In this document: piece after piece, positions 1 through 64,000 of the stretch
Layout of the letters: every line of letters starts with the position of its first letter
Numbering within the stretch: the stretch's first letter is position 1
NCBI GenBank assembly: GCA_047639315.1
Contig: JBLINQ010000003.1
Coordinates: 10,452 to 74,451 of the forward strand
From: Planctomycetota bacterium
Lineage (GTDB): Bacteria > Planctomycetota > GCA-002687715 > DRQF01
Direction: 5' to 3'
Length of the DNA: 64,000 nucleotides
The notes under the pieces: generated by a model
Database searches by the model: none
What the model was told of the DNA's origin: nothing
What the model saw: only the letters and a program-made list of their open reading frames with translations
Program-made: the position numbers and the translations under genes

Positions 1-1
1 C

Positions 2-382
2 GATGACGTTCAGGCCTTGATGCTGCGTACAGGAGACGGCGAAGAGCAGTTTGAGGTCCTAGACAAGCGTCGACGAGGGCCCATTTATCGACCCAAAGAA
101 AGCTATCTAAAGCTATTGTCCAGAAGTGGTTCCGTCATTTTGTCCCAACTTGACATCGATCGAGACATCCACTACACTTCGCCCACTGATGGAGCAAAAC
201 CGCAAGCTGTTGCGCGCGCTCTCAGCGACTCTCAGGTTGATTCCGGGAAGTACTTTCTTTTAGGTGATAACAGCCCCGAGAGTCGTGATAGTAGGCATTG
301 GCGTGTAACAGAGCCCTACCAAGTTGTCGGACGACCGATTCTTGTTGTTTGGCCTTGGAGCCGGATACGCGTACTTCCCTAA
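2..382 (+). CDS. lepB: signal peptidase I (S26 family), C-terminal fragment; 5' end lies outside the window
   Basis: The reading frame is open to the window edge. The motif GDNSPESRDSRHW matches the S26 box E consensus GDNRxxSxDSR. The catalytic Ser/Lys boxes would lie upstream of the window. Confidence 0.75.
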   Translation, partial: DDVQALMLRTGDGEEQFEVLDKRRRGPIYRPKESYLKLLSRSGSVILSQLDIDRDIHYTSPTDGAKPQAVARALSDSQVDSGKYFLLGDNSPESRDSRHWRVTEPYQVVGRPILVVWPWSRIRVLP

Positions 383-405
383 AGAATGGGGCGGAGGTCA
401 TTTTT

Positions 406-1542
406 ATGGGCAGTTGGCTCGAACGGCAAAAGAACGATCCTATTCCATGGTTGATGGAAAAAGCGTGTCCACCCATCAAGTTTCGAATTCAAACCGAAAT
501 CATGGGGCTACCGGGTGATGACGTTGACGTCGCTGCAACGCGCAACGAGACGTACAACTACAAGCCACCGTATTCGATTTCGACGTCCCAAAGTGACGAC
601 GGGACTTGGTTCACCTCTCTTGCTGGATTCGACCACCTCAATCTCAATCGGAAACGTGGTCCCGGCACTCTCTTTCAATATCGCTCTCTCGTCGAATACG
701 GTTGGGGTACAGATCACCCCATCGTCTGGAGAACGTCGGAGCTTCTTCAGGGACTCATGTGGCAAGACCCAAGTGTTGACCTGTGTGAACTCAAGGGCTA
801 CTGCGGTGGAGATCCTGCAGTCGAAGCCTACATTCGCCGCATGCTTGCCCAGCGAGCTTTAGCCCTCTTGGCGCGTTCCAATTTTGCCGATGACATTGGC
901 GTCAAACGGAAGACAGCGGAAGTTCTCGACGCGTTGGACGCTTTTTATCAAGGCGACGTCCATAGCAAGATCTATACCGGCGAACTGATTCGGGAAATTG
1001 AGACGGACGACGGACCTCAAGACGAAACATGCGCGGTGATTTCTCCGGACGCTTTCCGTCCAGAGTATTGGATCTTCATGCTCTTTGGCCGAAATCCGGC
1101 TTTGAAGGATGATCCTCGTGCCAAGGACGTCCTCCGTCGCATTGTCGACTACATGTTCTCCAACCCTATCCCTGAAGTAGAAGTTCTCGAGGTTGGCGGC
1201 AAGGTATTTGACCGATTCGCCGAATTTTCCATTCGCAACCTGGAACAAGAGGACTTCGAGGAGAAGAAGCTGGTTGGAAGGCTTCTTCAGGAGCTTGAGT
1301 TCCTGGCTCGGACCGGCGTCCTCGAGGACATACCCAAGGCAAAAGCCATGCTCGAATGGCTCATGAGTCTCCAAGACGATGAGGGCGTCGTTCGGGCCGA
1401 GGAGTTTATTGAGAAGGCTGGACATCGTCTGGATTACTCTTACTTCCCTTTGGAAGACAATTGGCGGGGTAAGCACAAGAAGTTCACAGACGTGACTTTT
1501 CGGCTTTTGCTCATTCTCTCGATTCTCGACGGCAAGTCATAG
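406..1542 (+). CDS. hypothetical protein (possible alpha/alpha-toroid, prenyltransferase/terpene-cyclase-like repeats)
   Basis: ATG at 406 is preceded by GGAGG (393-397). The tracked ORF portion 298-405 overlaps lepB and has no RBS. Weak QxxDGxW-like motifs (QSDDGTW, LQDDEGV) are present, but the product is not recognised. Confidence 0.6.
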   Translation: MGSWLERQKNDPIPWLMEKACPPIKFRIQTEIMGLPGDDVDVAATRNETYNYKPPYSISTSQSDDGTWFTSLAGFDHLNLNRKRGPGTLFQYRSLVEYGWGTDHPIVWRTSELLQGLMWQDPSVDLCELKGYCGGDPAVEAYIRRMLAQRALALLARSNFADDIGVKRKTAEVLDALDAFYQGDVHSKIYTGELIREIETDDGPQDETCAVISPDAFRPEYWIFMLFGRNPALKDDPRAKDVLRRIVDYMFSNPIPEVEVLEVGGKVFDRFAEFSIRNLEQEDFEEKKLVGRLLQELEFLARTGVLEDIPKAKAMLEWLMSLQDDEGVVRAEEFIEKAGHRLDYSYFPLEDNWRGKHKKFTDVTFRLLLILSILDGKS

Positions 1543-1812
1543 GCCGTGCCTATCCTTCGCCCGAGTTGCGCAACGCGCTCCCGCGAAGGGGCCCCAATGC
1601 CAGGTCTTCAATTTGAGTTCTCGGGCTAAAATACCAGAGCTGCCTCAGATTTCGTCGCAAGCGAAACGACACCCAGAGGGCCTATTTTATCTAAAGTACC
1701 AATGGTTAACGAGTTAGGTTTTTCTAACAAGGCCTGAGCGGCAATAGACGGCTTTCGCTTTCACCCTATTTTCTCCGGAACCCTACCTGATCCGAGGGGT
1801 TATACTGACGAC

Positions 1813-2454
1813 ATGGGCAACAAGTACCTCGAAGATTTAGACGTGCAGCTCATGCTTCGTGTTCGCAATGGTGACGATGAGGCTTTCGCTACCATTGTCG
1901 AAAAACATGCTTCGATGTTGGTGAACTTCATGTATCGCTATGTGGGATGCAGAGTTACCGGTGAAGATTTAGCCCAGGATGTTTTCATGCGCGTTTTTAG
2001 GGCGGCACCCAACTATGAGCCTAAAGCACGCTTCAAGACATGGCTTTTGACTATTGCCACCAACATTTGCCTGAACCAAAAGCGTTGGGAGAAACATCGG
2101 AATCATCTCTCGCTGAGCCGAGATGACCAAGATGACGGGCCCAGAGGATCAGTTGAGCTTGATTCAGGTGCCGAAAGTCCAGACGACTCGATGGAAAAAG
2201 AAGAGCTCAGAGAACGAGTCCGCGATGCCATCGCTGGCTTACCAGAAAAACAACGCGCGGCACTCTTGCTGCGGCGCTATGAACAGCTTTCTTATGCCGA
2301 GATTGCTACGAGCCTTGGGCTGTCCTTAATGGCGGTCAAGTCTCTACTCAACCGGGCTAAGGAAGGTTTGAAGGAGCGACTAGGTCGCGATTTAGAAGAC
2401 TGGTATCCCGCCAGCTCCACCGCACTCGGTGATTCAGAAAAAGGGCTTGGATAA
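1813..2454 (+). CDS. ECF (group 4) RNA polymerase sigma-70 factor
   Basis: Region 2 (DLAQDVFMRVF, FKTWLLTIATNICLN) and the region 4 HTH (LSYAEIATSLGLSLMAVKSLLNRAKEGL) are both present. Confidence 0.9.
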   Translation: MGNKYLEDLDVQLMLRVRNGDDEAFATIVEKHASMLVNFMYRYVGCRVTGEDLAQDVFMRVFRAAPNYEPKARFKTWLLTIATNICLNQKRWEKHRNHLSLSRDDQDDGPRGSVELDSGAESPDDSMEKEELRERVRDAIAGLPEKQRAALLLRRYEQLSYAEIATSLGLSLMAVKSLLNRAKEGLKERLGRDLEDWYPASSTALGDSEKGLG

Positions 2455-2867
2455 TGACAAAGAAACAAAACGGATTTGGTGCATCGATGGGGCCGGACGA
2501 CGGCGAAAGCATCAAAGATTCCGCCGAAGATCAGGCTCTCTGGCAACTCATGGGAGTGCTTGATGATGTCAAGCCCAGTTCCGATTTCATTCGGAGTCTG
2601 ACAGAGCAAACTACGCGGCCAATTGCCTTGCGGCCTTGGTACCGCCGTGGGTGGGTCCCAGCGGCTGCGGCTGTCCTCATGATTGCGATTACCATCCCAT
2701 TCGCTCTGGAAAGCAAATCTGGCTCAACGAAAAATCCTGACAAGGCTCAGAATGTTGCCGAATACCAAGGAGTTGTTGAGCTCTTGGGTGGTCTGAGCGA
2801 CGCTGATGTTCTCGACCTCGATGCCAACGAAACAGAGAGTGTCCAGGCTGATTGGTTTGGTGGTTGA
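2454..2867 (+). CDS. putative membrane-bound anti-sigma factor
   Basis: The start overlaps the sigma stop codon (TAATG at 2452-2456). It has a single TM helix (WVPAAAAVLMIAITIPFAL). Position and topology fit a cognate anti-sigma, but there is no HxxxCxxC zinc motif. Confidence 0.55.
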   Translation: MTKKQNGFGASMGPDDGESIKDSAEDQALWQLMGVLDDVKPSSDFIRSLTEQTTRPIALRPWYRRGWVPAAAAVLMIAITIPFALESKSGSTKNPDKAQNVAEYQGVVELLGGLSDADVLDLDANETESVQADWFGG

Positions 2868-2871
2868 TTCG

Positions 2872-4482
2872 ATGAAACTTAAGACCCTTCACGTTCTGCT
2901 GTTGACGATCGTCCTCGCCCTTCTCGGCGCGGCGACGAGCGAAGCTCAATATCGTGGGGGGCGTGGTTCTTGGCGCGGCTTAGATTCCAAAGCCCGCGAG
3001 GCGCGCCATCAGTTTGTTGTTGAGGTCGTTGACGAACTCAAGCGTAGCGTCGGCGAGAAACTGCAAGGCGATATGCTCTCTCGGTTTGAAGGAATGGCCC
3101 GCTCTGTCGTGCGCCGAATGAGCAAAGAAGATTTTGAGAAGCTGCAATCGAGGCCAATTGCCGAGAGAGTCAAAGGCGTTGCAACGCTTTGGCAGAAAAG
3201 CAAAGAACAGACGGCCGAACGTTTCATCAAGTCGCAGACGCCCAAAATCGCAACCGAGTTGCGAGCTCTAAAACCGGAAATGCGAGATCGGCGTATTGCC
3301 GAACTTAAGGTTCTGACCACTCTCGAGCGCTCCATTTCTTCTGCGGAAAAGTATCAGCTCATCCAACCGACTGAGGCGGATCGATTGCGTGGTCTTCCTT
3401 CGGCAGAGCAGTTGGTCGAATCCAACAAACTTAATCGTCAGGTTTTCTTTTCAATGCACGGCGCTGAAATTGACGCCAAAGAGAAGGCTCGCCTCGAGAA
3501 ACTTGACGACCGCATTTTCTGGCGCGACCGAAAAGTGCGCCGATTCCAATTGTTGCGTCACATCAATGCCAAGGAGTTGGCGGAGCTTCGTAAGCTCGAC
3601 CGTAACGCCCGGATGAAATTGTTTAAGGCCCTTCGCACCGGAAATGGTTTAGAAGATTTCGTTGAAGCCGGGACCTTGAGCCAGCAGACGGTAGCTAACT
3701 GGGCGAAGATGAAGCATGAAGATCGTCGGCGCTTGGCGCGAGATCTATCCAGTGTCTACTTGCCGAACTTCCAGCAAGGACTTCGTCCATCGCGCAAGCA
3801 AATGAGCCAGTTGAGCCGGGAAGAACGGCGCCAGCTTTTCATGATGAATGCGAAGGAACGGCTTAAATTCCTGAAGACCAAGTTTCCCGATGGTGATTGG
3901 GACAAGCAGGAAGGTGTCCGTCGGCTCAGGAACAAGATCGATAATGAATTGAAGACGATGGATCGTCGGTCGCGAAGCGAACTACGTTCGATGATGCCTT
4001 CGATTGTTAGCAAGAAACTGACCACATTGTTTCCTGGCGATACCGCCAAGGTCACTCGGCTCATGGTAGACATGGAGAAGGTCGGTTGGTTCCGAAGTGT
4101 TGTCCCTGCTATGCGCTCGTTGAAAGGGCAGCTAAGTATCGCTGAGCGGAAGAACGTTCAGTCTATGACAACGGTCGAAACCGTCGACTTCTACTTCTCG
4201 AGGTTTCCAGCAGAGTTGACTAAGCAGGCCGCTGAACAACTGACGAGCGCTGGCCACAAATTACCCGTAGGTTGGATTGATCTGTCGGGTTCGAAAAAGG
4301 TCCACCATCTCAATGATCTAGGACTCAAGATGCCTTGGGGCCCAAAGGATTCGATGCGCAGGTTTCGCGGTCGCCGCCCAGATATGGGTCCGCCGAAAGA
4401 TGGCTCAGATCGTCATGGTGGCAACCCCAAGAATGGTCGCCGTCGCGGTCGCCCACACTCACGCCCTTCTGATCGCAAGTAA
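2872..4482 (+). CDS. secreted, highly charged (K/R/E-rich) helical protein of unknown function
   Basis: ATG at 2872 lies a few nt after the anti-sigma stop. The signal peptide is MKLKTLHVLLLTIVLALLGAATSEAQ. The ORF is long with a basic GRRRGRPHSRPSDRK tail and is co-directional with the ECF pair. Confidence 0.7.
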   Translation: MKLKTLHVLLLTIVLALLGAATSEAQYRGGRGSWRGLDSKAREARHQFVVEVVDELKRSVGEKLQGDMLSRFEGMARSVVRRMSKEDFEKLQSRPIAERVKGVATLWQKSKEQTAERFIKSQTPKIATELRALKPEMRDRRIAELKVLTTLERSISSAEKYQLIQPTEADRLRGLPSAEQLVESNKLNRQVFFSMHGAEIDAKEKARLEKLDDRIFWRDRKVRRFQLLRHINAKELAELRKLDRNARMKLFKALRTGNGLEDFVEAGTLSQQTVANWAKMKHEDRRRLARDLSSVYLPNFQQGLRPSRKQMSQLSREERRQLFMMNAKERLKFLKTKFPDGDWDKQEGVRRLRNKIDNELKTMDRRSRSELRSMMPSIVSKKLTTLFPGDTAKVTRLMVDMEKVGWFRSVVPAMRSLKGQLSIAERKNVQSMTTVETVDFYFSRFPAELTKQAAEQLTSAGHKLPVGWIDLSGSKKVHHLNDLGLKMPWGPKDSMRRFRGRRPDMGPPKDGSDRHGGNPKNGRRRGRPHSRPSDRK

Positions 4483-4661
4483 TCCTCGGCTTCGATGGCT
4501 CGGAGAACTTGCTCCAACCTTCCATCATTAGGTGAGTTAGCAACTTTCCTGATTGTGGATCGAAGACGACATCGGTGCCAAAATGGAGCCGATCCCTCAT
4601 TCCTCGAATTACTTCTTTTCGAAACTCCAACACCACCGGTTTGGACGTATAATCAGCATTG

Positions 4662-4696
4662 ATGGACGGATGACGCAATCCGTCCATTGTTTTTTG
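4662..4696 (+). terminator. rho-independent terminator
   Basis: A perfect 10-bp stem ATGGACGGAT / ATCCGTCCAT with a 6-nt loop GACGCA is followed by TGTTTTTTGG. Confidence 0.7.
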
Positions 4697-4713
4697 GATA
4701 TCGGGAGTCGATC

Positions 4714-5982
4714 GTGAAACCTGCCAATACCGCCTTTCTTGTCTTCTTTGCCGTGCTTTTTACCCTCGGAACTGTCATGGCTCAGGAAACGCCCGAGCCC
4801 TTAGACAAGAAAGTGCGCGCGGCTTACGAGAAGATCGATTCTGCCCGTGAGGCAATGAATGGTGAACTGACCGACGAGCAGCGCGTCGAGAAGATGTCAG
4901 CCTTTCAGGATTCTTGCCGAAAGTTCGTCGAGGCTTATGAAGGTCAGGCATCCCAACTAGACGGTGGGTTGTTTGACTTGGGCCGGGCCGCCATCCAGAG
5001 TTTCTCGCCTGAAAAGGCCATTACATTCCTCCAGGGTTTCCTGGCGAAGAACAAAGGGTCAAAAGAAAGCGCTGAAGCCACGATGTTCTTGGGTGACGCC
5101 TATCGGGCGGTGAACAAGAACAAGGAAGCCACGAAGCTGTATCAGGCCTTCATTAAGGCAAACCCGAAGAGCGATTTCATTCCTTCGGCGCGACTAGGCT
5201 TAGCCACCTCAAACTTCCTGTCCTTGGATTTTGAAGCTGCGATCGTTCAATATCGTGCAATCATAGCTAAGCACCCAAAGCACGAAGTTCGCGGTGATGC
5301 AGCATTCCAACTTCTCAACGCCCTCGTCTACGCTGGTAAACATGATGAGGCCCGTGCCCACTTAGCCAAGCTTATTGAGGAAGCTCCAGAAGCTCCTGAG
5401 CTGGCGCAGAAATCGAAACAACTCGAAATATTAGGGCGCCCGGCACCTGAATTAACCGGCGTTGTCGGTTGGCAAGGAACTCCTGGGAGTAGCATCGCTC
5501 GCATGCGTGGTCGAGTTCTTGTTCTCTGTTTCTTCATGATGAAGAACATTCCATGTGCGCGCACACTTCAATCACTTTCCAAGCTTGAGCGAGAACTCCG
5601 TATGGAAGGTGTGACCGTGTGGGGGCTCACGAAAACATACAAAGCCGGCAAAGGCGACTGGACCGTCGAGCGCGAGTCTAAGTGGATGGGGCGTTTCCGC
5701 GAGAATCCGCGCTTCGTATTGCAGAAGGAGCTGCGGTACACCACGAAGGGCGGAACGGAAGAAGAGGAAGTCTGGGGCCCGCTTGAGAAGCCGATCACTG
5801 TCACCCTCGGGCTCACCAAGGACACCGCCAATCTTCTTGCATATCGGATTCGACGGGTCCCGACAATTATTGTCATCGGCAAAGATGGTCGTGTGCGCTT
5901 GATGGAGGAAGGCGGCCAATCTTCGGGCGGTTTCCAAAGTCAGATGCTTCGGCAGCTCATTCGGCGAGCTGCAGCTGAGTAA
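4714..5982 (+). CDS. secreted TPR-repeat protein with C-terminal thioredoxin-fold (TlpA/redoxin-like) domain lacking the first active-site Cys
   Basis: GTG at 4714 is preceded by GGGAG (4703-4707), and an N-terminal signal/TM segment is present. The C-terminus GRVLVLCFFMMKNIPCAR ... VPTIIVIGKDGRV matches the TlpA layout, but WCxxC is replaced by KNIPC. Confidence 0.7.
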   Translation: MKPANTAFLVFFAVLFTLGTVMAQETPEPLDKKVRAAYEKIDSAREAMNGELTDEQRVEKMSAFQDSCRKFVEAYEGQASQLDGGLFDLGRAAIQSFSPEKAITFLQGFLAKNKGSKESAEATMFLGDAYRAVNKNKEATKLYQAFIKANPKSDFIPSARLGLATSNFLSLDFEAAIVQYRAIIAKHPKHEVRGDAAFQLLNALVYAGKHDEARAHLAKLIEEAPEAPELAQKSKQLEILGRPAPELTGVVGWQGTPGSSIARMRGRVLVLCFFMMKNIPCARTLQSLSKLERELRMEGVTVWGLTKTYKAGKGDWTVERESKWMGRFRENPRFVLQKELRYTTKGGTEEEEVWGPLEKPITVTLGLTKDTANLLAYRIRRVPTIIVIGKDGRVRLMEEGGQSSGGFQSQMLRQLIRRAAAE

Positions 5983-5999
5983 TCTGGGGTCACTTCTGA

Positions 6000-6659
6000 C
6001 TACATGGTTGCCAGAGTCGTTGGCGCCATCTTGCCGCCTTTGAGATGGAACACGCGAGACTGAGGAATGTCGACGTTTTGGGTAGAGGCCACAACAATGG
6101 CACTCCCAAGTTTACGATTGGCAACTTCTAACGATTCAAGTGAAGGGGGCACGCCCCAGGGTGGCGGCGTAAGATCGGCCAAAATCAGACGCGGGCGCGC
6201 CATGAAGGCGCGCGCCGTTCCAACTTTTCGGCGCATTTCTTGGTCTAGCTCACAGATTCGACGATTGTCATCTGCTTCAATACCAGCCAATTCCAATGCC
6301 TGCCAAGTCGGGAGATTCTTGACGAGATTATGTTGCGTCAAGGTTTCGTGAATGGTCATGCGAGCATCAAGGCAGAATACCGGGCTTAGGAATGACACCA
6401 TTGAGCCCAGGAGAGCAAGGCCGCTCATGTCAGCCTCAATCGCTTTGCCGTCGATTTTGACTTCACCCCCCGAACTCCTTTCGATCCCGGCCAAGATGTT
6501 CAAGAGGGCACTTTTCCCTGAGCCTTCCTGTCCTTGAATCACGACAAAATCGCCATTCTCGACTGTCAGGTCTACGCCCCTTAGGACCTGCACATCCCGT
6601 TGCCCAATGGCGTATGACTTCTCGACGCTTTTCAGCATGAGCAGCGGATTGATAGTCAT
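6000..6659 (-). CDS. ABC-type ATPase-like protein with degenerate signature and Walker B motifs
   Basis: Walker A GQEGSGKS is intact. No LSGGQ signature is present (the region reads LDQEMRRKVGTARAF). Walker B reads LILADL, without the catalytic Glu. Confidence 0.7.
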   Translation of the reverse strand: MTINPLLMLKSVEKSYAIGQRDVQVLRGVDLTVENGDFVVIQGQEGSGKSALLNILAGIERSSGGEVKIDGKAIEADMSGLALLGSMVSFLSPVFCLDARMTIHETLTQHNLVKNLPTWQALELAGIEADDNRRICELDQEMRRKVGTARAFMARPRLILADLTPPPWGVPPSLESLEVANRKLGSAIVVASTQNVDIPQSRVFHLKGGKMAPTTLATM

Positions 6660-6792
6660 ATAAGCCCAGCTCCAAGTAAGTCGCGATCTTCTCGCTTATC
6701 GAGCTAAATCGGCCAACATTACGTCTTTTCGAGAATTTGACGCCCAGACTGAGGCGCCTGTTGGCAAAATCGAAGGCTGAAATTGGGTGAAA

Positions 6793-7413
6793 CTAACGCT
6801 CGGCACCGAAGATGATCCGCCACATATTCACTCCGTTGATCAAGAAGTGAATGAAAATCGGGACCAAGATATTCCCTGTCACCATGAAGCCATATCCAAG
6901 GACTAACCCGGAACCGACGGCGAAAATGGTCCATGGGATGTAGGATTTGTGGCGCCCCATGTGAAGCATGCCGAACAAGATGCTCGTTGCAACAAGTCCT
7001 ATGGTGGGCGACCCGCTAAGGCTGGCCAAGCTTGTTTGAATAGCGCCACGGAAGAAGATTTCTTCGGCCACAGAGCTGTACAACGACAAGAAAAAGACAC
7101 CGGTTCGAGTCAAATCGCCTAAGCGCGATCGAACCGCTCCTTCTAACATGTCGAACACATTGGTTTTCCAACGCACCAAGCTGACAAGGAGAACAAGAAC
7201 AATGCCGGTGGCAAAGGACCATGACAACTCGCGTCCGATGACAGCGAGTTCGGTCGTCCTCATCAGCTGAATATCGGATAGGTAGCACCAAGCAACACCA
7301 ACCATGAGCACGATGAAATAGACCAGCGAGATTCCAACAATGAGTGGTGGAATATTCTCGGGCAGATCACCGTCAGTTTCGGCTGCTGGTCCTTCGTACA
7401 TAAATTGCTCCAT
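6793..7413 (-). CDS. CPBP family intramembrane glutamic endopeptidase (CAAX protease/Abi family)
   Basis: All three family motifs are present: EEIFFRG (EExxxR), FGMLH (FxxxH) and HFLINGVN (HxxxN). The protein has multiple TM helices. The start is set at the first ATG (7413), since the tracked ORF begins at a TTG (7461). Confidence 0.8.
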   Translation of the reverse strand: MEQFMYEGPAAETDGDLPENIPPLIVGISLVYFIVLMVGVAWCYLSDIQLMRTTELAVIGRELSWSFATGIVLVLLVSLVRWKTNVFDMLEGAVRSRLGDLTRTGVFFLSLYSSVAEEIFFRGAIQTSLASLSGSPTIGLVATSILFGMLHMGRHKSYIPWTIFAVGSGLVLGYGFMVTGNILVPIFIHFLINGVNMWRIIFGAER

Positions 7414-7539
7414 TCCGAAACTATCGGAGGAATGGATGGCCCCACTCAAATTTCCTCTCAATCATGCCAGATTCCTCGCGGTAAAGGGAGGATCTATCAC
7501 AATCATGGACAGCCCTTCGCTTCACGGTAGAATGCCCCC

Positions 7540-8706
7540 ATGCAATTTCACGAAGCCAAAAAACTTGTTGAGCGCGGTCTCATTCTCCCGGCACCTGGTG
7601 CGGTTTACGTCAATAAGGATGTTGTTCTCGAGCGCCTTGCTCCGGGAGCGGTTCTTTACCCAGGAGCCCAGGTGAGCGGCTCGGCAACAACTCTGGCCCC
7701 CGGCTCAAAAGTAGGGACTGAGGGGCCTGCTCAAATACGGAATGTCGCCTTAGGGCGCGGTGCGAGCATTGCCAGTGGAACAGCAGAGAACTGCTGCCTA
7801 CTGGACGGAGCTTCCCTTGGACCTAATAGTCACGTTCGCGCAGGTACTTTGTTGGAAGAATTTGCATCAACTGGCCACGCTGTTGGACTGAAGCAGACCA
7901 TTCTGCTTAGTTTTGTAACTTTGGGCTCTCAAATTAACTTCTGTGATTGCTTGATGGCGGGCGGAACCTCCAGGAATGACCACAGTGAAGTTGGGAGCGG
8001 GTTCATTCACTTCAATTTCACGCCTTTCGGCGAAAGAGGCGACAAAGCAACGGCATCGTTGTTTGGCGACGTTCAGCGGGGTGTCTTTTTGAAAGACGGG
8101 CGCATCTTCTTGGGAGGATGTGGCGGGGTCGTTGGGCCAGTGCAAGTCGACTACGGCACGACCCTCGCTGCAGGAAGCGTCTATCGAAAAGACTATGGCC
8201 CAGGTCTCCTGGCCTATGGCGAAAAGACAATTGCTAAGTCTCGCTCATTTGATCCGCTTTTGGTGCGAGGGGTTGGGCGTCGCGTTGATCGTTGCCTCAA
8301 CTATGTCGGGGAACTCCGAGCTCTCTATGCTTGGTACGAGCACGTTCGACTCGCTGCGGCCTCAGATGACATAGATGCCCTCGTGATCAGATCAGGGATG
8401 GAGCGGATCACGGAAGGCATCAAGGAACGGGGTAAACAAATCGAACGTTTCCTTGGCGGCGCGAAGCCTGCCGACGACGACGCCCAGGCCGACATCGTGG
8501 CCTCCCAGGGGAAATGGAGTGCTCTTAAGGCAGGATTTGTCGTCAGCCCCGAAACGGCTTCCCATGAATCTCTCAGGCTTTCATTTCTGGACGCGAATAG
8601 CCCGGGAGAAGATCACGTCGCCTGGGTCCAATCTTTGAGCGCGGCTGAAATAGAAAAAGGGCGAGCCTGGTTAACTGCTGTCGCACAACCAAGCTCGCCC
8701 TCGTGA
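7540..8706 (+). CDS. left-handed beta-helix (hexapeptide-repeat) protein, GlmU C-terminal/acyltransferase-like, with helical C-terminal domain
   Basis: The N-terminal ~230 aa show imperfect hexapeptide periodicity with small and aliphatic residues (GAVLYPGAQVSG, GSKVGTEG, GASIASGTAENC, GPNSHVRAGT). ATG at 7540. Confidence 0.55.
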   Translation: MQFHEAKKLVERGLILPAPGAVYVNKDVVLERLAPGAVLYPGAQVSGSATTLAPGSKVGTEGPAQIRNVALGRGASIASGTAENCCLLDGASLGPNSHVRAGTLLEEFASTGHAVGLKQTILLSFVTLGSQINFCDCLMAGGTSRNDHSEVGSGFIHFNFTPFGERGDKATASLFGDVQRGVFLKDGRIFLGGCGGVVGPVQVDYGTTLAAGSVYRKDYGPGLLAYGEKTIAKSRSFDPLLVRGVGRRVDRCLNYVGELRALYAWYEHVRLAAASDDIDALVIRSGMERITEGIKERGKQIERFLGGAKPADDDAQADIVASQGKWSALKAGFVVSPETASHESLRLSFLDANSPGEDHVAWVQSLSAAEIEKGRAWLTAVAQPSSPS

Positions 8707-8720
8707 TTTCGGATTAGGAC

Positions 8721-9677
8721 CTAGCGTTCAATCCATTGCGTACCCGTGATCTCAATGCGAGTTGTCGGGCGACCGTTGTTGCCGACTTTTGTCTGGCTCA
8801 ACTTCCTCAAGACATCCAATCCACCAGTCAGCTTGCCAAAGACCGCTTGCTTGTTGTTCAACTCGGGTTGGTTGTGCAAGCAGATTGTGAACTGGCTACC
8901 GTGAGACATGCCGTTCGAGGTGGAACGCATCGAAACGGTTGAGCCGATGTGCAAGGCATCGCTGTATTCCATTGGCAGGTCATATCCCGGACCGCCAAGT
9001 CCCCAGGTATCTTCGTCCTTGTCTTTGTCTTTTGTGTTGGGACAACCGACATCCATACGCCGGAAACTAAGGAGCTTGTGAAAGCTCGAGCCAATGTAGA
9101 AGCCACTTTTGACCAGCTTCTTGAAGTTGGCTGTCGTCTTTGGCGCAGCATCGGTGTAGCAGTGGATCTCGAATGATCCGGTGCTTGTGTGAAAAATCGC
9201 TTTGCCGGTCGTGTCGATCACAGCGTGGGGTAACTTGACGACCTTGTAGCTCTTCCGCAGATCTAATTCGCTTTTGATGTCCATCAAAGCCTGGTCAACC
9301 ATGCTTGGTTTGTTGGCAAAGATCTGACGGCAAAGACCGTGTTTTGGGAACTTGCGCTTTAGATTTTCATTGTTGGTCTTGGCGTCTTCAAATCGATCGA
9401 GATTGAAGAGCAAGTTGCCGCGATAGAACAGCGCGAGGGGCTCGGCTGTGGTCTCAAGAATCTTGTTGCCAGAATTCTCTAGCTTAACCAGCAGTTCTCT
9501 TTCGTTCGGAGCTTTGGTGATCCGAATACGACCCCGCTGTGGGAATACGTTCTTGGGAAAGACTTTGTAGAGAGCATCCCAGCCTTCGCTATCTTTTTCG
9601 CTTTGAGCGAAAGAGATGTTCGTGGCGAACAGAGCAAGCAATCCGACCATGAATGTTGTTGTTATCTTCTTGATCAT
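8721..9677 (-). CDS. secreted cyclophilin-type peptidyl-prolyl cis-trans isomerase with N-terminal extra domain
   Basis: ATG at 9677 is preceded by GAGGA. The signal peptide is MIKKITTTFMVGLLALFATNISFAQS. Cyclophilin motifs are present: GGPGYDLPMEY, HGSQFTICL and VFGKLTGGLDVLRKL. Confidence 0.85.
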   Translation of the reverse strand: MIKKITTTFMVGLLALFATNISFAQSEKDSEGWDALYKVFPKNVFPQRGRIRITKAPNERELLVKLENSGNKILETTAEPLALFYRGNLLFNLDRFEDAKTNNENLKRKFPKHGLCRQIFANKPSMVDQALMDIKSELDLRKSYKVVKLPHAVIDTTGKAIFHTSTGSFEIHCYTDAAPKTTANFKKLVKSGFYIGSSFHKLLSFRRMDVGCPNTKDKDKDEDTWGLGGPGYDLPMEYSDALHIGSTVSMRSTSNGMSHGSQFTICLHNQPELNNKQAVFGKLTGGLDVLRKLSQTKVGNNGRPTTRIEITGTQWIER

Positions 9678-9688
9678 TTTGTGTGTCC

Positions 9689-11575
9689 TCAATTCGTGGC
9701 CTTAAAGCCAAATTGTTCTTTTAGTTCTTCAAAGCGGAAGCGACGAGGGAAACGCGCCTGACTAATTTGTTGAACTTGGCCTCGGGCTTGAATCAGATCA
9801 ACAGGTCCCATCGTGTTGAGCTCTGGGTCTCTCTTGTCGACGAGTCGCCCAATCATGTAGGAGCGTGTCAGGTGATCTTCAAGGATCATGCCGGTGACGC
9901 CGCCCTTCTCAAGGGCGCGAACTTGGTACGAGGCGCTCAAGAAAGCCATGCGGCTCTCGTTCGGATCCTGGATGCTTGACCGATCTTCTCGACTCACAGA
10001 GAACTCGAAGTAAGGTGTCACCAGCATCTTGACCTTACGGCGCTTCACGATCTCGGCGAAGATCTCTGGCAAGAGTGATTTGCGCAGCTTGTCTAGTGGC
10101 AAGCGAGTTCGACCTTTAGCCCGGGCTAACGCCCGCTTCTTGTCGTTCTCGTTGGCCAAGTTCATTTGAGCAATCTCTCGGTTTGCTGTTTCTTCAGCCT
10201 CTTTCTCGAGTCGAGCCTTTTCCGGCGCGATGAGTTCAGCAACTTTGGCATTCATTTCCTCCAGGAGGTTCTTGGCTTCCTCCCGTGCTAACTCACTGGA
10301 ACGAGCCTCCAGGTAGAAGTCGCGCACTTCATCAATCACGGTGTCGAGTTCTGGTAAGCGACTTTGCTCTTTTGCGCCTACGAAGTAGAAGAAGCGGCGG
10401 TCACCGACTACAGAGAGCTGTGTTGAAATTCTGCCCACGGGGGCGGCGAACAATTGCGAGAATGCGGGAATGCCGAATTCTTTGAGTTCGGCCATGGCTC
10501 CGCGGCGGTCCATCTTGTCGATCTTGTGGTATGCAAGGTTGTACTTCTTGGCGATTTGTTCGAGATCAGCCTTGGCTCCGGCCTGGCGCGCCTCTTTATG
10601 GGCATCCACGATCAGATGTTGGAGCGTCAATTTCTTGTAGATCTCGTCTTTGACTAAAGAGAAAGGGCTCACGAGATCTTCGATTTTCGTGTCGGCCTTC
10701 ACTTCCAAAAGGTGGCGCTGATCTGGTTTGATGGAGCCCATCATGCGCTTTTGGTTGGCTTTGAAATACGCGAGCGCTTGCTTGCGGGTGACTTTCTTTT
10801 CATTGCCCAAAGACGCTGTCATTTCCTTGGTGAAGTTGGCGGGGTCGAAATAAACGATGCCGCCACTCACGTTGGCTGGTAGGCGATAACGAGCAGCGGC
10901 GCTGCGGTCATCCTTCCAGAACTGTGCGAGGACTTCTTTGCTGACACCCTTGTCGGCAAGTTGTTGAACGTAGTCTTTGTTTTGGAAACAAGCGTACTCG
11001 AAGCGATATTGGAGCTTTCTGATCTTGAATTGGTCGAAAGCATCACGCGTTGTCGTACGGTTCGAATTGAACAGCAGGTTCTTGAGGTGGTTAATCTTCA
11101 AGCGGCAAGTTTCATAATACTCGCCGGATTCCGGTGAGACGCCAATGGCGTTCCATCTGCGAATCAATCCCTGATAAACCGCAGGGTTGTCACGTTGCAT
11201 GCGGTTCTCGAGTTCGATCGGCGGCACTTGGATGTCGAGAAAGTCAGCCCACGCATTGAGCAGGATGTGAACCCAGGCATCATCACTCCGAATCGGCCGG
11301 CGCGCTGATCCTTCCATTTGATTCAATAGCACCAAGAGATCGTAGTGCTCGCCTGCCGTCACTTTGATGGTTTCGCCATCAAGTTGATAGGTCCCGGCGA
11401 TCGCCTCAGGGTCAGTGGGCTCTGGAATGTTCTTTATCAAAGCCCGTTTCGCTTCGTTGGCGTCGGTTTGTTCGCGTTCGGCTGGGGTCTGGCCCCAGGC
11501 GCCTACGGGAAGAGCGGCGGCCATAAGGGCCACTATAAGCGCGGGTAGCATAAGTCGCTTCATCTGAGCTTTCAT
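9689..11575 (-). CDS. secreted protein of unknown function (possibly a periplasmic chaperone partner of the downstream PPIase)
   Basis: This is a 628-aa ORF with signal peptide MKAQMKRLMLPALIVALMAAALPVGAWG. Its stop lies 11 nt from the PPIase start. I recognised no parvulin motif. Confidence 0.65.
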   Translation of the reverse strand: MKAQMKRLMLPALIVALMAAALPVGAWGQTPAEREQTDANEAKRALIKNIPEPTDPEAIAGTYQLDGETIKVTAGEHYDLLVLLNQMEGSARRPIRSDDAWVHILLNAWADFLDIQVPPIELENRMQRDNPAVYQGLIRRWNAIGVSPESGEYYETCRLKINHLKNLLFNSNRTTTRDAFDQFKIRKLQYRFEYACFQNKDYVQQLADKGVSKEVLAQFWKDDRSAAARYRLPANVSGGIVYFDPANFTKEMTASLGNEKKVTRKQALAYFKANQKRMMGSIKPDQRHLLEVKADTKIEDLVSPFSLVKDEIYKKLTLQHLIVDAHKEARQAGAKADLEQIAKKYNLAYHKIDKMDRRGAMAELKEFGIPAFSQLFAAPVGRISTQLSVVGDRRFFYFVGAKEQSRLPELDTVIDEVRDFYLEARSSELAREEAKNLLEEMNAKVAELIAPEKARLEKEAEETANREIAQMNLANENDKKRALARAKGRTRLPLDKLRKSLLPEIFAEIVKRRKVKMLVTPYFEFSVSREDRSSIQDPNESRMAFLSASYQVRALEKGGVTGMILEDHLTRSYMIGRLVDKRDPELNTMGPVDLIQARGQVQQISQARFPRRFRFEELKEQFGFKATN

Positions 11576-11954
11576 TCGGTCAACATCCTCTATGTAGTCA
11601 AGGAGTACTGGGTCTTAGTCCAGGCTCTGTTCTGGAAAATCTGGTTTTCGCGGCCAAAATAGGCCCGACTGTTTGTGCTGCAGACGGCACCGCGAAAGGT
11701 CCAGATCCCACAAGTGTGAGATACCTTATCGTGGGTCGTCGCCGAAATCGACATTTGACGGGCGATCATTGATCCCGAATGACAGTTCTCGACCAAGCAG
11801 GGGTAAGTTCTTCAGCAAACAGGGCTCACAAATCACTATAGATTGTTAACTTGGCTGCCCAGAATAGCCCCTCATGGTGAGCGGACCACCCTTGTGGCTA
11901 TGTCTGAAGTGAATATCTCCCTCTGACACCGTCAGCGAGGAGATTCTGACGTTT

Positions 11955-12233
11955 TTGTCGTCATTTGACCAACGCAGAAGATTTCATAACCGGAATTTTG
12001 CTGATCCTGGTATGCTTGTCGATTACCCGCTGAGTCCCGCGAATCAGTTTTCTCAAGGACCCCGCTCCAGTGAATTTTGGAGTTCGGCAGCGAAAATTGC
12101 TCGCCTGAAAACGTCTGACGACGTACTGAAGGTCGAGTACCGCGACTTTTTTTTGCGCCCGTATATGAATGAAAATCGTCCTCTCGTGACTGCCGACCAT
12201 GGTGTCGATAGTTACGTAGACCAGACTATATAA
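11955..12233 (+). CDS. candidate small ORF (92 aa from TTG, or 74 aa from ATG 12010) in an otherwise empty intergenic region
   Basis: It is the only + strand ORF upstream of the strong terminator at 12289-12329. GAGGAG lies at 11937-11942. There is no recognisable family and the coding signal is weak. Confidence 0.25.
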   Translation: MSSFDQRRRFHNRNFADPGMLVDYPLSPANQFSQGPRSSEFWSSAAKIARLKTSDDVLKVEYRDFFLRPYMNENRPLVTADHGVDSYVDQTI

Positions 12234-12288
12234 AGGTTTACCTAGTCCACGGCTTTCCACTTTCTCAGTTGACCGGGTAGACTTCTTC

Positions 12289-12329
12289 GACGGCACCGAG
12301 CCCCTTCTCTCGGTGCCGTCACTTTTTTT
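12289..12329 (+). terminator. rho-independent terminator
   Basis: A perfect 12-bp stem GACGGCACCGAG / CTCGGTGCCGTC with an 8-nt loop is followed by ACTTTTTTT. Confidence 0.75.
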
Positions 12330-12411
12330 CCCTCGATGAAACTTTATTCAGGCCCTACCGAATTTCAGGATCAGCCGCCGACTTCCGATATATGGCGTAG
12401 GACTCCCAAGT

Positions 12412-13593
12412 ATGGTCTTGGAGTCACGCGGTAGTTGGTTCGGGAGCAACGAGGTCATGATTCGAATTCTCAAGCGGATGCGAAACCATTCACGCCTAGG
12501 AAGTCTCAGGCGTAGAGCAGAGGTGGACCCGCTGCCACGATCCTATGTCGAGTTGTGCCGAGCACACTTGAGCCACGGTAATGTCTCCAGTGCATTAGAC
12601 GCCGCCCGGGTCGGCCTGGACAAGTTTCCACACAGTGAAGATCTGAGAGATTTGATGCGCCACTCTTGGCGCCAGACCAAATCGAAGGAGATCGACAATC
12701 TCCGCCGTGTGCTGCAAGAGACATCGGAGTCCAAACCCTTCGGCGAACTCATCGAGATCTATCTGGAATGCGAAGAATACGATGAAGCCCTCGTGGTCGC
12801 TGAAGAGTTGACCCGTCGGCGACCTGACGTTCCCGATGGTCAGGCTATGATGGCCGATATCTTGCTTCGCCGATTCTATAAAGATCATGTGGCAAGCGAC
12901 GCGAAACGCTCGATCGCGCTCTTGTTGAGAGTGCTCGAATCTGAAGAATCCAACTTTCAGGCCAACTTCTTGTTGGCTCAAATCTACCGCTACATTGGGG
13001 CGATCTCGAAGTCACTGTTCCACCTTTACCGAGCACTTGATGTCGAGCCAGAACACGAAGAAGCGCGTCGCCTCTATGACCACCTGATAAACCTTCCTCT
13101 TGAAAAAGATGGGGAAAACGAACTGCTGCGGCAGGTCGAAGAGAATGAAGCATCTCTCATCAGTGGTAACGGCGCTGCGAAGCGTAAAGACGGAACCATT
13201 TCGACAACCAGGAAGTCAGCCTTGATCCAGGATCTTGGTCGCTTCAGTCAATTGAATAGCGTGACACGCGCAGCCTTCTTGAGCGACGAATTCGTGATTA
13301 TCGCCAAGACCGGTGATTGCCGCGAACTTGGCAATGACGAAGAAGACGACCTTTGCGAGATGGCCAGGATATTCCGCTCGGCAGCAGCGATCAGCGCCAA
13401 GCGGATGGGCATCGGTGCTTTTCAAACATCGATCCTTTCGGCAGGGAAGAAGAGCCTTCAGTTCCATGCCGTCGGCCGGACCGTTTTATTAGTCGAATCA
13501 GATGATCCCACTCGAAGCGACGTGATCAAACAAGAATGCGTTGATTTTGTCGCCTCGTGCATGAGGATTTCCCGGGAGTTGACTCATGCGTGA
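12412..13593 (+). CDS. TPR-like N-terminal domain fused to a C-terminal Roadblock/LC7 (MglB-like) domain
   Basis: The helical repeat region includes EIYLECEEYDEALVVAEEL and AQIYRYIGAISKSLFHLYRAL. The C-terminus VTRAAFLSDEFVIIAKTGD ... LQFHAVGRTVLLVESDD fits the Roadblock pattern. The start is uncertain (ATG 12412 or 12457). Confidence 0.65.
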   Translation: MVLESRGSWFGSNEVMIRILKRMRNHSRLGSLRRRAEVDPLPRSYVELCRAHLSHGNVSSALDAARVGLDKFPHSEDLRDLMRHSWRQTKSKEIDNLRRVLQETSESKPFGELIEIYLECEEYDEALVVAEELTRRRPDVPDGQAMMADILLRRFYKDHVASDAKRSIALLLRVLESEESNFQANFLLAQIYRYIGAISKSLFHLYRALDVEPEHEEARRLYDHLINLPLEKDGENELLRQVEENEASLISGNGAAKRKDGTISTTRKSALIQDLGRFSQLNSVTRAAFLSDEFVIIAKTGDCRELGNDEEDDLCEMARIFRSAAAISAKRMGIGAFQTSILSAGKKSLQFHAVGRTVLLVESDDPTRSDVIKQECVDFVASCMRISRELTHA

Positions 13594-13939
13594 AGTACTT
13601 CAGAAACTCAATACGCTCGCAGGGATCAAGGGTAGCTTGGTCGTGACATCTGACGGCATTGTCGTCACCAGTGAACTCTCCAACGAACTCGACGAGGATA
13701 CGACGGCCGCACTTGTTGGCAACGTTGTGACTCAAACGATTCGCATGTTGGAAATTGGCAAATACGACGACATGGACCGCATGGTGCTAACTGCATCCCG
13801 GGGCAAGATCGTCATTGAGAACTTAGGCAACTGCCATCTCGTGGTTGTCACAAATCAATTCATCAACATTGATTTGACTTTACTTGAAATAACCAGCGCC
13901 GCTTCGAAGCTCAGAGGGCTTGGCAAATTGACAGTTTGA
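13586..13939 (+). CDS. Roadblock/LC7 domain protein (MglB/MglC-like)
   Basis: The 117-aa sequence LAGIKGSLVVTSDGIVVTSE ... MVLTASRGKIVIENLGNCHLVVVTN is a typical Roadblock domain. GGGAG lies 8 nt upstream, and there is an 8-nt overlap with the previous gene. Confidence 0.85.
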   Translation: MREVLQKLNTLAGIKGSLVVTSDGIVVTSELSNELDEDTTAALVGNVVTQTIRMLEIGKYDDMDRMVLTASRGKIVIENLGNCHLVVVTNQFINIDLTLLEITSAASKLRGLGKLTV

Positions 13940-13997
13940 CTGTCTTTCAATGACCGGCCCGCTGGCCCAGTAAATTATAGAAACGAGGACCAAGACG

Positions 13998-15281
13998 ATG
14001 GTTCAACTAAATTTGGCTCTGCGCGAGATTAACTGCAAAGTTGTTTACTTTGGGTGTGGTCTTGGCGGAAAAACGACAAACCTCGAAATCGTGCACCAAA
14101 AGGCTGCTCCGGACAGTCGGGGTGATTTGACGTCCATTGCAACCGAATCCGATCGGACTCTGTTCTTTGACTTCATGCCTCTGGACTTAGGCGAAGTCAG
14201 CGGCATGCGGATCAAGTTTCAGTTGTATACTGTTCCTGGACAGGTTTACTACAACTCGACACGAAAACTCGTGCTCCGAGGAGCTGACGGCGTCATCTTT
14301 ATTGCCGACTCTCAAGCATCCAAACTCGAAGAGAATATTGAGTCGATCGACAATCTCGAAGAGTGCTTGAAGGAACAAGGTCGGTCACTTGACGAAATGC
14401 CGCATGTCATCCAGTTTAACAAACGCGATCTTGATGACGTTCTGACGATGGACGAGTTAGAGAGACAACTCAATCGTTATGGTGCCACATGTAATGGTGC
14501 GACGGCATCAACTGGCGAAGGAGTCTTAGAGACCTTCAAGGCACTGGCAGCTATGATGCTGGACAAGATCAAGGCGATGTCGACGGAAAGTAGCGCCAAG
14601 ATTGGCAATGCAACGTCGTCCATGGCCAGTGTTAAACCTAATCCTGCCCCGACGAAAGAGGAGAGGGATTCTCAAAGGCTGCAAGGCGGAATTGCCTCGA
14701 CTCCAGAGAAGCCGCAACGGCAAGTTCAGTTAGGCAACAAACCAACCACAACCACGACGGGCCAGGTTGCTCGCCCAGCGGGGTTTGAATCGAATACGTT
14801 TTCGACACCACCTCAGACCGCTCCTGCTGACAGGCCATTGCCGGCTATGCGGCCAGCGGCTCATGCATCGGTGCCTCCGGAACCAATGGTAAAGCCCAGT
14901 CCCGTAGAGGCGCCGTCTCTTGATTCATTGCGAATGACAAGCACCTCATCCGCGCCTGCGCAGCAGGCACAAGCCATGGCGCCGGAGCCCAGCCAGAATG
15001 CTGTCTCGACGATTACGGAAGTCGAAACAAAACCAGATCCTATGGAAGTGATTTCGGAGCCCAAGGTGAGACCCTCGGTACGAGAGTCCCGGCCTTCTCC
15101 GGCGCCTCGCCGTGTCCGACCAGGTTCCACACAAGGAGCCATCGAGGTCTTGGGCGCAGGGCTCATGATTTCCTCGTCCTCGCGTCGGCGCCGTAACGGC
15201 AATGGCAAGCTCTATTGGGTGCTGGGATTCCTGCTCCTTGGTGCTTCCGCTGCAACGGCTTGGCACTTCTTCCTTAGATAA
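13998..15281 (+). CDS. mglA: MglA-type Ras-like GTPase with ~230-aa low-complexity C-terminal extension and terminal TM helix
   Basis: The first ~195 aa closely resemble Myxococcus MglA as I recall it: the P-loop GCGLGGKTT, the Arg-finger region DRTLFFDFMPL, the MglA-specific G3 YTVPGQVYY and G4 NKRD. A P/S/T/A-rich region follows, ending in RRRRNGNGKLYWVLGFLLLGASAATAWHFF. Confidence 0.9.
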   Translation: MVQLNLALREINCKVVYFGCGLGGKTTNLEIVHQKAAPDSRGDLTSIATESDRTLFFDFMPLDLGEVSGMRIKFQLYTVPGQVYYNSTRKLVLRGADGVIFIADSQASKLEENIESIDNLEECLKEQGRSLDEMPHVIQFNKRDLDDVLTMDELERQLNRYGATCNGATASTGEGVLETFKALAAMMLDKIKAMSTESSAKIGNATSSMASVKPNPAPTKEERDSQRLQGGIASTPEKPQRQVQLGNKPTTTTTGQVARPAGFESNTFSTPPQTAPADRPLPAMRPAAHASVPPEPMVKPSPVEAPSLDSLRMTSTSSAPAQQAQAMAPEPSQNAVSTITEVETKPDPMEVISEPKVRPSVRESRPSPAPRRVRPGSTQGAIEVLGAGLMISSSSRRRRNGNGKLYWVLGFLLLGASAATAWHFFLR

Positions 15282-15309
15282 GACCGCGTTCCCGAAAGGA
15301 CTGATACCG

Positions 15310-15816
15310 ATGGACGACAGCAAGAAACTCAAAGACAACCGCATGATCTTCTACGAAGATGATATTGCGGACATGGTCAAGATCCTCAAAGAATTAAACA
15401 GCATGTCTGGAGCGAAATGCTCCCTCCTGATCGACAAGGAAGGACATATGGTTGCGCGCGAAGGGGCTGTCCGCTCCTTCGACACCGACTCACTGTCAGC
15501 TCTTGTGGCTGGATCATTTGCAGCCACTCGCGAAATGGCGCGAATGGTCGGAGAAGATGAATTTACGGTGATGTTTCATCAAGGCCAGAGAGACAACCTT
15601 CAGCTGACTCTGATCGATGACCGGACAATTCTAACCGTCATTTTTGACGATCAGACCCAACTAGGAATGATCCGTCTCTATACCGCCGAAGCAGCCAAAA
15701 AACTCAGCGAATTGTTTATCAAGCAGAGCAAGAAGGGCGATCGTGCCGGTATCGAACTCGACAATGATTTCGCTACCGCAGGGAAGGCCAATCTCGACGA
15801 CGTATTTGGCGTCTGA
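15310..15816 (+). CDS. mglB: MglB (Roadblock/LC7 GTPase-activating protein of MglA)
   Basis: ATG at 15310. SLLIDKEGHMVAREG ... DSLSALVAGSFAATREMARMVGEDEFTVMFHQGQRDNLQLTLIDDRTILTVIFDDQTQLGMIRLY parallels Myxococcus MglB, including the acidic C-terminal tail ending in NLDDVFG. Confidence 0.85.
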   Translation: MDDSKKLKDNRMIFYEDDIADMVKILKELNSMSGAKCSLLIDKEGHMVAREGAVRSFDTDSLSALVAGSFAATREMARMVGEDEFTVMFHQGQRDNLQLTLIDDRTILTVIFDDQTQLGMIRLYTAEAAKKLSELFIKQSKKGDRAGIELDNDFATAGKANLDDVFGV

Positions 15817-15907
15817 TTCTACCCTTCCTGACCACACCATTTACGGCTATCTTCTAAAGAAGGGTCGCACTCTGTTTGTGCGACCAATTTTGGGAGGAGG
15901 CCTGGTT

Positions 15908-16372
15908 GTGGATCAGTCTGCGCGCATCATCGAAATCGTCGGGTCGGTTGGCAAGCTCGGTGTCCGTTTTCCGATTTTGCTCACTTTACTCCGTCTTCGG
16001 CGGGCAGATATTGAGTTTGACCAAGAATGCCGCCAACTCATCGGTCGGTCGATGGAGATTGATCCCTCCGAAATCCTCAAAGTCGCTGACTGGGTTAACT
16101 CGTTAGGCAAGCCAGGCGAGAATTCGGTCATTCATCGTTGTGTCAGCATCAGCTGCACCAGCAACGGCGCCCAGGAACTTTGGGACCTCATCGAACCGGA
16201 ATTCCAAGATCTCGAACTTATCCCCGCGGTCCAATCCGTCCTTTGTCTAGCCCGTTGTGGCATGGGACCATGCATGGCCCGTGACGAAAGTATCTATCTG
16301 GGCCAAAATGAGGATATCCACGTGGATGATCGGCCTTGGCGAGAAGCGCCGGTGGACCAAGGCCAGTCGTAA
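15908..16372 (+). CDS. hypothetical Cys-rich protein
   Basis: GTG at 15908 is preceded by the strong RBS GGGAGGAGG (15892-15900). The tracked ORF start at 15743 would overlap mglB. Cys motifs are RCVSISC and CLARCGMGPC. The family is not recognised and the start is uncertain. Confidence 0.45.
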   Translation: MDQSARIIEIVGSVGKLGVRFPILLTLLRLRRADIEFDQECRQLIGRSMEIDPSEILKVADWVNSLGKPGENSVIHRCVSISCTSNGAQELWDLIEPEFQDLELIPAVQSVLCLARCGMGPCMARDESIYLGQNEDIHVDDRPWREAPVDQGQS

Positions 16373-16411
16373 GTTCGGCACAGCGCGCTTCAAAAGGAGT
16401 GGATCGAGGGT

Positions 16412-16990
16412 ATGGACGAGTGGGATCTTCTTGAAGCGAAGGACGGTGCGGCGGAAGCGTACGAGGAAATCGTCCAACGCCATTATCAGTCGGCATTCCA
16501 ATTTGCCCGCCAAATACTCTCGGATGCCCAGCACGCCGAAGACGTCGTCCAAAAAGCATTCGTCAATATTTATGTCACGCGTGAGCGCTGCCAGCGTCGC
16601 GCCAAGTTTAAGACCTTTCTTTTCAGGGTCGTATCAAACTTGGCGATCAATGAGCTCAATCGCAAACGCCCGGTCGCTTCGGTCAGTGAAGTCATGCCTG
16701 ACAATCGGGAAGGAGGCGCGTTCTCCTTCTCTGACCCAGATTCGATCCGACCAGAAGCGGCTCTCGAGTCTGCAGAATTGGGGCAAATGATCGAGGCAGC
16801 ACTGCAACAACTACCCCCGCGCCATCGAGCAGCATTGTATTTGCGCGAATATCAGCAGATGCCTTATGCTGGGATTTCCGAGGTCTTAGACGCTTCCCTG
16901 AACGAAGTGAAGATCTGGATTCATCGTGGCCGAGGAGCCCTCCAGAAGATTCTGAAACCCTATTTAGATCGGGGCGAGAGCATTTCATGA
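16412..16990 (+). CDS. ECF (group 4) RNA polymerase sigma-70 factor
   Basis: Region 2 (AEDVVQKAFVNIY, FKTFLFRVVSNLAINE) and the region 4 HTH (MPYAGISEVLDASLNEVKIWIHRGRGAL) are present. GAGGG RBS. Confidence 0.9.
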   Translation: MDEWDLLEAKDGAAEAYEEIVQRHYQSAFQFARQILSDAQHAEDVVQKAFVNIYVTRERCQRRAKFKTFLFRVVSNLAINELNRKRPVASVSEVMPDNREGGAFSFSDPDSIRPEAALESAELGQMIEAALQQLPPRHRAALYLREYQQMPYAGISEVLDASLNEVKIWIHRGRGALQKILKPYLDRGESIS

Positions 16991-17979
16991 GCACCGACGA
17001 GAAAGACATTCAACTGGGCCTCTACTTGGATGGAGAGCTGCCGCCTGACGATCTTGCTGCCCTCGAAGGGGAGCTGGCGACTTCTCCTGACTTGAGAGAC
17101 CGACTGGAACGGCTCAAGCGTGCCAGCAAAGAACTGCAAAACTTCTACACCGATTCGCAAATGATTGACTCCCCAAACGAAACCGAGAAGGACATTGTCA
17201 TAGAACGAATCGTTCGGGAGAGCACCATGCAAGGCAGGCGGAGCGCGATAAACCGTAAAAACGGGCGGAGACCATCGTTTATTCTGATGACGACAGTCGG
17301 AATTACTGTCATTGCCGCCCTATTCTTGGGTTTCAGGACTTGGATGGGCGGCGAGCCAGAGGCGTCGAAGCTGATCGAAGGGGCTCGGAAAGAGCTCTCT
17401 TCAGGATATTTTGAAGCCGACGTCAAAATGCCGAGTCTTATGGCAGTCATCCAGGCTCTGAGCAGTGCCGCGAACCAGGATATTCTCAATGCAGCGTGTC
17501 GCTTGAGAAAAGGGCCCGACGGCATTTTCAATCTCCAGATCAAGGATAAAGATAAGGACGAGGAAGTCGCACAAATGGGATTTGACGGCGTGCAAGGTTA
17601 CTTATGGCGCAATGGCGACACCTCGGTCGAACTCCTGACTCTCGAAGAAATCAAAGCAAACCCTTACGTCAATGCAGCATTCTCAAGTTGGGAATTAGTT
17701 CGAGCCGCCCTCGAAGAAGGCATCGATCACCCTGATGCTCTGAACTTAGTTGGTAAGGTGAAAGACGCCGCTGCCGGCAGCGAGCAGCTTTGGAAGGTGC
17801 GCCTTTCTGGTCCGAGCACCAGTGGCCGCGCTAAATACTGGTTTGATGACGAAGGCCAATTGCGGCGGATCGAAGCCGCCGGGGTTCAGTTTGACGTCAA
17901 TCCGAAAGCCAAATTGACGAAGAAGGACTTTGAGATCAGCACAGTCCTTCCAGGGAAATCGATCAAGAGAGACCTATGA
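16987..17979 (+). CDS. membrane-spanning anti-sigma factor with periplasmic domain
   Basis: There is a 4-nt overlap with the sigma gene. The N-terminus LYLDGELPPDDLAALEGELATSPDLRDRLERL is typical of an anti-sigma N-terminal helix. It has one TM helix (FILMTTVGITVIAALFLGF) and a ~210-aa external domain. Confidence 0.7.
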   Translation: MSTDEKDIQLGLYLDGELPPDDLAALEGELATSPDLRDRLERLKRASKELQNFYTDSQMIDSPNETEKDIVIERIVRESTMQGRRSAINRKNGRRPSFILMTTVGITVIAALFLGFRTWMGGEPEASKLIEGARKELSSGYFEADVKMPSLMAVIQALSSAANQDILNAACRLRKGPDGIFNLQIKDKDKDEEVAQMGFDGVQGYLWRNGDTSVELLTLEEIKANPYVNAAFSSWELVRAALEEGIDHPDALNLVGKVKDAAAGSEQLWKVRLSGPSTSGRAKYWFDDEGQLRRIEAAGVQFDVNPKAKLTKKDFEISTVLPGKSIKRDL

Positions 17980-18314
17980 AGCCACAAGACATGCCCCTCG
18001 AGGTCTGGGAAGCACTGTGTCGCAAATGCGGCAAATGCTGCACCGAGAAGATCGATATCGACGATCAAATCTACATGTCGAAGAAGTATTGTCGCTTCCT
18101 CGATAAGAAAACCATGCAATGTTCGGTCTATGAAGTCAGGCATGTCGCCGAGCCCGGTTGCATGTCGGTTCCAGATGGGGTCAAGGCCGGAATCTTCCCC
18201 GGTGACTGCCCCTATATTCAGACCGTCGAAGGCTACGTTCCAGCCATTGAGAAGTGGGACGATCCAGCCATCGATGAAGCCATCCGTGAGATCTTGGGTC
18301 CTGACGCGCTCTAG
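17976..18314 (+). CDS. YkgJ-family (UPF0153) zinc/iron-chelating cysteine-cluster protein
   Basis: The CRKCGKCC cluster plus downstream Cys residues (CRF, CSVY, GDCPY) are present. There is a 4-nt overlap with the anti-sigma gene. Confidence 0.65.
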   Translation: MKPQDMPLEVWEALCRKCGKCCTEKIDIDDQIYMSKKYCRFLDKKTMQCSVYEVRHVAEPGCMSVPDGVKAGIFPGDCPYIQTVEGYVPAIEKWDDPAIDEAIREILGPDAL

Positions 18315-18335
18315 CCTGAAGGTCCCTCTTCAGGC
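18314..18335. terminator. hairpin between convergent genes (no U-tract)
   Basis: An 8-bp stem GCCTGAAG / CTTCAGGC with a 6-nt loop sits between the stops at 18314 and 18344. No T-run is present on either side. Confidence 0.3.
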
Positions 18336-18343
18336 CAACAAAC

Positions 18344-21316
18344 TCAATTCAACCTGAGCACTTGTTCTGCCTGAGACTCGGCAGTCAACAGGAGGCGTCC
18401 AGTACGACCGTCGCCGCCTTCAACTTCAAGTGTGTGGTTTCCTTGGCCCATCGTGAAGGTCAAATAGAGCGTATTCGTTCGATACTTCTTGCGCGTACCC
18501 TCGGCGATGACTACTCCCCCAGCATCCGACAATTTGTAGGAATAGGAAGTCATCGAACCATCTTTAAGATCTTTGGCGAAGCTGAATTTCATCGCCCGCC
18601 CCTGAGAGACAGGCAAGGTCACTTCGACAGTTTGCCCAGGCGTCAAAGTGACATCCTTGGTTCGCGTTACCAGTTCTTGGCCGCCCAACTTCAAGCGGTA
18701 ATGCCCAGGTGCCAGGGGCTGGGAGAGTGATGTTGGGCCAATGGCCTGGATGTTGATTGAAGATCCATCGTCTAAGCTTCGCGCATAAATAGTCGTCTTA
18801 TCCCCAGCGCCGAGGCCCGGTGTATTAATCTTAACGCGCCCGGGATCTATGAAGGCAAGGTCGCCGACGTCAAGTGTCTGCCCGTTCAGGACGACCTTTT
18901 CTTCAGATTTTTGGCTGCCATAGAGGGGTGCGCGCATGAGGAAACGATAACGGCCCGGCGAAATATCCTTGAACTCGAAACGGCCCTCGCCATCGGCGGT
19001 CTTGATGCCTGTGCCGCCGCCCGAGACAAAGGGCTGACGCATGGCTGAGATTGTTGCGCCGCTGACTGCGCGACCATCCTTGCCGACGATGCGACCGATG
19101 ATGGTTGCTACTCCGATGGCGTCATTTGGGATAACCACGCGAATGATATCTGGGCCTGATGCCACGCCAGGGATGCTGCGAAGAGTGATGCTGTTCTTAG
19201 GTGAGCTAACGGACAGTGTGTAGCCAGAAAGGCCGGCTTCTAATCCTGTAACCTTAAACCGGCCGTTCTTATCTGATTTATCAAAACCACCGATATAGCG
19301 CTCGGAGGTGAAGGCCATCACGGAGACGCTCATCCCTTCCACCGGATTGTCGCCCTCATCGAGAACAATTCCTTGGACCGAGCCTTCCGGTTTCTTCAGC
19401 TGTGTATTCCACACAGACGGTTCGGCTGCCGTCACGACAACCGATCCTTTGGCTTCGCCGCAGTCTTTCTTTTCCGCTGTGAGTGAAGCCTTGCCAAGAA
19501 CAACATTCTCAAATCGAAATTCACCCTTGGCGTTGGTGCGCATGAAGTGACTGGCTAAGTCGCCATAACGGCCCAGGTTGACCTGAACACGCTCCAAGGC
19601 CAGCCCATCAGCACCAGTGACCACACCAACCACGATGCCGCCTTTTTGGAGAATGACGCGGTGGCGTACGGTCTGCCCCTCTTTCACCTGAATCGTCTCT
19701 TTGTGAGCGGCAAAGCCGTAAGAGCGGATCACGAACTCAAGGTCCCCTGGGGCGAGGTTCTCAAGGGCGAGCCTGCCATTCTCGTCAGTCTTGTCGTCGG
19801 TTCGGCTGAATTTCATGCCCTTGTTGCCGTCAGGAAGACTGGATTGATAAAAGTCGAATTTGCCAGCAATGCAGCGCGCACCAGCGACGGGCTCGCCTTC
19901 AAAGTCGACGACTTCCAAAACCGCACGGGCCGCCGGGCCACCTAATATTAAATCGAGCTTCTTCTCGGCCCCAACGGACGGAAAAATCATGACCAACGCC
20001 GAGGGTAGGAAGCCCTTGGCCCGAGCTCCTAATACACCAATGGTGTCGTGCCCAAAGTTCGGCACCACAAAACGCCCATCAGCTCCAGTGACAGTGATCG
20101 GCTCCGTTTGGATTGGATGGCCGAAGTCGCCCGAGACAATCTCAGCCCCAACCACCGGCTTATCTTCTAAGGTCAAAACACGTCCAGTAATGCGCGAACC
20201 CATGGGGACCACCAAAGTGTGCTTGGTGGTCGTGCCTGCCGGTATCTTAAGGCGCGCCCTGCCGCCAACGCGGGTTGTGATGAGCGCGGTGCCAGCGGAA
20301 TAAGCGGGGAGAATCAGAACGCCAGTTTGATCGGTGCGAAAAGTCTCTTTCCGAAAAAACGGGTCGGTCACACTAAAAGGCAGAAAGGAAACAGGAATGT
20401 CGGCAGCTGGCTCGCCTCCCTCGCCGTAAGTCACGGTCAATTCTAAGCGCCCAACTTCCTCGCCGAATTGATTGCGGGGAATGTCGGTAACTTCCTCCTT
20501 AGCCTTAGTTTCTTCTGACGTGGCAACAGGCTTAGCCTTTTCCGCAACAGCCTTTTCATCTTCATCGACGTTCCGACGAGGCACCTTGGCTTCCGCGACT
20601 CCTTGTGATGCCTCCTGGTTAGAATCCAGGTCGAAATCGGCATTTTCGTTCGTGAACTGGTAGATCGTCACAGCCACGACAAGCACAAAACCCGCGGCGA
20701 TCGCCACTTTCACTTTTCCGGACATGACGGCAGCTCCTTTTATGAATTCTGAAATGACAGTCGATGTTGTAGTGGATTTTATGAAGACAGCAGTGGGGAC
20801 GAGAGCGAGGGCCCAGGTGTTGCGAGATCCATACTCAGAGTCGAGTTGTTGACGCAATTGCTCAAGTCCGCGCCGGGTTCGGGTGCGAACGGTCTCTTGC
20901 GGAACGCCCATCACCCGGGCAACGTCATCGTTCGCCAAACCCTCAAAAAAGACCAAGGTGATTGTTTGGCGGTAGGGCGGTTTCAGAGTCGAAACCGCTT
21001 TGACCAATCTCATTCGTACTTCACTGCGTTCGAGGATGTCTTCCGCGGATTCTGTTGCGCGCTGCGTGGCTGACCGCGATTCGATGTCCCGTCGTCGCGT
21101 TTCATCGCGCCGCTTTCTCATGCCGCGAAACCGCAAGGCATGGGATAACCACCCCAGCAAAGACGGGGTCTCAGAGGCTGCACCTTTGGTAGCAGACATC
21201 CAGGCATCTTGGCGCGCGTCATCGGCGTCATCTTGGGAACAGACTAAGTTCCTCGATAAACGCTCTAATTCGCCGTCGATCCGCAATAGTTCTTGGTGAT
21301 CAATGTCCTTGGGCAT
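18344..21316 (-). CDS. ECF sigma factor domain fused to a TM helix and a ~765-aa extracytoplasmic CarboxypepD_reg-like repeat region
   Basis: The N-terminus carries sigma region 2-like (DDADDARQDAWMSA, WLSHALRFRGMRKRRD) and region 4 (YRQTITLVFFEGLANDDVARVMGVPQETVRTRTRRGLEQL) sequences. A TM helix (VAIAAGFVLVVAVTIYQF) follows. After it come at least 5 repeats of the G-x-V-x-D-x-x-G-x-P-V-x-G-A type (GRVLTLEDKPVVGAEI, VVDFEGEPVAGARC, GIVLDEGDNPVEGMSV, GRIVGKDGRAVSGATI). Confidence 0.8.
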   Translation of the reverse strand: MPKDIDHQELLRIDGELERLSRNLVCSQDDADDARQDAWMSATKGAASETPSLLGWLSHALRFRGMRKRRDETRRRDIESRSATQRATESAEDILERSEVRMRLVKAVSTLKPPYRQTITLVFFEGLANDDVARVMGVPQETVRTRTRRGLEQLRQQLDSEYGSRNTWALALVPTAVFIKSTTTSTVISEFIKGAAVMSGKVKVAIAAGFVLVVAVTIYQFTNENADFDLDSNQEASQGVAEAKVPRRNVDEDEKAVAEKAKPVATSEETKAKEEVTDIPRNQFGEEVGRLELTVTYGEGGEPAADIPVSFLPFSVTDPFFRKETFRTDQTGVLILPAYSAGTALITTRVGGRARLKIPAGTTTKHTLVVPMGSRITGRVLTLEDKPVVGAEIVSGDFGHPIQTEPITVTGADGRFVVPNFGHDTIGVLGARAKGFLPSALVMIFPSVGAEKKLDLILGGPAARAVLEVVDFEGEPVAGARCIAGKFDFYQSSLPDGNKGMKFSRTDDKTDENGRLALENLAPGDLEFVIRSYGFAAHKETIQVKEGQTVRHRVILQKGGIVVGVVTGADGLALERVQVNLGRYGDLASHFMRTNAKGEFRFENVVLGKASLTAEKKDCGEAKGSVVVTAAEPSVWNTQLKKPEGSVQGIVLDEGDNPVEGMSVSVMAFTSERYIGGFDKSDKNGRFKVTGLEAGLSGYTLSVSSPKNSITLRSIPGVASGPDIIRVVIPNDAIGVATIIGRIVGKDGRAVSGATISAMRQPFVSGGGTGIKTADGEGRFEFKDISPGRYRFLMRAPLYGSQKSEEKVVLNGQTLDVGDLAFIDPGRVKINTPGLGAGDKTTIYARSLDDGSSINIQAIGPTSLSQPLAPGHYRLKLGGQELVTRTKDVTLTPGQTVEVTLPVSQGRAMKFSFAKDLKDGSMTSYSYKLSDAGGVVIAEGTRKKYRTNTLYLTFTMGQGNHTLEVEGGDGRTGRLLLTAESQAEQVLRLN

Positions 21317-21460
21317 TTTCCTACCTTGGCGCTCACTTTTAGTGGAGTCATGAACTGGCTCCTGTCTACTTGGTCCTTGGGATGAAGACTTCGTTCCAAA
21401 ATTCTCGACTAATTCTCAATTTCCACTGATCTACTCTTTCCTTTCCGGGAGATTGTCCCA

Positions 21461-21485
21461 GCATGCCAAGCATGCCAAGCATGCC
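21461..21485. repeat. tandem 9-bp repeat GCATGCCAA, 2.8 copies
   Basis: The sequence reads gcatgccaa gcatgccaa gcatgcc. Each unit contains the palindrome GCATGC. It lies in the divergent intergenic region between 21316 and 21606. Confidence 0.6.
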
Positions 21486-21605
21486 TTTTTCTCTGAGCAT
21501 GGTAAAACTGTGAGCTCAGAGAACTTCGCCGAGAATGGGTCGTTTCTAGCGCAACCCAAGGAAACCGCCCCTCGGCCAATGGATTACATCAAGAGGACGA
21601 AGGTC

Positions 21606-22193
21606 ATGAACGAAAATCTGAAGCGCAATCTGTTTCTCGTCAAAGAACACGTCGGCATGTTCAAAGCGGCAAACAACTATGACATTCATGATCCCGAGAC
21701 CGGTGAAATCATCCTGATGTGCCGGGAAGATAATCTTGGCTTCTTCACCAAAATGCTGCGCTTTACTGATTACAAGCGGATGACGCCCTTTGATGTCGAA
21801 GTGCGGACCCCGGAAGGGGAAACCCTCATTCGAGTTAAGCGCGGGATTTCCCTATTCCTGTCCAACGTTGAAGTTTTCGACGAGAACGATCAGTTGGTCG
21901 GCGGATTCAAGCAGAAGCTTTTCAGTATTGGCGGGGCCTTTTCCGTCCTCGACGAGAACGGCAGCCCAATTTGCGATTTGAAAGGCAAATGGACGGGGTG
22001 GGACTTCCGATTCATGGCAGGAAACAAGGAACTTGCTCATGTCTCGAAGAAATTCGCAGGCATGGCTCGAGAGTTCTTTACCAGTGCCGATAACTACGTT
22101 CTTGAAATCTCGGAAGATGTCCCAGCCGACAATAGTGCGCGCCAACTCATCATGGCGGCAGTCATGTGTATCGACATGGTATTGAAGGAGTAA
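21606..22193 (+). CDS. phospholipid scramblase / LURP-one-related (tubby-like fold) family protein
   Basis: ATG at 21606 has GAGGA/GAAGG upstream. The repeated beta-strand pattern and the C-terminal hydrophobic helix QLIMAAVMCIDMVLKE resemble the scramblase family C-terminus. The tracked ORF start at 21453 runs through the 9-bp repeat. Confidence 0.55.
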   Translation: MNENLKRNLFLVKEHVGMFKAANNYDIHDPETGEIILMCREDNLGFFTKMLRFTDYKRMTPFDVEVRTPEGETLIRVKRGISLFLSNVEVFDENDQLVGGFKQKLFSIGGAFSVLDENGSPICDLKGKWTGWDFRFMAGNKELAHVSKKFAGMAREFFTSADNYVLEISEDVPADNSARQLIMAAVMCIDMVLKE

Positions 22194-22223
22194 GGACGGG
22201 CGGTCACGGCTGGAGCCCTATGT

Positions 22224-22235
22224 GGGGGGGGGGGG
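22224..22235. repeat. G12 homopolymer tract
   Basis: Twelve consecutive G residues lie in the intergenic region between the scramblase-like gene and pcnB. Confidence 0.95.
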
Positions 22236-22353
22236 CGAGATCGCTGGAAACTCGCTAAAACGTGACTTTGTTGCACCGATACCCTTGGGGTTTGGACAGA
22301 CAGCGTTTCCTATGATAACTTCAATTCGTAAAAGAACTTAGTACGGAACAACG

Positions 22354-23814
22354 TTGGATTTGAGCAGTCAGAGAAGCTCGAAGCCGGCTTCGTCAGACGC
22401 GGGACAATCAGAGTCACGCCAAGAACGAACGCAAGGCTCGGGCAAAACAAGAAGTCAGAGTGGTGCGCCCAAGGGCCGCCGCAGGCGCACTAGGGCAGCA
22501 CGTCCGGTGCCGCCGGATGTCGCGGCGAGCGATGCGCTCGAAGACGGTCACGAGCGGAATATCGACCCAAAAGAATTTGGGGCGAAGATCTACAGCGAGC
22601 ACGACCTTGACTTTGAAGCGATCAACGAAGACGCCATTAAGGTCTTGCGCCGCTTGAACCGCCATGGTTTTCAGGCCTACCTCGTTGGCGGTTGTGTCCG
22701 AGACCTTCTGGTCGGCCAACGCCCAAAAGATTTTGACATTGCCACCTCAGCAACGCCGCGTCAGGTCAAAGGCTTGTTCCGCAACTCGCGGTTGATCGGG
22801 CGCCGGTTCCGCTTGGTGCACGTCCATTTCGGCGGTCACATCATCGAGGTGAGTACGTTTCGCAAGGATGCGGCGAAAGAGACAGATCCCGACAACGATG
22901 ATCCTCTTATCCGCAGTGACAATGTGTTCGGCAACGCTGCAGAAGATGCCCAGCGTCGAGACTTCACCATCAATGGCCTCTATTTCGACATCGAAAAGCG
23001 GGAGGTCATCGACTTTGTCGGTGGCATGCTTGATGTCAAACGGAAATGCATCGAGATCATTGGCGATCCAGAAACTCGCCTAAGGGAAGATCCGGTACGC
23101 ATGCTGCGGGCTGCTAAGTTCTCAGGTCGACTAGATTTCGACTTGGCGGCAGATCTATATGACGCGATTACTGAAGTGCGGGAAGATCTCACCAAGAGTG
23201 CTGCGCCCAGACTCTTCGAAGAACTCCTTCGGCTCTTGGGTGGCGGTGGCGCCTTAGGGGCGTTTGAAGTCCTTTATGACACCCAACTTCTCGAGGTCTA
23301 TCTACCAGAGGTATCAGCGTTCCTTGATGCCGACAATAAAGTCGAAGGACTTCAGCATCGAGGCGAACAACGGTTCTGGAATTCTCTTAAGAGCCTCGAC
23401 CGGGTCTGCCGTTCGGGGCGACATGTCGACACTGCCGTGAAACTTGGTGTCGTATTTTGCCACCTGTTTGACCATATCTTGCATCACAATGGGGCGCCTC
23501 CAGAGGACGGGCATCCCTCCCAATACGACATTGGTGTCATGGTAGAGAAGATCTTCGACCCCATCGGATTGCGTATGCAGATCCCCAAGCGAGATCTCTA
23601 CCGACTCAAGCAGGTCATTGTAGCCTTGCGGCGCATGCTCTCGCGCAAAGCTCGGGGCCGCAAGCCGTCTCCCAACCAGTTTGTCCGCAAAGAGTACTTT
23701 CCTGATGCAGTCAAACTCCTTGACATCTACAGTCAGGGATTAGGCGACTTCCAGGGGGAGTGCCATGCGTGGCGGGAACGTTACGAGAAGCTCGCGGGCA
23801 AACCGCTGATTTGA
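22354..23814 (+). CDS. pcnB: poly(A) polymerase I / tRNA nucleotidyltransferase family protein with basic N-terminal extension
   Basis: Family motifs YLVGGCVRDLLVGQRPKDFDIAT, RLVHVHF and RRDFTINGLYFD are present. No in-frame ATG exists before the catalytic domain, so a TTG/GTG start is assumed. Confidence 0.8.
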   Translation: MDLSSQRSSKPASSDAGQSESRQERTQGSGKTRSQSGAPKGRRRRTRAARPVPPDVAASDALEDGHERNIDPKEFGAKIYSEHDLDFEAINEDAIKVLRRLNRHGFQAYLVGGCVRDLLVGQRPKDFDIATSATPRQVKGLFRNSRLIGRRFRLVHVHFGGHIIEVSTFRKDAAKETDPDNDDPLIRSDNVFGNAAEDAQRRDFTINGLYFDIEKREVIDFVGGMLDVKRKCIEIIGDPETRLREDPVRMLRAAKFSGRLDFDLAADLYDAITEVREDLTKSAAPRLFEELLRLLGGGGALGAFEVLYDTQLLEVYLPEVSAFLDADNKVEGLQHRGEQRFWNSLKSLDRVCRSGRHVDTAVKLGVVFCHLFDHILHHNGAPPEDGHPSQYDIGVMVEKIFDPIGLRMQIPKRDLYRLKQVIVALRRMLSRKARGRKPSPNQFVRKEYFPDAVKLLDIYSQGLGDFQGECHAWRERYEKLAGKPLI

Positions 23815-23842
23815 CAGAGGGGGTTCGCAGAACCAAGAGCCC

Positions 23843-23880
23843 AAAAAAAGACCTCAACGCATCGCGTTGAGGTCTTTCTT
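23843..23880. terminator. bidirectional rho-independent terminator
   Basis: The stem AGACCTCAACGC / GCGTTGAGGTCT is flanked by A7 upstream and TTCTT downstream. It lies between the convergent pcnB and icd genes. Confidence 0.75.
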
Positions 23881-23901
23881 CGTGATCTGAGTGTCAGCCA
23901 A

Positions 23902-26127
23902 CTATTTCATGCTGTCAATGATCTCATTGAGAGTTGCGCTCGGGCGCATGGCTGCCGCGGCCAAGTTGCGATCGGGCCAATAGTAGCCGCCGATGTCAAC
24001 GGCATCACCTTGGGCCTTGCTTAGTTCCGTCATGATGCTTGACTCACCATCGGCGAGTCTTTTTGTAATCGACGAGAACTTCTTACGTAGAGTGGCATCT
24101 TTGTCTTGCGCCACCAACGCTTCGGCCCAATAGAGAGCCAAGTAGAAGTGGCTCCCACGATTATCGAGTTCGCCAACGCGCCGAGACGGAGACTTGCCGT
24201 TGAGTAACAGCTGTGTCGTTGCTGTATCGAGGGCGTCGGCCAAGAGTTGGGCCTTAGGAGCACCATGTTGCGTGGCGTAGTGTTCCAGAGAAACGGCGAG
24301 TGCCAAGAATTCTCCGAGAGAGTCCCAGCGAAGATGACCTTCTGCCAGAAATTGTTGAACATGCTTTGGTGCTGAGCCACCGGCTCCGGTTTCGAACAGG
24401 CCACCACCATTCATGAGTGGAACAATCGACAACATCTTGGCGCTCGTGCCGACTTCAAGAATCGGGAAGAGATCGGTGAGGTAATCCCGCAAGACGTTTC
24501 CCGAGACCGATATGGTGTCCAATCCCTTATTAATCCTCTCAAGGGAGAATGTTGTCGCGTCCGCAGGCGAGAGGATTTTGATCTCAAGTCCATCGGTGTT
24601 GTGGTCGTTGAGATAGGTTTCGACTTTGGCAATCAGTTGGGCATCATGGGCACGTTCGGAGTCGAGCCAGAAGATTGCTGGGGTATCTGAAGCTCTCGCA
24701 CGAGTGACCGCAAGCTTGACCCAATCGCGGATCGGTGCATCCTTTGTTTGGCAGGCTCGCCAAATGTCTCCGGCTTCAACGGCATGTTCGTGCAAGATCG
24801 TGCCATCTGCAGCAACCATGCGCACCATTCCGTCCGACGCCATCTCAAAGGTCTTGTCGTGAGAGCCGTATTCTTCGGCCTTCTTTGCCATGAGACCAAC
24901 GTTGGCAACGCTTCCCATCGTTTCCGGATCAAGGGCGCCATTTTCTCTGCAGAAATCGATGACGGCCTGAAACACAGAAGCGTAACTGCTGTCAGGAATC
25001 AGGGCCTTTGTTGACTGTAAATCTCCGGCGGCATTCCACATGCACCCGCCATCGCGAATCATCGGCGGCATCGAGGCATCAATGATGACGTCACTCGGTA
25101 CGTGGAGGTTGGTGATGCCCTTGTTGGAATCGACCATGGCCAAGTCTGGGCCACTCTCTAATGCAGCTGCGATGTCAGCTTCAACTTCTGCCTTCTGGTT
25201 GGCGGGAAGGCTGGCAATGCGATTGACGACGTCGCCAAGGCCGTTGTTGGCATTCACACCGATGTCGTCGAACAGGGCAGCATGTTTGGTGAAGACATCT
25301 TTGAAATATGTTTTGACCGCATGGCCGAACAAAATCGGATCGGACACCTTCATCATGGTGGCCTTTAAATGCAGGGACAAAAGGATTCCCGTCGATCGGG
25401 CATCTTCAATTTGCTCGCTCAAGAAAGCGACCAGGGCCTTCTTGCTCATGACCGTTGCATCAACAACTTCGCCACGAAGCAAGTCTACAGACTCTTTGAG
25501 GACTGTTGTCTGTCCATCTGCAGCAACATGCTCAATCTTGGCCGAAGTGGCGGCCATGAGAGTGACGGATTTCTCGTTCGATCGAAAATCTCCAGCTCGC
25601 ATGGTCGCGACGTGGGTCAAAGAATCGCCCGACCAAGGTTTCATGGGAGGCGGATTCTTCCGAGCGTATTCTTTGACGGCTTTTGGTGCCCGGCGGTCGG
25701 AGTTGCCTTCGCGAAGGACAGGGTTGACGGCGCTACCTTTGACTCGGTCATAGCGCACTTTGACATCGCGATCGACGTTGGTGGTCGGCTCATCTGGATA
25801 GTCAGGAAGGGCAAAGCCCGCTTTCTGCAATTCACCGATAGCGGCCTTCATTTGCGGAATTGAAGCGCTGATGTTCGGCAGCTTGATAATATTCGCGCTG
25901 GGCTTAAGGACCATGGCGCCCAATTCTGCCAAGGTGTCGGTTCCGGCAGCCGAGCCAAGGAAGTCTTGGAATCCTGCGAGTATGCGTGCAGCTAATGAGA
26001 TGTCTCTGGTTTCGATTCCGATTCCGGCAGATCTCAAGAAAGCACGGAAGATAGGTAATAACGACTGAGTTGCCAGTGCCGGCGCTTCGTCGGTGAACGT
26101 GTAGATAATCGGTGCAGGTTGGCTCAT
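23902..26127 (-). CDS. icd: NADP-dependent isocitrate dehydrogenase, monomeric type
   Basis: This is a 741-aa protein. The N-terminus [21 protein letters not shown] and the overall length are characteristic of monomeric IDH. Confidence 0.93.
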
Positions 26128-26295
26128 GGTCTTCTATTCCAAAACTGTGGCTTTCAAGAGGTTTAACAGATGGTGCCATCTTCAAGCAATGGGACTCAGC
26201 TCTCTCGATGGAGGGGCTTTTGTCCGTGACTCATAGACCGTCGTCGGTATGCTACCATCAACATCTTACCTCAGTTCGCAAAGCTATGGATTGGC

Positions 26296-27990
26296 ATGAG
26301 CACCGAGAAGCAACTTTCTCCATCAAAATCTCCGTCACGGGCTCGCCGGATAGCGATCTTCTTGTTGTCCGTGGGGTTTGCTGTGATTTTTGGCGAGGTC
26401 TTTCTCCGGTTCGTTGAACTACCTTTCGTCGAGCCCCGAGATTTTGTCGCTGGCGATGACTCCAATCGTGCGTTCGAATTCGATTTTGAGACGATGTGGC
26501 GCTATCCATTTGACCCGGTCGAAAAGTGGGGGCTAGCCGCGGCAGACGAATTCAGCAATCGGTTTGGCTGCCGAGGGTACGAGCCTGCCGAAATCAAAAT
26601 GTCGAGCGATCTCCGGGTCATCTGTGTCGGCTCATCGGGTGTCGCTGGGTTCGGCTTGCCTCTTGGCTGGGCTTTTCCATCCTATCTCGAGCGCAAGCTT
26701 CAGCAGAAATACCCTCGAGCTCGAGTCGAGACAGTGCTTTGTGGGATTGCTGGCTATTCATCAGAACAACAGAGGGCTCTTCTCTTTGGGCGGCTGAAGG
26801 ACTTTCGGCCCGATCTCGTCGTGTTTTTGACCGGGACGCACAATGACTTGGCGCCTGCACCAGAACGAAATGATCAAGAGAATTTGGATCGGCTACGTCC
26901 GGGGTTCTCACGCACCCTGGACCTGCTTCGATTTAAATACAGTTTCGTCAATCGGATGGTCTCGTCAACCCCCACGGTTGAGAGAGAGGGCGCTGGAGAC
27001 ACGGCCCTGTTACGTGTTCCCCTGCCACGCTTCAAAGACAACTTGGATGCGATGTTTGGCTGGGTCAAAGATCAAGGGGCGCAATCCGTCGTCATTGTCC
27101 CGTCGACAAAGGACGTGAAACCGATGCGGTTGGTATACCGGGATGTGGTCACCGATGAAGCGCGTGCGCGGGGCATCCCCATCGTTGATATGGCCCAGGC
27201 GGCGCCCCAAGCCGGCGATTGGTTGGATGCCCTCCATCTGACCCGAAGCGGTCACGAATCTTTGGCGAACTCCATTTTGGGTGTTGTCTCGAGGGAGAAG
27301 TTGTTGGCGCCTAAAGAAAGCAAGTGGTTGGGAAACGCGCCCGACTTTCAGCTATTGAGCGTCGAGCCAAGATCGGTCGTTGTCGGTGGCGCTCGCCAAG
27401 TCACGCTCCAGCTGGACGGCATAAGCGAATCAGAATTGACTCGAATTTGGTGTGCGGGCCAGCTGGTGACGTTTTCTTGGGAAGGATCGGGCAAAGTTCG
27501 ATTGCTACTGCCCCGGCTCATGCCGATTGAGACCGCGGCCATCGAAGTTGTGACAACCAAAGGTGCACGCGTTTTCGGAAATGCCTTGGAGATCTTGCCG
27601 CCGGAACTTGCTGTCGAATTTATCGATGCAGGCGACGATGTGCGAATCGAATTCAAAGTCGTTATGCCGGAATCAACGGAAATTGCCATCACGGGGACGG
27701 TCGCACCCAAAGAGCAATCCACCTCGACGGCAGCCGGCCCAGTATGGCTGGCTTTAAGCGATACTTGGACGCCAACAAACGCCAATCGTCGAACGTTCTT
27801 TGAAGACACAGTTTTTGCCCGTGGCCAGTCTTTCCACCAAGGCCTTTGGCTCACGTCTTGGGTTGGCAAGCGAGAGATCCCCCCGGGTACGCGCCTCGTT
27901 TTCCAGGGGCTTCTCGGCATTGTGGCGCCAGGGAATTTTCAACCTGTGAGTGTCACCAAGCCCTTTTTCTATACGGTCCCACCAAGATAG
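26296..27990 (+). CDS. membrane-anchored SGNH/GDSL-like hydrolase with C-terminal beta-sandwich domains
   Basis: The N-terminal TM helix is IAIFLLSVGFAVIFGEVFL. Block I-like VICVGSSGVAG, block III-like VVFLTGTHND and block V DALHLTRSGH are present. Confidence 0.65.
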   Translation: MSTEKQLSPSKSPSRARRIAIFLLSVGFAVIFGEVFLRFVELPFVEPRDFVAGDDSNRAFEFDFETMWRYPFDPVEKWGLAAADEFSNRFGCRGYEPAEIKMSSDLRVICVGSSGVAGFGLPLGWAFPSYLERKLQQKYPRARVETVLCGIAGYSSEQQRALLFGRLKDFRPDLVVFLTGTHNDLAPAPERNDQENLDRLRPGFSRTLDLLRFKYSFVNRMVSSTPTVEREGAGDTALLRVPLPRFKDNLDAMFGWVKDQGAQSVVIVPSTKDVKPMRLVYRDVVTDEARARGIPIVDMAQAAPQAGDWLDALHLTRSGHESLANSILGVVSREKLLAPKESKWLGNAPDFQLLSVEPRSVVVGGARQVTLQLDGISESELTRIWCAGQLVTFSWEGSGKVRLLLPRLMPIETAAIEVVTTKGARVFGNALEILPPELAVEFIDAGDDVRIEFKVVMPESTEIAITGTVAPKEQSTSTAAGPVWLALSDTWTPTNANRRTFFEDTVFARGQSFHQGLWLTSWVGKREIPPGTRLVFQGLLGIVAPGNFQPVSVTKPFFYTVPPR

Positions 27991-28041
27991 GCCTCCTGGT
28001 CTCAGAAATTGCGTCGATCCGACCTTATTGCTCAAGAATGC

Positions 28042-29730
28042 ATGTTCATGCACCCGATAGGGTTCTTGGAGAACCATACCGGGAAAAGGAACCGTATCGT
28101 GCGAAAATCAAAGGTCTCCTTGTGCATGATTGTACGAGATGAAGAATCCAATTTGGATCGTTGTCTACGTGCGGCAAAACCATATGTCGATGAGATGTGC
28201 ATTGTCGATTCGGGCTCGATTGATGGCACGGTTGGCATCGCGAAAGCCCATGGGGCTAAAGTTCAAAAGATAGATTGGCCCAATGACTTCGCGGAGGCTC
28301 GCAATGTCTCGTTGGAGATGGCGACCGGGGATTGGATCCTGGTTCTGGATGCGGATGAGGTCTTGCGTTCCGGTGCGGAACAGGAGTTCGGGGCCATAGT
28401 TGACGATCCCGATATCATCGCGGGTTTTCAGAATGTCACCAATCACGGGGATGAGGGTAAGCAGGTCAGTTGTCTGATCATGCGCCTGTTCCGCAATATG
28501 CCCGACCATCGTTTTGTCGGCGCCATCCATGAGCAGGTGATCACTCCCATTCTCGACAATGGCGCTCGAATGAACATGCGCGTGGTCGGCCGAATCCTCG
28601 ACATCGATCACTACGGTTACACCGAATCGGCCCGTCAAGAGAAGAACAAAGATGAGCGGAACCGGGTCCACTTCGAACACGGACTCGAGAAAGAGCCCGA
28701 GAACGCTTACCTGTGGTTCAAATATGGCGACTTTCTGCGCCGCTTCGATGACATGAGTGCAGTACTCACGGCACTCAAGAACGCCGTCGATATCGTAGCG
28801 AGAATGCCGGACGCCGAAGTTGTAACTTTGACTTATGCAGCTGAGCCCCACGCGCTCCTTGCTCTTGAGCTGATCAAGCTTGGCCGTGTGGAGGAAGCGC
28901 ATGCAACGATGGTGGCTGCCCGGAAGCGAACGCGTGTGACGCCGATGCTTCACTGGGTTTGGGGCCACATCAATTTAAAATCGCAAAACTGGCAAGAGGC
29001 GAAGGACGCTTTTGAGGCTTGCCATGCCCTCGACAATCAGTCGGTTCACGTGCCGGCCCAACCTGGAATCACGAGTGGACGTAGTGTCTTTGGGATTGCT
29101 CGAGCTCTCTTAGGCATGGGACAGAAAGAGGAGGCTCTTGCCCTTTTCGAAAGTGGTGCCAAGTCGTGGCCCGATTGTGGTGACCTGCAAAAAGCTCAAG
29201 CGCGAGTCCTCATTGCTCGAGGCGAATACAAAGGTGCTATGGAAATCTGCATGGCCTTTTTGAAGGACGATGAAACCGACGCTGAATTCTGGCAAATCGG
29301 CGCTGAGATGATGATGGAGTTGGGGCTTTGGGATCAGTCTCATACTTGGTCCGGCCGAGCCCAAGCCTGCAAGTGTCCGGAAAATTCCGGCTTGTGTGAC
29401 GGCACCGCCGGCGAATTATCATTCGGCATGATGGCCTTAGAAGTGGCCGCAGATCATTGGGCCAGGAGTCCCGACAATCCGGTTTGTCAGGCCGGTCTTG
29501 CACTGATCCACGTGATGGTCGCCGAACCGATCCCTTCCGACATCGATTTAGAATCTCCCGCAATCCATTATGGGTTCAGCTGTATATTGCGCCGCCTTTT
29601 GCGAGCTCCTCAAGGAACGGGGGTTGCCGCACAGATCGGTGCTGGTTTGGAGATTCGGCAAATCACTCATGGGGGCGTTCAGGGGCTACTCCAAAGACAC
29701 ATGGTGGGTTTATTAACTCCGATTGCTTGA
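28042..29730 (+). CDS. family 2 glycosyltransferase fused to TPR repeats
   Basis: SLCMIVRDEESNLDRCL, VDSGSIDGT and DWILVLDADE form a GT-A DxD-type signature. The C-terminal half is a helical repeat region. The first in-frame ATG is at 28042. Confidence 0.8.
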   Translation: MFMHPIGFLENHTGKRNRIVRKSKVSLCMIVRDEESNLDRCLRAAKPYVDEMCIVDSGSIDGTVGIAKAHGAKVQKIDWPNDFAEARNVSLEMATGDWILVLDADEVLRSGAEQEFGAIVDDPDIIAGFQNVTNHGDEGKQVSCLIMRLFRNMPDHRFVGAIHEQVITPILDNGARMNMRVVGRILDIDHYGYTESARQEKNKDERNRVHFEHGLEKEPENAYLWFKYGDFLRRFDDMSAVLTALKNAVDIVARMPDAEVVTLTYAAEPHALLALELIKLGRVEEAHATMVAARKRTRVTPMLHWVWGHINLKSQNWQEAKDAFEACHALDNQSVHVPAQPGITSGRSVFGIARALLGMGQKEEALALFESGAKSWPDCGDLQKAQARVLIARGEYKGAMEICMAFLKDDETDAEFWQIGAEMMMELGLWDQSHTWSGRAQACKCPENSGLCDGTAGELSFGMMALEVAADHWARSPDNPVCQAGLALIHVMVAEPIPSDIDLESPAIHYGFSCILRRLLRAPQGTGVAAQIGAGLEIRQITHGGVQGLLQRHMVGLLTPIA

Positions 29731-29870
29731 GACTTCGCGTGGGCCGTGACTTTACCCAAGTGCCTTGGGAGGTTAGCCTCATAGCTGAATGACCTCTTCG
29801 TCCGAGCGTTCTTGTTGGATAGAGCCAGTACGACGCCTCGGTGATCGCAGAAGAAGAGATAGGGAGCAAG

Positions 29871-30632
29871 ATGCGGTTCGCGGTAATATCGGATTTACAT
29901 AGCAATATCGAAGCTCTCACCAATGTCCTTCAAGACATTGATGACCGAGGAATAGATCCGATTTATTGTCTTGGCGACGTCGTCGGCTACGGCCCTGATC
30001 CTCGTGCTTGCATTGACCTTGTTCGTGAGCGTTGTGCTTTCTGCATTCGAGGAAACCATGACGACGCTTTGTTCACGGGACCAGATCGCTTCAATCCCTA
30101 TGCTCGCCACGCCATCGAATGGACGAAGACTCGGCTCAAGCCCGGTCTTTTCAAACCACGATCCAACAATGACCGCTGGCAATTTCTTGAAGAACTCCCT
30201 CTCGATTTGAGACTCGGTGATCACTACTTCGTCCATGGTTCTCCGCGAGACCACGTCAATGAATACATCTACCGAGAAGACGTGTTTTTTAACGCCGACA
30301 GCAAGCTGAAGACCATTTTCAAAAGTGTCGATCGGTTACTGTTTGTAGGCCACACCCATCTGCCGGTAATCATCTCTGACGACATGAAAACTTTGGTGCC
30401 GGAAGAGGGCAAGCAAGAGTTCAAGCTCGACCCAGACCGCAAGTACATCATCAACGTTGGTTCAGTTGGTCAGCCGCGCGATCGCGACAGTCGGTCGTGC
30501 TATGTTGAATATGACAACGACGTAATTCGTTATCACCGTGTCGCTTACGACATTCAAAAAGTGGTCGACAAGATCAACGCCAATCCATCCCTTGATTCTG
30601 TTCTCGGTTCACGCCTCCTAGAAGGCATGTGA
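29871..30632 (+). CDS. metallophosphoesterase (calcineurin-like; YfcE/MJ0936-type)
   Basis: Motifs ISDLHSN, GDVVGYGPDP, RGNHD, VHGSP and GHTH appear in canonical order. ATG at 29871 with AGGGAG upstream. Confidence 0.85.
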   Translation: MRFAVISDLHSNIEALTNVLQDIDDRGIDPIYCLGDVVGYGPDPRACIDLVRERCAFCIRGNHDDALFTGPDRFNPYARHAIEWTKTRLKPGLFKPRSNNDRWQFLEELPLDLRLGDHYFVHGSPRDHVNEYIYREDVFFNADSKLKTIFKSVDRLLFVGHTHLPVIISDDMKTLVPEEGKQEFKLDPDRKYIINVGSVGQPRDRDSRSCYVEYDNDVIRYHRVAYDIQKVVDKINANPSLDSVLGSRLLEGM

Positions 30633-30687
30633 CTCTTGGCTCTTTCCTGCTCTTCAGTGTAGAAATGAGCAAGAGAGAGGTGGTGAC

Positions 30688-32199
30688 ATGCCGACCATTG
30701 AGCTGATCAGAAACGAAAAAATCGTCAGGCAATTTACGCTCACAGACGTTCCGTTCATTGTCGGTCGCGAGGAAGGTTGTGACCTTGTCCTTCAAGACGA
30801 GTGGATTTCTCGCCGTCATCTTGCCCTTCGACCGATGGGTTCAGGTCAATGGGAAGCCGTCGACTTGGGCTCTGGCAATGGTTCTTTCATCGGCTCAGAA
30901 CGCATTCAGTCAACGATTCTCGCCCATGGCGACATGGTTCGGCTTGGTAGCTCCCTGCTTCGTTTTCACCATGAACAGGCCAAGCCAAAGTCCATTGATT
31001 TGTCACGTCCAGCGGCGGTCGAGCTTCATCTATTGAGCCAATTGGCTCGGGCCCTTGCCGAAAACGAAGGGCTCAAAGCCGAATTGGCAGTCCTGGCCAC
31101 TGCGTCAAGGTCAGGTCAAACCGTTCCGCAGGGTCGAGTTGGGGCCCTTCGCAACTCCATTTTGAACCCGCGATTGCTAATGCATTTCCATCATCCTCAC
31201 GGGCGAGTTGGATCAGCTTTGGGAAGGGCGCCAAAGGAACGTGGGGTCTTGTTGCGTCCGGTTTTCCTCGGATTGGGGAGGATTGGCGACTCATTGGGCC
31301 GAGCCCTCCATCAATTAGGGCGGACTCGGCTTCGGGTTGTCTTGGAATCGATGGTTCCGGCTCATCGGATCAAATCTCCCGCAAAAATCGTTTTGCGTCC
31401 TCAAGTGGACGTTTCCCCCCTTCCCCTGGTCGACGACTTGGCCTCGGGGGTCGATTCTCTCGGACTGTGGCTCAGTGGAGAAACGCAGCAGGCCAGCGAT
31501 CTCTTCTTGATGCTCTCTGTAGATCTTTTTGGTGCCGGTAACCACGCATTAAGTCTCTTGAGAGACTTTATGAGCAACCTTGATCAGGCGCTTGGAGGTG
31601 AGGGTACTGTCCGTAAACACGCGATTTTGGTCCAAGATCAATCTGATGAGACGGTCGACCTGATGTCCTGGCGCACATTGATTGACTCAAGCCTCCTGAC
31701 TTCCGTTATCTGTGTCGATCGACAACGAGTCGCAGGATTTGGGTCGGACAAACACAAGGCACCGATGATGACCGTCGCAGGTACGATCGAGAGCGCCCAG
31801 CGGTTAACTTTGCACGAGCCAGTCCTTGGGGCCTGGCGCGAAGAACATCTTGGCGCTTTTTTCGACCAAGAAGGATTCACCACCTTCGGCTGTAGTGCCA
31901 CCGACGATTTGGAAGATTTGGGCCAAGCGATCGAGGATTTGCGCAATCAGGCCCTTTTTCATGCAGGATTTGGCTGTGGTATGGCGCGTAGTTTTTTTCT
32001 GCTCGCGGTCGTTGGTTCCGGCATTCCGGGTGCAGTCCCAGATCTCGCTGAGCAGGTGAAAGTCGGTTTGGAGGGAATCCACGACCAGTGGCCTCAGGCG
32101 AACGGCAATTTGGCGGTCTACATCGATTCTGCCGACTCAATTCGCCTTTTCGTGGGACTTAGCGGGCAAACAAAGTGCCAATTTTCCTCCCAAACGTGA
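30688..32199 (+). CDS. FHA domain protein with coiled-coil linker and a C-terminal domain that by eye resembles a degenerate FtsZ/tubulin fold
   Basis: The FHA domain reads FIVGREEGCDLVLQDEWISRRHLAL ... DLGSGNGSFIGSERI. The C-terminal collinear landmarks versus FtsZ are detailed in the findings. The FHA call is secure; the FtsZ-like call is a hypothesis. Confidence 0.85.
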   Translation: MPTIELIRNEKIVRQFTLTDVPFIVGREEGCDLVLQDEWISRRHLALRPMGSGQWEAVDLGSGNGSFIGSERIQSTILAHGDMVRLGSSLLRFHHEQAKPKSIDLSRPAAVELHLLSQLARALAENEGLKAELAVLATASRSGQTVPQGRVGALRNSILNPRLLMHFHHPHGRVGSALGRAPKERGVLLRPVFLGLGRIGDSLGRALHQLGRTRLRVVLESMVPAHRIKSPAKIVLRPQVDVSPLPLVDDLASGVDSLGLWLSGETQQASDLFLMLSVDLFGAGNHALSLLRDFMSNLDQALGGEGTVRKHAILVQDQSDETVDLMSWRTLIDSSLLTSVICVDRQRVAGFGSDKHKAPMMTVAGTIESAQRLTLHEPVLGAWREEHLGAFFDQEGFTTFGCSATDDLEDLGQAIEDLRNQALFHAGFGCGMARSFFLLAVVGSGIPGAVPDLAEQVKVGLEGIHDQWPQANGNLAVYIDSADSIRLFVGLSGQTKCQFSSQT

Positions 32200-32406
32200 T
32201 CAGAAATCGCAGGAAAAGTGACGATTTGATTTGTGCCTCCCAAACGAGGTTAAGTTCAATAACAGTCCGGGCCGAAGCTCATGATGGGCCAAGGTTTAGC
32301 ACATCAAGGCTTGACAGCAGCCGTCCGAATCGACAACTTAGATCGTCACCAGGGATACGGCTCGGCTCGCCGTCCACCTGAAGGTGAGTTTGGCACGGAG
32401 AAGAGA

Positions 32407-33504
32407 ATGGCAGAAAAAGTCGAGATTGCGGTCGAGACCCATGTCGGCATGGTCCGCGCAGAGAATCAGGACCACTTCTGTGTCTTGCCTGCGAAGGGCT
32501 CCGCCGACGAGATGTCCAAGGGTCACCTCGTAGTCGTCGCAGACGGAATGGGTGGTCACACGGGCGGCAGTATCGCAAGCCAAACAACCACCGGGGCGAT
32601 CTTGGAGGCTTTTGACTCTTCCAAGATGGAAACCATGCGGGACCTGCTCGAGGAATCTGTCCTCGCAAGCAATGAGGCCGTCAAAGCCAAACAACAAAAG
32701 AACATTCAGTTGAAGGATATGGGCACCACATGTGTGGCCGCCTTGTTCCGCGGATCGGCCCTTATGGTTGCGCATCTCGGCGATTCACGGTGTTACATGC
32801 ATCGCGGCGACCAGAATGAGCAAGTGACTCGTGATCACACCTATCTGAATGAACTGATCGATATCGGTTTGCTGACAGAAGAGCAGGCTGAAGGTCATCC
32901 CGACAAGAATATCATCACGCGCTGCGTCGGAATGTCGACCAATCTTGAAATTGACTTCAACCGACGAACGCTTGAGCCCGGCGACATCATCTCCATTTGC
33001 AGCGATGGCCTGAGCAACTTTGTGAGCATGGACGAATGTGGCGAGGTCGTCCGAGAACTTGCTCCAAAAGAAGCCTGTCTGAAGTTGATTGAAATGGCCA
33101 ATGAGCGTGGCGGTGACGATAATATCACTGTGGCCGTGATCCTGATCCACGAGCTGCCGCCGGAAGATAAAGATCTTCTCAGGCGTGACGAAGAACAAAT
33201 GCTCCTTTGCAACGCGAAAATGACACCTATCATTAAGCGTGACGACCTTAACTTGGACGACTCCGAAGCAGATACGGCGAAGGGACACCCTAGGCCGAAC
33301 ACGTCGAATCGGAAGTCTGAACAAACCGGGCGTTACGATGTTGCGTTCTTGGAGCCCGGCGAAACGTCCAAGGTAAATCTCACAGCAGAGACGGTTACCG
33401 GCTTGGGGCAGAACAGTTCAAATGCAACCGCAGGCTGGTATTGGGTGATCGGGGCAGAGGTTCTTCTTTTGATCGTTCTCCAAATGATGATTGGCCAGTA
33501 CTAG
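32407..33504 (+). CDS. PP2C-family Ser/Thr protein phosphatase with C-terminal TM anchor
   Basis: ATG at 32407 with GGAG upstream. Motifs RAENQDH, VVADGMGGHTGG, GTTCVAAL, AHLGDSRCY, CSDGL and GGDDNITV are present. The C-terminal TM helix is WYWVIGAEVLLLIVLQMMIG. Confidence 0.9.
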   Translation: MAEKVEIAVETHVGMVRAENQDHFCVLPAKGSADEMSKGHLVVVADGMGGHTGGSIASQTTTGAILEAFDSSKMETMRDLLEESVLASNEAVKAKQQKNIQLKDMGTTCVAALFRGSALMVAHLGDSRCYMHRGDQNEQVTRDHTYLNELIDIGLLTEEQAEGHPDKNIITRCVGMSTNLEIDFNRRTLEPGDIISICSDGLSNFVSMDECGEVVRELAPKEACLKLIEMANERGGDDNITVAVILIHELPPEDKDLLRRDEEQMLLCNAKMTPIIKRDDLNLDDSEADTAKGHPRPNTSNRKSEQTGRYDVAFLEPGETSKVNLTAETVTGLGQNSSNATAGWYWVIGAEVLLLIVLQMMIGQY

Positions 33505-33512
33505 TTTCTGTG

Positions 33513-33546
33513 GCGTAGTTAGGTAGGCCCTAACTGCGCTTTCTCT
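33513..33546 (+). terminator. candidate rho-independent terminator after the PP2C gene
   Basis: An 11-bp stem GCGTAGTTAGG / CCTAACTGCGC (one G-U pair) with a 5-nt loop is followed by TTTCTCT. Confidence 0.5.
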
Positions 33547-33645
33547 ACCAAGGATGGTGGGGAAGTGAGCCATGCTCAGGCATGGCAAGGTTTAGCGAAG
33601 ATGATATTTTGTGCACCCAAGAGTGGTGCCTAATCGGACAGATTC

Positions 33646-35247
33646 ATGATCGGCACCAAGGTCGGAAAATACTTGATAAGCAAGGAGATCGGCGACGGCG
33701 GCCACGCGTTCGTTTTTAAGGGCGAAGGCGATGGGCAAGTTGTTGCGATCAAGATGCTCAAGCCAAGTGTTGCCGATGAAGATAATCTCGAGCAGAGATT
33801 TGTTCGTGAGGCCCAGGCTCTCAAGCAGCTGAAGCACCCGAGCATTGTCCAGTTCGGTGATTACCATTTTCAAGACGGTTACCACTTCCTGATTCTTGAA
33901 TACATGGATCAGGGCTCGGTGGAAGATCTGATCAAGACCATGGGTGCCGTGGCACCTCGCTACGCGATCCCGATCTTTTACAGTGTCCTCGATGCGATCC
34001 AATACAGCCATGACCACGGCTATATTCACCGAGATCTCAAACCGAATAACGTTCTCATTAATTCTGAAGGTCAGGCAAAACTCACCGACTTTGGCATCAC
34101 CAAAGTCGTTGGCGGCAAGAACCTGACACAACAAGGATTTGTGTTGGGCACGACGGTTTACATGGCACCCGAATACCTGACACAAGGTATGTGCAATCAT
34201 CAAACCGACGTCTACGCTCTTGGTGTCACATTCTATGAAATGCTGACCAGTCGGAAGCCTTTTGAATTCCTTCGGGAAGACGAACCGCTTCGAGACTTCG
34301 CTCTTCGTGTGTGCCAAGGAACGGCTACACCGCCGTCTTCCTACCGGCCGATTCCGGCTCAGCTGGAACGAATCGTCCTCAAGGCACTCGCTCAGAATCC
34401 AAAAGAACGATACAAATCCGCCAAGGAATTCCGCAAAGACCTTGCCAAGCACTTCCCTGAATTTGTGAAGCGCGACATCGTCATCCCGTCGGGACGAGCG
34501 ATGACTCGTTACGTCAAGATTGACGACTTTGTCACTGATGGTAGTTTCGGCGGAGCCGGTGGGGCTTCAAAGAATGGTCTGAGTGTCGGCGTTCGAGCAG
34601 CGATCGCCATCATTGCATTCTTGGTCATTTTTGGGATGACTTATCAGGCGCCGGCCTGGTTCCCAAATGAACTGGGAAGCACGGCACAATCCCTCGTATT
34701 CAGCGTTGGTGGCGGTGTTGGTTTGCTGGTCGGGCTCATCTTGTTCTTCATGTTGCCGCGTTCGCGCTCAATGCAGCCCAGCCTTGCTGGTGGCGGTGCC
34801 GCTGCTGCGCCTCGCCAGGAGATAGAAAATTCAGATTCCTCGATTGGTGCCGAAGAGTCTTCGATCCCAGAGTTCGATATTGAGGATACCATTCCATTTG
34901 CTGACAACTTCCACAGCAATAAACCGGCGGCCATGTCAGAGTCGTCCGAGCTGAATGCGTACTTAGAAGTCATCAGTGGCCCAGACAAGGGCCGGCGGTT
35001 TGGCCTACGTCCAGTGAGCCGGATTGGCCGTGATTTGCGTGTTGATATTCGACCTCATGACCCTGAGATCTCACGTCACCACACAGCCATCACTTTCAAC
35101 GGGCATGGATTCACAGTCGAAGACCTTGGTTCGACCAATGGTTCTTTCCTCAATGAAGAACGAATCATCGACAAGGAAGCCTTGCACGATGGCGACATCT
35201 TGCGCTGCGGGTCGAGCTCCATGCGCTTCGAATCCCAGAAGAAGTAA
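33646..35247 (+). CDS. Ser/Thr protein kinase - two TM helices - C-terminal FHA domain
   Basis: Kinase motifs are GDGGHAFVF, VAIKMLK, HRDLKPNNVLI, DFGITK and YMAPE. The TM helices are AAIAIIAFLVIFGMTY and LVFSVGGGVGLLVGLILFFML. The FHA domain reads SRIGRDLRVDIRPHDPEISRHHTAI ... DLGSTNGSFLNEERI. Confidence 0.9.
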   Translation: MIGTKVGKYLISKEIGDGGHAFVFKGEGDGQVVAIKMLKPSVADEDNLEQRFVREAQALKQLKHPSIVQFGDYHFQDGYHFLILEYMDQGSVEDLIKTMGAVAPRYAIPIFYSVLDAIQYSHDHGYIHRDLKPNNVLINSEGQAKLTDFGITKVVGGKNLTQQGFVLGTTVYMAPEYLTQGMCNHQTDVYALGVTFYEMLTSRKPFEFLREDEPLRDFALRVCQGTATPPSSYRPIPAQLERIVLKALAQNPKERYKSAKEFRKDLAKHFPEFVKRDIVIPSGRAMTRYVKIDDFVTDGSFGGAGGASKNGLSVGVRAAIAIIAFLVIFGMTYQAPAWFPNELGSTAQSLVFSVGGGVGLLVGLILFFMLPRSRSMQPSLAGGGAAAAPRQEIENSDSSIGAEESSIPEFDIEDTIPFADNFHSNKPAAMSESSELNAYLEVISGPDKGRRFGLRPVSRIGRDLRVDIRPHDPEISRHHTAITFNGHGFTVEDLGSTNGSFLNEERIIDKEALHDGDILRCGSSSMRFESQKK

Positions 35248-35264
35248 CTCCTTCCCCTGCCGGC

Positions 35265-36848
35265 TCAATAATCCCAAAGCCCATCGATATTGAATTCACG
35301 CTGGTAATATTGTGAGTTTCCGTAGCTCACTTCCTTAAGCTCACCCACAGTCGGAATGGCCCTAAGCCACTGCCAGTCTGCAGTCGTGCTCTTATTCCAG
35401 AGCAAGAAAGCCCGCTTGAATTGACCTTTGTGTGGTTGGATGTTGCGCAGCGTATGACGCATGAATGTCGAGTTTGTAACCTGTGGTACCGTGACAAAGT
35501 TTCGGTAGAAGCGAGATGGCGACAAGCTGTCTGAGGTAAAGACGATGTCGCTGGCCGTGAACTCAACGTTCATATCCTCAGCGGCTCTCTTCTGGTCATG
35601 TTGACCCTTCCTGAGTTCTCGATACTCAAGCGCTTCGGCAACACCCAAAGCCCCAACGACGAGAGCCGCAAGTAAGAGAAGGAGGTCGCCTCGGAGCCTT
35701 AGCTGGTCCGCCCCATCTTTCAGCGCTCGCACTCCGACTCCGAAGAAGAATGCGAAGCCAGCCAAGCTGACGAGAGGCCAAAACTCGTGCATGGTCGCAT
35801 GGGTCCGGAAGACCACGCAAGGGAGAAGACCAGCCACGAGTAGCATGAGCCCTGGTCGCAAAATCTTGGTGCGCAACTCTGCAACCATCACTGCCGCGAG
35901 AAGGCCGACGCTCGACAAAACCAAAAACGGAATCGTGAGAGTATACGAAGCGTTTGTCCTTATGGCAGCCCACCACTCGGCCCATCCGACCTTGGCGATA
36001 AAGAGTTCTGTCTCGGTCTCGGGATCACGAATGCCGAGAGCACGAAAGAGTCCTTCGAGAGTCTCGCTTAGTCGGTCCCAACCACCATCGGCCCACAGCA
36101 ACCACCCAAACACGAGAGCAAAGGCAAACCCGAATGGTAGCCCGGCTTTAAGCGCCAATTGCAATTTGGATCGGATCGAGACGCGCGAGAAAACGATGTC
36201 CAAGAAAATAGCGGCACAGAGGAAATAACAGAACCAATCAAGGAGCCCGGCGATGAAGGCTATACCGACAAAGATCCACCACGAGGCGGACGTCTTCTCT
36301 CGTCGATACCGAAGCCAAGCCAACACGACTGGCACGAAGAAGGCCAAGCAGAACATCGGGATGTCGACCATCTTTCCGAACTGGAAAATCATCGGCAGGG
36401 AGGCAAACCCAAGAGTGGCTAAGGACCCAACCAATGGCCCCGCGAATCGCGCCAGTCCGAACCGCAAGATCAGCAAGTTTGCGATCAACGCGAACAGCAT
36501 CGGGAGCCGAAGAGCCCGCTCATCTTTGCCCAAGAAGCGATAGCAAGGATAGATGACGGCATAGATCGTTCCGGGATGATTCGTATAGGGAATAAAGAGG
36601 CCTTCACCGCTTGGATGAAATAGGAGCGGGCCTTGCATCCGCGAATCAAAGTAACCGAACTTGTCGATACCCTTGCAAGCATAGCCATAGTAGGCCCCGC
36701 TGTTGACGCCGCAATGAGAGTTGTCCCAGGGCTCGTCGAGCCAGGAGATGTGCGAGCCAAGAAGGATCAAGCAGAATAGAACAGTGAATGCGTCGACTAA
36801 GCGTTCCAACAAACGTGGAGATTGCCTCGGCGCCTCGTTCGTGCTCAT
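35265..36848 (-). CDS. polytopic membrane protein, GT-C fold glycosyltransferase (family 39/83, ArnT/PMT-like)
   Basis: There are more than 10 hydrophobic helices. A first-loop acidic motif WLDEPWD and YTNHPG resemble the DE and HPP motifs of PMT/ArnT-like enzymes. ATG at 36848 overlaps the upstream stop (TAATG). Confidence 0.6.
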   Translation of the reverse strand: MSTNEAPRQSPRLLERLVDAFTVLFCLILLGSHISWLDEPWDNSHCGVNSGAYYGYACKGIDKFGYFDSRMQGPLLFHPSGEGLFIPYTNHPGTIYAVIYPCYRFLGKDERALRLPMLFALIANLLILRFGLARFAGPLVGSLATLGFASLPMIFQFGKMVDIPMFCLAFFVPVVLAWLRYRREKTSASWWIFVGIAFIAGLLDWFCYFLCAAIFLDIVFSRVSIRSKLQLALKAGLPFGFAFALVFGWLLWADGGWDRLSETLEGLFRALGIRDPETETELFIAKVGWAEWWAAIRTNASYTLTIPFLVLSSVGLLAAVMVAELRTKILRPGLMLLVAGLLPCVVFRTHATMHEFWPLVSLAGFAFFFGVGVRALKDGADQLRLRGDLLLLLAALVVGALGVAEALEYRELRKGQHDQKRAAEDMNVEFTASDIVFTSDSLSPSRFYRNFVTVPQVTNSTFMRHTLRNIQPHKGQFKRAFLLWNKSTTADWQWLRAIPTVGELKEVSYGNSQYYQREFNIDGLWDY

Positions 36849-37351
36849 TAGCCCACGAATTTCCAGCTCAAGATTGATGCAATTATGACGAATACAAAGG
36901 CGGCACAATAAACCCAGAAATTGGGGCTCACAACACTTTCATCAAGCAAAGGCATTTGCGTTTCGCGAGACGTTTTTGGTCCGCGCGTTGGTTGGAATTG
37001 CTTGATCGCACGGGCAATCCCGTTTTCCGATTTTCCGCCCCCGTGTTCGGAGAAGCGAAAAAGGAGTCGGGGACCCTGTTGGCCGAGTGAAATCTCATCG
37101 CCATCTTGTATTGTGGCGCGCCGGACACCAGTGCCGTTGAGGTAAGTACCGTTCAGGCTGCCCATGTCGTAGAGGACAAAGCCATTTTCTTCGAGGCGTA
37201 TTTCGGCGTGATGAGAAGAGACCGTTGGGTCGAGAAATGGATCAAGTGAAACATCGTTACTCCGGCCGCGGCCAATAATGAGCGACTCGCGCTCAAAGGA
37301 TTCCTTGCAACCGCTTTTGCTTCCGGAAACATGGTCGATCATGACTTTCAT
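36848..37351 (-). CDS. FHA domain protein with C-terminal TM anchor
   Basis: The FHA domain reads LIIGRGRSNDVSLDPFLDPTVSSHHAEI ... DMGSLNGTYLNG. The C-terminal TM helix is FWVYCAAFVFVIIASILSW. Confidence 0.85.
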   Translation of the reverse strand: MKVMIDHVSGSKSGCKESFERESLIIGRGRSNDVSLDPFLDPTVSSHHAEIRLEENGFVLYDMGSLNGTYLNGTGVRRATIQDGDEISLGQQGPRLLFRFSEHGGGKSENGIARAIKQFQPTRGPKTSRETQMPLLDESVVSPNFWVYCAAFVFVIIASILSWKFVG

Positions 37352-37426
37352 ACTTGGCCCTCACAATAACAGTACAATATAGTACTCATACGTATTGTTT
37401 ATAGACAAGAGCTCATGAACTCGGGT

Positions 37427-39499
37427 CTATTCAACTTTTTCTTCGCCAATTTGAGCAATAAATTTTGCTTCGGCAATATTCTTCAAGCCATCAAATGCTT
37501 TGAAACGTAGTCGAATTCGCCACTCCCCATCCTCGCCGCCTGGCAGCGCGGTGACCACGCCCTGATTCTTAATGCCTTCCTCGCCTACTTTTAGCGGCGA
37601 GGATTGTCCGCCAGGACTGATGAGTTCAATCGAAACTAAGTCAGGTGGGACAACTTCTGCAATGTTAAAATCAAATCGGAAGGGGAGCTTCTTGACCACG
37701 CCATCTTTAGCATCAATCACAATACGGGCACTGTCACTCACAACTTGAATCTGAAACGCACGGCGTGTTTCTTTGCCGTATGAATCGCTCACTTTGATGA
37801 ATGGATCGGATTCAAGATGGACAGGCATTGACAGGTCAGTCGGTGACTTGTCCTTGGACTGTGACAGGGCGGTGCAACGTTCGAGCTCTAGTGACTCGAG
37901 GTCAATTCCCGACGGGTCTTGGATTCGCAGTCTTGCGTTGGGTGCCTTGCCCCAAAAAAAAACACGCTCTTCAGCAGGAATCTGGCGATCCTTATACCAA
38001 AGCGAAACGGCTGGGCTCTTGCCATCGTTCGGACCGAGCTGGGCAATGAGATTGAACGTGAGTTTCTTTGTCGTTGTGTTGCCAGCCTTATCTGTGGCCG
38101 TAATGCTGATGGCGCCTCCAGCTTCGACCTTCACATCATATTCGTGAAGCGAAATAAGGGTTTTCTTGCGCGAAACGCGCATCGAGCTTCTTGGCGTTGC
38201 TGTTGCTGAAGTTGCTTGAAGCTCGTCGTTGTCTTCGATTTTGATCGACCATTTTGAACCGCGTCTGGCATCAACTGGGCTCGCGATTTTGGGGTCGCTC
38301 TTCTGAGTGTCGATGACTTGGATCGTTGGAGGCACTTGATCGACGCGAATACGCACTTTTCCCAGCGAGAGTTGGCGATCGCCTTGATCAAGCATGATCT
38401 CTCCGATCCAAGTGCCATCGTTTCCTAGGTTGACAGCCGTCGCTTTGTGCCCATTGGACAGGGCCAACATTTTGTATTTTTGGTCTTTGGCATTCAGGAA
38501 GATTCTGTGTCCTTGCTCGTTATCTTTGAAAGCCAAGGCGATGTCGACGAGCGCTGAGCTGCTCCAACCAACCTGGCCGTTTGTGAGATCTTGCTCGCCA
38601 CACTTGATCGTCTCGATCTTGGGGGCGGGACGGCGCCACTTTCCGAAAGTGAATTCGAAACGGCTACTGTTTGAAGCCCAGTCTTCGGCGACGACGGCAT
38701 AGCGAGATGTGCCCGTGGAGCTATCGAAGGTGTGCTGAAAACGAGGATTCATTTCATTGATGAACTTCGTCTCTTTGCCGCTGCCTTGATCAATGAATGA
38801 CACCGAACGAACAAGGGTCTCGTCTTGAACAATGACGTCAATCTTCTCGTCGTGTTTCAAGCCTATTCGGCCGGCTTCGTCGAGTTCCACCAATCCTCGG
38901 CCTTCAATAAGGAAGCGGATCTGAGGCGGGCTGTTGTCGCGACGAAGTTGCACTTCGTAGTCTCGCTTGATGCCATTGCCAAGGACGGCAGAGACTCGGA
39001 TTTCTTCCGTTGCCGATTCTTTCGCGTCTGGAATCTTGATTTGGACTGAAGAGTTCTTGTCGTCAAGAGGTGAGCCGTTGATCTCTAATCCACTCAGGAT
39101 GTTCTTTTCGTTGGCTTTGGATTTCAAAGAGACGAGCAATTTTGTTGCGGCGGATGAACCAAGGATGAGGCCGCCACCAAGGGAGACCTTACTCAAGGAA
39201 ATGGAATCATCTGGACCCAAAGACAGCAATAGCGAGTTGTCGAGATGCGCGCGAGTGATTCGCGAGTGCATGGGGTCGAGTTTGTTCTTTTGCTTCTCTG
39301 AAAGAGAGCTCCGGTTTTCGGCCAAGACGTTAAGCCTTGCGATGAGGTCAGCCTCATTTTCCTTGGCTTTCTCGGCCTCAAAAAGACTCTCAAGCTCACT
39401 GGCATTTTGGCTCAGCGAAATGAGTGCCCAACCGCGCTGCCCGACAAGGAGCATCAACAGAAGTGCAATCACTTTGACGAGGGTGCTACTTTGAGTCAT
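37427..39499 (-). CDS. large secreted protein of unknown function (beta-rich, possibly Ig-like repeats)
   Basis: ATG at 39499. The signal/TM segment is LVKVIALLLMLLVGQRGWA. It is a 690-aa ORF co-directional with the kinase upstream and the FHA-TM gene downstream. Confidence 0.7.
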   Translation of the reverse strand: MTQSSTLVKVIALLLMLLVGQRGWALISLSQNASELESLFEAEKAKENEADLIARLNVLAENRSSLSEKQKNKLDPMHSRITRAHLDNSLLLSLGPDDSISLSKVSLGGGLILGSSAATKLLVSLKSKANEKNILSGLEINGSPLDDKNSSVQIKIPDAKESATEEIRVSAVLGNGIKRDYEVQLRRDNSPPQIRFLIEGRGLVELDEAGRIGLKHDEKIDVIVQDETLVRSVSFIDQGSGKETKFINEMNPRFQHTFDSSTGTSRYAVVAEDWASNSSRFEFTFGKWRRPAPKIETIKCGEQDLTNGQVGWSSSALVDIALAFKDNEQGHRIFLNAKDQKYKMLALSNGHKATAVNLGNDGTWIGEIMLDQGDRQLSLGKVRIRVDQVPPTIQVIDTQKSDPKIASPVDARRGSKWSIKIEDNDELQATSATATPRSSMRVSRKKTLISLHEYDVKVEAGGAISITATDKAGNTTTKKLTFNLIAQLGPNDGKSPAVSLWYKDRQIPAEERVFFWGKAPNARLRIQDPSGIDLESLELERCTALSQSKDKSPTDLSMPVHLESDPFIKVSDSYGKETRRAFQIQVVSDSARIVIDAKDGVVKKLPFRFDFNIAEVVPPDLVSIELISPGGQSSPLKVGEEGIKNQGVVTALPGGEDGEWRIRLRFKAFDGLKNIAEAKFIAQIGEEKVE

Positions 39500-39730
39500 T
39501 TCTTCTATCCAGCTTGGCTTCGCTTGGGTTGGTTCGCACCTTGATGCCACCACCAACCCCCCCAGAGTAATGAGAACTTAACATAAGTTCTTTGCTGTAG
39601 GTTGATTAGTAGCGAACATGACGCGAATCTTCGGTAAATTTGGCCACTTTTACTTGGGATCATCAAAGAGGATGACGTTGAGTTTGCAACCGACAGACCC
39701 ATCGATTCACGCCGATTGGTTTCGAGGAAA

Positions 39731-41596
39731 CTAATCTTGGCCACGCCTAAAGATGCGGTCCATCCAATTTCGTCGTTCCGGGCTTTCAGGCCCTTCAATC
39801 TCGGCTCCGGCTGATTCTTGTTCTGCCCTATGGTTCTTGCTGAAGCATTGATTAAAGGCCTCTAAGACTCGGGCGGCACTCTGAGGCCGTTTCTCGGGCT
39901 CTTTGTTTAAGAGCCAAACGATGATTTTTGCCAGGTATGGTGGCTCAAGATCGGGCTGGAGTTCTAAAACGTCGATTGGGCGCTCATTGACGTGGCGATA
40001 AGCCTGGGCCATATCCGATCCTTCGAACGGGCTCTCCGTCGTAATCATGGCGTAGAGCAAGCAGCCCAAGCTGTAGAGATCGCCGGCGACACTGCTCTCC
40101 ACCCCCAGGTGAGTTTCTGGGGCGAGCCAGGCAGATTGGGCGCCATGGGTGATCCGGCAATCGGCAGGACTTAGATTTGGATTTGACCCAACCCCAGCAA
40201 GCTTCACCATGTCAAACTCGTCCAGTAGAATACATTCCGGTGTGAGTCGTCCATGGCAAAGGCCACCCTTGTTGGCCTCAACCAGGGCATCCAAAATGCC
40301 CTGACCAATCTGCAAAATTTGCCCGGGCGCTAATGGCTTGCCAGCTTTCAGGGTTTCCGCCAGCGATGAGCCCTTGACCAATTCTAATGCGGCCCACGAA
40401 AAAGTCTTTGTGTCACCCCAGTCATAGATCTCCTGGATATTCTCATGCTTCAGATTCTTGGCGGCTTCAAAGGCATCCAGATGCATGGTTCGTAGGTTTT
40501 GATTGCCACAGAACACTTCGAGGGCAACTTCTTTCCCGGACTCGATGTCTCTTGCCAGCCAGGTCTCTCGGCCGTCCTCACTATTGGTGAGCCATTCCGT
40601 TCGGTAGGCACCAATTTCCATGCGTGGTTCGAGGACTGTTTGCGTGCGGCCGAGATTGGCGTCGAGACGACTAATTTGCCACTGTGAGAATTCTGTCGAT
40701 AGATTCTCCCCGGACTCGTGGCGCTTCCTGACGCGGTTGATGCAATCTTCGAGATCTGCCAAAGAGGGGCGCTCTGCCGGCTCTTTCGCCAAGCAGGCCA
40801 TAATGAGTTGGCACATCTCTTCTGGCACGCGCCGACTACTATTGTGGGATTCGAGCGGTGTTGGTTGTTCCTTGCGGACTCGGGAGACCTCGGCGAAGCT
40901 GGAGACCTGAATCGGCACTTCACCAGTCAACATCTCGTAAAGCATGACGCCCACGGCATAGACATCCATGCCAGGAACCAATTCTCCGCGGGTTTGCTCC
41001 GGTGAGACGTATTCAGGTTTGCCTAAGAAGGTCGGCATCTGGGTGACTGGTTGAGCTTCTTGTTCCAGGGACTTGCCAATACCGAAATCCAGGAAGTAAG
41101 CATGCACCTGGCGGTCGTCATCGCGCACGATCAAAATGTTCTCGGGAGAGAGGTCGCGGTGAAGGATTCCTTCCTTATGAATTCCGGCGAGCCCTTGGAC
41201 GAGTTCTTTGGCCAAGTGGAGGAATCGGGGCAATGACATACGGCCCGGTTCGTCATCGATAAGCGATCGCAGGGTGCGTCCAGATAGGTAGTCCATGGCA
41301 ATCCATGGCTGTTCTGAGGACATATCTGCATCGACGTAATTGACGACCTGCTTGCAGTTTTTGAGCCGCTCTAAGAGTTTTGCTTCGCGGGCAAAGCGAC
41401 GCAACTGGCGAGGCACTTCTTCATTGCTGTTCGGCCCGGCAATAGGATCCCACATCTTGATCGCCACCGGCGCGCCAGTCTTACGATCGAAAGCGCGAAA
41501 TAACCTGGAGAGACCACCTCCGTTGAGGGGCTCTTTGATTTCGAAACGGTCATTGATGACGACTTGAGTGTCGCTACTCAGCGGTGATTCTTCCAT
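39731..41596 (-). CDS. tandem Ser/Thr kinase: active N-terminal kinase domain plus C-terminal pseudokinase domain
   Basis: Domain 1 carries VAIKMW, HRDLSPENILI, DFGIGK and VSPEQ. Domain 2 is kinase-like but reads VALEVF (no beta-3 Lys), HGRLTPECILL (no catalytic Asp/Asn) and LAGVG (no DFG). Confidence 0.85.
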   Translation of the reverse strand: MEESPLSSDTQVVINDRFEIKEPLNGGGLSRLFRAFDRKTGAPVAIKMWDPIAGPNSNEEVPRQLRRFAREAKLLERLKNCKQVVNYVDADMSSEQPWIAMDYLSGRTLRSLIDDEPGRMSLPRFLHLAKELVQGLAGIHKEGILHRDLSPENILIVRDDDRQVHAYFLDFGIGKSLEQEAQPVTQMPTFLGKPEYVSPEQTRGELVPGMDVYAVGVMLYEMLTGEVPIQVSSFAEVSRVRKEQPTPLESHNSSRRVPEEMCQLIMACLAKEPAERPSLADLEDCINRVRKRHESGENLSTEFSQWQISRLDANLGRTQTVLEPRMEIGAYRTEWLTNSEDGRETWLARDIESGKEVALEVFCGNQNLRTMHLDAFEAAKNLKHENIQEIYDWGDTKTFSWAALELVKGSSLAETLKAGKPLAPGQILQIGQGILDALVEANKGGLCHGRLTPECILLDEFDMVKLAGVGSNPNLSPADCRITHGAQSAWLAPETHLGVESSVAGDLYSLGCLLYAMITTESPFEGSDMAQAYRHVNERPIDVLELQPDLEPPYLAKIIVWLLNKEPEKRPQSAARVLEAFNQCFSKNHRAEQESAGAEIEGPESPERRNWMDRIFRRGQD

Positions 41597-41755
41597 GCTG
41601 ATATCATAGAATAAACAGTCGATCTCTTGCTGCCGTCACAAAAGAAAGCCCGATTGGTCTAAAATATGCATCCAATGGAATGGAAGGCCGATTTGGCCGA
41701 AAAATAGCCAAATGGGCGTTACTTTCCGGTAACCAATAACTTGAGTCACATCTTC

Positions 41756-43501
41756 ATGAGCCGCACACTCTCGATTTCCATCCTGCTCCTCGCCTTATTC
41801 GTCGGCCAAACCCCAGCTCAGGTGCTGCCAGACATGGAATTTGTCGTCCGCGAGGCCGCCTATCATCTGCCGATCAATCGACTCGATCCCCACGTTGAAT
41901 TTTGGCTGCCTTGGGACCGGATCTTCAGCTGCATTTATGAGACGCCTTTGCGCTGTGATCCAGATTCCGATGTTTTGAGGCTCGAGCCCAAACTTTTGGT
42001 GACTTTGCCGACATTGAGTGACGATGGAACGCTGTTGAAGATGCAGTTCCGGAAAGACGTTCGTTTTGCCGACGACACATGTTTTGAGGGAGGTAAGGGG
42101 CGAGCAGTGACCGCCCATGATTTTGCCTTCGTATTGAAACGACACCTCGACCCTCGGACCAAGTCGCCCTACTACAACTCCTACTTGGCGGGTTCCCTCC
42201 TTGGTGCCCGGCGGGCCCGAGCCAAAGCCGAGAAAGAAGGCTTCTTCGACTATGACTTGGAGGTGCCTGGGATCAAAGTCATCGACGACTACAAGGTCGA
42301 ACTTCGATTCCTCAGGCCTTACTCTCGGTTTCCTTCGCTCATGACGATGACCTGGCTCTCGATCATGCCCTTCGAAGCAGTACGAAAGTATGGCAGTGGC
42401 ATGGCTTCGCGTCCGGTGGGCACAGGACCTTACCTCTATGATGATGAGGCAAGCACGGCCAGCAAACTCGTTTTCAAGAGAAACTCGAAGTACTGGAATG
42501 CAGCTTCCGGCGGTACCCAGTCACCACCATTGCCATGGAATGCGGGTGTCGAGTTCATCCATCTGACTGATGTGAAACTGCAGGAGAAGCGTTTTCTTGA
42601 TGGAGACCTTTCCGTTGTTGATCTTTATCCCATTCAAATGGGAAAATTCATCGATAAGCGCGGACGGTTGAAATCAAAGTCAGTGCCTAAGCGTACGCGG
42701 CTCGTTTCTGCCCAGGACGACAAGTTGCAATACATCGCCTTCAACATGACCAACAAGGTGTTGGGCAAGAAGAAGGTGCGGCAAGCTCTCTGCCTTGCCA
42801 TTGATCGAGACCGGGTCGTAAGCGAGTATTTCTCTCGCATGGGCGATGTCTCTGAACATATCTGCCCCCCAGCGATCCCGATCGAAGCGCCAGGTCCCTT
42901 GCCTTGGGAATATGGCAATCGAGACTTAGATCGCGCTCGCGCCCTCTTGGCCGAGGCCGGCTATCCGGGCGGCAAAGGGCTTCCTGAATTTGTGCTCGAA
43001 ACTACGTCCAAAGAAAAATGGGAAGAAGACCTGACGGTCGCTATCAAATCGGCGTGGGCAAAAATCGGCGTGCGCGTTCAGGTGCGCCTTCAAGATTACA
43101 ATGAGATGCTCGTCCGAATTCGGAAGGGGCTGCCACAAATCTCTATCAACTACTGGCAATCTGATTATCCCGACCCTGACAACTTCTTCATGATGTTGAC
43201 GCGGGCCTCCTGGCCAGCGCGCCAGAAGACGGCAGATTCCCCGAATGTTGGCTTCTATGAGAACCAGGAATACGAAAAGCTCTATCGCAAATCGATGAAG
43301 CTTCTCTCCGGCAAGAAACGTGGCAAGGTGTTTGCTGAAATGGTCGGCATCATCCAGGAAGACTGTCCCTGGGTCTTTCTGGGGCACAATCGCCAAGTGG
43401 CACTCACGGCCAGGGGCGTGCAGGGAATCTATACGCGCTCACGTTTCTCATCGTCCTACGCCCGGGTTCGGCGGGATGCGTCAAAAAACAAAAACCGATG
43501 A
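41756..43501 (+). CDS. ABC transporter substrate-binding protein, family 5 (peptide/nickel type), orphan
   Basis: The signal peptide is MSRTLSISILLLALFVGQTPAQ. VRFADDTCFEGGKGRAVTAHDFAFVLKRHLDP and a later YWQSDYPDPDNF fit SBP_bac_5 features. No permease or ATPase genes are adjacent. Confidence 0.75.
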   Translation: MSRTLSISILLLALFVGQTPAQVLPDMEFVVREAAYHLPINRLDPHVEFWLPWDRIFSCIYETPLRCDPDSDVLRLEPKLLVTLPTLSDDGTLLKMQFRKDVRFADDTCFEGGKGRAVTAHDFAFVLKRHLDPRTKSPYYNSYLAGSLLGARRARAKAEKEGFFDYDLEVPGIKVIDDYKVELRFLRPYSRFPSLMTMTWLSIMPFEAVRKYGSGMASRPVGTGPYLYDDEASTASKLVFKRNSKYWNAASGGTQSPPLPWNAGVEFIHLTDVKLQEKRFLDGDLSVVDLYPIQMGKFIDKRGRLKSKSVPKRTRLVSAQDDKLQYIAFNMTNKVLGKKKVRQALCLAIDRDRVVSEYFSRMGDVSEHICPPAIPIEAPGPLPWEYGNRDLDRARALLAEAGYPGGKGLPEFVLETTSKEKWEEDLTVAIKSAWAKIGVRVQVRLQDYNEMLVRIRKGLPQISINYWQSDYPDPDNFFMMLTRASWPARQKTADSPNVGFYENQEYEKLYRKSMKLLSGKKRGKVFAEMVGIIQEDCPWVFLGHNRQVALTARGVQGIYTRSRFSSSYARVRRDASKNKNR

Positions 43502-43571
43502 GTTAGTCTATCTGTATCACGACATAGGCTGTGCTTCCGCGCTCAGTACTTCTTGGGCCAGGAGAGCAGTC

Positions 43572-44786
43572 ATGAGGCGTCGATTTCTTGTTTTGATTGC
43601 GACTCTGGTCATAGCGCTAACGGCCCATAGCCAAGAGTCAAAGCCAGTGAAAGTCCCGGTCTTCGCTTCTCATCGCGCCCCCTTGCAACAGTCAAAAGAC
43701 AAAAGCTGGAAGGGGATGAAGGCCGAAGCCGGAGTCCTCAATCAGGGCAAGCTCGCCATCCTCTACAATCGTTTCGACGGTGCAGGTAAGTGGCTTCTCA
43801 GTCATTTGGGCGTCAAAGTTTTTGATGCCAACGGTCGCTTGCTCGCAGCCAAGATCCATCCCATTCCAAGGCGGGCTCCTTACCGCCTCGCTCTCGACTC
43901 GAGTCGTCATGGATGGCGCATTCTTCTGGGCAAGAAAATGTTCTTCTTGACCGCCGACGCCCGCATCGAACGGGAGCAGGTCGGCCCGTTTGACTTCTCG
44001 TCTTTGTTGCAAGTTGTGGACATATCCGCCGGTCGGATTGCTGTTGGGCATGAATTGAGCCACCCTTTTGTCGTGTTTGCTAAGTCAACGGCCAAGGGAA
44101 CGAAGAAGTTCAAGAGGATCTCACCCTCGAAGGACTCCAACTCGGCAAAACTCAAATGGCTGAATCAGGTCACCGTGCTTCCCGGGAGAGATGTCCTGCT
44201 CACCGGGTTCGTCCCTTTTGGTTCTGATGAAGGCTTCGTCATGGCATGGTTCGATGGCGAAGAAATGAAGCTGATCGACCAGCATCGACTCTCAGTCGAC
44301 CTGGTGAGCCGAAGGTCGCCTGTGGTTCTTCCCACCAAAGATGGCGTGAAATTGATTTGGCCTGGCTATGAAATACACGGGTGTTTCAGCAGCAGTAAAT
44401 TTCCGGGTGTGGCCGTCCGGTTCCGATTAGACCGCGACAAGAAGAAAATCGAGCAAGTCGGGATGGCTCTTAAGTTCACGGATAGCGCTCTCCATGCAAT
44501 GGTCCGCTTCGTGCGACGCCCTGAGGGCGGCTACTATTTGGCAGTTCCGGGCCCAGCCTCTTGGCTTACAGGTTTGGGGAGAATCGAACCAATCCTCTAT
44601 CCAATTGACGTCGGCATTTGGTCGCTCAACACCGAGAACGAGCTCAAGCAATTGGGCGTCGTGAGCCAACTCGACGCTCCTTACGCCATGGAATTTCTCC
44701 CCGCAAGAAAGGGCCAAGATGATAGCGCGGCCTTGCTGCGGCTCTGGGGTCACTCCGCCATTACCACGATCAAAGTCTCGCGATAG
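43572..44786 (+). CDS. secreted hypothetical protein
   Basis: ATG at 43572 is preceded by GGAGAG. The signal peptide is MRRRFLVLIATLVIALTAHSQ. The tracked ORF start at 43320 overlaps the SBP gene. Confidence 0.65.
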   Translation: MRRRFLVLIATLVIALTAHSQESKPVKVPVFASHRAPLQQSKDKSWKGMKAEAGVLNQGKLAILYNRFDGAGKWLLSHLGVKVFDANGRLLAAKIHPIPRRAPYRLALDSSRHGWRILLGKKMFFLTADARIEREQVGPFDFSSLLQVVDISAGRIAVGHELSHPFVVFAKSTAKGTKKFKRISPSKDSNSAKLKWLNQVTVLPGRDVLLTGFVPFGSDEGFVMAWFDGEEMKLIDQHRLSVDLVSRRSPVVLPTKDGVKLIWPGYEIHGCFSSSKFPGVAVRFRLDRDKKKIEQVGMALKFTDSALHAMVRFVRRPEGGYYLAVPGPASWLTGLGRIEPILYPIDVGIWSLNTENELKQLGVVSQLDAPYAMEFLPARKGQDDSAALLRLWGHSAITTIKVSR

Positions 44787-44820
44787 ATCCTCCTTTAGGG
44801 GCTGTATTTTCCTTCTTCAC

Positions 44821-44876
44821 GGACGTTTGTGATGAAACCCGGACGTTTATTGACAGTTTTTTGACAATTCGATGAC
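44821..44876 (+). promoter_or_regulatory. phased direct repeats upstream of the histidine kinase/response regulator operon (candidate OmpR-family binding sites and/or promoter)
   Basis: GGACGTTT occurs at 44821 and 44841, a 20-bp spacing. TGACA occurs at 44851, 44862 and 44872, a 10-11 bp spacing. The middle copy forms TTGACA at 44861-44866. Confidence 0.4.
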
Positions 44877-44897
44877 AGCGGCGGTTAGTTTTTCACC

Positions 44898-46697
44898 ATG
44901 ACTGCCCAACGTTCCAAGTTGACATGGTTTCTCGCCCTCGTGCTCTTTTCGGCAGCCGGGCTCGTTGCCTTTGGTCTTTTAGGTCTGCAAAAGAGCGCAA
45001 AAAAAGCCAGAGCGACAGCACGCCAAGAAGCGGAACGCGCCGCCTCGTCTTTGGCGCGAAGCCTCACTCAATCTGTTCGTGATCCCTCTTTCTTGTCCGC
45101 CATGCCCCAAACTTCTCGTTTTGAACTGAACGTTGATGGGCAACTCGTGATCCCCCCTCGCTTGGGTTGGATCAAGGCCCCGTCGCTCCGAGATATCAAC
45201 ATGGAGCCGGGTTGGCTGGCACTGAAGGCATCGGAGTCAGCACAGAAGCAGGAATTCGTGGCTCATGATCTAAGTGCGGCCATCGCGACCTTAGAGCAAG
45301 CCGCTGCCGAATCGGAAAGCGAATTCGACCACGGATTCCTCCTGGCGCGAGGCGCTTGGACGGCCCATCGTGCTCAAGACACAAAGAGGCGGTCGAAGTT
45401 TCTGGAGCAGTTCTGGGGCATCGAGAATGTTAGCCCCCGCGACAAGGGGGCTGCCATTCGTTTGGAGTCGTTAGTCACCCGTTCGCTCTCTTCCCAGGGC
45501 GAGCGCTATCTCCTCCATTTGCCCCCGGAGTCAGCATTGGCCTTTGTTGATCGCTTGTCCAGTTTGGGCAAGACGAAGGTCAGTGACCTTCACTTCAAAC
45601 TGCGTTCGGTTCATAATCAACGTCAATCTCTACTTCTCGTCATGGATCAACTTGAATCACTCCGCGCCGCCAAGGCGCCGGTCTTTCGCAAGGCCGAGTC
45701 TCAGTTGTTGATCTACTTTCCCCAAAAAAATGGCGGCCGCGGAGTTGTCATTGAGCCAGCCTCCTTGGTCAGCAAGCTTGGCTTTGAAGCCAATCGCTTT
45801 CACGTTGGCCCGGTTCTGCCCAAGGGCGCAATCGCTGCCTTGCCAATGATCGCAGTCCCCGTGACAGAAGTGGAGGACGGAGAAGGCTGGACCGATTCCG
45901 GCTTTGTTCCTTTCTTGTTGGGGCTTTTGGCTCTGACTTTATGTCTCGGCCTGTTCTTGACGCTACGAGCCGTCAGGCGGGAAGCCTTGGCAGCTCAATC
46001 ACGGACCGATTTCTTGACCAGCGTGACTCATGAGTTGAAGACGCCCCTGGCTTCGATTCGCCTTCTGGCCGAGATGTTGGAGAGCGACATGGTTCCCGAC
46101 GAGGACCGGCGTAAAGAATATCATCGCCTCCTTTCGGGCGAATCGGCTCGCTTGACGATGCTGATCGAGAACGTTCTCGACCTTGGCCGGATGGAGCGCG
46201 GAGAACGCGCCTACGACAAGAGACCTTGCCAGCTTCAAGAGATCATCGAGGAGGCTGTAGCACTCTTTGCTCCTATCGCAAAACGGGACGGCATGTCAGT
46301 CGAGGTTGACCTGAAAGACCAGGATGAGATGTCTGTTGTCGATCGTGGTGCGATGGTTCAAGTGCTGCTGAATCTGCTCGAGAACGCCAAGAAGTATGCC
46401 AAATCTGGTCAAGTGGTTGAACTCTACGGGGCGAAAGTTGGCGACCACTATCGACTTCTCATCCGCGATTACGGTCCTGGAATCCCCGAATCTGAAAGGA
46501 CCGTCGTCTTTGAACGTTTTCAAAGGGGAGCGGCCCAGTCCGATGGCCGTATTGCTGGTGTCGGCTTAGGTCTTTATCTCGCACGCCGCATCCTGCGCGA
46601 CCACGACGGCGACTTAAAGTGTATCGCTGCACCCGATTCGAAGGGTGGTGCGTGTTTTGAGTGGTCAGTTCCACTGAGAGAGAATCATGACAGCTAG
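44898..46697 (+). CDS. sensor histidine kinase (two TM, HisKA + HATPase_c)
   Basis: The H-box is FLTSVTHELKTPLASI, the N-box is LLNLLENAKKY, G1 is IRDYGPGIP and G2 is GVGLGLYLAR. Confidence 0.9.
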   Translation: MTAQRSKLTWFLALVLFSAAGLVAFGLLGLQKSAKKARATARQEAERAASSLARSLTQSVRDPSFLSAMPQTSRFELNVDGQLVIPPRLGWIKAPSLRDINMEPGWLALKASESAQKQEFVAHDLSAAIATLEQAAAESESEFDHGFLLARGAWTAHRAQDTKRRSKFLEQFWGIENVSPRDKGAAIRLESLVTRSLSSQGERYLLHLPPESALAFVDRLSSLGKTKVSDLHFKLRSVHNQRQSLLLVMDQLESLRAAKAPVFRKAESQLLIYFPQKNGGRGVVIEPASLVSKLGFEANRFHVGPVLPKGAIAALPMIAVPVTEVEDGEGWTDSGFVPFLLGLLALTLCLGLFLTLRAVRREALAAQSRTDFLTSVTHELKTPLASIRLLAEMLESDMVPDEDRRKEYHRLLSGESARLTMLIENVLDLGRMERGERAYDKRPCQLQEIIEEAVALFAPIAKRDGMSVEVDLKDQDEMSVVDRGAMVQVLLNLLENAKKYAKSGQVVELYGAKVGDHYRLLIRDYGPGIPESERTVVFERFQRGAAQSDGRIAGVGLGLYLARRILRDHDGDLKCIAAPDSKGGACFEWSVPLRENHDS

Positions 46698-47397
46698 GAT
46701 CTTGATCGTCGAAGACGACCCAACCATACGCATGGCCTTAGAAGATGCCTTTAAGGCTGAAGGTTATGACGTCACCGTTGCGCCAGATGGACTTCGAGGC
46801 GAAGAATTGCTCTTCAGTCGCCACTTCTCTTTAGTCCTCCTCGATCTGATGATGCCAGGCAAAGGCGGATTAGAGGTCCTGAAGCAGATTCGCGAGGCCA
46901 GCATCATGACCCCTGTCATCTTGTTGACCGCTCGAAGCGACGAGAACGATAAAGTTCTTGGCCTCGAACTGGGAGCAGACGACTACGTCACCAAACCATT
47001 TAGCTTGCGCGAGCTCTTGGCCCGCGTACGAGTTCTCTTGAGAAAAGAAGAACGCGTTCTCGATCTCTTGCGAGTCGAAGCGCCGGCTCAGCAGTTCTCC
47101 ATCGGGGAATCCGTTGTTGATCTGGAGACTCTTGAGCTCAACAAAGGAGAAAAGGTGTGGCCACTCACCCCGAAGGAGGCAGCGATGCTGCACCTATTCT
47201 TCAGAGAATCAGGAAAAATCATCAGCCGCGGACGTTTTCTGAGCGAAGTCTGGGGCGGTGGAGAAGCTGTGACTAATCGCACAGTCGACACTCATATCCT
47301 TAATCTACGCAAGAAGTTAGAGCACGACCCGAAAGAACCACAGTTTCTCATAACCGTCCATGGGGCTGGCTACAAAATGGTCCTGACAACTTCCTGA
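46687..47397 (+). CDS. OmpR/PhoB-family response regulator
   Basis: The receiver domain reads ILIVEDDP, LLDLMMPG, LTAR and GADDYVTKPF. The winged helix reads LTPKEAAMLHLF, RTVDTHILNLRKKL and GAGYKM. There is an 11-nt overlap with the kinase gene. Confidence 0.92.
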   Translation: MTARILIVEDDPTIRMALEDAFKAEGYDVTVAPDGLRGEELLFSRHFSLVLLDLMMPGKGGLEVLKQIREASIMTPVILLTARSDENDKVLGLELGADDYVTKPFSLRELLARVRVLLRKEERVLDLLRVEAPAQQFSIGESVVDLETLELNKGEKVWPLTPKEAAMLHLFFRESGKIISRGRFLSEVWGGGEAVTNRTVDTHILNLRKKLEHDPKEPQFLITVHGAGYKMVLTTS

Positions 47398-47496
47398 CAT
47401 GCCTTTGACGACCACCAGACATTCGGTTCTGAGAATTGGCGACAAAAGGGGCAGAGCGAATGAACACCAGGCCCCAACTCCAAGAGGAGAAGTAAA

Positions 47497-50364
47497 GTGA
47501 AAAGAACTATAGCAGCCTTTATCGTCGCAGTGACATCCTTCGTCTTTGCCCAGCAGGAAGATCAAGCCGAACTATCCCGTGCTGATTTCGACAAGGCGGT
47601 CCAAGTCGAAACGATGGAAGGTGATCTGGTCAGCGCAGTCAACCTCTATGCTCGTGCCGCCGACAACGAAACTCTCGATGATATCACCCGCACTCGTGCT
47701 CGCTACCGGATGGGACTCATCTACCGGAGGCTCGGCCAAGATCACGACGCCGATCGTGTCTTGAAGCAGGCCGCCAAGGGTAAAGGCCCAGCCGCCAAGA
47801 ACGCCGAAAATGTTTTGGCAGGCAAGAAGCCTCAAGACGAAAAAGACTGGTCGGTCCAGGGTCGCATTCACCGGTCGATCTCAAAGCTGTATCGCTCGAC
47901 GAATTATCCTATCGGCATCAGTGAATTGACTCTCATTGGGGAACCGGCTGTGCCGCCTCTGGTCGAAGCGGTTCACAACGAGAAGAACGATCTGACCTTT
48001 GTTAAACGAGGTGTCTCTGCTTTGATTGCCATTGGTGGCCCAGCAGTCGCTTCTTGGATCGACAGCGTGGCCGACGAAAAAGATCTGTTCTACCGCCGCA
48101 CGGTTCTGGATGCGATTTACTCCGGCATCGAGTCGGTCAAAGGCAACAAGACTAAATTGTCGACTGCGAGTATGACGGCCGGCATTCGGCGCTTTATGCT
48201 CGACCCAGATTCAAGCACAGCCCAACGGGCCATTGCCGTTCTCGCCAAACTCAAATCACGAACCAATGAAGCCGAAGTCTTGGCGGTTCTTCGGCGCAGC
48301 GAGCCAGAGGTTGTGACCTCTTTTCTGCGCTCCGCCAGCTCGTTGCGCCTTCGGGACTTGGTGAGCGGGAATCCAGATTTTGTTGACCAGATAGCGACTC
48401 AGCTCAAGGCGCACTTCTTGTCTGGCCCCTTGGAGTTGCAGCAAAAGATCATGCGCTTCGCCCAAAGTCACTATGGGCTAAGTAAAGAGACCGCCCATCA
48501 TTTCTACGAGTTGATGGCGCTGGCGAAGGGCCCTATCGCTCAAGATCGTTTGTGGGCCAATGGTCTTGGTTTCTACAACTTGAATAATAATGGCGAAGTG
48601 ATTCCGGCCGCCAAGTTCTTAGCGTTCGCCAACAACTTTCCTAAGGACTTCTTTCACAACATCGATCAAACTGACTGGAATCTACTGCGAGAGAAATTCC
48701 CTCGTCAGAGTGGTTTTCTGAGCGGCATCCTAAACATGAACTCCTATTGGAAGTCTAATGATGTGCCAGCTATGATCGAACTCTTGCGACTCGGCGCCTC
48801 CTTTGAAGGGGACGGCTTCCAAAACCACCTCATCAAAGTTTCAGAGCCAGAACAACTGGGCTACTTGCTGGACAACCTGAGCCTCTTTTCTCGTCCCTAC
48901 AACATTGCTAATCGCGCCGTGATCCAAGACCCAAATCCAGCATACGAAGCGCCGTTGGTCAATTGGGTTAACGAATATCTATCACGAGATCATTCGGAAA
49001 AGGGCTGGTCCCAATCCTTTTCTTGGTCATTCATCCGAGCGATCGCCCATCAACGAACACCGGCGATGAATACCTTCTTGGTTGAATTGGCTGCCAAGGA
49101 AGCGAAGCTCTATCGGGCGATCGCCAACTCGGTCACCATGCCCAATATCTTCACCGAGGAGGTCCTGCCGACCTTCCGGGTGTTGCTTGCCATGGATTGC
49201 GACGAAAAAGACGCCGGCCTGTCTCGCTTCGAACTTTGGGTGCCGCTCTATCGTCATGGCGACCCCAAGGACATTCCCCTGTTGGTGGCTGCCGCCCGCA
49301 AGGGTCTCGGCAATTCCAAGAGAGTCAAGAGCAGTCGCCGCAAGAAAAATAGCCCAGAGTGGGGGTGCGGAACATTGCCTTTCCGCGAGCCTACAAAATT
49401 CACACCGGAACAGCGTGCCTCCATCTTTGCCCAGGTCATCAAAGGTCGTGAGGAAGATCTCGAAGAGTTTATCCTGGAGGGCTTGGAGGACTACAGCAAG
49501 TCATCCGGTTCGTCGGCCGAAGAGTTCTCGGCACCTCTGGTACTCATGGTTGCCGATACGGTCTTTGCACTCGAGGACAAAGCTCAAGAGCATATTCTGA
49601 AGTTCGTCTTGGCTATGGGCATCACCAAGATGGAGCCAGCCAAAACTTGGGTCTTGCGTGCATTGAAAGATCTACCAAACACCCTGATGTATCGTCTCCT
49701 GGGCGAACTCGAAAGTAAGTTTGACAAGGACACCGAAGCAGCGTTAAAGGCGCTCCTGAATGGAACAGATGATCGGATTACAACAGCGGTTCTCGATAGC
49801 TTAGACTCTCACGGCGATGGTAGGTTCACTGACGACATCGCTAAGCTTCTCGTGCACCAATCCTCTTCCGTAAGAGTGGGCGCAATCCGCGCCTTGGTGG
49901 CGATCGAACGCGAGAAATCAGTGCCCACAATTTTGCCCTTGGCATCTGATATCAGTGCTTATGTTCGCAAGACACTTTGTGGATTGTTGGGTGAAGTGCC
50001 TGAGCGAACAGTCGTCCCCGTCCTGGTTGAAGCGCTGCGTGATCCAAATGAGGAAGTGCGCAAGGCAGCAGAGGCTTCCTTGAAGCGAGTTCAGTTTTAC
50101 TTTGACCAGAAGAAAAATTGGGATCGTTTCCTCAACGACGCCGGCCTCGATGCAACCAGTGCTGTCTCAGCCCTGTTGAAGCAGGCCAAGGTCGGGAACG
50201 ACCAGGCCATTCGGTTGATCGCGATTGAATCGTTGGGGACTCTTGGTGTGGCGGAAACTTTGCCAATCCTCATTCAGTTCATGACTGAGGGCGACGCCGA
50301 GATCCAGGCTGCTGCCAAGTTGGCCATAGACAAGATCAACAGTAAGCCCGCGCCCAAAAAGTAG
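47497..50364 (+). CDS. secreted TPR/HEAT-repeat protein
   Basis: GTG start with an AGAGGAGAAG RBS. The signal peptide is MKRTIAAFIVAVTSFVFAQQ. C-terminal PBS-lyase-type HEAT repeats are present (SSSVRVGAIRALVAI, VPVLVEALRDPNEEVRKAAEASL, AIRLIAIESLGTLG). Confidence 0.75.
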   Translation: MKRTIAAFIVAVTSFVFAQQEDQAELSRADFDKAVQVETMEGDLVSAVNLYARAADNETLDDITRTRARYRMGLIYRRLGQDHDADRVLKQAAKGKGPAAKNAENVLAGKKPQDEKDWSVQGRIHRSISKLYRSTNYPIGISELTLIGEPAVPPLVEAVHNEKNDLTFVKRGVSALIAIGGPAVASWIDSVADEKDLFYRRTVLDAIYSGIESVKGNKTKLSTASMTAGIRRFMLDPDSSTAQRAIAVLAKLKSRTNEAEVLAVLRRSEPEVVTSFLRSASSLRLRDLVSGNPDFVDQIATQLKAHFLSGPLELQQKIMRFAQSHYGLSKETAHHFYELMALAKGPIAQDRLWANGLGFYNLNNNGEVIPAAKFLAFANNFPKDFFHNIDQTDWNLLREKFPRQSGFLSGILNMNSYWKSNDVPAMIELLRLGASFEGDGFQNHLIKVSEPEQLGYLLDNLSLFSRPYNIANRAVIQDPNPAYEAPLVNWVNEYLSRDHSEKGWSQSFSWSFIRAIAHQRTPAMNTFLVELAAKEAKLYRAIANSVTMPNIFTEEVLPTFRVLLAMDCDEKDAGLSRFELWVPLYRHGDPKDIPLLVAAARKGLGNSKRVKSSRRKKNSPEWGCGTLPFREPTKFTPEQRASIFAQVIKGREEDLEEFILEGLEDYSKSSGSSAEEFSAPLVLMVADTVFALEDKAQEHILKFVLAMGITKMEPAKTWVLRALKDLPNTLMYRLLGELESKFDKDTEAALKALLNGTDDRITTAVLDSLDSHGDGRFTDDIAKLLVHQSSSVRVGAIRALVAIEREKSVPTILPLASDISAYVRKTLCGLLGEVPERTVVPVLVEALRDPNEEVRKAAEASLKRVQFYFDQKKNWDRFLNDAGLDATSAVSALLKQAKVGNDQAIRLIAIESLGTLGVAETLPILIQFMTEGDAEIQAAAKLAIDKINSKPAPKK

Positions 50365-50390
50365 AGAGACGCCTTATGGCGAGGGATTTT

Positions 50391-50429
50391 GGCCGAGGGT
50401 CACGCAAGTGATGCTCGGCCTCTTTTTTT
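50391..50429 (+). terminator. candidate rho-independent terminator
   Basis: A 7-bp stem GGCCGAG / CTCGGCC with a 16-nt loop is followed by TCTTTTTTT. Confidence 0.5.
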
Positions 50430-50542
50430 GTCTCTGTTTTCACTCGATCGTGACAACTCGCTCTTTGGACGTCGCATCCGCTCTTCCTGTCTGGACAATT
50501 CTTAAATCTTGGAAACGAGAGGCCTCGCGCTATGATGCCTTT

Positions 50543-51220
50543 ATGAGTGACGACACATCAGGGTTTATTCCCCTTGAACACAAGCGACTCGAGCCAAAGG
50601 AAATGGAAGCTCAAGGCGAGGCCTTTCTGCAAGACTTGGACTCTCGGAGGAGCGTTCGCTTTTTCTCGGATCAACCGGTTCCTAAGCGTCTCATCGAACT
50701 TGCCATTGAAGCTGCCAGCACCGCCCCCAGCGGCGCTCATATGCAGCCATGGACCTTCGTGGCGATCTCCGATGCCAATATCAAACGTGAGATCCGCATC
50801 GCCGCCGAAAAGGAAGAGTATATTTCCTATGAAGGCGGCCGCATGAAAGAAGAGTGGCTGAGAGACTTAGCCCCACTCGGGACCGATTGGCACAAGCCAT
50901 TCTTAGAGACCGTCCCTTGGATTGTTGTCTTGATGGCACAGCGGCGCGGCAAGACGGAAGAGGGCAACATTAAGAAGCACTATTATGTGCAAGAGAGTGT
51001 TGGCATTGCTGCTGGTTTGTTTATTGCAGCGCTTCACAAGATGGGGCTTTGCACCCTCACTCATACACCAAGCCCGATGGCCTTCTTGCAAGAGATCCTT
51101 GAACGGCCGAAGAACGAAGTGCCATTCATTCTTTTCCCCATCGGCTTTCCCACCGACGACTGTGTCGTGCCCGACTTAAAACGCAAGCCTCTCGATGACG
51201 TGAGTGTTTGGTTCGAGTGA
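50543..51220 (+). CDS. nitroreductase-superfamily flavoprotein, iodotyrosine deiodinase (IYD)-like
   Basis: ATG at 50543. RRSVRFFSDQPVP, STAPSGAHMQPWTFV, EEYISYEGGRM..EWL.DL, HYYVQESVGIA and VPDLKRKPLDDV parallel the animal and bacterial IYD subfamily as I recall it. Confidence 0.75.
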   Translation: MSDDTSGFIPLEHKRLEPKEMEAQGEAFLQDLDSRRSVRFFSDQPVPKRLIELAIEAASTAPSGAHMQPWTFVAISDANIKREIRIAAEKEEYISYEGGRMKEEWLRDLAPLGTDWHKPFLETVPWIVVLMAQRRGKTEEGNIKKHYYVQESVGIAAGLFIAALHKMGLCTLTHTPSPMAFLQEILERPKNEVPFILFPIGFPTDDCVVPDLKRKPLDDVSVWFE

Positions 51221-51260
51221 GTGACGCCGATTTCTTGTTGAAGTTCCGCCGACCAAGCAC

Positions 51261-52526
51261 TCAGAGCAAAGAGACCGGATGTCGCACTTCGACATCAAGG
51301 CCGCGCCCTGCGATCCCTTTTTGCCATTGCATCAGGCATCCCGGGTTGCCGGTGAGAAGGACCTTGGCGCCACTGCGCTCAAGGTCGTCCAACTTTTCCT
51401 CAAGAATCGCGTCGCTCATTTCCGGTTGGGTAAGATTGTAGATTCCTGCGGCGCCGCAGCATCGGTCAAAACCATCCAAGGGAACCACGTCCAAATCAGG
51501 AATACGATTGATGACGGCAAGTGGTCCGGTCTGACATCCTTGGGCATGGTGTAAATGGCAGGGTGCATCGTAGCAGACCGGCCCCAGGTCTTGACCACCT
51601 CGTGGGGTGAGATCTTCGCGAGCGAAGAGCTCCAGGATATCGATGACCTTGGCGGAAACTTTTTTGGCCTGGGCTGACTCCGGGTCACTGGCAAACCACT
51701 CGGCGTATTCAGCCATGGCCGCGCCACAGCCAGCCGAGTTGAAAACAATCCAGTCGACATCGGAGGTGAGGAAGCTCTCGATGTTTTGACGCGCAAGTTT
51801 CTTGGCGCTGTCTTGATCTCCGGCATGGATATGAAGGGCACCACAACAGGTTTGTGATTTTGGCACCACGACGTCGTAGCCCTGAGCCACAAGAGCATCC
51901 ACTGTTTGCCGGTTTGTGTCACCAAATAATTCTGGCATCACGCACCCAGCAAGAAAGCCAACACGCCCGCGTTTGGCCGTCGTTGCTTCTGTCAGTTCAG
52001 GAAGAGGGCGCCGGTCTTTTTTTGCCGGCACAACAGGAACAGTGGCTTCCATTCGACGGAGTGTCGCAGGCAAGATGCGATTGATGCCGAGGCCATGAAC
52101 GGCTTTTCTGATGCCCCAATGCGTGTAGCACCGCGTCATCGTTGCGGCGATGGACATCCACCTTCTACTTGGCAAGACTCGCTTCAGCATGAAGGCTTCG
52201 AATGAACGTCCGAGAAATCCTCGTTTCGATTTCGTGTGGATCTCGTGCCGCGTGATTTCCATCATGGCACCAAACTGCACAGCCGATGGACAGGTTGATT
52301 CACACGCCCGACAAAGAAGACAGAGCTCCATGGGCTCTTTAACTCCGTCGTCAATTTGAAGCTCGCCTTCGGCCAGGGCGCGCATGAGAGAGATGCGTCC
52401 TCGTGGGCCGTCAATCTCATTGCCCGTGACTTGATAGGTCGGGCAGGCCGACAAGCAAAGACCGCAATGAATGCAGTCGAGACTTTTCTCATAACGCAGG
52501 AGGAGTTCTTTGGCTCGATCTTCCAT
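51261..52526 (-). CDS. glcF: glycolate oxidase iron-sulfur subunit
   Basis: Two 4Fe-4S motifs (CIHCGLCLSACP and CLLCRACESTCP) and two CCG motifs (TCCGA, RCCGAAG) are present. Confidence 0.85.
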   Translation of the reverse strand: MEDRAKELLLRYEKSLDCIHCGLCLSACPTYQVTGNEIDGPRGRISLMRALAEGELQIDDGVKEPMELCLLCRACESTCPSAVQFGAMMEITRHEIHTKSKRGFLGRSFEAFMLKRVLPSRRWMSIAATMTRCYTHWGIRKAVHGLGINRILPATLRRMEATVPVVPAKKDRRPLPELTEATTAKRGRVGFLAGCVMPELFGDTNRQTVDALVAQGYDVVVPKSQTCCGALHIHAGDQDSAKKLARQNIESFLTSDVDWIVFNSAGCGAAMAEYAEWFASDPESAQAKKVSAKVIDILELFAREDLTPRGGQDLGPVCYDAPCHLHHAQGCQTGPLAVINRIPDLDVVPLDGFDRCCGAAGIYNLTQPEMSDAILEEKLDDLERSGAKVLLTGNPGCLMQWQKGIAGRGLDVEVRHPVSLL

Positions 52527-52529
52527 CGC

Positions 52530-53723
52530 TTAGAAGCTCCCCGCTATTGGTCGCTTGGGCATGAGAATCCCGACCGGATCGAAGGCGATCTTGATGCGAT
52601 CACCAATCTTCCTGGCACCCGCTGCCGGGTGCGTGAAGCGGTCCCAACGCCCTTCGCGGTCACTGAGTTCGTCTGGTAAGGAGGCGACGGCATGATGATC
52701 TTCTTCGATCTTCTTGACATCGATTTCTGTGATTTCTTGGCTCAGATCGAAGGCCCGCGAGCAAGTGAAATCAATGCTCGCTCTTTGCATATCAACGACC
52801 AGTCCCCAGCTATGATCTGATTGCTCAACAGGGAGCTCTGCCGTGGCCAAGCTGACACGACTCGGAGGTAGGGTCAGCTTCAAGTGAAAAGGTTGGCTGG
52901 AAGGAAATTGACAGACTTCCTGCCATAAGGCCCTGCTCTCTTCCCCTTCGAGTTGATCAACAGGACAGTCAAAGTGGACTAAAGATTCACCTAACTGCAC
53001 GATCGAATCAGAACTGCCTTCGGCTCGAACGAAGATGAGCGGACCACCATCTTGATCATGCAGTGCCGCTCCCGCGACAACAACGATGGCTGTCAAGACG
53101 TGCAGGCTCTGACGCAACGCCATGGCAACTTCGAAACTGCGCTCGATGGTTTTTGTTTGGAGGACAAAGGTGGCTTCTCTGGGAGGCTGAGGCCTCAACC
53201 GAAAGGTCACCTCTGTAATAATGCCCAAGCTTCCGGCGCTGCCGCAGAGAAGCCGAACGAAATCGTATCCCGTCACATTCTTGACGACTCGGCCACCACC
53301 AACAAGACGGCGTCCATCGCCAGAGAAGGCTTCGATCCCGAGGACTTGCCCAGCCACGCCACCGTGCGTGTTGGCAATGAAACCGCCAGTTCCCATGCCG
53401 ACCAATGCACCGACGGTGGTCGTTTCTGGATTTGGCAATTCGACTGTGAGTCTTTGACCCTGCTTCGCGACAATGCGTTGAATGTCAGCGACCTTCGCTC
53501 CAACTTCCACGGTCATGGTGAGGTCGTCGGCGGCATAGGAGATCACTTGATCGAGTTCAGCCAGGCTGATCACGCAGTGGTCTTCCTCTCCCTCTAACAG
53601 CGGCGGCATGGTTGCGCTGCTCGTCGGAATGATGGCAGTGCCATCATTGGCACAAACACCAATCAACTGGCGCAACTCCTCTTGATTCCGGATTGCTACG
53701 AACTGACCTTCGCATGTGCTCAT
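52530..53723 (-). CDS. glcE: glycolate oxidase FAD-binding subunit
   Basis: ATG at 53723 forms an ATGA overlap with the glcD stop. A FAD_binding_4-like region VKNVTGYDFVRLLCGSAGSLGIITEVTFRL is present, and the gene sits between glcD and glcF. Confidence 0.8.
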   Translation of the reverse strand: MSTCEGQFVAIRNQEELRQLIGVCANDGTAIIPTSSATMPPLLEGEEDHCVISLAELDQVISYAADDLTMTVEVGAKVADIQRIVAKQGQRLTVELPNPETTTVGALVGMGTGGFIANTHGGVAGQVLGIEAFSGDGRRLVGGGRVVKNVTGYDFVRLLCGSAGSLGIITEVTFRLRPQPPREATFVLQTKTIERSFEVAMALRQSLHVLTAIVVVAGAALHDQDGGPLIFVRAEGSSDSIVQLGESLVHFDCPVDQLEGEESRALWQEVCQFPSSQPFHLKLTLPPSRVSLATAELPVEQSDHSWGLVVDMQRASIDFTCSRAFDLSQEITEIDVKKIEEDHHAVASLPDELSDREGRWDRFTHPAAGARKIGDRIKIAFDPVGILMPKRPIAGSF

Positions 53724-55171
53724 TGCTCGTCCTCCTGCGTCAGAGAGAACACGCCTTTGGTTTCTGTGCATGCTCTCGGTGTCGGCAGAATCTTGCCCGG
53801 ATTGAGTAGTCCTTTGGGGCCCCAAGCGTCTCGGTATTCTTGAAAGAGAGCCAAGGCTTCATCATCAAAGACCAAAGGCATGAACTCCATTTTCTCAACC
53901 CCGACACCATGTTCGCCCGACAGCGCGCCACCCAGGTTGAGACAAACTTCGACAATACCTTCAGCCGCGCGAAGCACACGTTCGACTTCTTCGTGATCGC
54001 GGCCGTCATAGCTGATATTCGGATGGAGATTGCCTTCCCCTGCATGAAACACGTTGGCGAGCCGGAGGTCGAGCGCGCGGCAAACTTCAGCAATACCGAC
54101 GATGGCCGGCTCGAGTTTCGAGCGTGGCACCACGCAGTCCATGACATAGAGGTCAGGGGCAATGCGTCCCATGGCGCCGAAAGCTCCTTTGCGACCGCGC
54201 CAAAGCTCTTTGCGCCTGACCGGATCGTTGGCGTCTTCGAAACTCAGACAATCGTGTCGTTTGCAGATGTCTTGAACGCGTTTTTGATCGTAAGCGACAT
54301 CGGCTGTGTGTCCGTCAAGCTCAACGAGTATGACGGCCGCCGCATCTTGCGGATAACCCGCAGCAAAGACACTTGCCTCCACCGCTTGGATCGTCAGTTG
54401 GTCGAGGGCTTCAATGGCGGCGGCATTCACGCCTTCGGCAATCATGTCTGAGACGGCGCGGCAGGCAGCAGGCAAACTGGAGAAGACTCCCAACATGGTG
54501 GCGGTGGTTTGAGGAGTCGGCACCAGGCGGACAATGGCTTCGGTCACAATGCCGAGCGTTCCCTCGGAGCCAACAAATGCGCCAACCAAATCGTAACCGT
54601 GAACCGGCCCATTGATCCCACCAATTTTGACCACCTCGCCATCTTCTAAGACGACAGTGAGACCTAAGACGTGACCAACGGTTGAACCGTACTTAAGCGT
54701 GTGAGGCCCGCCGGAATTTTCGGCGATGTTGCCACCCAAGGTGCACACCATTTGGCTCGAAGGATCTGGCGCATAGAAAAGCCCATGTTCTGCAACGCAG
54801 TCGGAAAGGTGCAGGTTGATGTGGCCTGGTTCTAAGATGGCATAGCGGTCGACCACGTTAACTTCGATCAACCGCTTCATGGCTGAGGTATCGACGATGA
54901 TGCCACCATCTTTAGCCGGTAAAGCCCCACCAGATAAACCAGTGCCTGCTCCTCGGGCCGTGACGGGCATCTCGGCCTCATAGCAGGCCATCATGATCTT
55001 GGCGACTTCGACTGTCGTCTTCGGCAGGCATACCGCCAAGGGTTTTACTTTCAGGTGGGTGAGCGCATCACACTGATAGACATGAAGAGACGCTGGATCC
55101 TGACGAAAGCGACGGGTGCCAACGATCGATGTCAGTGTCTTTGCTAAATTGTCGGTCAGCTTGCGAATCAC
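53720..55171 (-). CDS. glcD: glycolate oxidase subunit GlcD (FAD-linked oxidase)
   Basis: ARGAGTGLSGGA, KNVTG-type motifs and the C-terminal GGALSGEHGVG are present. The GTG start overlaps the ligase stop (GTGA). Confidence 0.88.
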   Translation of the reverse strand: MIRKLTDNLAKTLTSIVGTRRFRQDPASLHVYQCDALTHLKVKPLAVCLPKTTVEVAKIMMACYEAEMPVTARGAGTGLSGGALPAKDGGIIVDTSAMKRLIEVNVVDRYAILEPGHINLHLSDCVAEHGLFYAPDPSSQMVCTLGGNIAENSGGPHTLKYGSTVGHVLGLTVVLEDGEVVKIGGINGPVHGYDLVGAFVGSEGTLGIVTEAIVRLVPTPQTTATMLGVFSSLPAACRAVSDMIAEGVNAAAIEALDQLTIQAVEASVFAAGYPQDAAAVILVELDGHTADVAYDQKRVQDICKRHDCLSFEDANDPVRRKELWRGRKGAFGAMGRIAPDLYVMDCVVPRSKLEPAIVGIAEVCRALDLRLANVFHAGEGNLHPNISYDGRDHEEVERVLRAAEGIVEVCLNLGGALSGEHGVGVEKMEFMPLVFDDEALALFQEYRDAWGPKGLLNPGKILPTPRACTETKGVFSLTQEDEQ

Positions 55172-56661
55172 GAGGTCCTTGTCCCTAAAAGTGTCCTTTG
55201 GACTTTACCCAAGGCATTACGCGGAATCTTGTCGACGAGAACAAGCCGTCTAGGGATCTTATAGGCACTGAGTTTATCCTGACAGTGATTCCTAAGGACG
55301 TCGAGCGTAATTGGAGAATTCTTGGCCACCACAAAGGCCGTCACGAGCTCACCGAACTCTTCATCAGGGGTGCCGGCAACAGCTAAGTCTTCGATTTCGT
55401 CATATGTGTGCAGCACATTCTCGATTTCCTGGGGATGAATGTTGTAGCCCCCGCTAATGATGAGTTCTTTAACACGACCGGTGATTTGAAAGCTCTGTCG
55501 CTCGACGTCTAATCGACCCAAGTCTCCAGACTTGAACCACCCATCTTGAAACGCCATGGCCGTAGCTTCCGAGTTTTGCCAATAGCCGGTGAAGACGTTT
55601 TCGCCTCGCAAGTGGATCTCGCCTTCTTGGCCGTCAGCAACAATCTTCCCTTGGTCATCAACAATGCGAACGTGTACGCCTGGCAAAGGTTGACCGACAA
55701 ATCCGGCATGGCGCGCACCGCGCAGTGAGTTCGAGATGTTCATCAACGTCTCGCTCATGCCATAGCGCTCCAGTATTCTAATGCCGAATTGTTCTTCAAT
55801 CTCTTGATGGGTTGCCGGTGAGAGGGGGGCCGAGCCTGAGACACAAAGCCGTAGATGAGCCAAAGATGCCTCGTTTGAGTTTGACTTCAAGAACCGATGA
55901 AAGTACGTGGGAACACCAAAGAACATGGTGAACTTGGATGCCGGCGCCTGCAGCCGCTCGAGAGCCTCTTCCGCCTGGAACGACTTTTCTAAAGTCACTC
56001 GGAAGCCAGAAGTGAGCATGCCGTGGATCCCGATGCCCAGGCCGTGGACGTGAAAGAGCGGCAGGGTCAAGAGCAGGTGGTCTTGGGGTGAGAATTCCCA
56101 TGCTTGGTGAAGTGATCTTGCAGCGGCGGCCAAGTTGCCTTGGCTCAAGACCGCCCCTTTGGGATTGCCGGTGGTTCCTGACGTGTAGACGATCATGGCG
56201 GGCATGTCAGCTGTGATGGTGACTGGCTGGGCAATAGGGCTGCGGCGAGCACCGCTGAATGAGGAGCGAATGAGATGCTCTTCAAGCATGTGGCACTCCA
56301 GCTTGGCCCGCCCGAGCGCCTCCTGCACCCGGTCTTTGGATTCTCTGCATGTGATCACGAGAGTGGGGCGAGCGTCAACAAAGAGGCGTTCGAATTCGTC
56401 CACTGTTTGGCGTGGGTTCATAGGGACGGAAATTCGACCGCAGAGGAGGTTGCCGCCATGAATCGCAACGAGGTTGGACGTGTTGCCGAGGATGAGAGCG
56501 ACGCGGTCGCCAACTTCGACCTCAAGGTCGTCTAAGAACCTATGCCACAAGTCCATTTTCTCGCTGAGCGCGGCAAACGTGAGGACTTCTGAGCCGTCCA
56601 CAAGAGCAACTCGTTCGCTACAGATCTTGGCCGTCTCTTGAATCATGGTGGCGATGGACAT
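55168..56661 (-). CDS. AMP-dependent synthetase/ligase (acyl-CoA synthetase family)
   Basis: AMP-binding motifs are YTSGTTGNPKGA, GYWQN, GDLG, GRVKELIISGGYNIHPQEIE and PRNALGKV. The start is set at ATG 56661, because the tracked TTG at 56685 lies inside the terminator T-run. Confidence 0.85.
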   Translation of the reverse strand: MSIATMIQETAKICSERVALVDGSEVLTFAALSEKMDLWHRFLDDLEVEVGDRVALILGNTSNLVAIHGGNLLCGRISVPMNPRQTVDEFERLFVDARPTLVITCRESKDRVQEALGRAKLECHMLEEHLIRSSFSGARRSPIAQPVTITADMPAMIVYTSGTTGNPKGAVLSQGNLAAAARSLHQAWEFSPQDHLLLTLPLFHVHGLGIGIHGMLTSGFRVTLEKSFQAEEALERLQAPASKFTMFFGVPTYFHRFLKSNSNEASLAHLRLCVSGSAPLSPATHQEIEEQFGIRILERYGMSETLMNISNSLRGARHAGFVGQPLPGVHVRIVDDQGKIVADGQEGEIHLRGENVFTGYWQNSEATAMAFQDGWFKSGDLGRLDVERQSFQITGRVKELIISGGYNIHPQEIENVLHTYDEIEDLAVAGTPDEEFGELVTAFVVAKNSPITLDVLRNHCQDKLSAYKIPRRLVLVDKIPRNALGKVQRTLLGTRTS

Positions 56662-56683
56662 GGCCCATGATAACGCCTTCGTC

Positions 56684-56721
56684 AAAAAAAAAAGCGCCCC
56701 TGCTCGATTGAGCAGGGGCGC
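56684..56721 (-). terminator. strong rho-independent terminator (minus strand)
   Basis: A 12-bp GC-rich stem GCGCCCCTGCTC / GAGCAGGGGCGC with a 4-nt loop is followed on the minus strand by T10 (A10 at 56684-56693 on +). Confidence 0.8.
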
Positions 56722-56743
56722 TTTCGTGGGTTATGGAATCGGC

Positions 56744-57427
56744 CTAACGGCGGTTCCCTCTTCTATTGTTGCTTCGGCTCCCGCGATTTCCGTTGCCGCC
56801 ACGGTTGGCGACGGTACGGTTGTTGTTCCGGTTGCTTGTGCTGCTGTTACCCCGGTTACCCCGGTTTCCGTTGTTTCCACGGTTGGCGACTACGGAGCGA
56901 TTGTTATTCCGGTTGTTATTCCGATTGTTGTGGACCCTGTTGCCACGGTGGCCCTTGTAGCCCCCGTAGTTCTTGTGACCACGGTTGTGATTGCGGTTAC
57001 GGTGGCCGTTTCCAAAGATGGAGAGAACTCCCCTGTGGCCCCGGTCGTGAACTCCACAGAAGCGTCCTGCTCTGCGGACCCGAACGCGATTATCGACGTA
57101 ATCCCAATGGCCTGGGACGCAGACTCGGCGGTTATATCCAGCTCTCACTAAGACTTGGAAGCCGTTGCCGTGGCAGTCGTAATCAGTGCGATAGGCTGCT
57201 GGGACAAACTCACTCCGGTAGGTCTCGGCGCACCAGACCCGGCGTCTGTCGTTCCTCCAAGTGTAGACCGAGTCACAGGAGCAGGCTGTACCCAAGGAAA
57301 TTGAGACGCCTCGAGTATTCACGTTGAAGAACCCGCCAAAACTCTGGGCGGTGGCGCTCTTGGCGTTCATGCCGAAAAGGGCTGCGGTGAAGATTGCGGC
57401 GGCTGCTAAAGTCAGTTTGCTGCTCAT
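56744..57427 (-). CDS. secreted Cys-containing protein with extreme Asn/Arg/Gly-rich basic tail
   Basis: The signal peptide is MSSKLTLAAAAIFTAALFGMNAKSATAQ. The mid-domain has 6 Cys and a VPGHW motif. The last ~100 aa consist of N/R/G/H repeats (NRNNNRNNNR, GNRGNRGN). Confidence 0.7.
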   Translation of the reverse strand: MSSKLTLAAAAIFTAALFGMNAKSATAQSFGGFFNVNTRGVSISLGTACSCDSVYTWRNDRRRVWCAETYRSEFVPAAYRTDYDCHGNGFQVLVRAGYNRRVCVPGHWDYVDNRVRVRRAGRFCGVHDRGHRGVLSIFGNGHRNRNHNRGHKNYGGYKGHRGNRVHNNRNNNRNNNRSVVANRGNNGNRGNRGNSSTSNRNNNRTVANRGGNGNRGSRSNNRRGNRR

Positions 57428-57726
57428 GACTTTTTTCCTTTCGTTGGGCTCGGTTTATTGACCGGGCGTTTGCTTGACAATCCTTCTATTGCGAGTCGCG
57501 TGCCAAACCGGGCCGTGGATCCCCATGGAAAACACAACCGATTTGTTAGTATAGGCTTATGGTTTTATTGCGACGTGCGGCGAGACTTGTTGAGAACCTC
57601 CCGCCGACCCGAGTGACCTCTTTCTAGGACGCTTTCGCCGCCATTTGGGGACAGAAGAGGACAGTCTGGGCCCGTGACATAAAAACACGGTGTTTTCGGG
57701 TTTGCCAAAGTGGGGTAGATTGAGAC

Positions 57727-58419
57727 ATGCTTGCTCAAGGAAACCTCATGCAGATCTGCGTTCTCTTCGGAACCCCGGTCTATCTGTCTGGCTCATACTT
57801 CCTCCTTCTCCTATTCATTAGCTTTCGAGAATTGCAGTATGGCCGGCTCCAGGAGGCATTCCTTCTGGCCTTTGCCGTGACGCTCTCTCTCATCGTTCAT
57901 GAATTTGGTCATGTCTGGGCCGCTAAGCTGAACGGGCATCGGTCTCGAGTGGTCTTGGTCGGTATGGGCGCCATGACGATTCCGGATGGCGAGAGCAACG
58001 GCTGGAAGGGGGTCCGCCTATCTCTTGCGGGCCCAGCCGCAGGGTTTCTCTTGGCGTTCGCTGCCTACTACGGATTCGCCCCGGCCAAGAACTTGCCGTT
58101 TTGGGACTACGTCCTTGGCAGCGGCTATATCGCCGATGGGACCTTATGGCCCTATCTGCAGTTGATTCTGGTGAAGATTGGTATCTTTTGGGGCATATTC
58201 AATCTGCTGCCGATCTTGCCCATGGACGGTGGCCACGCCCTTCGTGATTTCCTGACCACCTTCATGCGCCCCTATAAGGCTAACGCGATCGCGACACGAG
58301 TGAGCGTTGCTGTGGCCATTCCGTTGATCTTCCTGCTCTTCAAAGTTGGATTCACGTTTGGGGCTATCCTCGTCGCTTTCATGACTTGGCAGAATTTCGA
58401 GTCAATAAGAGGGAAGTAA
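57727..58419 (+). CDS. M50 family (site-2 protease-like) membrane metalloprotease
   Basis: HEFGH in a TM helix and NLLPILPMDGGH (the NxxPxxxLDG motif) are present, along with multiple TM helices. Confidence 0.85.
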   Translation: MLAQGNLMQICVLFGTPVYLSGSYFLLLLFISFRELQYGRLQEAFLLAFAVTLSLIVHEFGHVWAAKLNGHRSRVVLVGMGAMTIPDGESNGWKGVRLSLAGPAAGFLLAFAAYYGFAPAKNLPFWDYVLGSGYIADGTLWPYLQLILVKIGIFWGIFNLLPILPMDGGHALRDFLTTFMRPYKANAIATRVSVAVAIPLIFLLFKVGFTFGAILVAFMTWQNFESIRGK

Positions 58420-58501
58420 TGATTTCTTTCGATCGCAGCTTCGCCCGCGTACTATCACCACGAGATCGGCGCGCAGACCTTTCGCTTCTAGGTCCTCAAT
58501 C

Positions 58502-59767
58502 ATGAAACGTACTTTCCCACTTCTGATCCTAGCTATTGTCACATTCTCCTTGGTTTGGCTCTTCCTCCAAAGAGACCGTGATGCCAACGACCAGGTTAGT
58601 TTAGACGATGATGAACGCACCTTCAGGTCAAGCGGTGCCGAGCCCTTCGAGCTTCGAGCCCGCGACCCAAAGGGTCATAAGGGAGTCGAAGCCAAGACTG
58701 TCAAGATCGAGAAAGATGACGAAGTCGCCCCAGGCGAAGGACGCATCTTCGTTTCGGCAAGACTTCCAGATGGCACAACTCCCCAAGAACTCGTCGTTGT
58801 TTGTAGCCCAGCTCTGCCGGTTTTCTCTGTCGAAAACGGTGGGTGGGCTCTCGATGAAGTGCCGGCCGGTCGTTACAGCGTGTCCGTGCTCGGTGGAAGT
58901 ATCATCCCTTCGGCCCTGTCATCTGTTGTCATCGAAGCTGGCAATGAGACTCGCTTGAAATTCAAAGTTATCCGCGGAATTCGACCGAAGGGAATTGTTC
59001 GCGATGCGAGTGACAATACGCCCATCGCCAATGTCATGGTCGACTTTAACGCTTTCGCCAGCGTCAAGACCGACAGCGCAGGTCGGTTTGCCATTGAAGA
59101 TCTCTTGCCTCGAACGGCCTTGGACGTCATCACAGTCGGCAATGAAATGTACGGTACGATTCCATTTAGGGGCCTCGTCGTCGAAGACGTCGGCAACATG
59201 AAATTGTTCCTTGGCGGCGGCAAGGGTGTTGTTCATATCGAAATTGTGAATGCCACCCAAAAGACGATCCCTAAGGACGCCTTCCTGCAAGTCACCCTGC
59301 CGCCGACCTTTGAGATTCGGCGGCAAATCCCATTGAGGGGCCGAGAAATTCTCAAGCTCGAGAAGATGTACAACGGAACTTTTCGCTTCGAATTGCACTT
59401 TCCACGGGGTGAATTTCCTACTCAACGTATCGTTCACCAAGTACCCATGTGGCAGGCAGACAAAGCGCCCGTTACTCAACTCCGCTTCGTGCTGCGCATG
59501 GGGGCGACGCTCACTGGTAAGTTCCACGGTCCCACTTCATTCACTTCGGGGATGAAACTGCAGCTCAGGGATCGCCGCAACCACCTCGTTGCCGAAACGA
59601 CGGTGGACAAAGAAGGCAACTACCTCCTCGAGAACTTGAAGGCGGGGGAGTACGTCCCCGTTGTCATCGCCGGCAAGAAACCGCATCAACTTCCACTCAT
59701 CACCATCGAACCTGACCGAGTCACCAAACGTGATGTCGATCCATTGCGCAAGAAATGGCTCAATTAA
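58502..59767 (+). CDS. secreted protein with CarboxypepD_reg-like beta-sandwich repeats
   Basis: The signal/TM segment is MKRTFPLLILAIVTFSLVWLF. Repeats include GIVRDASDNTPIANVMV, FASVKTDSAGRFAIEDL and TTVDKEGNYLLENLKAGEY. Confidence 0.6.
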   Translation: MKRTFPLLILAIVTFSLVWLFLQRDRDANDQVSLDDDERTFRSSGAEPFELRARDPKGHKGVEAKTVKIEKDDEVAPGEGRIFVSARLPDGTTPQELVVVCSPALPVFSVENGGWALDEVPAGRYSVSVLGGSIIPSALSSVVIEAGNETRLKFKVIRGIRPKGIVRDASDNTPIANVMVDFNAFASVKTDSAGRFAIEDLLPRTALDVITVGNEMYGTIPFRGLVVEDVGNMKLFLGGGKGVVHIEIVNATQKTIPKDAFLQVTLPPTFEIRRQIPLRGREILKLEKMYNGTFRFELHFPRGEFPTQRIVHQVPMWQADKAPVTQLRFVLRMGATLTGKFHGPTSFTSGMKLQLRDRRNHLVAETTVDKEGNYLLENLKAGEYVPVVIAGKKPHQLPLITIEPDRVTKRDVDPLRKKWLN

Positions 59768-59856
59768 TATTAGCATCGACTACTCGGCAAGATTTTGCAC
59801 ATCCTGTACCCTTGCCCCGTGAAGGTTGAATCCCAGCTCATTAAGGAACGATAATC

Positions 59857-61329
59857 ATGGCCGAGCAAGGCAAGAATGAAGGGCCCGATGCGCCCTGGTG
59901 GCACAACCTGATCACGTCGGCCCTATTGAATCCGGTCTTCGAGCAGCAGCGTTCCATCTTCACCAACCGCACGCTTCGCTTCGACAAGGTCAAGGCAATC
60001 GGCTTTGACTTTGATCATACTTTGGGGCTCTACAACTGCGCTCGGCTTGATAAGTTGGCGATGGATCTCGTCATCGAAAAGCTGAACAAAGATCCTTCCA
60101 TTCCAAGCTTGAATCTTGATGACGTGCCAGAGCCAAGTTTTGCCCGTAAGGGTCTTGTCGTTGACATTCAAGAAGGCAATGTTGCCAAGATTGATCGGCA
60201 TGGCCATGTTGTTTCTGCTTACCACGGCACCACGAAGTTAACTTCGAAACAACGCCGTGACACCTATGGCGCCATGGATCACATTCCCCACGTGACCCAT
60301 GGCGATCGCCTCGTTCCTGTTGACTCAGATTTCGCTAAGCCGGAAGTTCTGATCTATAGTGCGCTTGCCCCCCAAGTTAAGAATGCCGAATGCAAGGAGT
60401 TGTGGAAAACGATCCGGGCTCACACAGACATGATCCATCGTGACGGTTCTTTGAAAGCGGAACTCACGGCAAACCCAAGCCACTACCTGTGCCCCGATCT
60501 CGAAATCGTACCCATGTTGGAGACGCTTCGTGAGTGGGGCATGAAGCTCTTCTTGCTGACCAATTCTGAATGGTATTACACCAAAGCCATGATCAATACG
60601 GCGCTTGGCACCGGCAAGAGCGCGGATGACGTCAGCTGGATGAAGCTCTTTGATCACGTGGTTTGTGAGGCCAGGAAGCCCGCGTATTTTGGCGTCGGCA
60701 ACACGAAACCAAACGGAGTCATGAATGATGAGGGCGTCATTTGCGGCGGCAATACCGACGAACTAGAAGAGGTGATCGGTTGTGAGGGCAATGAGATCCT
60801 TTACGTCGGAGATCATATCTACGCCGACCTCATCACTTCGAAGCGCGGTACCAATTGGCGCACCATGTTGGTCATCTCTGAGCTTGAAGAAGAGTTAGAG
60901 ATTCGATCCGGGCTTCCCGGCATGGCGATGCAAATGAAACAAGCCGATGACCGTCGCTTGGCAACAGAACAAGAGTTGCACTACTGGCGGGGCATTGAGC
61001 GCGCACTTGGTCATCTTGAGAAGAATGGCGATGGTGTGCACCTAGAGAGCCTCATGACTGACTGCAAGAATCGGGGCGATAAGGCCCGCGAAAATCTCAA
61101 GCAGTTCATTGGTCGCCGCGAAAAACTGCGCGCAGAGATGAGTCACGCAATGAACCCGTACTGGGGTTCTTTGTTTCGCGCTGGGCCTGAGTTGACCTAC
61201 TACGGCCAGCAACTCGAAGACTTTGCTTGCACTTACACCAGTCGAGCCAGCAACATCGCTCTCTATCCATCGAATCACTACTTTAGATCGTCGATGGACT
61301 TCATGCCCCACGAATTGAGATCGATGTAG
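59857..61329 (+). CDS. HAD-IG family cytosolic 5'-nucleotidase (cN-II/NT5C2-like)
   Basis: IFTNRTLRFDKVKAIGFDFDHTLGLYN (DxDxT motif), LFLLTNS and YVGDHIYADLITSKR..WRTMLVISELEEE are present. Confidence 0.8.
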   Translation: MAEQGKNEGPDAPWWHNLITSALLNPVFEQQRSIFTNRTLRFDKVKAIGFDFDHTLGLYNCARLDKLAMDLVIEKLNKDPSIPSLNLDDVPEPSFARKGLVVDIQEGNVAKIDRHGHVVSAYHGTTKLTSKQRRDTYGAMDHIPHVTHGDRLVPVDSDFAKPEVLIYSALAPQVKNAECKELWKTIRAHTDMIHRDGSLKAELTANPSHYLCPDLEIVPMLETLREWGMKLFLLTNSEWYYTKAMINTALGTGKSADDVSWMKLFDHVVCEARKPAYFGVGNTKPNGVMNDEGVICGGNTDELEEVIGCEGNEILYVGDHIYADLITSKRGTNWRTMLVISELEEELEIRSGLPGMAMQMKQADDRRLATEQELHYWRGIERALGHLEKNGDGVHLESLMTDCKNRGDKARENLKQFIGRREKLRAEMSHAMNPYWGSLFRAGPELTYYGQQLEDFACTYTSRASNIALYPSNHYFRSSMDFMPHELRSM

Positions 61330-61341
61330 GCAGAGAGTTTA

Positions 61342-62115
61342 TTAAACGTTGGTCGCTAAATGAGCCGCGATGCTTCCAGCCATGAAGCCGCGGCTTTTTA
61401 CATCAATGAAGCCCGCAGCCTGCCATTCAACGACGAGTTCATTGCGATTCGGGAACTTTTGGGTGGAACGATTGAGGTAGTCGTAAGCTTCGCGGTCGCC
61501 ACCGGCAACGCGGATCAAGACCGGCATCGCCATGGCGAGGTAAGCCTGACTTGCCCACCTTATTGGGGCGAATGATGGCTTAGACATGTCGACACACAGG
61601 AATTTGCCGCCAGGCTTCAAGATCCGCATGACCTCTGCGTATACCGCGGCCCGATCGGCCACATTGCGCAGGACCCACCCCATGGTCACAAGATCTTGGC
61701 TAGCGTCGTCGAGCCCAGTCTCGGCCGCAGATCCGAGTCGTAGATCGACATGAGTGCCGAATTTTTGGTCGGCTTTTTCTTTGGCGACCGCAAGCATGTT
61801 TTCGGCGATATCGATGCCGACAACACGGCCTTCATCACCAACACGCTGGCGAATCTCCAAATAGAAGTCGCCGGTGCCAGTTCCGAGGTCGGCCACATGA
61901 TCACCGGACGTCACTCCCGCCCAACTCAGAGCCTCTTGTCGCCATTTCGCGTCTCGCCCTAAGCTAATAAGGCCATTGAGTTTGTCGTAGGGTCGAGCAA
62001 TCCGGTTAAACATGCCGGTGACATATTCTTCCTTCTCTTCGCCCTCGAGTAGTGATCCGTCCGTTTTCATAAGGGCATGATAAGATCGTAGAGTGACGTA
62101 AATCAAGTTGCTCAC
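61342..62115 (-). CDS. ubiE: demethylmenaquinone/ubiquinone C-methyltransferase
   Basis: MFNRIARPYDKLNGLISLGRDAKWR is the UbiE/MenG N-terminal signature. The SAM motif DLGTGTGD and LKPGGKF are present. GTG start with GGGAG upstream. Confidence 0.85.
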   Translation of the reverse strand: MSNLIYVTLRSYHALMKTDGSLLEGEEKEEYVTGMFNRIARPYDKLNGLISLGRDAKWRQEALSWAGVTSGDHVADLGTGTGDFYLEIRQRVGDEGRVVGIDIAENMLAVAKEKADQKFGTHVDLRLGSAAETGLDDASQDLVTMGWVLRNVADRAAVYAEVMRILKPGGKFLCVDMSKPSFAPIRWASQAYLAMAMPVLIRVAGGDREAYDYLNRSTQKFPNRNELVVEWQAAGFIDVKSRGFMAGSIAAHLATNV

Positions 62116-62151
62116 GCTCAGAAGCTCCCAGTCCGGTGAAAGGTAGAAGAA

Positions 62152-62874
62152 ATGAACAAAACCGAAACGATGAAGAAGCTAAAAGATGCCGGGAAGGAAT
62201 CCCACAAGAAGACCTACCTGCGGCATGGCATCACTCTGCCGACTTTTGGCGTTCCTTATGCCGATCTCTACAAACTCCAAAAGCAGATCGGAGTCGATCA
62301 GGGCTTAGCGGATCAACTGTGGAAGACCGGCAATCATGATGCCCGGACCTTGGCGACATTGATCGCCGATGCTCCCTCAATGAAGGCCACTGAGGTCGAT
62401 GCTTGGGCCAGAGATTCCGACAATCAACTGTCAATCATGGCCGTGGCCTTGGTGGCAGCAAGAGTGAAGAATCCTGTTGGCGTCATGAAGAAATGGATGA
62501 AGCTGAAGAAGGAGTGGCAACGAGCCTCTGGATGGCAGCTTCTTTCGGTCTTGTGCTCTTCCGACGAATGCCCGCTTGCTGAAGCCGAACTCACCGACTA
62601 CTTGGGCACCATCGAGAAAGAGATCGACGGGTCCATGAATCGGGTCAAGCACGAAATGAATGGCGCCTTGATCGCAATGAGTAGGCAGGGTGCCTCGATG
62701 AAAAGAAAGTGCGTTGCAGCCGCCAAGCGAATCGGAAAAGTCGATGTCGATCATGGCAACACAGCATGCAAGACTCCGGATGCGATCCCTTACATTGAGA
62801 AAATGGCTGCACGCTTAGCGAAGAAGAAGACAACGAAGAAGAAGGCGGTCAAGAAGACGGCAAAGAAGAAGTAG
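62152..62874 (+). CDS. DNA alkylation repair (AlkD-like HEAT) family protein with Lys-rich tail
   Basis: YLRHGITLPTFGVPYADLYKLQKQIG..LADQLWKTGNHDARTLATLI resembles the PF08713 layout as I recall it. The C-terminal tail is KKKTTKKKAVKKTAKKK. Confidence 0.55.
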   Translation: MNKTETMKKLKDAGKESHKKTYLRHGITLPTFGVPYADLYKLQKQIGVDQGLADQLWKTGNHDARTLATLIADAPSMKATEVDAWARDSDNQLSIMAVALVAARVKNPVGVMKKWMKLKKEWQRASGWQLLSVLCSSDECPLAEAELTDYLGTIEKEIDGSMNRVKHEMNGALIAMSRQGASMKRKCVAAAKRIGKVDVDHGNTACKTPDAIPYIEKMAARLAKKKTTKKKAVKKTAKKK

Positions 62875-63165
62875 GTGCGATGGTTTTCTCGAAAAAAGGC
62901 ACCAGCGGATAGCAGGCATGTTCGGTTCTATACGCGCGACGGATGTCATCTTTGCGACGATGCATTCGTCGTCTTGGAGAAATATGCAGTCGAATATGGC
63001 CTCGTGATTGAGATCATCAACATCAGTGCGAACGACGCTTTGGAAGGCGAATTCGGCGAGCAAATACCGGTTGTGTTCATCGATGATAAGAAGAGATTCT
63101 TCGGCAAAGTCGACCCGGTCTTGCTCCTTCGCATACTCAATCGCCCGTCGCCAAAAGGTGAATAA
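62875..63165 (+). CDS. glutaredoxin-like small thiol-disulfide protein (DUF836-type)
   Basis: VRFYTRDGCHLCDDA (CxxC), IPVVFIDDK and RFFGKVDP are present. The GTG start immediately follows the upstream stop. Confidence 0.7.
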   Translation: MRWFSRKKAPADSRHVRFYTRDGCHLCDDAFVVLEKYAVEYGLVIEIINISANDALEGEFGEQIPVVFIDDKKRFFGKVDPVLLLRILNRPSPKGE

Positions 63166-63246
63166 AAACCCCTTTGCACAATCGGCGTAACGAGCAGGTA
63201 CGATTCTGATCGAGTCGAGTTATTGACCCAGAGAGATCAAACACCC

Positions 63247-64000
63247 ATGACCGCAAAAAACCGCAAAATCATCATCCTTCCGTTCGCATTAGAAGAAGAA
63301 GGATTGCGAAGTAAATCTGATTTCCTGGGGCGCCAAATCCCTATTTACCTGCGCAACTGTTTTGAGAAACAAGAGCCCGGTCGTGTCGTTGCTTCACCGA
63401 TCGCAACCGAAAAATCAAACTTTCGCTATTGGGTCGTCCACAAGGATCTTTGGCGTGACGATGCCGCTCGGAGTTTTGCGCGCGAGCGAGGTTACGACAT
63501 CGTGGTCTTTGGTATCCTCTCGGGGCCGAGCAGCGAAGGTTCTATTCGAACGCTCAGGTTGAAGAGCCTCATGGTGGAAAGCGGCAAGATCCTGGTCGAC
63601 AAGACCATCACTGGCGACATCTTCCGAATCATGAGAACAAGCCTCGAGGGATTGAGCGTCTATGCCTCGATGATCCCTCGGGATGCAGCCGCCCTGTTTA
63701 CACCTGAAACAGAATCGGCACCGGCTTTTGAGAACTACCTGCGTGGTCTGGACGTCTTGTTGGCCCTTCGTTCCGACGGCATCCAACTCAATAACTACGA
63801 GAAGGCTCTTGAGCCGTTCAAACGTGCCCTCAGGATTGATGGCGAATTTGGTATCGCATTGACCGCGGGTCTAAGTTGCGCACTTCAAGCTGTCGAACCT
63901 CAAGGCGAGAAGATGACGACCGAGGTGATCCAAGAGGCGATCGAATCGTGGATGGAGATTTCTCCTTTAGATCATCGAAACTACGCCGTGCTCGCTGAAA
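63247..64000 (+). CDS. hypothetical protein (TPR-like C-terminal part), 3' end outside window
   Basis: I translated the frame from ATG 63247 by hand and found no stop codon up to the window end. It is absent from the ORF track because it has no stop in the window. The antisense ORF at 63415-63786 is a shadow. Confidence 0.55.
   Translation, partial: MTAKNRKIIILPFALEEEGLRSKSDFLGRQIPIYLRNCFEKQEPGRVVASPIATEKSNFRYWVVHKDLWRDDAARSFARERGYDIVVFGILSGPSSEGSIRTLRLKSLMVESGKILVDKTITGDIFRIMRTSLEGLSVYASMIPRDAAALFTPETESAPAFENYLRGLDVLLALRSDGIQLNNYEKALEPFKRALRIDGEFGIALTAGLSCALQAVEPQGEKMTTEVIQEAIESWMEISPLDHRNYAVLAE

Follow-up and report, generated by a model that had tools for sequence, protein, structure and literature searches.

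A predicted membrane-tethered MglA GTPase module adjoining an ECF sigma unit in one clade of Planctomycetota

Introduction

In M. xanthus and Thermus thermophilus, the Group 1 small GTPase MglA (Wuichet and Sogaard-Andersen 2015) is a soluble, single-domain protein of ~195 aa encoded next to MglB, a Roadblock GAP with a C-terminal helix, in the classic order mglB-mglA. Further Roadblock and TPR proteins, MglC and SgmX, work with MglA in M. xanthus; TPR proteins are known as MglA-GTP pilus effectors, an example being SgmX, which uses its TPRs to bind MglA-GTP and recruits PilB to the pole (PMC11580455). In Streptomyces conservons (CvnA-D), Roadblock proteins also partner a small GTPase, as they do in the multi-Roadblock platform of Ragulator-Rag; conservon GTPases carry GTPGQ and NxFD motifs (PMC4316618).

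ORF calling and reading of the sequence identified eight co-directional plus strand genes (g1 to g8, positions 12412-18314) in the 64-kb stretch of DNA analysed here (the window). The first four genes share with the MglA/MglB polarity module the G domain with Arg53, TVPGQ and NKRD, as well as the adjacent MglB. By comparison, the gene order here is Robl-mglA-mglB, MglA is extended by a disordered linker of ~200 aa and a C-terminal TM anchor, two extra Roadblock-domain genes belong to the putative operon, and none of the RomR/RomX, Frz or glide genes are found nearby.

Results and discussion

The g1/g2 junction is an overlap of 8 nt and the g6/g7 and g7/g8 junctions are ATGA overlaps of 4 nt each, while gaps of 58, 28, 91 and 39 nt separate g2/g3, g3/g4, g4/g5 and g5/g6, respectively. 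The junctions bear out a sequence-only reading that had described eight same-strand genes with gaps of at most 91 nt and three overlaps; all of its domain calls also stand, some of them refined, after Pfam, NCBIfam, PDB and hhalign comparisons. Judged from these sequences, the arrangement is beyond chance, because the same order recurs in 6-7 independent, divergent lineages with proteins that are 25-88% identical to those of the window.

The most distinctive feature of the locus, which was absent from the earlier reading, is the membrane-anchored tail of MglA. The gene g3 (13998..15281, + strand) encodes 427 aa, of which residues 4-192 align with M. xanthus MglA structures (5ymx, 6h17) at 224 bits. 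R53, T78-V-P-G-Q82 and NKRD are invariant in aligned MglA homologues, and R53 and TVPGQ place g3 in Group 1 as defined in PMC4316618. The G domain (aa 1-203; 13998-14606) is followed by a disordered P/S/A/T-rich linker (aa 204-403; 14607-15206) and by a basic cluster and C-terminal TM helix (aa 404-426; 15207-15275). In an AF2 model, the G domain is folded, residues 204-403 have no secondary structure and residues 404-426 are helical. Linker and C-terminal TM segment are kept in 15/15 aligned homologues, and 117 of the 120 best g3 homologues have a hydrophobic 18-mer at the C-terminal end. Hydrophobicity and the modelled helix suggest that MglA is tethered to the membrane through its own C-terminal TM helix. 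Most of the long MglAs of Ignavibacteria and Zixibacteria, and one Fibrobacterota MglA, terminate instead in a GFFKRLFG-like motif, which nearly copies the E. coli MinD membrane-targeting sequence KGFLKRLFGG (PMC5471200) and probably represents a MinD-like amphipathic membrane-targeting motif that replaces the TM helix in most long MglAs of other phyla. The membrane-tethered variant is widespread, and no published description of it was found.

Three Roadblock-domain proteins surround this GTPase. The first, g1 (12412..13593, + strand; 393 aa), is a fusion of a TPR region (~aa 40-250; Pfam TPR_14 and TPR_19) with a Roadblock-like domain (~aa 271-385; 13222-13566). Pfam finds no Roadblock in these C-terminal ~115 aa and the likeness emerges only from profile-profile comparison with hhalign (g2 family, 97.4% probability, E 1.5e-11; MglB family, 91.9%); the Zixibacteria counterpart of g1 matches both TPR and Robl_LC7 in Pfam. 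The real start of g1 may be a downstream Met, since homologue alignments begin only at residue 9-27. The stand-alone Roadblock/LC7 protein g2 (13586..13939, + strand; 117 aa; Pfam Robl_LC7, E 2.7e-9) has a family profile whose top matches are the Asgard Roadblock structures 9jue, 7yh1 and 7f8m (E 4e-17 to 2e-14). The third, g4 (15310..15816, + strand; 168 aa; Robl_LC7, E 5.6e-15), is MglB, the Roadblock GAP, complete with its C-terminal helix, and its alignment with the PDB MglB chain 6h5b_B (E 2.4e-28) spans residues 11-166 and takes in the C-terminal segment; its score against the NCBIfam MglB model (97 bits) falls short of the 200-bit equivalog cutoff. A longer g4 ORF from 15202 was rejected, as 80 nt of it would lie within g3 and homologues lend it no support. 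The arrangement of three Roadblock-domain proteins around one MglA, pointed out in the earlier reading, recurs across Planctomycetota loci; the design is conserved and not peculiar to this genome.

Genes g5 to g8 encode an ECF sigma/anti-sigma pair between two Fe-S/Cys-cluster proteins. The first of these, g5 (15908..16372, + strand; 154 aa; GTG start), originally called a Cys-rich protein, can be refined to a thioredoxin-like [2Fe-2S] ferredoxin type (PF01257, 26.5 bits, cutoff 24.8; NuoE/HoxE-like NCBIfam matches), whose C-x4-C...C-x3-C set of four ligand cysteines does not vary across 5 orthologues. The ECF sigma factor g6 (16412..16990, + strand; 192 aa; Sigma70_r2 and r4_2; TIGR02937, 96 bits, cutoff 42.9) has orthologues of 49-60% identity in the same slot in lineages L005, L009, L089, L152, L153 and L154. 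The membrane anti-sigma g7 (16987..17979, + strand; 330 aa), with weak zf-HC2 and anti-sigma HMM matches, consists of anti-sigma helices near the N-terminus (~aa 8-60), a domain in which the HxxxCxxC zinc motif is missing, followed by a single TM segment (~aa 97-116; 17275-17334) and an orphan periplasmic domain; a search of 1.84 billion representatives with g7 yielded only 14 relatives at E<=1e-10. The last gene, g8 (17976..18314, + strand; 112 aa), encodes a YcgN/YkgJ-type CxxCxxCC cysteine-cluster protein (PF03692, 24.8 bits, cutoff 23; YcgN NCBIfam models, 69 bits, under their cutoffs); its CxxCGKCC and further cysteines are invariant and its orthologues are 54-66% identical. Five other lineages have a g7-type gene; the ATGA coupling of g7 to g8, already noted from the window, is kept in four of them (L006, L152, L153 and L154, of which L006 has lost the sigma factor), while L005 has a 7-nt gap.

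Just upstream of the cluster and syntenic with it lies a conserved small-RNA-like element (12235..12328, + strand), in which a 5' stem-loop, its CU-rich loop invariant, precedes an intrinsic terminator.

A promoter-like bipartite motif, TTCAGG-N17-GATATA, is located upstream of g1 (12364..12392, + strand). The motif occurs once in the window, is conserved as TTCAG-N16/17-CCGATA at fixed spacing in 7 of 9 lineages, and persists in L006, where the sigma gene is missing. Across six lineages, neither an ECF-type motif nor any other common promoter motif was found to precede g5 or g6. The mglB-g5 gap contains a stem-loop (15850..15897, + strand; MFE -33.3 kcal/mol, z = -3.95; stability matched by 0/200 shuffles) with an 8-bp core stem at 15863-15885 and a predicted outer helix that pairs with the g5 Shine-Dalgarno region. 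It is followed by AATTTTGGG, which falls short of a proper U-tract, while the same genomes use canonical hairpin-plus-U7 terminators, for example on the small-RNA-like element. A stable stem-loop is present 3' of mglB in 5 of 8 lineages (the window, L005, L009, L152 and L153; z -2.7 to -3.0 in the relatives) and absent from the gap in L154, L006 and L007. Of the two separators that the sequence-only reading had envisaged between mglB and the sigma genes, a terminator or an independent promoter, the comparison revealed a stem-loop of incomplete terminator form and no conserved promoter; together with a linkage kept in close relatives only, the outcome is mixed. Since a conserved internal promoter and a U-tract are both missing, co-transcription of g1 to g8 is plausible, although the stem-loop could be a terminator that leaves g1-g4 and g5-g8 on separate transcripts.

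The two halves of the cluster differ in distribution. The order TPR-Robl, Robl, long MglA, MglB was found in most Planctomycetota loci examined, with a g1 orthologue upstream of Robl-MglA-MglB and usually a PATAN-TPR-propeller gene preceding the module. In Ignavibacteria and Zixibacteria loci, parts of the module, with extra genes interposed, adjoin type IV pilus genes; in the Zixibacteria locus L048, the TPR-Robl/Robl/MglA/MglB module is followed by PilB, PilT, PilC and PilS genes, a pattern repeated in six other loci of these two phyla. Neither a pilus nor a PATAN gene was found in the window, and the pilus link stems from other phyla. By comparison, g5 to g8 follow mglB in the window lineage (L001/L002), L005, L009, L152, L153, L154 and, partially, L089, and are absent next to the MglA module from every other locus examined, which suggests that they are restricted to one planctomycete clade (7 lineages plus 2 with the sigma lost). 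In L006, the anti-sigma domain was deleted along with the sigma gene, and in L007 sigma and g7 are absent; both retain g1-g4, g5 and g8. No insertion was found within g1-g8 in any lineage of the clade, unlike the flank 3' of g8, which has been remodelled repeatedly. Linkage of mgl and sigma genes is therefore conserved within one clade and was not found in other loci. Moreover, synteny extends across this clade to a PPIase and a 628-aa gene upstream and to PolyA_pol and GT2-TPR genes downstream; the adjacency of the two halves may therefore be plain inheritance and functionally meaningless.

From what the sequences show of gene identity, of the membrane-anchor architecture and of conservation, we favor, with somewhat better than even confidence, a composite locus in which a membrane-tethered GTPase switch (Unit A, g1-g4) is joined to a clade-specific sigma unit (Unit B, g5-g8). 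Unit A would be an ancient switch in which a Group 1 MglA with its own arginine finger is held at the cytoplasmic membrane by the TM helix beyond the linker and its GTP hydrolysis is stimulated by MglB. The Roadblock domains of g2 and g1 probably heterodimerise, giving MglA a second platform built from a Roadblock dimer, and the TPR arm of g1 would recruit client proteins, with the likely output that type IV pili or other envelope machines are positioned or activated. Unit B, with its sigma/anti-sigma pair between two cytoplasmic Fe-S/Cys-cluster proteins, would have been gained by one planctomycete clade directly 3' of mglB and is probably expressed, at least partly, through read-through from the g1 promoter. 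The core switch does not depend on the sigma unit, and coupling would take the form of co-expression or an accessory function rather than an obligatory GTPase-to-sigma relay; a functional link between the two remains speculative.

A stronger coupling, in which all eight genes form one pathway and the nucleotide state of MglA controls the anti-sigma to release sigma, or the reverse, seems improbable. Such a relay, with the Roadblock/TPR platform reading the state of MglA and the two Fe-S/Cys proteins as redox or metal inputs, would account for a gene order that stays unbroken in 6-7 lineages at g1 identities as low as 32% while the flank after g8 changes, for the missing promoters before g5 and g6, and for the predicted inner-membrane location of both MglA and the anti-sigma, whose lack of a zinc/redox motif could leave sensing to other proteins. 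On the other hand, the MglA modules of ~20 further Planctomycetota loci, and those of all loci from other phyla, have no sigma beside them, L006 and L007 keep the module after sigma loss, and clade-wide synteny could explain the adjacency. We met no published case in which an ECF sigma is gated by a small GTPase, no dedicated search having been made, and the word 'GTPase' appears nowhere in the ECF classification paper. The earlier proposal that GTPase state is wired to transcription, which had adjacency in one clade as its sole basis, is not upheld.

It is likewise doubtful that the halves are unrelated neighbours, with g5-g8 an ordinary autoregulated envelope/redox stress ECF operon that has its own promoter and is adjacent by descent only. 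The stem-loop between mglB and g5, the long-range synteny and the intact Unit A in the two sigma-loss lineages would fit such an operon, as would the abundance of ECF sigmas in planctomycete genomes (the window alone holds three sigma-domain genes); however, the regions upstream of g5 and g6 share no promoter motif, the stem-loops lack U-tracts, and no g4-g5 insertion was found even though insertions are frequent elsewhere in the neighbourhood. Far less probable still is a conservon-type (Cvn) or Ragulator/Rag-type system, a likeness raised in the earlier reading and contradicted, as membership, by motifs and gene content. Several Roadblock proteins do surround one GTPase, and the g2 profile matches CvnB5 (E 2.6e-8) and Roadblocks of the LC7 type better than it matches MglB (E 0.03), with weak similarity to LAMTOR2 (E ~0.006). 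Yet conservon membership is ruled out by the Group 1 rather than Group 2 motifs of g3 (R53, TVPGQ and NKRD as G4) and by the absence from the cluster of a CvnA histidine kinase and a CvnC/DUF742-like gene, and Rag membership by the absence of a C-terminal Roadblock domain on the GTPase and a sub-threshold Gtr1_RagA match (16.5 bits, 22-bit cutoff).

Comparison with known systems

The MglA module resembles conservons and Ragulator-Rag in its multi-Roadblock design, while their defining components and motifs are missing. The likeness to MglC and SgmX is conceptual; here TPR and Roadblock domains are fused in one protein, g1, whose gene is part of the putative operon, and g2 resembles LC7, Asgard and CvnB-type Roadblocks, with no chain named MglC among its profile's structure matches at E<=1. 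As in canonical ECF/class I transmembrane anti-sigma pairs, g6 has sigma2 and sigma4 domains only and the product of the overlapping downstream gene combines an N-terminal domain of anti-sigma helices with a single TM segment and an extracytoplasmic domain. Unlike those pairs, this one is flanked by a ferredoxin-like and a YcgN-type protein, has an orphan periplasmic domain, and lacks both a zinc motif and a recognisable promoter for autoregulation. The plan of G domain, flexible variable linker and C-terminal membrane anchor is common to eukaryotic Ras/Rab/Rho, in which the anchor is a lipid (prenyl group) rather than a TM or amphipathic protein helix; this resemblance, like that to MinD attachment in the sister phyla, is one of analogy, not homology. 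A TM anchor is unable to cycle on and off the membrane, and regulation of a GTPase held in this way must therefore lie in lateral localisation or partner binding.

An MglA protein with a predicted membrane anchor

The cluster at 12412-18314 consists of eight genes on the + strand, i.e., g1 (TPR-Roadblock protein, 12412-13593), g2 (Roadblock protein, 13586-13939), g3 (MglA, 13998-15281), g4 (MglB, 15310-15816), g5 (ferredoxin-type protein, 15908-16372, with a GTG start), g6 (ECF sigma factor, 16412-16990), g7 (putative anti-sigma factor, 16987-17979) and g8 (YcgN/YkgJ-type protein, 17976-18314). Read from the sequence, g1 and g2 overlap by 8 nt and are followed by gaps of 58 nt (g2/g3), 28 nt (g3/g4), 91 nt (g4/g5) and 39 nt (g5/g6), while g6/g7 and g7/g8 each share an ATGA overlap. 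The eight closely spaced and partly overlapping same-strand genes described in the sequence-only reading of this region were thus borne out by the open reading frames and their junctions, and the same genes had been called on a metagenomic contig of identical sequence. GC content is even throughout the cluster region, so there is no sign of recent transfer.

The G domain of g3 scored 224 bits against M. xanthus MglA. DRTLFFDF (R53, T54) and YTVPGQ (T78-Q82) are invariant in all 15 g3 homologues (15/15), and the G4 motif is NKRD. Group 1 of the MglA family has been defined by an arginine beside the G2 threonine and by TVPGQ as the G3 motif (Wuichet and Sogaard-Andersen 2015, PMC4316618); R53, the TVPGQ motif and the adjacent MglB gene, which starts 28 nt 3' of g3, place g3 in Group 1 as judged from sequence. 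At 427 aa, g3 is outside the length of about 195 aa expected for a single-domain soluble MglA and is a variant architecture within this group. A Pro-, Ser-, Ala- and Thr-rich linker of about 200 residues, in which homologues align poorly, leads to a basic RRRRNGNGK stretch and then to LYWVLGFLLLGASAATAWHFFL at residues 404-426, the protein ending in 22 uncharged hydrophobic residues. In the AF2 model, the G domain (1-203) is folded, residues 204-403 are without secondary structure and residues 404-426 form a helix (pLDDT 73-89). A hydrophobic C-terminal segment was found in 117 of the 120 best database homologues; these are 244-439 aa long, and wherever a source is named, as it is for a few, the label is Planctomycetota. 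Its layout is that of a tail-anchored protein whose C-terminal helix is predicted to insert into the membrane and whose GTPase part would lie in the cytoplasm; the sequence-only reading, which named g3 simply as MglA, had overlooked this tail.

No description of a membrane-tethered MglA was found in the literature on MglA with planctomycetes or membrane anchoring, and Planctomycetes are absent from the Group 1 phyla named in the 2015 survey (PMC4316618). The MglA and MglB families are known; the architecture, the operon order and the extra partners represent a variant for which no description was found.

Distribution of the MglA module and a second C-terminal device

Among the loci compared (80 loci among the GTDB matches listed, plus contigs encoding homologues), two MglA architectures split cleanly. 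Acidobacteriota, Myxococcota and Gemmatimonadota carry the classic mglB-mglA pair with an MglA of 194 aa; in Planctomycetota the order is TPR-Roadblock, Roadblock, long MglA and MglB. In other Planctomycetota, a gene encoding a PATAN-TPR-PQQ/beta-propeller protein of about 1050-1380 aa, as judged by Pfam content, usually lies directly 5' of the TPR-Roadblock gene (L008:3184-6396; cluster c3 in L011, L013, L014, L016, L019, L022, L023, L025, L026 and L033). No PATAN gene was found at that position in the clade studied here or anywhere in the 64-kb window. In Ignavibacteria and Zixibacteria the order is PATAN (DUF4388), a small gene, TPR-Roadblock, an unknown 320-aa gene, Roadblock, long MglA and MglB. 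Genes for PilB, PilT, PilC and a PilS-like kinase directly follow MglB in one Zixibacteria locus (L048:5115-16647, chromosome CP070674.1), and the same cluster pattern was found in six further Zixibacteria and Ignavibacteria loci (L030, L034, L041, L044, L045 and L054); the extended MglA module is there contiguous with type IV pilus motor genes. No pilus genes were found within the 64-kb window.

In Ignavibacteria and Zixibacteria, most of the long MglA proteins have no TM helix and end in (K/R)GFFKRLFG(I/L)K (C-termini of this type in L029-L031, L034, L041, L044, L045, L048, L050, L054 and L060). One Fibrobacterota MglA (L052) has a similar GFFKRLFG-type tail, the three Fibrobacter loci have a long MglA and MglB but lack both the tail and a Roadblock gene upstream, and a Brocadiia homologue (L026) ends in the basic amphipathic KPLFKKFKKFL. 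The GFFKRLFG tail nearly equals the membrane-targeting sequence of E. coli MinD, KGFLKRLFGG (PMC5471200), and this MinD-like amphipathic tail is predicted to be a second means of tethering MglA to the membrane. The presence of two different C-terminal devices behind a variable linker, in orthologous GTPases encoded in homologous operons, argues strongly that the extension of the long MglA proteins serves membrane tethering.

MglB and two further Roadblock proteins

The product of g4 matched Robl_LC7 (E 5.6e-15) and PDB chain 6h5b_B (E 2.4e-28) over residues 11-166, including the C-terminal helix. The NCBIfam MglB equivalog scored 97 bits, under its cutoff of 200 bits; the predicted Roadblock fold, the C-terminal helix and the neighbouring mglA identify g4 as an MglB. 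The 117-aa product of g2 matched Roadblock models in Pfam (E 2.7e-9) and Roadblock proteins in the PDB (E 4e-17). The top matches of its profile were Asgard Roadblock structures and CvnB5, the match to MglB was weak and no chain named MglC was among the profile matches to the PDB.

For g1, Pfam reports TPRs alone. A profile built from the last ~130 residues of 20 orthologues matched the g2 family with 97.4% probability (hhalign, E 1.5e-11) and the MglB family with 91.9%, and the Zixibacteria counterpart of g1 has Pfam matches to both TPR and Robl_LC7. The description of g1 as a TPR-Roadblock fusion was therefore right, and profile similarity assigns its C-terminal domain and g2 alike to the Roadblock/LC7 superfamily.

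The ECF sigma unit is limited to one clade

Downstream of mglB, g5 matched PF01257 with 26.5 bits (gathering score 24.8), and its C-x4-C...C-x3-C cysteines are invariant in five orthologues. The Cys-rich protein of the sequence-only reading retains its conserved cysteines and can be refined to a thioredoxin-like [2Fe-2S] ferredoxin type with predicted cluster binding. The g6 product, of about 190 aa, carries PF04542 and PF08281 only and matched TIGR02937 with 96 bits (cutoff 42.9); its assignment as an ECF sigma factor holds on these sigma2 and sigma4 domains, and all NCBIfam equivalog matches were under their cutoffs. The g7 product has N-terminal helices, one TM segment and then a periplasmic domain. 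Its N-terminus, compared with the helical domain of class I anti-sigma factors, gave weak HMM matches (zf-HC2, E 0.0075; NF052375, 25.7 bits vs 100), and its AF2 model has a mean pLDDT of 42, with the N-terminal helices at 61-83. A zinc-binding anti-sigma factor (ZAS) is ruled out by the absence of any His or Cys in residues 1-60, and hence of the HxxxCxxC zinc motif. In an exhaustive HMMER search of 1.84 billion representative proteins, the periplasmic domain had only about 14 relatives and is thus an orphan, and other anti-sigma proteins aligned to residues 3-126 only. The membership of g8 in the YcgN/YkgJ CxxCxxCC family was upheld by PF03692 (24.8 bits vs 23) and the conserved CRKCGKCC motif; YcgN equivalog models scored under their cutoffs.

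The full g1-g8 order recurs in L005, L009, L152, L153 and L154, at 25% to 79% identity to the window overall (g1 32-61%, g2 48-79%, sigma 49-60%, g7 25-41%, g8 60-65%). A short contig, L089, carries g5-g6-g7 only, and the sequence of L003 (63% MglA identity) ends just past mglB. Among the matches listed, g5-g8 were found neither in about 20 other Planctomycetota loci nor in loci of other phyla. In a metagenome scan with a sigma alignment, nearly all matches were unrelated ECF sigma factors of at most 34% identity, which never adjoin MglA, g5, g7 or g8; the one true orthologue, L089, lies beside g5 and g7. Of the mglA-mglB linkage to an ECF sigma gene proposed from the sequence, what stands is its conservation in one clade (L005, L009 and L152-L154, with L089 in part); it is absent from the other loci compared.

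Even in this clade the unit is not uniform. In L006:10293-11392 the ECF sigma gene has been lost along with the N-terminal anti-sigma domain of g7, and what is left of g7, its TM segment and periplasmic portion, forms a 254-aa ORF that retains its 4-nt overlap with the YcgN gene; in L007 an unrelated 406-aa gene lies between g5 and g8. Because g5-g8 are limited to one clade, absent from the other loci compared and missing in part in L006 and L007, the sigma unit is an add-on of this clade, ancestral there and lost at least twice, and the MglA module plainly functions without it. The remnant in L006 suggests a sigma-independent role of the g7-g8 pair, and the conservation of the 4-nt overlap even where the sigma gene is gone suggests that the two proteins work together.

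The clade shares its wider gene order too: on the upstream side a PPIase gene and one encoding 628 aa, on the downstream side genes for PolyA_pol, GT2-TPR and Metallophos proteins. Conserved adjacency alone is therefore weak evidence of function. On the other hand, no insertions were found within g1-g8 in the loci compared, and insertions are common right after g8, including genes for a 990-aa protein and a scramblase in the window, Kelch, Toluene_X and Metallophos genes in L153 and L154, and a DUF1570 gene in L007. The gene for the 990-aa protein, at 18344-21316 (-), converges on g8 across a 29-nt gap; its product combines sigma-70 region 4 at the N-terminus with a TM segment and numerous CarboxypepD_reg/PEGA-type repeats. 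No relative has this gene at that position, and it therefore represents a lineage-specific insertion. The scramblase-family (PF03803) gene at 21453-22193 (+), between the genes for the 990-aa protein and PolyA_pol, is at this position in no other locus where the region was recovered.

Transcription signals and a small-RNA-like element

A canonical terminator (12-bp stem and T7) is located upstream of the cluster at 12289-12320. It forms the 3' part of an element of about 95 nt at 12235-12328 (+), about 85 nt upstream of g1, that begins with a 5' stem-loop (GTTTACCT/AGGTAGAC) with the CU-rich loop CCACTTTCTCAG. The loop 14-mer is the same, base for base, in nine retrieved loci from eight lineages, and compensatory changes occur in 14 of 29 base pairs, a covariation reached by none of 500 shuffles (0/500). 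A covariance model matched at this position in this clade only, with a weak match in L007. No Rfam family was found, with sub-threshold matches only to CcsR1 (19 bits vs 65) and STnc380, and no complementary target of the loop was found within the window. This element, directly upstream of the motif described next, looks like a small RNA gene syntenic with the cluster.

The motif TTCAGG-N17-GATATA at 12364-12392 (+), which lies between the terminator and g1 and occurs once in the window, is probably the promoter of g1 and the mgl module. In 7 of 9 lineages g1 is preceded, at a constant spacing, by TTCAG-N16/17-CCGATA, possibly a hint of a promoter consensus in planctomycetes. The possibility that the g6 sigma factor drives this promoter was rejected, as the motif is not ECF-like and is retained in L006, which lacks the sigma gene; its persistence there indicates a g1 promoter independent of g6.

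Signals that would separate g5-g8 from this promoter, a terminator or an independent promoter, were named in the sequence-only reading as counting against its proposal and were sought between mglB and the sigma genes. A stable stem-loop is present in the mglB-g5 gap at 15850-15897 (+) (z = -3.95); four further lineages have a counterpart (z -2.7 to -3.0) and three have none, but these stem-loops are without a proper U-tract, and U-tract terminators are used elsewhere in the same genomes. Across six lineages, neither an ECF-type promoter (AAC-N14-19-CGT) nor a common 6-8-mer was found upstream of g5 or g6. A structure is thus present between mglB and the sigma genes, and a shared promoter upstream of g5 or g6 was not found; read-through from the predicted g1 promoter, with some attenuation, seems a little more likely than two separate transcripts. 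In the window, the Shine-Dalgarno sequence of g5, GGGAGGAGG, is predicted to be paired in the outer helix of the stem-loop, and translation of g5 may therefore be under structural control.

A possible role of the module and of the sigma unit

MglA and MglB are a model of bacterial cell polarity, and MglA is a widely cited relative of the eukaryotic small GTPases. The first four genes encode a Group 1 MglA with all catalytic residues and a conserved, predicted C-terminal membrane anchor, its cognate MglB and two more Roadblock domains, one of them fused to TPRs. By analogy with Thermus and Myxococcus, MglB would be the GAP for MglA. Usual GTPase platforms are Roadblock and longin dimers (PMC10933270), and g2 together with the Roadblock domain of g1 could form a second dimeric platform. 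The TPR arm might recruit clients, much as the TPR effector SgmX takes PilB to the cell pole (PMC11580455). As pil genes adjoin the module in other phyla, its output could be the positioning of envelope machines.

For the sigma unit, g6 and g7 would form a standard sigma/anti-sigma switch in which the orphan periplasmic domain senses some envelope signal, and the two Fe-S/Cys proteins g5 and g8 might supply redox or metal input from the cytoplasm. As MglA and the anti-sigma factor are both predicted inner-membrane proteins, they might interact directly, adjacency being the one line of support. The fuller proposal, that in this clade a permanently membrane-tethered MglA on a two-Roadblock/TPR platform directly gates the transmembrane anti-sigma factor, with Fe-S/Cys redox inputs, is one we regard as quite unlikely; if true, this gating would be the first small-GTPase-to-ECF-sigma relay, the system would set a prokaryotic precedent for the eukaryotic combination of G domain, variable tail and membrane anchor, and the clade-specific sigma unit, if real, would be a new kind of small-GTPase output. 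The sigma wiring is interesting and of low probability, and the valuable part is the membrane-tethered MglA subfamily. This large and apparently undescribed subfamily comprises most Planctomycetota loci compared, with Ignavibacteria, Zixibacteria and some Fibrobacterota loci; its members would carry their own membrane anchor, a TM or MinD-like helix, behind a long variable linker, and the operon adds two Roadblock proteins and a TPR arm. A self-anchored GTPase would alter the picture of a 'minimal' MglA system and is suggested here as a candidate polarity determinant for Planctomycetota.

Comparison with known systems

The likeness to the Streptomyces conservon and to Ragulator-Rag put forward in the sequence-only reading was rejected as membership by motifs and gene content. 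While g3 has TVPGQ, NKRD and R53, the Group 2 GTPases of conservons (CvnA-D) have GTPGQ and NxFD and no G2 arginine, and no Pfam match to a CvnA histidine kinase or to CvnC (DUF742) was found in g1-g8 or in the scanned flanking genes. A Ragulator-Rag system is recognized by Rag GTPases with a C-terminal Roadblock domain that form heterodimers and by a lipidated LAMTOR1-like anchor; g3 matched Gtr1_RagA with 16.5 bits (cutoff 22 bits), and its C-terminal region is disordered rather than a Roadblock domain. Both systems are functional analogies to the module only. As for the sigma unit, the g6-g7 design is ordinary when compared to canonical ECF/anti-sigma pairs and it is the neighbouring genes that are unusual; nothing relevant was found in the literature on ECF sigma factors with YkgJ/CxxCxxCC proteins.

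Unlike Myxococcus MglA, which cycles from the cytosol to the pole, a TM-anchored g3 would be unable to cycle in this way, so that regulation would act on its lateral distribution or on partner binding. According to a 2024 structural paper, prokaryotic (Asgard) Rab-like GTPases are without membrane-anchoring C-terminal extensions, and such extensions of small GTPases were argued to have arisen only during eukaryogenesis (PMC10933270). With a G domain, a variable tail and a predicted membrane anchor, the MglA subfamily described here is a prokaryotic analogue of the eukaryotic small-GTPase design.

Follow-up and report, generated by a model that had tools for sequence, protein, structure and literature searches.

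A predicted tail-anchored MglA GTPase and its Roadblock gene cassette in Planctomycetota

MglA is a textbook bacterial small GTPase. In Myxococcus xanthus and Thermus thermophilus it reaches the cell poles by binding polar partners, and the current model of front-rear polarity relies on soluble MglA exchanging between the poles. M. xanthus also has an MglA paralogue, SofG, with an extension that positions it in the cell through bactofilins. To our knowledge this extension is short and SofG is without a transmembrane (TM) segment. At 239 aa SofG is beyond the canonical size, as MglA of the model organisms is a soluble protein of 195-197 aa (PMC4316618). In group-1 MglA the G3 motif is TVPGQ instead of DxxGQ and the G4 motif is NKxD (PMC4316618). 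The survey of prokaryotic small GTPases that defined this group dropped MglA-clade proteins longer than 240 aa, 39 of 488 (PMC4316618). With the cut at that length the long form described below was left unclassified. The MglA G domain and its MglB partner were already known. In the literature searched, in which coverage of subscription journals was thin, no report was found of an MglA-family GTPase anchored by a TM helix, a tail anchor or an amphipathic targeting helix.

The mglA gene and its G domain

In the window, a stretch of 64,000 nucleotides from a Planctomycetota bacterium, the mglA gene is a single ORF with an ATG start and 427 codons followed by a stop (Table 1). No short soluble MglA was found within the 64-kb window. 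The first-pass annotation had recognized residues 1-195 as MglA from the motifs TVPGQ, RTLFFDF and NKRD. All three are present and known structures match this region. The M. xanthus MglA structures 5ymx, 6h17 and 6hjh matched with E = 1.7e-64 and align residue for residue, 4-192 onto 4-192. T. thermophilus MglA 3t12 matched with E = 1.6e-57, while the best structure other than MglA reached only 2e-6. Identity to M. xanthus MglA over residues 1-195 was 52% with no gaps.

The P-loop GxxxxGK[ST] is present as G19-C-G-L-G-G-K25-T26, where G19, K25 and T26 are the residues of M. xanthus MglA. R53-T-L-F-F-D-F59 is identical at the same M. xanthus positions. The G3 motif T78-V-P-G-Q82 and the G4 motif N141-K-R-D144 are also identical to those of M. 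xanthus MglA. The intrinsic Arg finger R53 lies beside the switch-I threonine T54 within ESDRTLFFDF, and both residues are invariant in alignment A1. Judged by these motifs, the group-1 MglA G domain is complete within residues 1-195 and has kept all its catalytic residues. GTP binding and MglB-stimulated hydrolysis are predicted.

The database name of the protein (NCBI, JGI) is "signal recognition particle receptor subunit beta". This name is not supported, as Pfam at E <= 0.01 gave Arf, Ras and Gtr1_RagA only, the best structures were MglA and the predicted TM helix is C-terminal. At 427 aa the protein falls outside the survey's size criterion of 150-240 aa with a single domain (PMC4316618). 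The G domain is therefore inside MglA group 1 while the whole protein is outside the operational definition of that survey.

Table 1. Features of the mglA locus, with positions in the window.
Feature	Position	Strand	Basis or remark
Terminator-like hairpin (12-bp stem, 9 G-C pairs, then T run)	12289..12320	+	likely upstream boundary of the transcription unit
TPR-Roadblock protein, 393 aa, cassette gene 1	12412..13593	+	Pfam TPR_14/TPR_19
Roadblock-like domain of the TPR protein, residues ~271-382	13222..13557	+	hhalign
Small Roadblock/LC7 protein (Robl117), 117 aa	13586..13939	+	Pfam Robl_LC7, E = 2.7e-9
MglA gene, predicted tail-anchored	13998..15281	+	ORF, PDB matches, homologues, AF2
G domain, residues 1-195	13998..14582	+	PDB matches, alignment with M. 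xanthus MglA
Variable spacer, predicted disordered, residues 196-355, P/S/A/T-rich	14583..15062	+	AF2, composition, pN
Juxtamembrane module, residues 356-404	15063..15209	+	alignment A1, pN, charge
C-terminal hydrophobic helix LYWVLGFLLLGASAATAWHFFL and final R, residues 405-427; predicted tail-anchor TM segment	15210..15278	+	hydropathy, AF2, homologues
MglB (MglB168), 168 aa, Roadblock fold	15310..15816	+	PDB, Pfam
Thioredoxin-like [2Fe-2S] ferredoxin-like ORF	15743..16372, start uncertain	+	Pfam
ECF sigma factor	16412-16990	+	Pfam
Putative anti-sigma factor	16987-17979	+	Pfam

The C-terminal extension

The G domain is followed in the same frame by about 230 residues of low complexity, as the first-pass annotation had stated. 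The composition of residues 196-400 is P 15%, S 13%, A 11%, T 9%, R 8% and E 7%. Sequence entropy is 3.2-3.7 bits in the extension against 3.8-4.0 bits in the G domain. An in-frame stop was absent from nt 14583-15278 in only 0.04% of mononucleotide shuffles. AlphaFold2 (AF2) placed a helix at 176-207 and no secondary structure over 208-402 (pLDDT ~37-57). AF2 had a shallow input of 22 aligned sequences and reached a mean pLDDT of 63, and the low linker scores are therefore no more than weak evidence for disorder. Residues ~208-402 are predicted to be intrinsically disordered.

The alignment showed short motifs in the spacer that are specific to subclades, namely AMSTESxAKP, RLQGG and RPAGFES. 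The motif D-x-x-R-L-Q-G-G lies ~30 residues past the G domain and is conserved in the subclade of the window protein. RLQGG and MMISSS were considered as universal processing or recognition sites and dropped, because both are restricted to that subclade: of 164 TM-type proteins just 22 have RLQGG and 38 have the hhhS[ST] motif.

The juxtamembrane module reads VRPSVR...PRRVRPG...GAGLMISSSS and then runs into the basic cluster RRRRNGNGK (residues 396-404, nt 15183-15209). It is far better conserved than the spacer, and alignment A1 shows no variation at P359 and R362. Synonymous sites were saturated even against the closest homologue, L081 (pS 0.77), and pN was therefore compared with pS instead of using dN/dS. 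Values of pN against L081 were 0.32 for the linker, 0.021 for the G domain and 0.097 for the last 42 codons, which are 81% identical to those of P0002. The low pN in the linker and in the last 42 codons relative to pS indicates purifying selection on the extension.

The protein ends in the uncharged 22-residue stretch LYWVLGFLLLGASAATAWHFFL (residues 405-426, nt 15210-15275) with one residue after it. The basic cluster and hydrophobic helix noted at first pass were thus recovered at agreeing coordinates. The mean Kyte-Doolittle value of the 19-mer at residues 408-426 was 1.71, the sole region of the protein above 1.6, and the top five 19-mer windows all lay within 403-427. No N-terminal signal peptide or second TM segment was seen in a Kyte-Doolittle scan of the whole protein, and its N-terminus aligns with that of soluble MglA. 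AF2 predicted a helix over 403-426 with pLDDT of 73-84. The helix is moderately hydrophobic, rich in Gly, Ala, Ser and Thr with one His, and a simple Hessa-scale sum gave +1.6 kcal/mol. Homologue helices are more hydrophobic, with Kyte-Doolittle means of up to 3.5. The hydrophobic moment of 0.11 at an Eisenberg mean hydrophobicity of 0.71 indicates that the helix is not amphipathic.

Among the 164 TM-type homologues the median length of the uncharged stretch was 26 aa (minimum 20) and the median number of residues after the helix was 0. Net charge averaged +3.4 over the 15 aa that precede the helix and +0.5 beyond it, and 94% obeyed the positive-inside rule. An aromatic residue was found at the outer end of the helix in 150 of the 164. 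The window protein has RRRRNGNGK before the helix and a lone R after it. These flanking charges fit the positive-inside rule and would place the G domain in the cytoplasm.

Several other assignments of the C-terminus were disfavoured. A MinD/FtsA-type amphipathic targeting helix does not fit the low moment and the lack of charge in 22 positions. CaaX or CC prenylation was discarded because the protein ends in ...AWHFFLR with no C-terminal cysteine. A GxxxG-type dimerisation motif in the Gly/Ala-rich helix was dropped, as [GAS]xxx[GAS]xxx[GAS] was observed 80 times in the helices and 82 +/- 6 times in shuffled helices. With one predicted span at the very end, no signal peptide and flanking charges that suit a cytoplasmic G domain, the C-terminus has the sequence features that define a tail anchor. 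Membrane insertion and topology would follow from these features.

Homologues and gene cassette

The first-pass annotation had described a tail-anchor-like arrangement and proposed that orthologues be compared for the same extension. The same plan of G domain, linker, basic cluster and terminal helix was present in 117 of the 120 closest proteins. The 80 species-representative Planctomycetota genomes contributed 71 complete genes, of which 69 share it. The submitter labels on these genomes were Planctomycetia, Phycisphaerales, Brocadiaceae and Planctomycetaceae. Linker length varied from 65 to 340 aa across homologues while the C-terminal end was constant. A rough NJ tree built from the G domains put 42 of 53 TM-type proteins into a single clade of 48. 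On this comparison MglA proteins of Planctomycetota normally have a TM tail, and the window protein is no exception.

In an exhaustive search of the family the 150 best-scoring representatives at 50% identity were all long (207-668 aa). The first-pass statement that canonical MglA ends at about residue 195 therefore holds for the model organisms and fails for the family at large. Fibrobacterota relatives, an assignment that rests on four source names, carry short basic-hydrophobic C-terminal motifs like KKKGFFDGLFKK, which resemble the MinD membrane-targeting sequence. The hydrophobic moment of these tails is modest at 0.22-0.30, so "MinD-like" refers to similarity of sequence and is no claim to an amphipathic helix. 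The TM tail is one among several types of C-terminal extension in the MglA family.

The window mglA lies in a cassette whose order and strand (TPR-Roadblock, Roadblock, MglA, MglB) are kept in essentially all 80 loci. Homologues of the TPR-Roadblock gene were directly upstream in 79 of the 80. In this protein TPR repeats at the N-terminus are combined with a Roadblock-like domain at the C-terminus, and the end of its gene runs 8 nt into the next. Profile comparison by hhalign of 52 homologues of this protein with the Robl117 family gave a probability of 96.8% and E = 2.2e-10 over 108 aligned columns. Pairwise BLASTP of its C-terminus with Robl117 gave no match and the relationship was visible only profile to profile. 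The small Roadblock gene is kept in most loci. PDB matches of Robl117 were weak and included Roadblock, dynein light chain and LAMTOR2 (E ~0.7), with Roadblock/LC7 better than LAMTOR2.

The mglB gene starts 28 nt downstream of mglA and is directly downstream in the loci that extend that far. Its product matched M. xanthus MglB (6h5b_B/6izw_B) with E = 2.4e-28 over residues 11-166, including the C-terminal helix region. The Pfam Robl_LC7 match was 3.5e-15, and the NCBIfam MglB model scored 98 bits, under the equivalog cutoff of 200. From these matches MglB168 is a full-length MglB orthologue, and it is predicted to be the GTPase-activating partner of MglA.

No terminator-like site was found on the plus strand between the hairpin listed in Table 1 and position 18467. 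The ferredoxin-like, sigma and anti-sigma genes are syntenic in the closest relatives only (L002-L007). They are probably co-transcribed with the cassette and lie outside its phylum-wide core. A search of the window for the DUF4388-TPR-propeller gene, which most relatives carry ahead of the cassette, found none. A promoter scan gave 5 sites compared to 4.2 +/- 2.0 in shuffles, and as this is no excess no promoter is claimed. A gene for a CPBP/Rce1-like intramembrane protease is located at 6796-7461 on the minus strand, ~6.5 kb upstream of mglA.

Proposed switch and comparison with known systems

The preferred reading, given a probability of about 0.78, is a tail-anchored MglA switch under the control of MglB, which would work on the cytoplasmic membrane rather than cycle via the cytosol. 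One polypeptide would combine a complete group-1 MglA GTPase, a disordered spacer of ~200 residues and a C-terminal tail anchor. The basic cluster would be cytoplasmic and the single helix would pass through the cytoplasmic membrane, leaving a few residues at most in the periplasm. The G domain would be held in the cytoplasm on a flexible leash, with an estimated reach of ~8-10 nm r.m.s. and at most ~75 nm of contour length. The co-encoded MglB, as GAP, would govern the nucleotide state of the domain. Further control may come from the TPR-Roadblock and small Roadblock proteins, whether as co-GAP, as GEF or as a pair of adaptors. Effectors would be recruited and released at the membrane and the GTPase would travel by lateral diffusion. 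Membrane insertion, topology, the GAP action of MglB, what the other two Roadblock proteins do and which process the switch controls are all inferred.

An assembly or sequencing artefact would have joined an mglA of ~195 aa to a small membrane-protein gene through a frameshift, a missed stop or a chimera. The exact window protein is recorded in NCBI for a MAG only, and frameshifted copies do occur, as proved by L068, which has an Arg-rich tail without the TM helix. The identical protein is nevertheless on record from three sources and two contigs, the architecture recurs with differing linkers in the independent genomes and proteins counted above, and the extension is under purifying selection. 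No separate gene between mglA and mglB was found in any locus examined. Homologue conservation excludes a frameshift, a missed stop or two separate genes, and on these comparative data the artefact reading is already refuted. An export sorting signal (PEP-CTERM/exosortase, LPXTG/sortase or GlyGly-CTERM/rhombosortase), with the protein displayed outside the cytoplasm, is already contradicted by the sequence and has a negligible chance. The likeness is superficial and goes no further than a hydrophobic helix closed by a basic residue, the R of the terminal FFLR. The N-terminus has no signal peptide and the rest of the protein no second hydrophobic segment, the basic cluster precedes the helix instead of trailing it, and no PEP, LPXTG or GG signature adjoins the helix. 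A GTPase also needs cytoplasmic GTP and its cytoplasmic partner MglB.

Two readings that accept the helix and the spacer are improbable rather than contradicted. The terminal helix could serve in protein interaction or oligomerisation, or lie in the plane of the membrane like those of MinD and FtsA, with no span. Its moderate hydrophobicity and small residues would suit this, and the basic-hydrophobic ends of the Fibrobacterota relatives suggest that peripheral attachment occurs in the family. The chance of this is considered slight, since all 164 TM-type proteins have at least 20 consecutive uncharged residues, the helix is non-amphipathic, charge asymmetry is strong with an aromatic belt at the far end, and small-xxx-small motifs at shuffle level give no sign of a specific helix-helix interface. 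The first-pass annotation spoke of a permanently membrane-tethered MglA. Permanence is not derivable from sequence and release by cleavage may occur. If the tether were severed within the linker or within the juxtamembrane module, the product would be a soluble MglA like that of M. xanthus, and the anchor would then be a storage or timing device. The module (V-R-P-S-V-R ... G-x-G-M-M-I-S-S-S-S-RRRR) is more conserved than the spacer, which suggests that something recognises it, and the D-x-x-R-L-Q-G-G motif is conserved in the subclade of the window protein. The nearby protease gene is probably a coincidence, as the family is common in bacteria, and the conserved cassette has no protease gene. 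The candidate motifs are not universal, whereas the anchor and long spacer are, and an always-cleaved precursor would not need a spacer held at 65-340 aa in every lineage. Regulated release is accordingly held to be an outside chance.

A phylum with MglA built as a predicted integral membrane protein would imply a different spatial logic from that of soluble MglA, with two-dimensional diffusion and effectors recruited to the membrane. The size filter that defines prokaryotic small GTPases hid a large share of the family, as all 150 of the best representatives are long. Planctomycetota cell biology is itself unusual, with budding and with division in the absence of canonical division genes. A more speculative proposal, on balance unlikely, is that Planctomycetota, and Fibrobacterota with a different anchor, independently evolved a eukaryote-like membrane switch of the Ras superfamily. 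The cassette of TM-MglA, three Roadblock proteins and TPR would then be a membrane-resident GTPase platform that organises membrane-linked polarity through lateral diffusion and local GAP/GEF activity. If true, it might serve in bud-site choice, membrane invagination or placement of envelope machines, for example, with no cytosolic exchange from pole to pole. These proposals could be tested in genetically tractable planctomycetes, if they carry the gene.

The closest described systems are the MglA/MglB modules of M. xanthus and T. thermophilus, which have the G-domain motifs in common with the window protein and a full-length MglB, here encoded by the adjoining gene. The window protein differs in its additional ~230 residues ending in a predicted TM helix, and the cassette adds two proteins with Roadblock domains, of which one also carries TPR repeats. 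Soluble M. xanthus MglA binds and leaves the poles via the cytosol while the proposed switch would stay membrane-bound. SofG is likewise an extended GTPase of the MglA family; the window protein instead has a 200-residue spacer and a tail anchor. MinD and FtsA, and bacterial tail-anchored proteins of the inner membrane, offer a likeness in that a cytoplasmic nucleotide-dependent switch is attached to the membrane by its C-terminus.

Rag GTPases sit on Ragulator, a scaffold that contains Roadblock-domain LAMTOR heterodimers and a lipidated subunit. The likeness lies in a membrane-held small GTPase together with several Roadblock-domain proteins. The anchor is on the lipidated scaffold subunit in that system and on the GTPase itself here. 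The likeness to LAMTOR is at the level of fold only, and no homology-based link to the function of Ragulator emerged. Among other anchored eukaryotic GTPases, Ras and Rab have a hypervariable linker and a lipid anchor, Miro is tail-anchored and SR-beta has an N-terminal TM helix. The anchor of the window protein would be a peptide helix with no CaaX or CC lipidation motif, and the G domain of the protein belongs to the MglA clade and not to Arf, Rab or Miro. All of these follow one principle, in which a flexible spacer of low conservation joins the G domain to a hydrophobic anchor at one end and the switch operates at a membrane surface. The predicted tail-anchored MglA would be a bacterial counterpart of Ras, Rab and Miro in this design of G domain, hypervariable linker and membrane anchor.

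The mglA gene and its gene cassette

The gene for the MglA-type GTPase is a single ORF with GAGGA located 8-12 nt 5' of its start codon. Residues 4-192 of the product could be aligned gap-free to the same residue numbers in M. xanthus MglA (PDB 5ymx, 6h17, 6hjh; E = 1.7e-64) and also matched T. thermophilus MglA (3t12; E = 1.6e-57). The next closest solved structures were Rab and Sec4, with E values of 1e-6 or weaker. M. xanthus MglA and the G domain share 52% identity. Both proteins have the same residues at G19, G24, K25, T26, R53, T54, T78-V-P-G-Q82 and N141-K-R-D144, so the MglA motifs listed in the first-pass annotation were correct. The protein and its relatives are named "signal recognition particle receptor subunit beta", "ADP-ribosylation factor-like protein" or "MglA" in public databases. 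The first of these names, used by NCBI and JGI for this protein and many relatives, was rejected as unsupported and misleading because the sequence evidence points to MglA.

A species survey with one genome per species gave 388 relatives, and the best 80 of the 388 loci were analyzed. The gene order TPR-Roadblock, Roadblock, MglA, MglB was kept in essentially all 80. Over its final ~110 residues the TPR protein is Roadblock-like, with an hhalign probability of 96.8% (E = 2.2e-10). MglB is a full-length orthologue, its match to M. xanthus MglB (E = 2.4e-28) spanning residues 11-166 and including the C-terminal helix region. A ~1,070-aa protein with DUF4388 (PATAN), TPR repeats and a PQQ-like beta-propeller was encoded 5' of the cassette in 69 of the 80 loci and may be an extra component of the MglA system. 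Its gene was not found beside the cassette in the subclade of the window (L001-L007), nor within the 64-kb window.

A strong terminator-like hairpin precedes the cassette and no further plus-strand terminator-like site was found before position 18467. No terminator separates mglB from the ferredoxin-like, ECF sigma and anti-sigma genes 3' of it, a trio syntenic in the closest relatives (L002-L007) only. The last product (330 aa) is called a putative anti-sigma factor because its gene overlaps that of the sigma factor by 4 nt and it has a single hydrophobic segment around residue 100. The 990-aa protein encoded further downstream is an unusual sigma-factor fusion: it is ECF-sigma-like at its N-terminus (Sigma70_r4_2, Sigma70_ECF) and continues with CarboxypepD_reg, PEGA and Ig-like repeats for ~800 residues.

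Coordinates of features in the window and in two related loci
Feature	Position	Strand	Remarks
CPBP/Rce1-like "type II CAAX prenyl endopeptidase" family gene	6796-7461	-	
Terminator-like hairpin	12289-12320		
TPR protein	12412-13593	+	393 aa; end overlaps next gene by 8 nt
Roadblock/LC7 protein	13586-13939	+	117 aa
mglA, tail-anchored type (predicted)	13998-15281	+	ORF from ATG, 427 codons
Basic cluster RRRRNGNGK	15183-15209	+	Residues 396-404
Uncharged stretch LYWVLGFLLLGASAATAWHFFL	15210-15275	+	Residues 405-426
MglB	15310-15816	+	
Thioredoxin-like [2Fe-2S] ferredoxin-like ORF, ECF sigma factor, putative anti-sigma factor	15743-17979	+	
990-aa protein	18347-21316	-	
DUF4388-TPR-propeller gene (example)	L009:1128-4343	+	Directly upstream of TPR-Roadblock gene
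mglA homologue lacking a terminal helix	L068:6001-7335		The only complete gene of this kind

The C-terminal extension and its conservation

The mglA frame stays open past residue 195. The low-complexity extension in the same frame that had been described earlier is present; residues 196-400 have lowered sequence entropy, a net charge of +7 and a composition of P 15%, S 13%, A 11%, T 9%, R 8% and E 7%. The basic cluster and the hydrophobic helix proposed to end it were both found, the C-terminus reading ...GAGLMISSSS-RRRRNGNGK-LYWVLGFLLLGASAATAWHFFL-R. When nt 14583-15278 were shuffled, the frame stayed free of stops in only 0.04% of cases. The exact protein is on record at NCBI (MFT7616561.1, a Planctomycetota MAG) and also in JGI and Logan.

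All 120 top-scoring database relatives are long (244-439 aa), and in 117 of them the protein finishes with a hydrophobic helix no more than 25 residues from the C-terminus. The best 80 of the 388 survey relatives are nearly all labeled Planctomycetota, including Planctomycetia, Planctomycetaceae, Phycisphaerales and Brocadiaceae. Among their 71 complete genes 69 passed the TM test, so the comparison with related MglA genes bore out the same plan. In these loci a linker of 65-340 aa (median 132) separates the G domain from the helix. The two complete genes which failed were L001, marginally below the threshold, and L068, which looks frameshifted. The L068 tail is Arg/Pro/Ala-rich (RPRRLRLRPRARLRPARAP...), which is typical of out-of-frame reading in high-GC DNA, and a frameshift in that assembly is therefore probable. 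A contig labeled Luminiphilus sp. (Gammaproteobacteria MAG; L074, JBERSB010000378.1) carries a complete Planctomycetota-type cassette whose TM-type MglA has 61% identity to the G domain of the window. It is most likely mis-binned.

The closest homologue (P0002/L081) was assembled independently and is held in ENA. In the comparison with it synonymous sites were saturated (pS about 0.77). Non-synonymous differences were lowest in the G domain (0.021), higher in the last 42 codons (0.097) and highest in the linker (0.32). These values indicate a spacer that is fast-evolving yet constrained and a well conserved juxtamembrane and helix part. No separate gene lies between mglA and mglB in any locus examined. 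A frameshift, a missed stop or two genes read as one, the outcomes that would have overturned the first-pass annotation, are excluded by the shared plan in relatives, the constrained codons and the lack of an intervening gene; an assembly artefact has a negligible probability. On this comparative evidence the architecture is the standard MglA form in Planctomycetota and not peculiar to this genome. The finding is real and its reading as MglA with an extension and an anchor is supported.

Proposed membrane anchoring and its alternatives

AlphaFold2, run on a 22-sequence alignment (mean pLDDT 63), predicted a folded G domain with its last helix running on to residue 207, no secondary structure at residues 208-402 (block pLDDT about 37-57) and a helix at residues 403-426 (pLDDT 73-84). 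Short spacer motifs are kept in the subclade of the window: AMSTESxAKP, D-x-x-R-L-Q-G-G, RPAGFES, V-R-P-S-V-R (P359 and R362 invariant) and G-x-G-M-M-I-S-S-S-S, which abuts the N-terminal side of the basic cluster. Such motifs are lineage-specific, RLQGG occurring in 22 and hhhS[ST] in 38 of 164 TM-type proteins (MglA homologues with a C-terminal hydrophobic helix). The long low-complexity spacer, basic cluster and terminal helix are universal.

In the 164 proteins the uncharged stretch is never shorter than 20 aa (median 26), with a net charge of +3.4 in the 15 residues preceding the helix versus +0.5 following it. In 94% the charges place the N-terminus in the cytoplasm by the positive-inside rule. 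The median number of residues beyond the helix is 0 and 150 have an aromatic residue among the last eight positions. No enrichment of small-xxx-small packing motifs was found in TM-type helices. It is very doubtful that the C-terminus is a sorting signal of an exported protein. That the helix does not span the membrane is improbable. The helix of the window is not amphipathic (hydrophobic moment 0.11, mean hydrophobicity 0.71). It is only moderately hydrophobic (Kyte-Doolittle mean 1.71, simple Hessa sum +1.6 kcal/mol), which is the main weakness of the anchor reading for this protein; the Kyte-Doolittle mean reaches 3.5 in homologues. Regulated proteolytic release of MglA from its anchor is similarly unlikely. 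This alternative is the reason for mentioning the CPBP/Rce1-like gene ~6.5 kb upstream of the GTPase gene, which is probably a coincidence as the family is widespread in bacteria and this MglA has no CaaX motif.

By sequence the system combines a catalytically complete MglA G domain with its cognate MglB, and MglA also has a flexible spacer and a terminal helix bearing the topology signals of a tail anchor. Each of these is conserved across the phylum. MglA would be inserted as a tail-anchored inner-membrane protein with its G domain in the cytoplasm, sampling a shell near the membrane (~8-10 nm r.m.s., contour length up to ~75 nm, estimated from chain statistics). MglB would turn the switch off. 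The TPR-Roadblock and Roadblock pair may act as a dimeric regulator or adaptor; Roadblock domains function as dimers. The switch would govern what goes to the membrane and where, with the GTPase relocating by lateral diffusion only. The tail-anchored architecture and this general mode of action were jointly given a probability of roughly 0.78. In M. xanthus MglB works with MglC and other accessory factors, and TPR proteins are known to act as MglA-GTP effectors both there and in Bdellovibrio.

Relation to other MglA proteins

Just the G domain was used as phmmer query in an exhaustive search of 1.84 billion representatives (50% identity), which gave 2,147 proteins at E <= 1e-30. The best 150 of the 2,147 were all 207-668 aa (224-328 bits, 51-77% identity); by comparison, M. 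xanthus MglA reached approximately 221 bits when the PDB was searched with the full-length protein. The 148 new ones were sorted by C-terminal type. Of these 47 were TM-type and about 40 had a basic-hydrophobic motif (KKKGFFDGLFKK, KKKKGFFKRLFGLK or KRFSLFGWLRRLFS) behind linkers that are rich in P, Q and A and reach ~470 aa. The remainder had acidic F-x-D-x-x-P-F motifs or a beta-rich element. A search from one basic-hydrophobic protein added 109 long proteins, 76 with the motif. The few named ones are all Fibrobacterota (Fibrobacter, Chitinivibrionales, Chitinispirillaceae). Basic-hydrophobic long MglA proteins (P0158, P0270-P0378 and many of P0121-P0268) are about 350-700 aa. KKNFLDNLF is another such motif, and other long MglA C-termini include AFLTPEEL...PTRRMPLGPGQ. 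The basic-hydrophobic motif resembles the membrane-targeting sequence of MinD. Because the hydrophobic moment computed for the motif is modest, the resemblance is a lead rather than a finding.

When the G domains were placed in a rough NJ tree, one clade of 48 contained 42 of 53 TM-type proteins, with the basic-hydrophobic type placed elsewhere and M. xanthus MglA outside the TM clade. This grouping suggests that the TM anchor arose once, in Planctomycetota.

No description of an anchored MglA was found in the literature searched, most subscription journals lying outside its coverage, nor of the broader set of C-terminally extended MglA proteins to which the Planctomycetota form belongs. The reference survey dropped 39 of 488 MglA-clade sequences, those longer than 240 aa, and Planctomycetes are absent from its main text (PMC4316618). 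The G domain of the window is assigned to group-1 MglA by every sequence criterion, and the protein departs from the group-1 definition only in its size, for which the operational range is 150-240 aa.

Follow-up and report, generated by a model that had tools for sequence, protein, structure and literature searches.

A rare planctomycetal protein family joining an FHA domain to a predicted FtsZ/TubZ-like fold, with the GTPase signature lost in some members

The gene at positions 30688-32199 of the window (the whole stretch of DNA analysed, 64,000 nucleotides) encodes an N-terminal FHA domain, a helical linker and a C-terminal domain that, according to a predicted model together with transitive sequence homology, is a complete FtsZ/tubulin fold homologous to that superfamily. 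Its family is a small one within the tubulin/FtsZ superfamily; none of the domain libraries and papers searched was found to contain it, and no description of an FHA-FtsZ or FHA-tubulin fusion turned up in the literature that could be searched or in Pfam and NCBIfam. Taken as a whole, the evidence is best explained by a phosphorylation-controlled scaffold or adaptor that has lost GTP hydrolysis, within an FtsZ/TubZ-like family, a reading that we consider reasonably probable. An initial sequence-only reading had proposed an FHA domain fused to a catalytically degenerate FtsZ-like domain, placed directly upstream of PP2C phosphatase and Ser/Thr kinase genes, and had supposed such a fusion to be undescribed; these proposals were all borne out.

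The gene and the regions of its product are arranged as follows.

30688..32199, + strand: whole gene from an ATG start, 503 aa; FHA domain, helical linker and FtsZ/TubZ-like two-domain body
30730..30975, + strand: FHA domain, residues ~15-96 (Pfam PF00498, PDB FHA matches, family conservation)
31009..31110, + strand: long helix, putative coiled coil, residues ~108-141 (AF2 secondary structure, low confidence)
31159..31221, + strand: N-terminal extension of the tubulin-like body, specific to the family, residues 158-178 (AF2 model and alignment)
31261..31812, + strand: predicted FtsZ-like N-terminal (GTPase-fold) domain, S1 to helix H7, residues 192-375 (AF2 model, Foldseek)
31840..32169, + strand: predicted FtsZ-like C-terminal domain, residues 385-494 (AF2 model, Foldseek, alignment)

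The ATG start is backed by the aligned N-termini of homologues. An identical protein (P0001, NCBI/JGI, from a Planctomycetota MAG) is annotated only as 'hypothetical protein'. Pfam PF00498 matches residues 24-87 of the 503-residue protein (E 9.2e-18, scoring 64.9 bits where the cut-off is 20.7), and the residues that bind phosphothreonine, Gly26 and Arg27, Ser41, Arg42 and His44, and Asn64 and Gly65, are present and are nearly invariant across the family alignment. Sequence matches of the window protein to the PDB fell in the FHA domain only (for example GarA, E 2e-10); the C-terminal domain of approximately 310 residues had no match of its own in Pfam, NCBIfam or, by sequence, the PDB. Between the two, Glu132 in the helix that follows the FHA domain is conserved in the family, as are Asn160 and Pro161 in the N-terminal extension, an 'LNPxL..F(P)' β-hairpin that is predicted as strands 10-14 and 20-24 of the model with a pLDDT of ~80. 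In sister-branch proteins the linker carries a motif, TGx(V/I)D(L/F). Conservation within the family is highest in the C-terminal domain, with Gly443, Pro469-Gln470-Ala471, Arg486 and Gly493 standing out. The window protein stops nine residues past its last strand; proteins of a sister branch of the family share a conserved C-terminal tail, GGLPFPE.

The final AF2 model of the FtsZ-like region was built on a 17-sequence alignment and reached a pLDDT of 84.9 and a pTM of 0.88; an earlier run on a 2-sequence alignment had given a pLDDT of 41. The elements of the two-domain tubulin fold, namely a Rossmann-like domain, the core helix H7 and a C-terminal β-sheet/helix domain, are all present in the predicted model. 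In a Foldseek search of the PDB all 50 matches listed were FtsZ, TubZ or CetZ, with E values of 1.6e-14 to 6e-13, a probability of 1.00, 320-376 aligned columns and TM scores of 0.56-0.67. Among the viral models of BFVD the best match was a phage FtsZ (E 3.9e-15, TMq 0.71), and tubulin-like proteins of phages, PhuZ among them, came next. The absence of any profile or structural hit to tubulin/FtsZ, with the best match going instead to some unrelated fold of the Rossmann or PP2C kind, had been fixed beforehand as the result that would speak against an FtsZ-like domain. The outcome was the opposite: the Foldseek and BFVD matches are to FtsZ and tubulin-like proteins, and sequence profiles connect the family to RepX/TubZ and FtsZ.

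At the sequence level the homology was reached in steps. Compared with E. coli FtsZ by BLASTP the window protein gave E values of at least 4, not above chance, and it had no match to the Pfam or NCBIfam models of tubulin and FtsZ (PF00091, PF12327, NCBIfam FtsZ). The window subgroup could nevertheless be aligned with the sister branch by hhalign (probability 99.9%, E 1.6e-35, 329 columns), and the sister branch in turn with a profile of nine FtsZ sequences (probability 89%, E 2.3e-6, 276 columns, FtsZ residues 11-315). Searched against the PDB, the profile of the sister branch matched RepX/TubZ best (4ei7, E 1e-4, 195 residues including T4 and S6) and also M. jannaschii FtsZ (E 0.068). Pfam Tubulin (PF00091) matched two relatives, P0032 and P0039, below threshold (E 5.5e-4 and 2e-4), the best-scoring relatives reaching 20.7-22.1 bits against a cut-off of 33. 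Aligned directly with the FtsZ profile, the window subgroup reached only E 0.0074 with a probability of 5%, and the whole-family profile only E 0.11 against the single E. coli FtsZ sequence. The resemblance to FtsZ thus gains significance only from the structure model and from profiles of the family, while pairwise sequence comparison stays at chance; since the window protein has no significant direct FtsZ match, the fold assignment rests on a predicted model from 17 sequences and on the transitive path from window subgroup to sister branch to RepX and FtsZ.

The landmark pairings that had been made by eye survived this profile comparison. When hhalign aligned E. coli FtsZ with the profile of the family, its path paired, collinearly, the T4 region, TVAVVTKPF with HAILVQDQS, VDSLITIPNDKL with LLTSVICVDRQRV, GYAMMG with GFTTFG, ARGVLVNI with ARSFFLLA and the final strands. 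The T1 pairing was recovered on the path between the sister branch and FtsZ, and the family alignment places FLGLGRIGD of the window protein in the same columns.

The family is rare. When 1.84 billion representative proteins were searched exhaustively with a profile, only 16 relatives emerged; in a word-indexed homologue search the C-terminal part alone returned only itself and a 13-sequence profile returned one further protein, and a locus search with narrower alignments gave only one genome locus and four metagenome loci. Family members that carry a taxon label are uncultured Planctomycetota. The order of FHA domain, linker and C-terminal domain is common to the 11 long relatives aligned, apart from one 325-residue member that has no FHA domain. 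The reading frame is intact in every member examined, and dN/dS between two orthologues is 0.18 overall and 0.23 in the FtsZ-like part; the degenerate FtsZ-like domain is still under purifying selection.

Three loops of the FtsZ-like body bear on its catalytic state.

31270..31290, + strand: T1-like Gly-rich loop, GLGRIGD (GVGGGGGN in FtsZ) (hhalign and family alignment)
31516..31548, + strand: degenerate T4 'tubulin signature' loop, SVDLFGAGNHA (alignment columns)
31822..31851, + strand: degenerate T7 loop, VLGAWREEHL (hhalign, alignment)

Four relatives retain the tubulin signature in T4: P0032, P0039 and P0036, which came from the search of 1.84 billion proteins, and an ORF on a metagenome contig (L011 ORF). 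The JGI pipeline labels P0039 'cell division GTPase FtsZ'. In the aligned columns these four read GLGG[AVR]TG[IAV]G and FtsZ reads GMGGGTGTG, whereas the window protein has SVDLFGAGNHA, from which the signature [SAG]-G-G-T-G-[SA]-G is absent. Among the degenerate members T4 varies freely (DLFGAGN, ETFDEAA, DDYSLDE, TSEAASA and others). The T7 'synergy' loop of FtsZ, N207-x-D209-x-x-D212, activates GTP hydrolysis in the neighbouring subunit; in the window protein it has become A-W-R384-E-E, with Arg384 in place of D209, and the equivalent Asp is kept in the four signature-keepers and in several other relatives. With the GTP-binding signature of T4 gone, and the Asp of T7 as well, the window protein is, judging by these motifs, most likely a pseudo-GTPase in which GTP binding and hydrolysis have been lost. 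The four signature-keepers are nested inside the sister branch in a neighbour-joining tree that is unrooted and has no outgroup, so that a single loss of the signature and several losses are both possible.

The T1-like loop retains GxGxxG, with a conserved Asp after it, and also resembles the Rossmann/KtrA fingerprint; at the end of strand 2 there is a conserved Glu/Asp. As this loop and the acidic residue persist in KtrA-like form, some nucleotide could still bind. It is conceivable, if unlikely, that the protein is a nucleotide-dependent polymer whose remodelled T4/T7 pocket binds ATP, ADP, NAD, an ADP-ribose derivative or, non-canonically, GTP, the FHA domain gating filament assembly. The purifying selection on the domain would suit such a polymer, as would the match of the family profile to the β-α-β unit of KtrA/RCK (E 8.8e-8 with a tandem chain, 0.008-0.05 with single copies) and the presence of an ADP-ribosylglycohydrolase gene at a sister-branch locus and of a metallophosphoesterase gene at window-like loci, two enzyme families that can act on nucleotide-derived substrates. 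FtsZ itself, however, has a Rossmann-like β1-loop-α1-β2 unit whose strand 2 is followed by an acidic residue, and the KtrA resemblance is therefore expected from FtsZ's own fold. Moreover, the free variation of T4 among degenerate members indicates relaxed constraint and not a new pocket, and the most conserved residues of the family lie in the C-terminal domain and not around the pocket.

The gene is embedded in a cluster with the following neighbours.

28009..29730, + strand: GT2 glycosyltransferase with fused TPR repeats; synteny kept in several relatives (domain scan)
29841..30632, + strand: metallophosphoesterase, 263 aa, 56 bp upstream of the FHA-FtsZ-like gene (domain scan)
32281..33504, + strand: PP2C Ser/Thr phosphatase, 82 bp downstream of the FHA-FtsZ-like gene (domain scan)
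33646..35247, + strand: Hanks-type Ser/Thr kinase with C-terminal FHA domain (domain scan)
35265..36848, - strand: multi-pass membrane protein, GT-C/PMT_2-like, 527 aa from its ATG (translation, orthologue)
36848..37351, - strand: small FHA protein, 167 aa (domain scan)
37427..39556, - strand: 709-aa protein with an N-terminal hydrophobic segment, a putative signal anchor (by eye)
39731..41596, - strand: second Ser/Thr kinase, 621 aa, which ends the cluster; a kinase gene has the same position in relatives (domain scan)

The conserved order is metallophosphoesterase, FHA-FtsZ-like protein, PP2C, kinase-FHA, GT-C-like membrane protein, usually the membrane FHA protein, and second kinase. The PP2C gene was found at every family locus examined, the kinase-FHA gene at every locus that reaches that far and the metallophosphoesterase gene in all window-like relatives examined; the phosphatase and kinase neighbourhood is conserved across the family. 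The membrane protein gene is convergent with that of the kinase. Its L014 orthologue (31% identical, E 1e-53) has a weak match to PF13231 (PMT_2), and on this one weak match the 527-residue protein appears GT-C-like. The 167-residue FHA protein, which is syntenic in relatives, has a C-terminal hydrophobic stretch that by eye may serve as a membrane anchor, and the 709-residue protein gave only faint matches to β-sandwich/Ig-like Pfam families, all below threshold. This operon-like context is retained across very divergent members, the relatives being only 20-45% identical, and the flanks that are kept include housekeeping genes (poly(A) polymerase and a solute-binding protein gene). Two loci carry an isocitrate dehydrogenase, monomeric or of Iso_dh type, in the flank; the ADP-ribosylglycohydrolase gene is found at the locus of a sister-branch member.

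Gene order and housekeeping flanks kept in this way indicate a stable locus that is inherited vertically rather than a mobile island, which bears on a second alternative: that the cluster is an NTPase-kinase-FHA type of conflict or defence system, with the tubulin-like protein as multimerising effector or sensor. Tubulin homologues do occur in GTPase-centred conflict systems (PMC7159879), and PADLOC models are matched both by the cluster kinases (kinase models, among them PD-T4-6 and mad6) and by the PP2C (PDC-M21C). What PADLOC recognises here, however, are kinase and PP2C domains of a generic kind; it gave no match for the FHA-FtsZ-like protein or for five of the six other non-kinase proteins of the cluster, and the domain scan found no effector nuclease, protease or toxin domain in the cluster. 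We regard a defence role as improbable.

There is very little chance that the C-terminal region is an ordinary Rossmann NAD(P)- or nucleotide-binding domain of the TrkA-N/KtrA kind followed by an unrelated α/β domain, with AF2 misleading. KtrA is indeed the best PDB sequence-profile match of the whole-family profile, and the alignment behind the model is shallow, with the 2-sequence model poorly predicted, but the KtrA match spans only ~50 residues, no Rossmann dehydrogenase is among the 50 PDB matches listed, and the RepX, FtsZ-profile and Pfam Tubulin matches give independent sequence support for the other fold. With ~50 residues set against a fold and profile evidence that extend over the whole domain, the KtrA/Rossmann reading was rejected. 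A decaying FtsZ-like relic without remaining function would account for the lost T4 and T7 motifs and the rarity of the family, yet it is disfavoured and highly improbable given the intact reading frames, the low dN/dS, the strong conservation of C-terminal-domain motifs and FHA phosphothreonine-binding residues, and the synteny kept across deep divergence.

If the protein is a phosphorylation-controlled scaffold or adaptor, one or both cluster kinases would phosphorylate threonine on a membrane-associated partner, for which a kinase itself, the membrane FHA protein and the GT-C-like enzyme are candidates, and the FHA domain would dock on the phosphothreonine. The tubulin-like body may then oligomerise, or bind partners through the conserved surface of its C-terminal domain, such that the scaffold would organise envelope glycosylation or growth machinery until the PP2C resets the system. 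We infer the envelope role from guilt by association, that is, from the envelope character of the neighbours. Far more tentatively, and as an idea to which we give little weight, the family could be, in a phylum reported to lack FtsZ, a remnant or re-purposed cytoskeletal element that threonine phosphorylation positions for envelope growth, budding or division. Its members would then form an evolutionary series, with polymers still competent as GTPases at one end (the GGxTGxG clade) and pseudo-GTPase scaffolds that need no nucleotide at the other (the window protein).

Among known systems FtsZ has the same Rossmann-like N-terminal domain, core helix H7 and C-terminal domain as the model (Foldseek E 1.6e-14, ~325 columns), its landmarks T1, T4, S6, T7 and S7-S10 are collinear with those of the family, and its GGxTGxG motif and T7 Asp are retained by sister-clade members. 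The family differs from FtsZ in having no above-threshold Pfam or NCBIfam FtsZ match and only 9-14% identity. The window protein lacks the disordered linker and conserved C-terminal peptide that binds FtsA/ZipA, and its locus is not of the dcw/ftsA type, the neighbours being kinase, phosphatase and glycosyltransferase genes. We know of no FtsZ with an N-terminal FHA domain and helix. TubZ/RepX, partition GTPases of plasmids and phages, give the top PDB sequence-profile match of the signature-keeping branch and the highest query-normalised TM among the PDB matches listed (0.62-0.65). In contrast to these, the window protein is fused to an FHA domain and has lost the GTPase motifs, and its locus is chromosome-like and syntenic with housekeeping flanks, has no TubR or tubC and has no small winged-helix gene adjacent.

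In the actinobacterial FhaA-FhaB-PstP-RodA-PbpA-PknA-PknB cluster and in the Fha1/PpkA/PppA module of type VI secretion, docking of FHA domains on phosphothreonine controls the assembly of membrane machines; no cytoskeletal fold is fused to the FHA proteins there, FtsZ being a substrate in its own right. The window cluster resembles these systems, probably as a functional analogue, in that FHA, PP2C and Hanks-type kinase proteins are encoded with envelope or machine-assembly genes, the homology shown being that of the shared signalling domains only. Haloarchaeal ESCRT loci encode an FHA-CdvA-like fusion with Ser/Thr kinase and phosphatase genes nearby (PMC10936438), and here too an FHA domain is joined to a cytoskeletal component of division or membrane remodelling, although the partner is CdvA/ESCRT and not tubulin/FtsZ and the host is archaeal.

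Within Planctomycetes, FtsZl1 proteins fused to kinases are known, and FtsZl1 neighbourhoods are rich in kinases (PMC2875224); a tubulin-like domain is the commonest partner domain of cytoplasmic planctomycetal kinases (PMC11032199). FtsZl1/Tubulin_2 (PF13809), the family of Makarova & Koonin 2010, has the order FtsZ-like domain, coiled coil, helical domain and is reported to lack an FtsZ-type C-terminal domain; its genes adjoin those of vWA, OmpA-like and GTPase proteins, and a part in membrane remodelling has been proposed (PMC2875224). Both families are divergent planctomycete tubulin-superfamily proteins with a coiled coil (putative in ours) and a coupling to Ser/Thr kinase signalling, but in the FHA-FtsZ-like family the order is reversed (FHA, helix, FtsZ-like), an FtsZ-type C-terminal domain is predicted and the neighbours are others. 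None of the 15 family members scanned matched PF13809 at cut-offs of E 1 or 10, in scans where the HMMER filters drop most weak matches.

Planctomycetota are the textbook case of free-living bacteria whose budding or fission proceeds without FtsZ. Domain libraries current to 2025-2026 miss the FHA-FtsZ-like family entirely, and its FHA-tubulin arrangement, for which no earlier description was found, adds an architecture to the tubulin superfamily. Because members that keep the tubulin signature and members that have lost it share the same operon context, the family offers a natural experiment in which a polymerising GTPase may be followed as it becomes a pseudo-enzyme. For the Planctomycetota, an FHA domain fused to a complete, predicted FtsZ/TubZ fold provides a concrete candidate for a cytoskeletal or scaffolding element under the control of phosphorylation.

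The FHA-FtsZ-like gene lies exactly where it had been placed, at 30688-32199 on the forward strand with an ATG start, and encodes 503 residues; NCBI and JGI list the identical protein under the name 'hypothetical protein ACI97A_000198', with a Planctomycetota MAG as its source. The proposed N-terminal FHA domain is borne out by a Pfam FHA match over residues 24-87 (E 9.2e-18), and the PDB sequences matched are exclusively FHA domains (e.g. GarA, E 2e-10). The window protein has all the canonical pThr-binding residues (G26 R27, S41 R42 H44, N64 G65), and these hardly vary among family members. After the FHA domain comes a predicted long helix (residues ~108-141). The remaining ~350 residues have no match in Pfam, NCBIfam or PDB sequences, and BLASTP against E. 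coli FtsZ (from NC_000913) gave E ≥ 4, so that the FtsZ resemblance perceived by eye was not demonstrable pairwise.

One full-length homologue, P0002 (43% identity), came out of word-indexed searches. When 1.84 billion representative proteins were searched exhaustively with HMMER and a profile of the two C-terminal regions, only 16 reached E ≤ 1e-3; the 90% clusters of the family hits have 1-4 members each and none is informatively named. Ten of the 11 long hits retrieved share the FHA domain, helical linker and C-terminal body. The exception, the 325-aa P0030, consists of the FtsZ-like body without FHA and linker; either its gene was called short or it is a true paralogue with no FHA domain. 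Four further family proteins came from loci in genome and metagenome collections. The family comprises a window-like subgroup, g1 (the window protein, P0002, locus L006 and P0025-P0030), and a sister branch, g2 (P0031-P0036, P0039 and locus L011), which hhalign aligns over 329 columns (probability 99.9%, E 1.6e-35).

In the family alignment, four g2 proteins have the tubulin signature of loop T4, GLGG(A/V/R)TG(I/A/V)G, in the columns of VDLFGAGNH of the window protein, and a T1 loop, G(L/A)G(R/A)(G/A)G, in those of its GLGRIGD. Pfam Tubulin (PF00091) matches P0032 (E 5.5e-4) and P0039 (E 2e-4), neither reaching the curated cut-off; the JGI pipeline names P0039 'cell division GTPase FtsZ'. Against all PDB sequences the top match of the g2 profile is RepX/TubZ (4ei7, E 1e-4, 195 residues, spanning T4 and the S6 'D/N-x-x-L' region), followed by M. 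jannaschii FtsZ (E 0.068). When compared with a profile of nine FtsZ sequences from annotated ftsZ genes, g2 matched FtsZ residues 11-315 (probability 89%, E 2.3e-6) and g1 residues 80-315, with a probability of only 5% (E 0.0074). Each landmark pairing with FtsZ that the sequence-only reading had proposed was reproduced on the hhalign paths.

An AlphaFold2 model of window protein residues 155-503, generated from a 17-sequence alignment, is confident (pLDDT 84.9, pTM 0.88), with its elements in the order of FtsZ (S1-H1-S2 ... S4-H4-S5-H5-S6-H7-T7-H8-S7-H9-S8-H10-S9-S10). Among the 50 PDB matches listed by Foldseek, all are FtsZ, TubZ or CetZ (E 1.6e-14 to 6e-13, probability 1.00, TM 0.56-0.67, 320-376 aligned columns), TubZ having the highest query-normalised TM of those listed (0.62-0.65). 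A search of viral predicted structures ranks a phage FtsZ first (E 3.9e-15, TMq 0.71), followed by a phage protein named just 'cell division protein' and then phage tubulin-like proteins including PhuZ. With g2 profiles matching RepX/TubZ and FtsZ, and g1 joined to g2, these matches uphold the claimed fold, and the model and transitive homology together place the window protein in the tubulin/FtsZ superfamily. We regard fold, homology and architecture, taken jointly, as very probably correct.

A KtrA-like Rossmann protein was considered as an alternative. Its basis is a match of the family profile to the Rossmann beta-alpha-beta unit of KtrA, with E 8.8e-8 for a tandem KtrA chain and 0.008-0.05 for single copies. 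The match spans only ~50 residues, and since the FtsZ N-domain is itself Rossmann-like the resemblance is probably generic. The KtrA/RCK nucleotide-binding fingerprint, beta1-GxGxxG-alpha1-beta2 with an acidic residue after strand 2, is found at 31261-31350 (residues ~192-221). Residual nucleotide binding by the window protein is possible.

Within this tubulin/FtsZ-like family the T4 signature is retained in four of 17 proteins and varies freely elsewhere.

Residues in the T4 columns of selected family members
P0032 and P0039: GLGGATGIG
P0036: GLGGVTGAG
L011 ORF: GLGGRTGVG
Window protein: DLFGAGN
P0025: ETFDEAA
P0027: DDYSLDE
P0031: TSEAASA

All four signature-keepers have the T7 Asp aligned with FtsZ D209; the window protein has Arg384 there, which, with DLFGAGN at T4, agrees with the degeneracy first suggested. 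The most conserved positions of the family belong to the C-terminal domain (G443, P469-Q470-A471, R486 and G493). Comparison of the close orthologues L001 and L006 gives a dN/dS of 0.18 overall (0.23 in the FtsZ-like part), so the degenerate domain is functional. In a neighbour-joining tree the signature-keepers group together (83% bootstrap) within g2 (98%); since the superfamily had the signature ancestrally, at least one loss has occurred, and on this tree, which has no outgroup, there may have been one or several. Canonical GTP binding is probably absent from the window protein, for which we consider a pseudo-GTPase likely on its motifs, and those relatives that keep the signature may have remained GTP-dependent polymers.

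The sister branch has two further conserved segments. After a conserved linker helix, LAAENAVxKRALA, the motif GL(I/L)D(R/P)xTGx(V/I/P)D(L/F/V/M) occurs in P0031, P0032, P0033, P0036, P0039 and the L011 ORF (alignment A2, columns ~205-225) and is absent from the window protein. FHA ligands typically have a Thr followed by a hydrophobic residue at +3, so this motif could be bound by an FHA domain head-to-tail or in auto-inhibition. In g2 the last strand runs straight into a C-terminal GGLPFPExL tail (alignment A5, columns 396-407), reminiscent of the short C-terminal peptides through which proteins bind partners; the C-terminus of the window protein is the unrelated GQTKCQFSSQT.

The PP2C phosphatase and Ser/Thr kinase described as directly downstream are indeed there.

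Genes following the FHA-FtsZ-like gene
32281-33504: PP2C phosphatase
33646-35247: Hanks kinase with a C-terminal FHA domain, downstream of the PP2C gene

The FHA-FtsZ-like gene is preceded by genes for a metallophosphoesterase and a GT2-TPR protein, and gaps of 56-142 bp between genes are operon-like. The gene order recurs in loci of relatives just 20-45% identical to the window protein: on one strand metallophosphoesterase, FHA-FtsZ-like, PP2C and kinase-FHA; on the other a multi-pass membrane protein of ~530 aa, in most cases a small FHA protein, then a variable gene and another kinase. The P0032 locus retains FHA-FtsZ-like, PP2C, kinase-FHA, FHA protein, large protein and kinase; in it an ADP-ribosylglycohydrolase gene (L007/L008 11734-12984) lies between FHA-FtsZ-like and PP2C, and the metallophosphoesterase is absent. 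The membrane protein of the window shares 31% identity (E 1e-53) with its orthologue in L014, for which a weak PMT_2 (GT-C glycosyltransferase) match was obtained. By eye, the 167-aa FHA protein has a C-terminal hydrophobic stretch resembling a transmembrane anchor, and the 709-aa protein, with faint Ig-like matches only, an N-terminal one resembling a signal anchor. The mechanical ORF 35265-36908 (reverse strand) begins at a TTG within the upstream FHA gene, overlapping it at 36848-36908, and gene calls on identical contigs give a 527-aa membrane protein with ATG at 36848; this FHA-gene stop and membrane-protein start abut or overlap, which suggests translational coupling. PADLOC gave generic kinase and PP2C matches only.

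The genes flanking the cluster are housekeeping. Elsewhere in the window, two slightly overlapping genes at 13998-15816 (forward strand) encode first an Arf-family small-GTPase domain (PF00025, E 2e-6) in a protein of 427 aa and then a Roadblock/LC7 protein (PF03259, E 6e-15), a pair resembling an MglA/MglB-type polarity module. Pfam Scramblase (PF03803, E 1e-16), whose best-known members are eukaryotic, is matched by a 246-aa protein (21453-22193, forward strand). In a 990-aa protein (18344-21316, reverse strand), sigma-70 region 4 lies close to the N-terminus and is joined with several CarboxypepD_reg beta-sandwich repeats; a distinct gene, at 16412-16990, encodes an ECF-type sigma factor.

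By fold and profile the family is closest to FtsZ and TubZ/RepX, and in concept to FtsZl1/Tubulin_2, some planctomycetal members of which are fused to a kinase domain (PMC2875224; PMC9871819; PMC11032199). By curated profile scores, architecture and context it falls outside FtsZ, TubZ and FtsZl1, and the window protein also lacks the signature motif. No description of an FHA-FtsZ or FHA-tubulin fusion was found in the searchable literature; the nearest analogue is the FHA-CdvA-like fusion of haloarchaeal ESCRT loci (PMC10936438). Planctomycetota are reported, at phylum level, to be without FtsZ (PMC11032199).

The cluster contents, three FHA modules, two kinases and one PP2C with adjoining glycosyltransferases and exported or membrane proteins, suggest that an envelope machine is controlled by a switch based on Thr phosphorylation. 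The cluster kinases would make pThr, on which the FHA domain of the window protein would dock; the tubulin-like body, through the conserved surface of its C-terminal domain, would provide the scaffold or mediate oligomerisation, and PP2C would reverse the switch. That the window protein has specifically this scaffold and envelope role is a tentative proposal, which we hold with less than even confidence.
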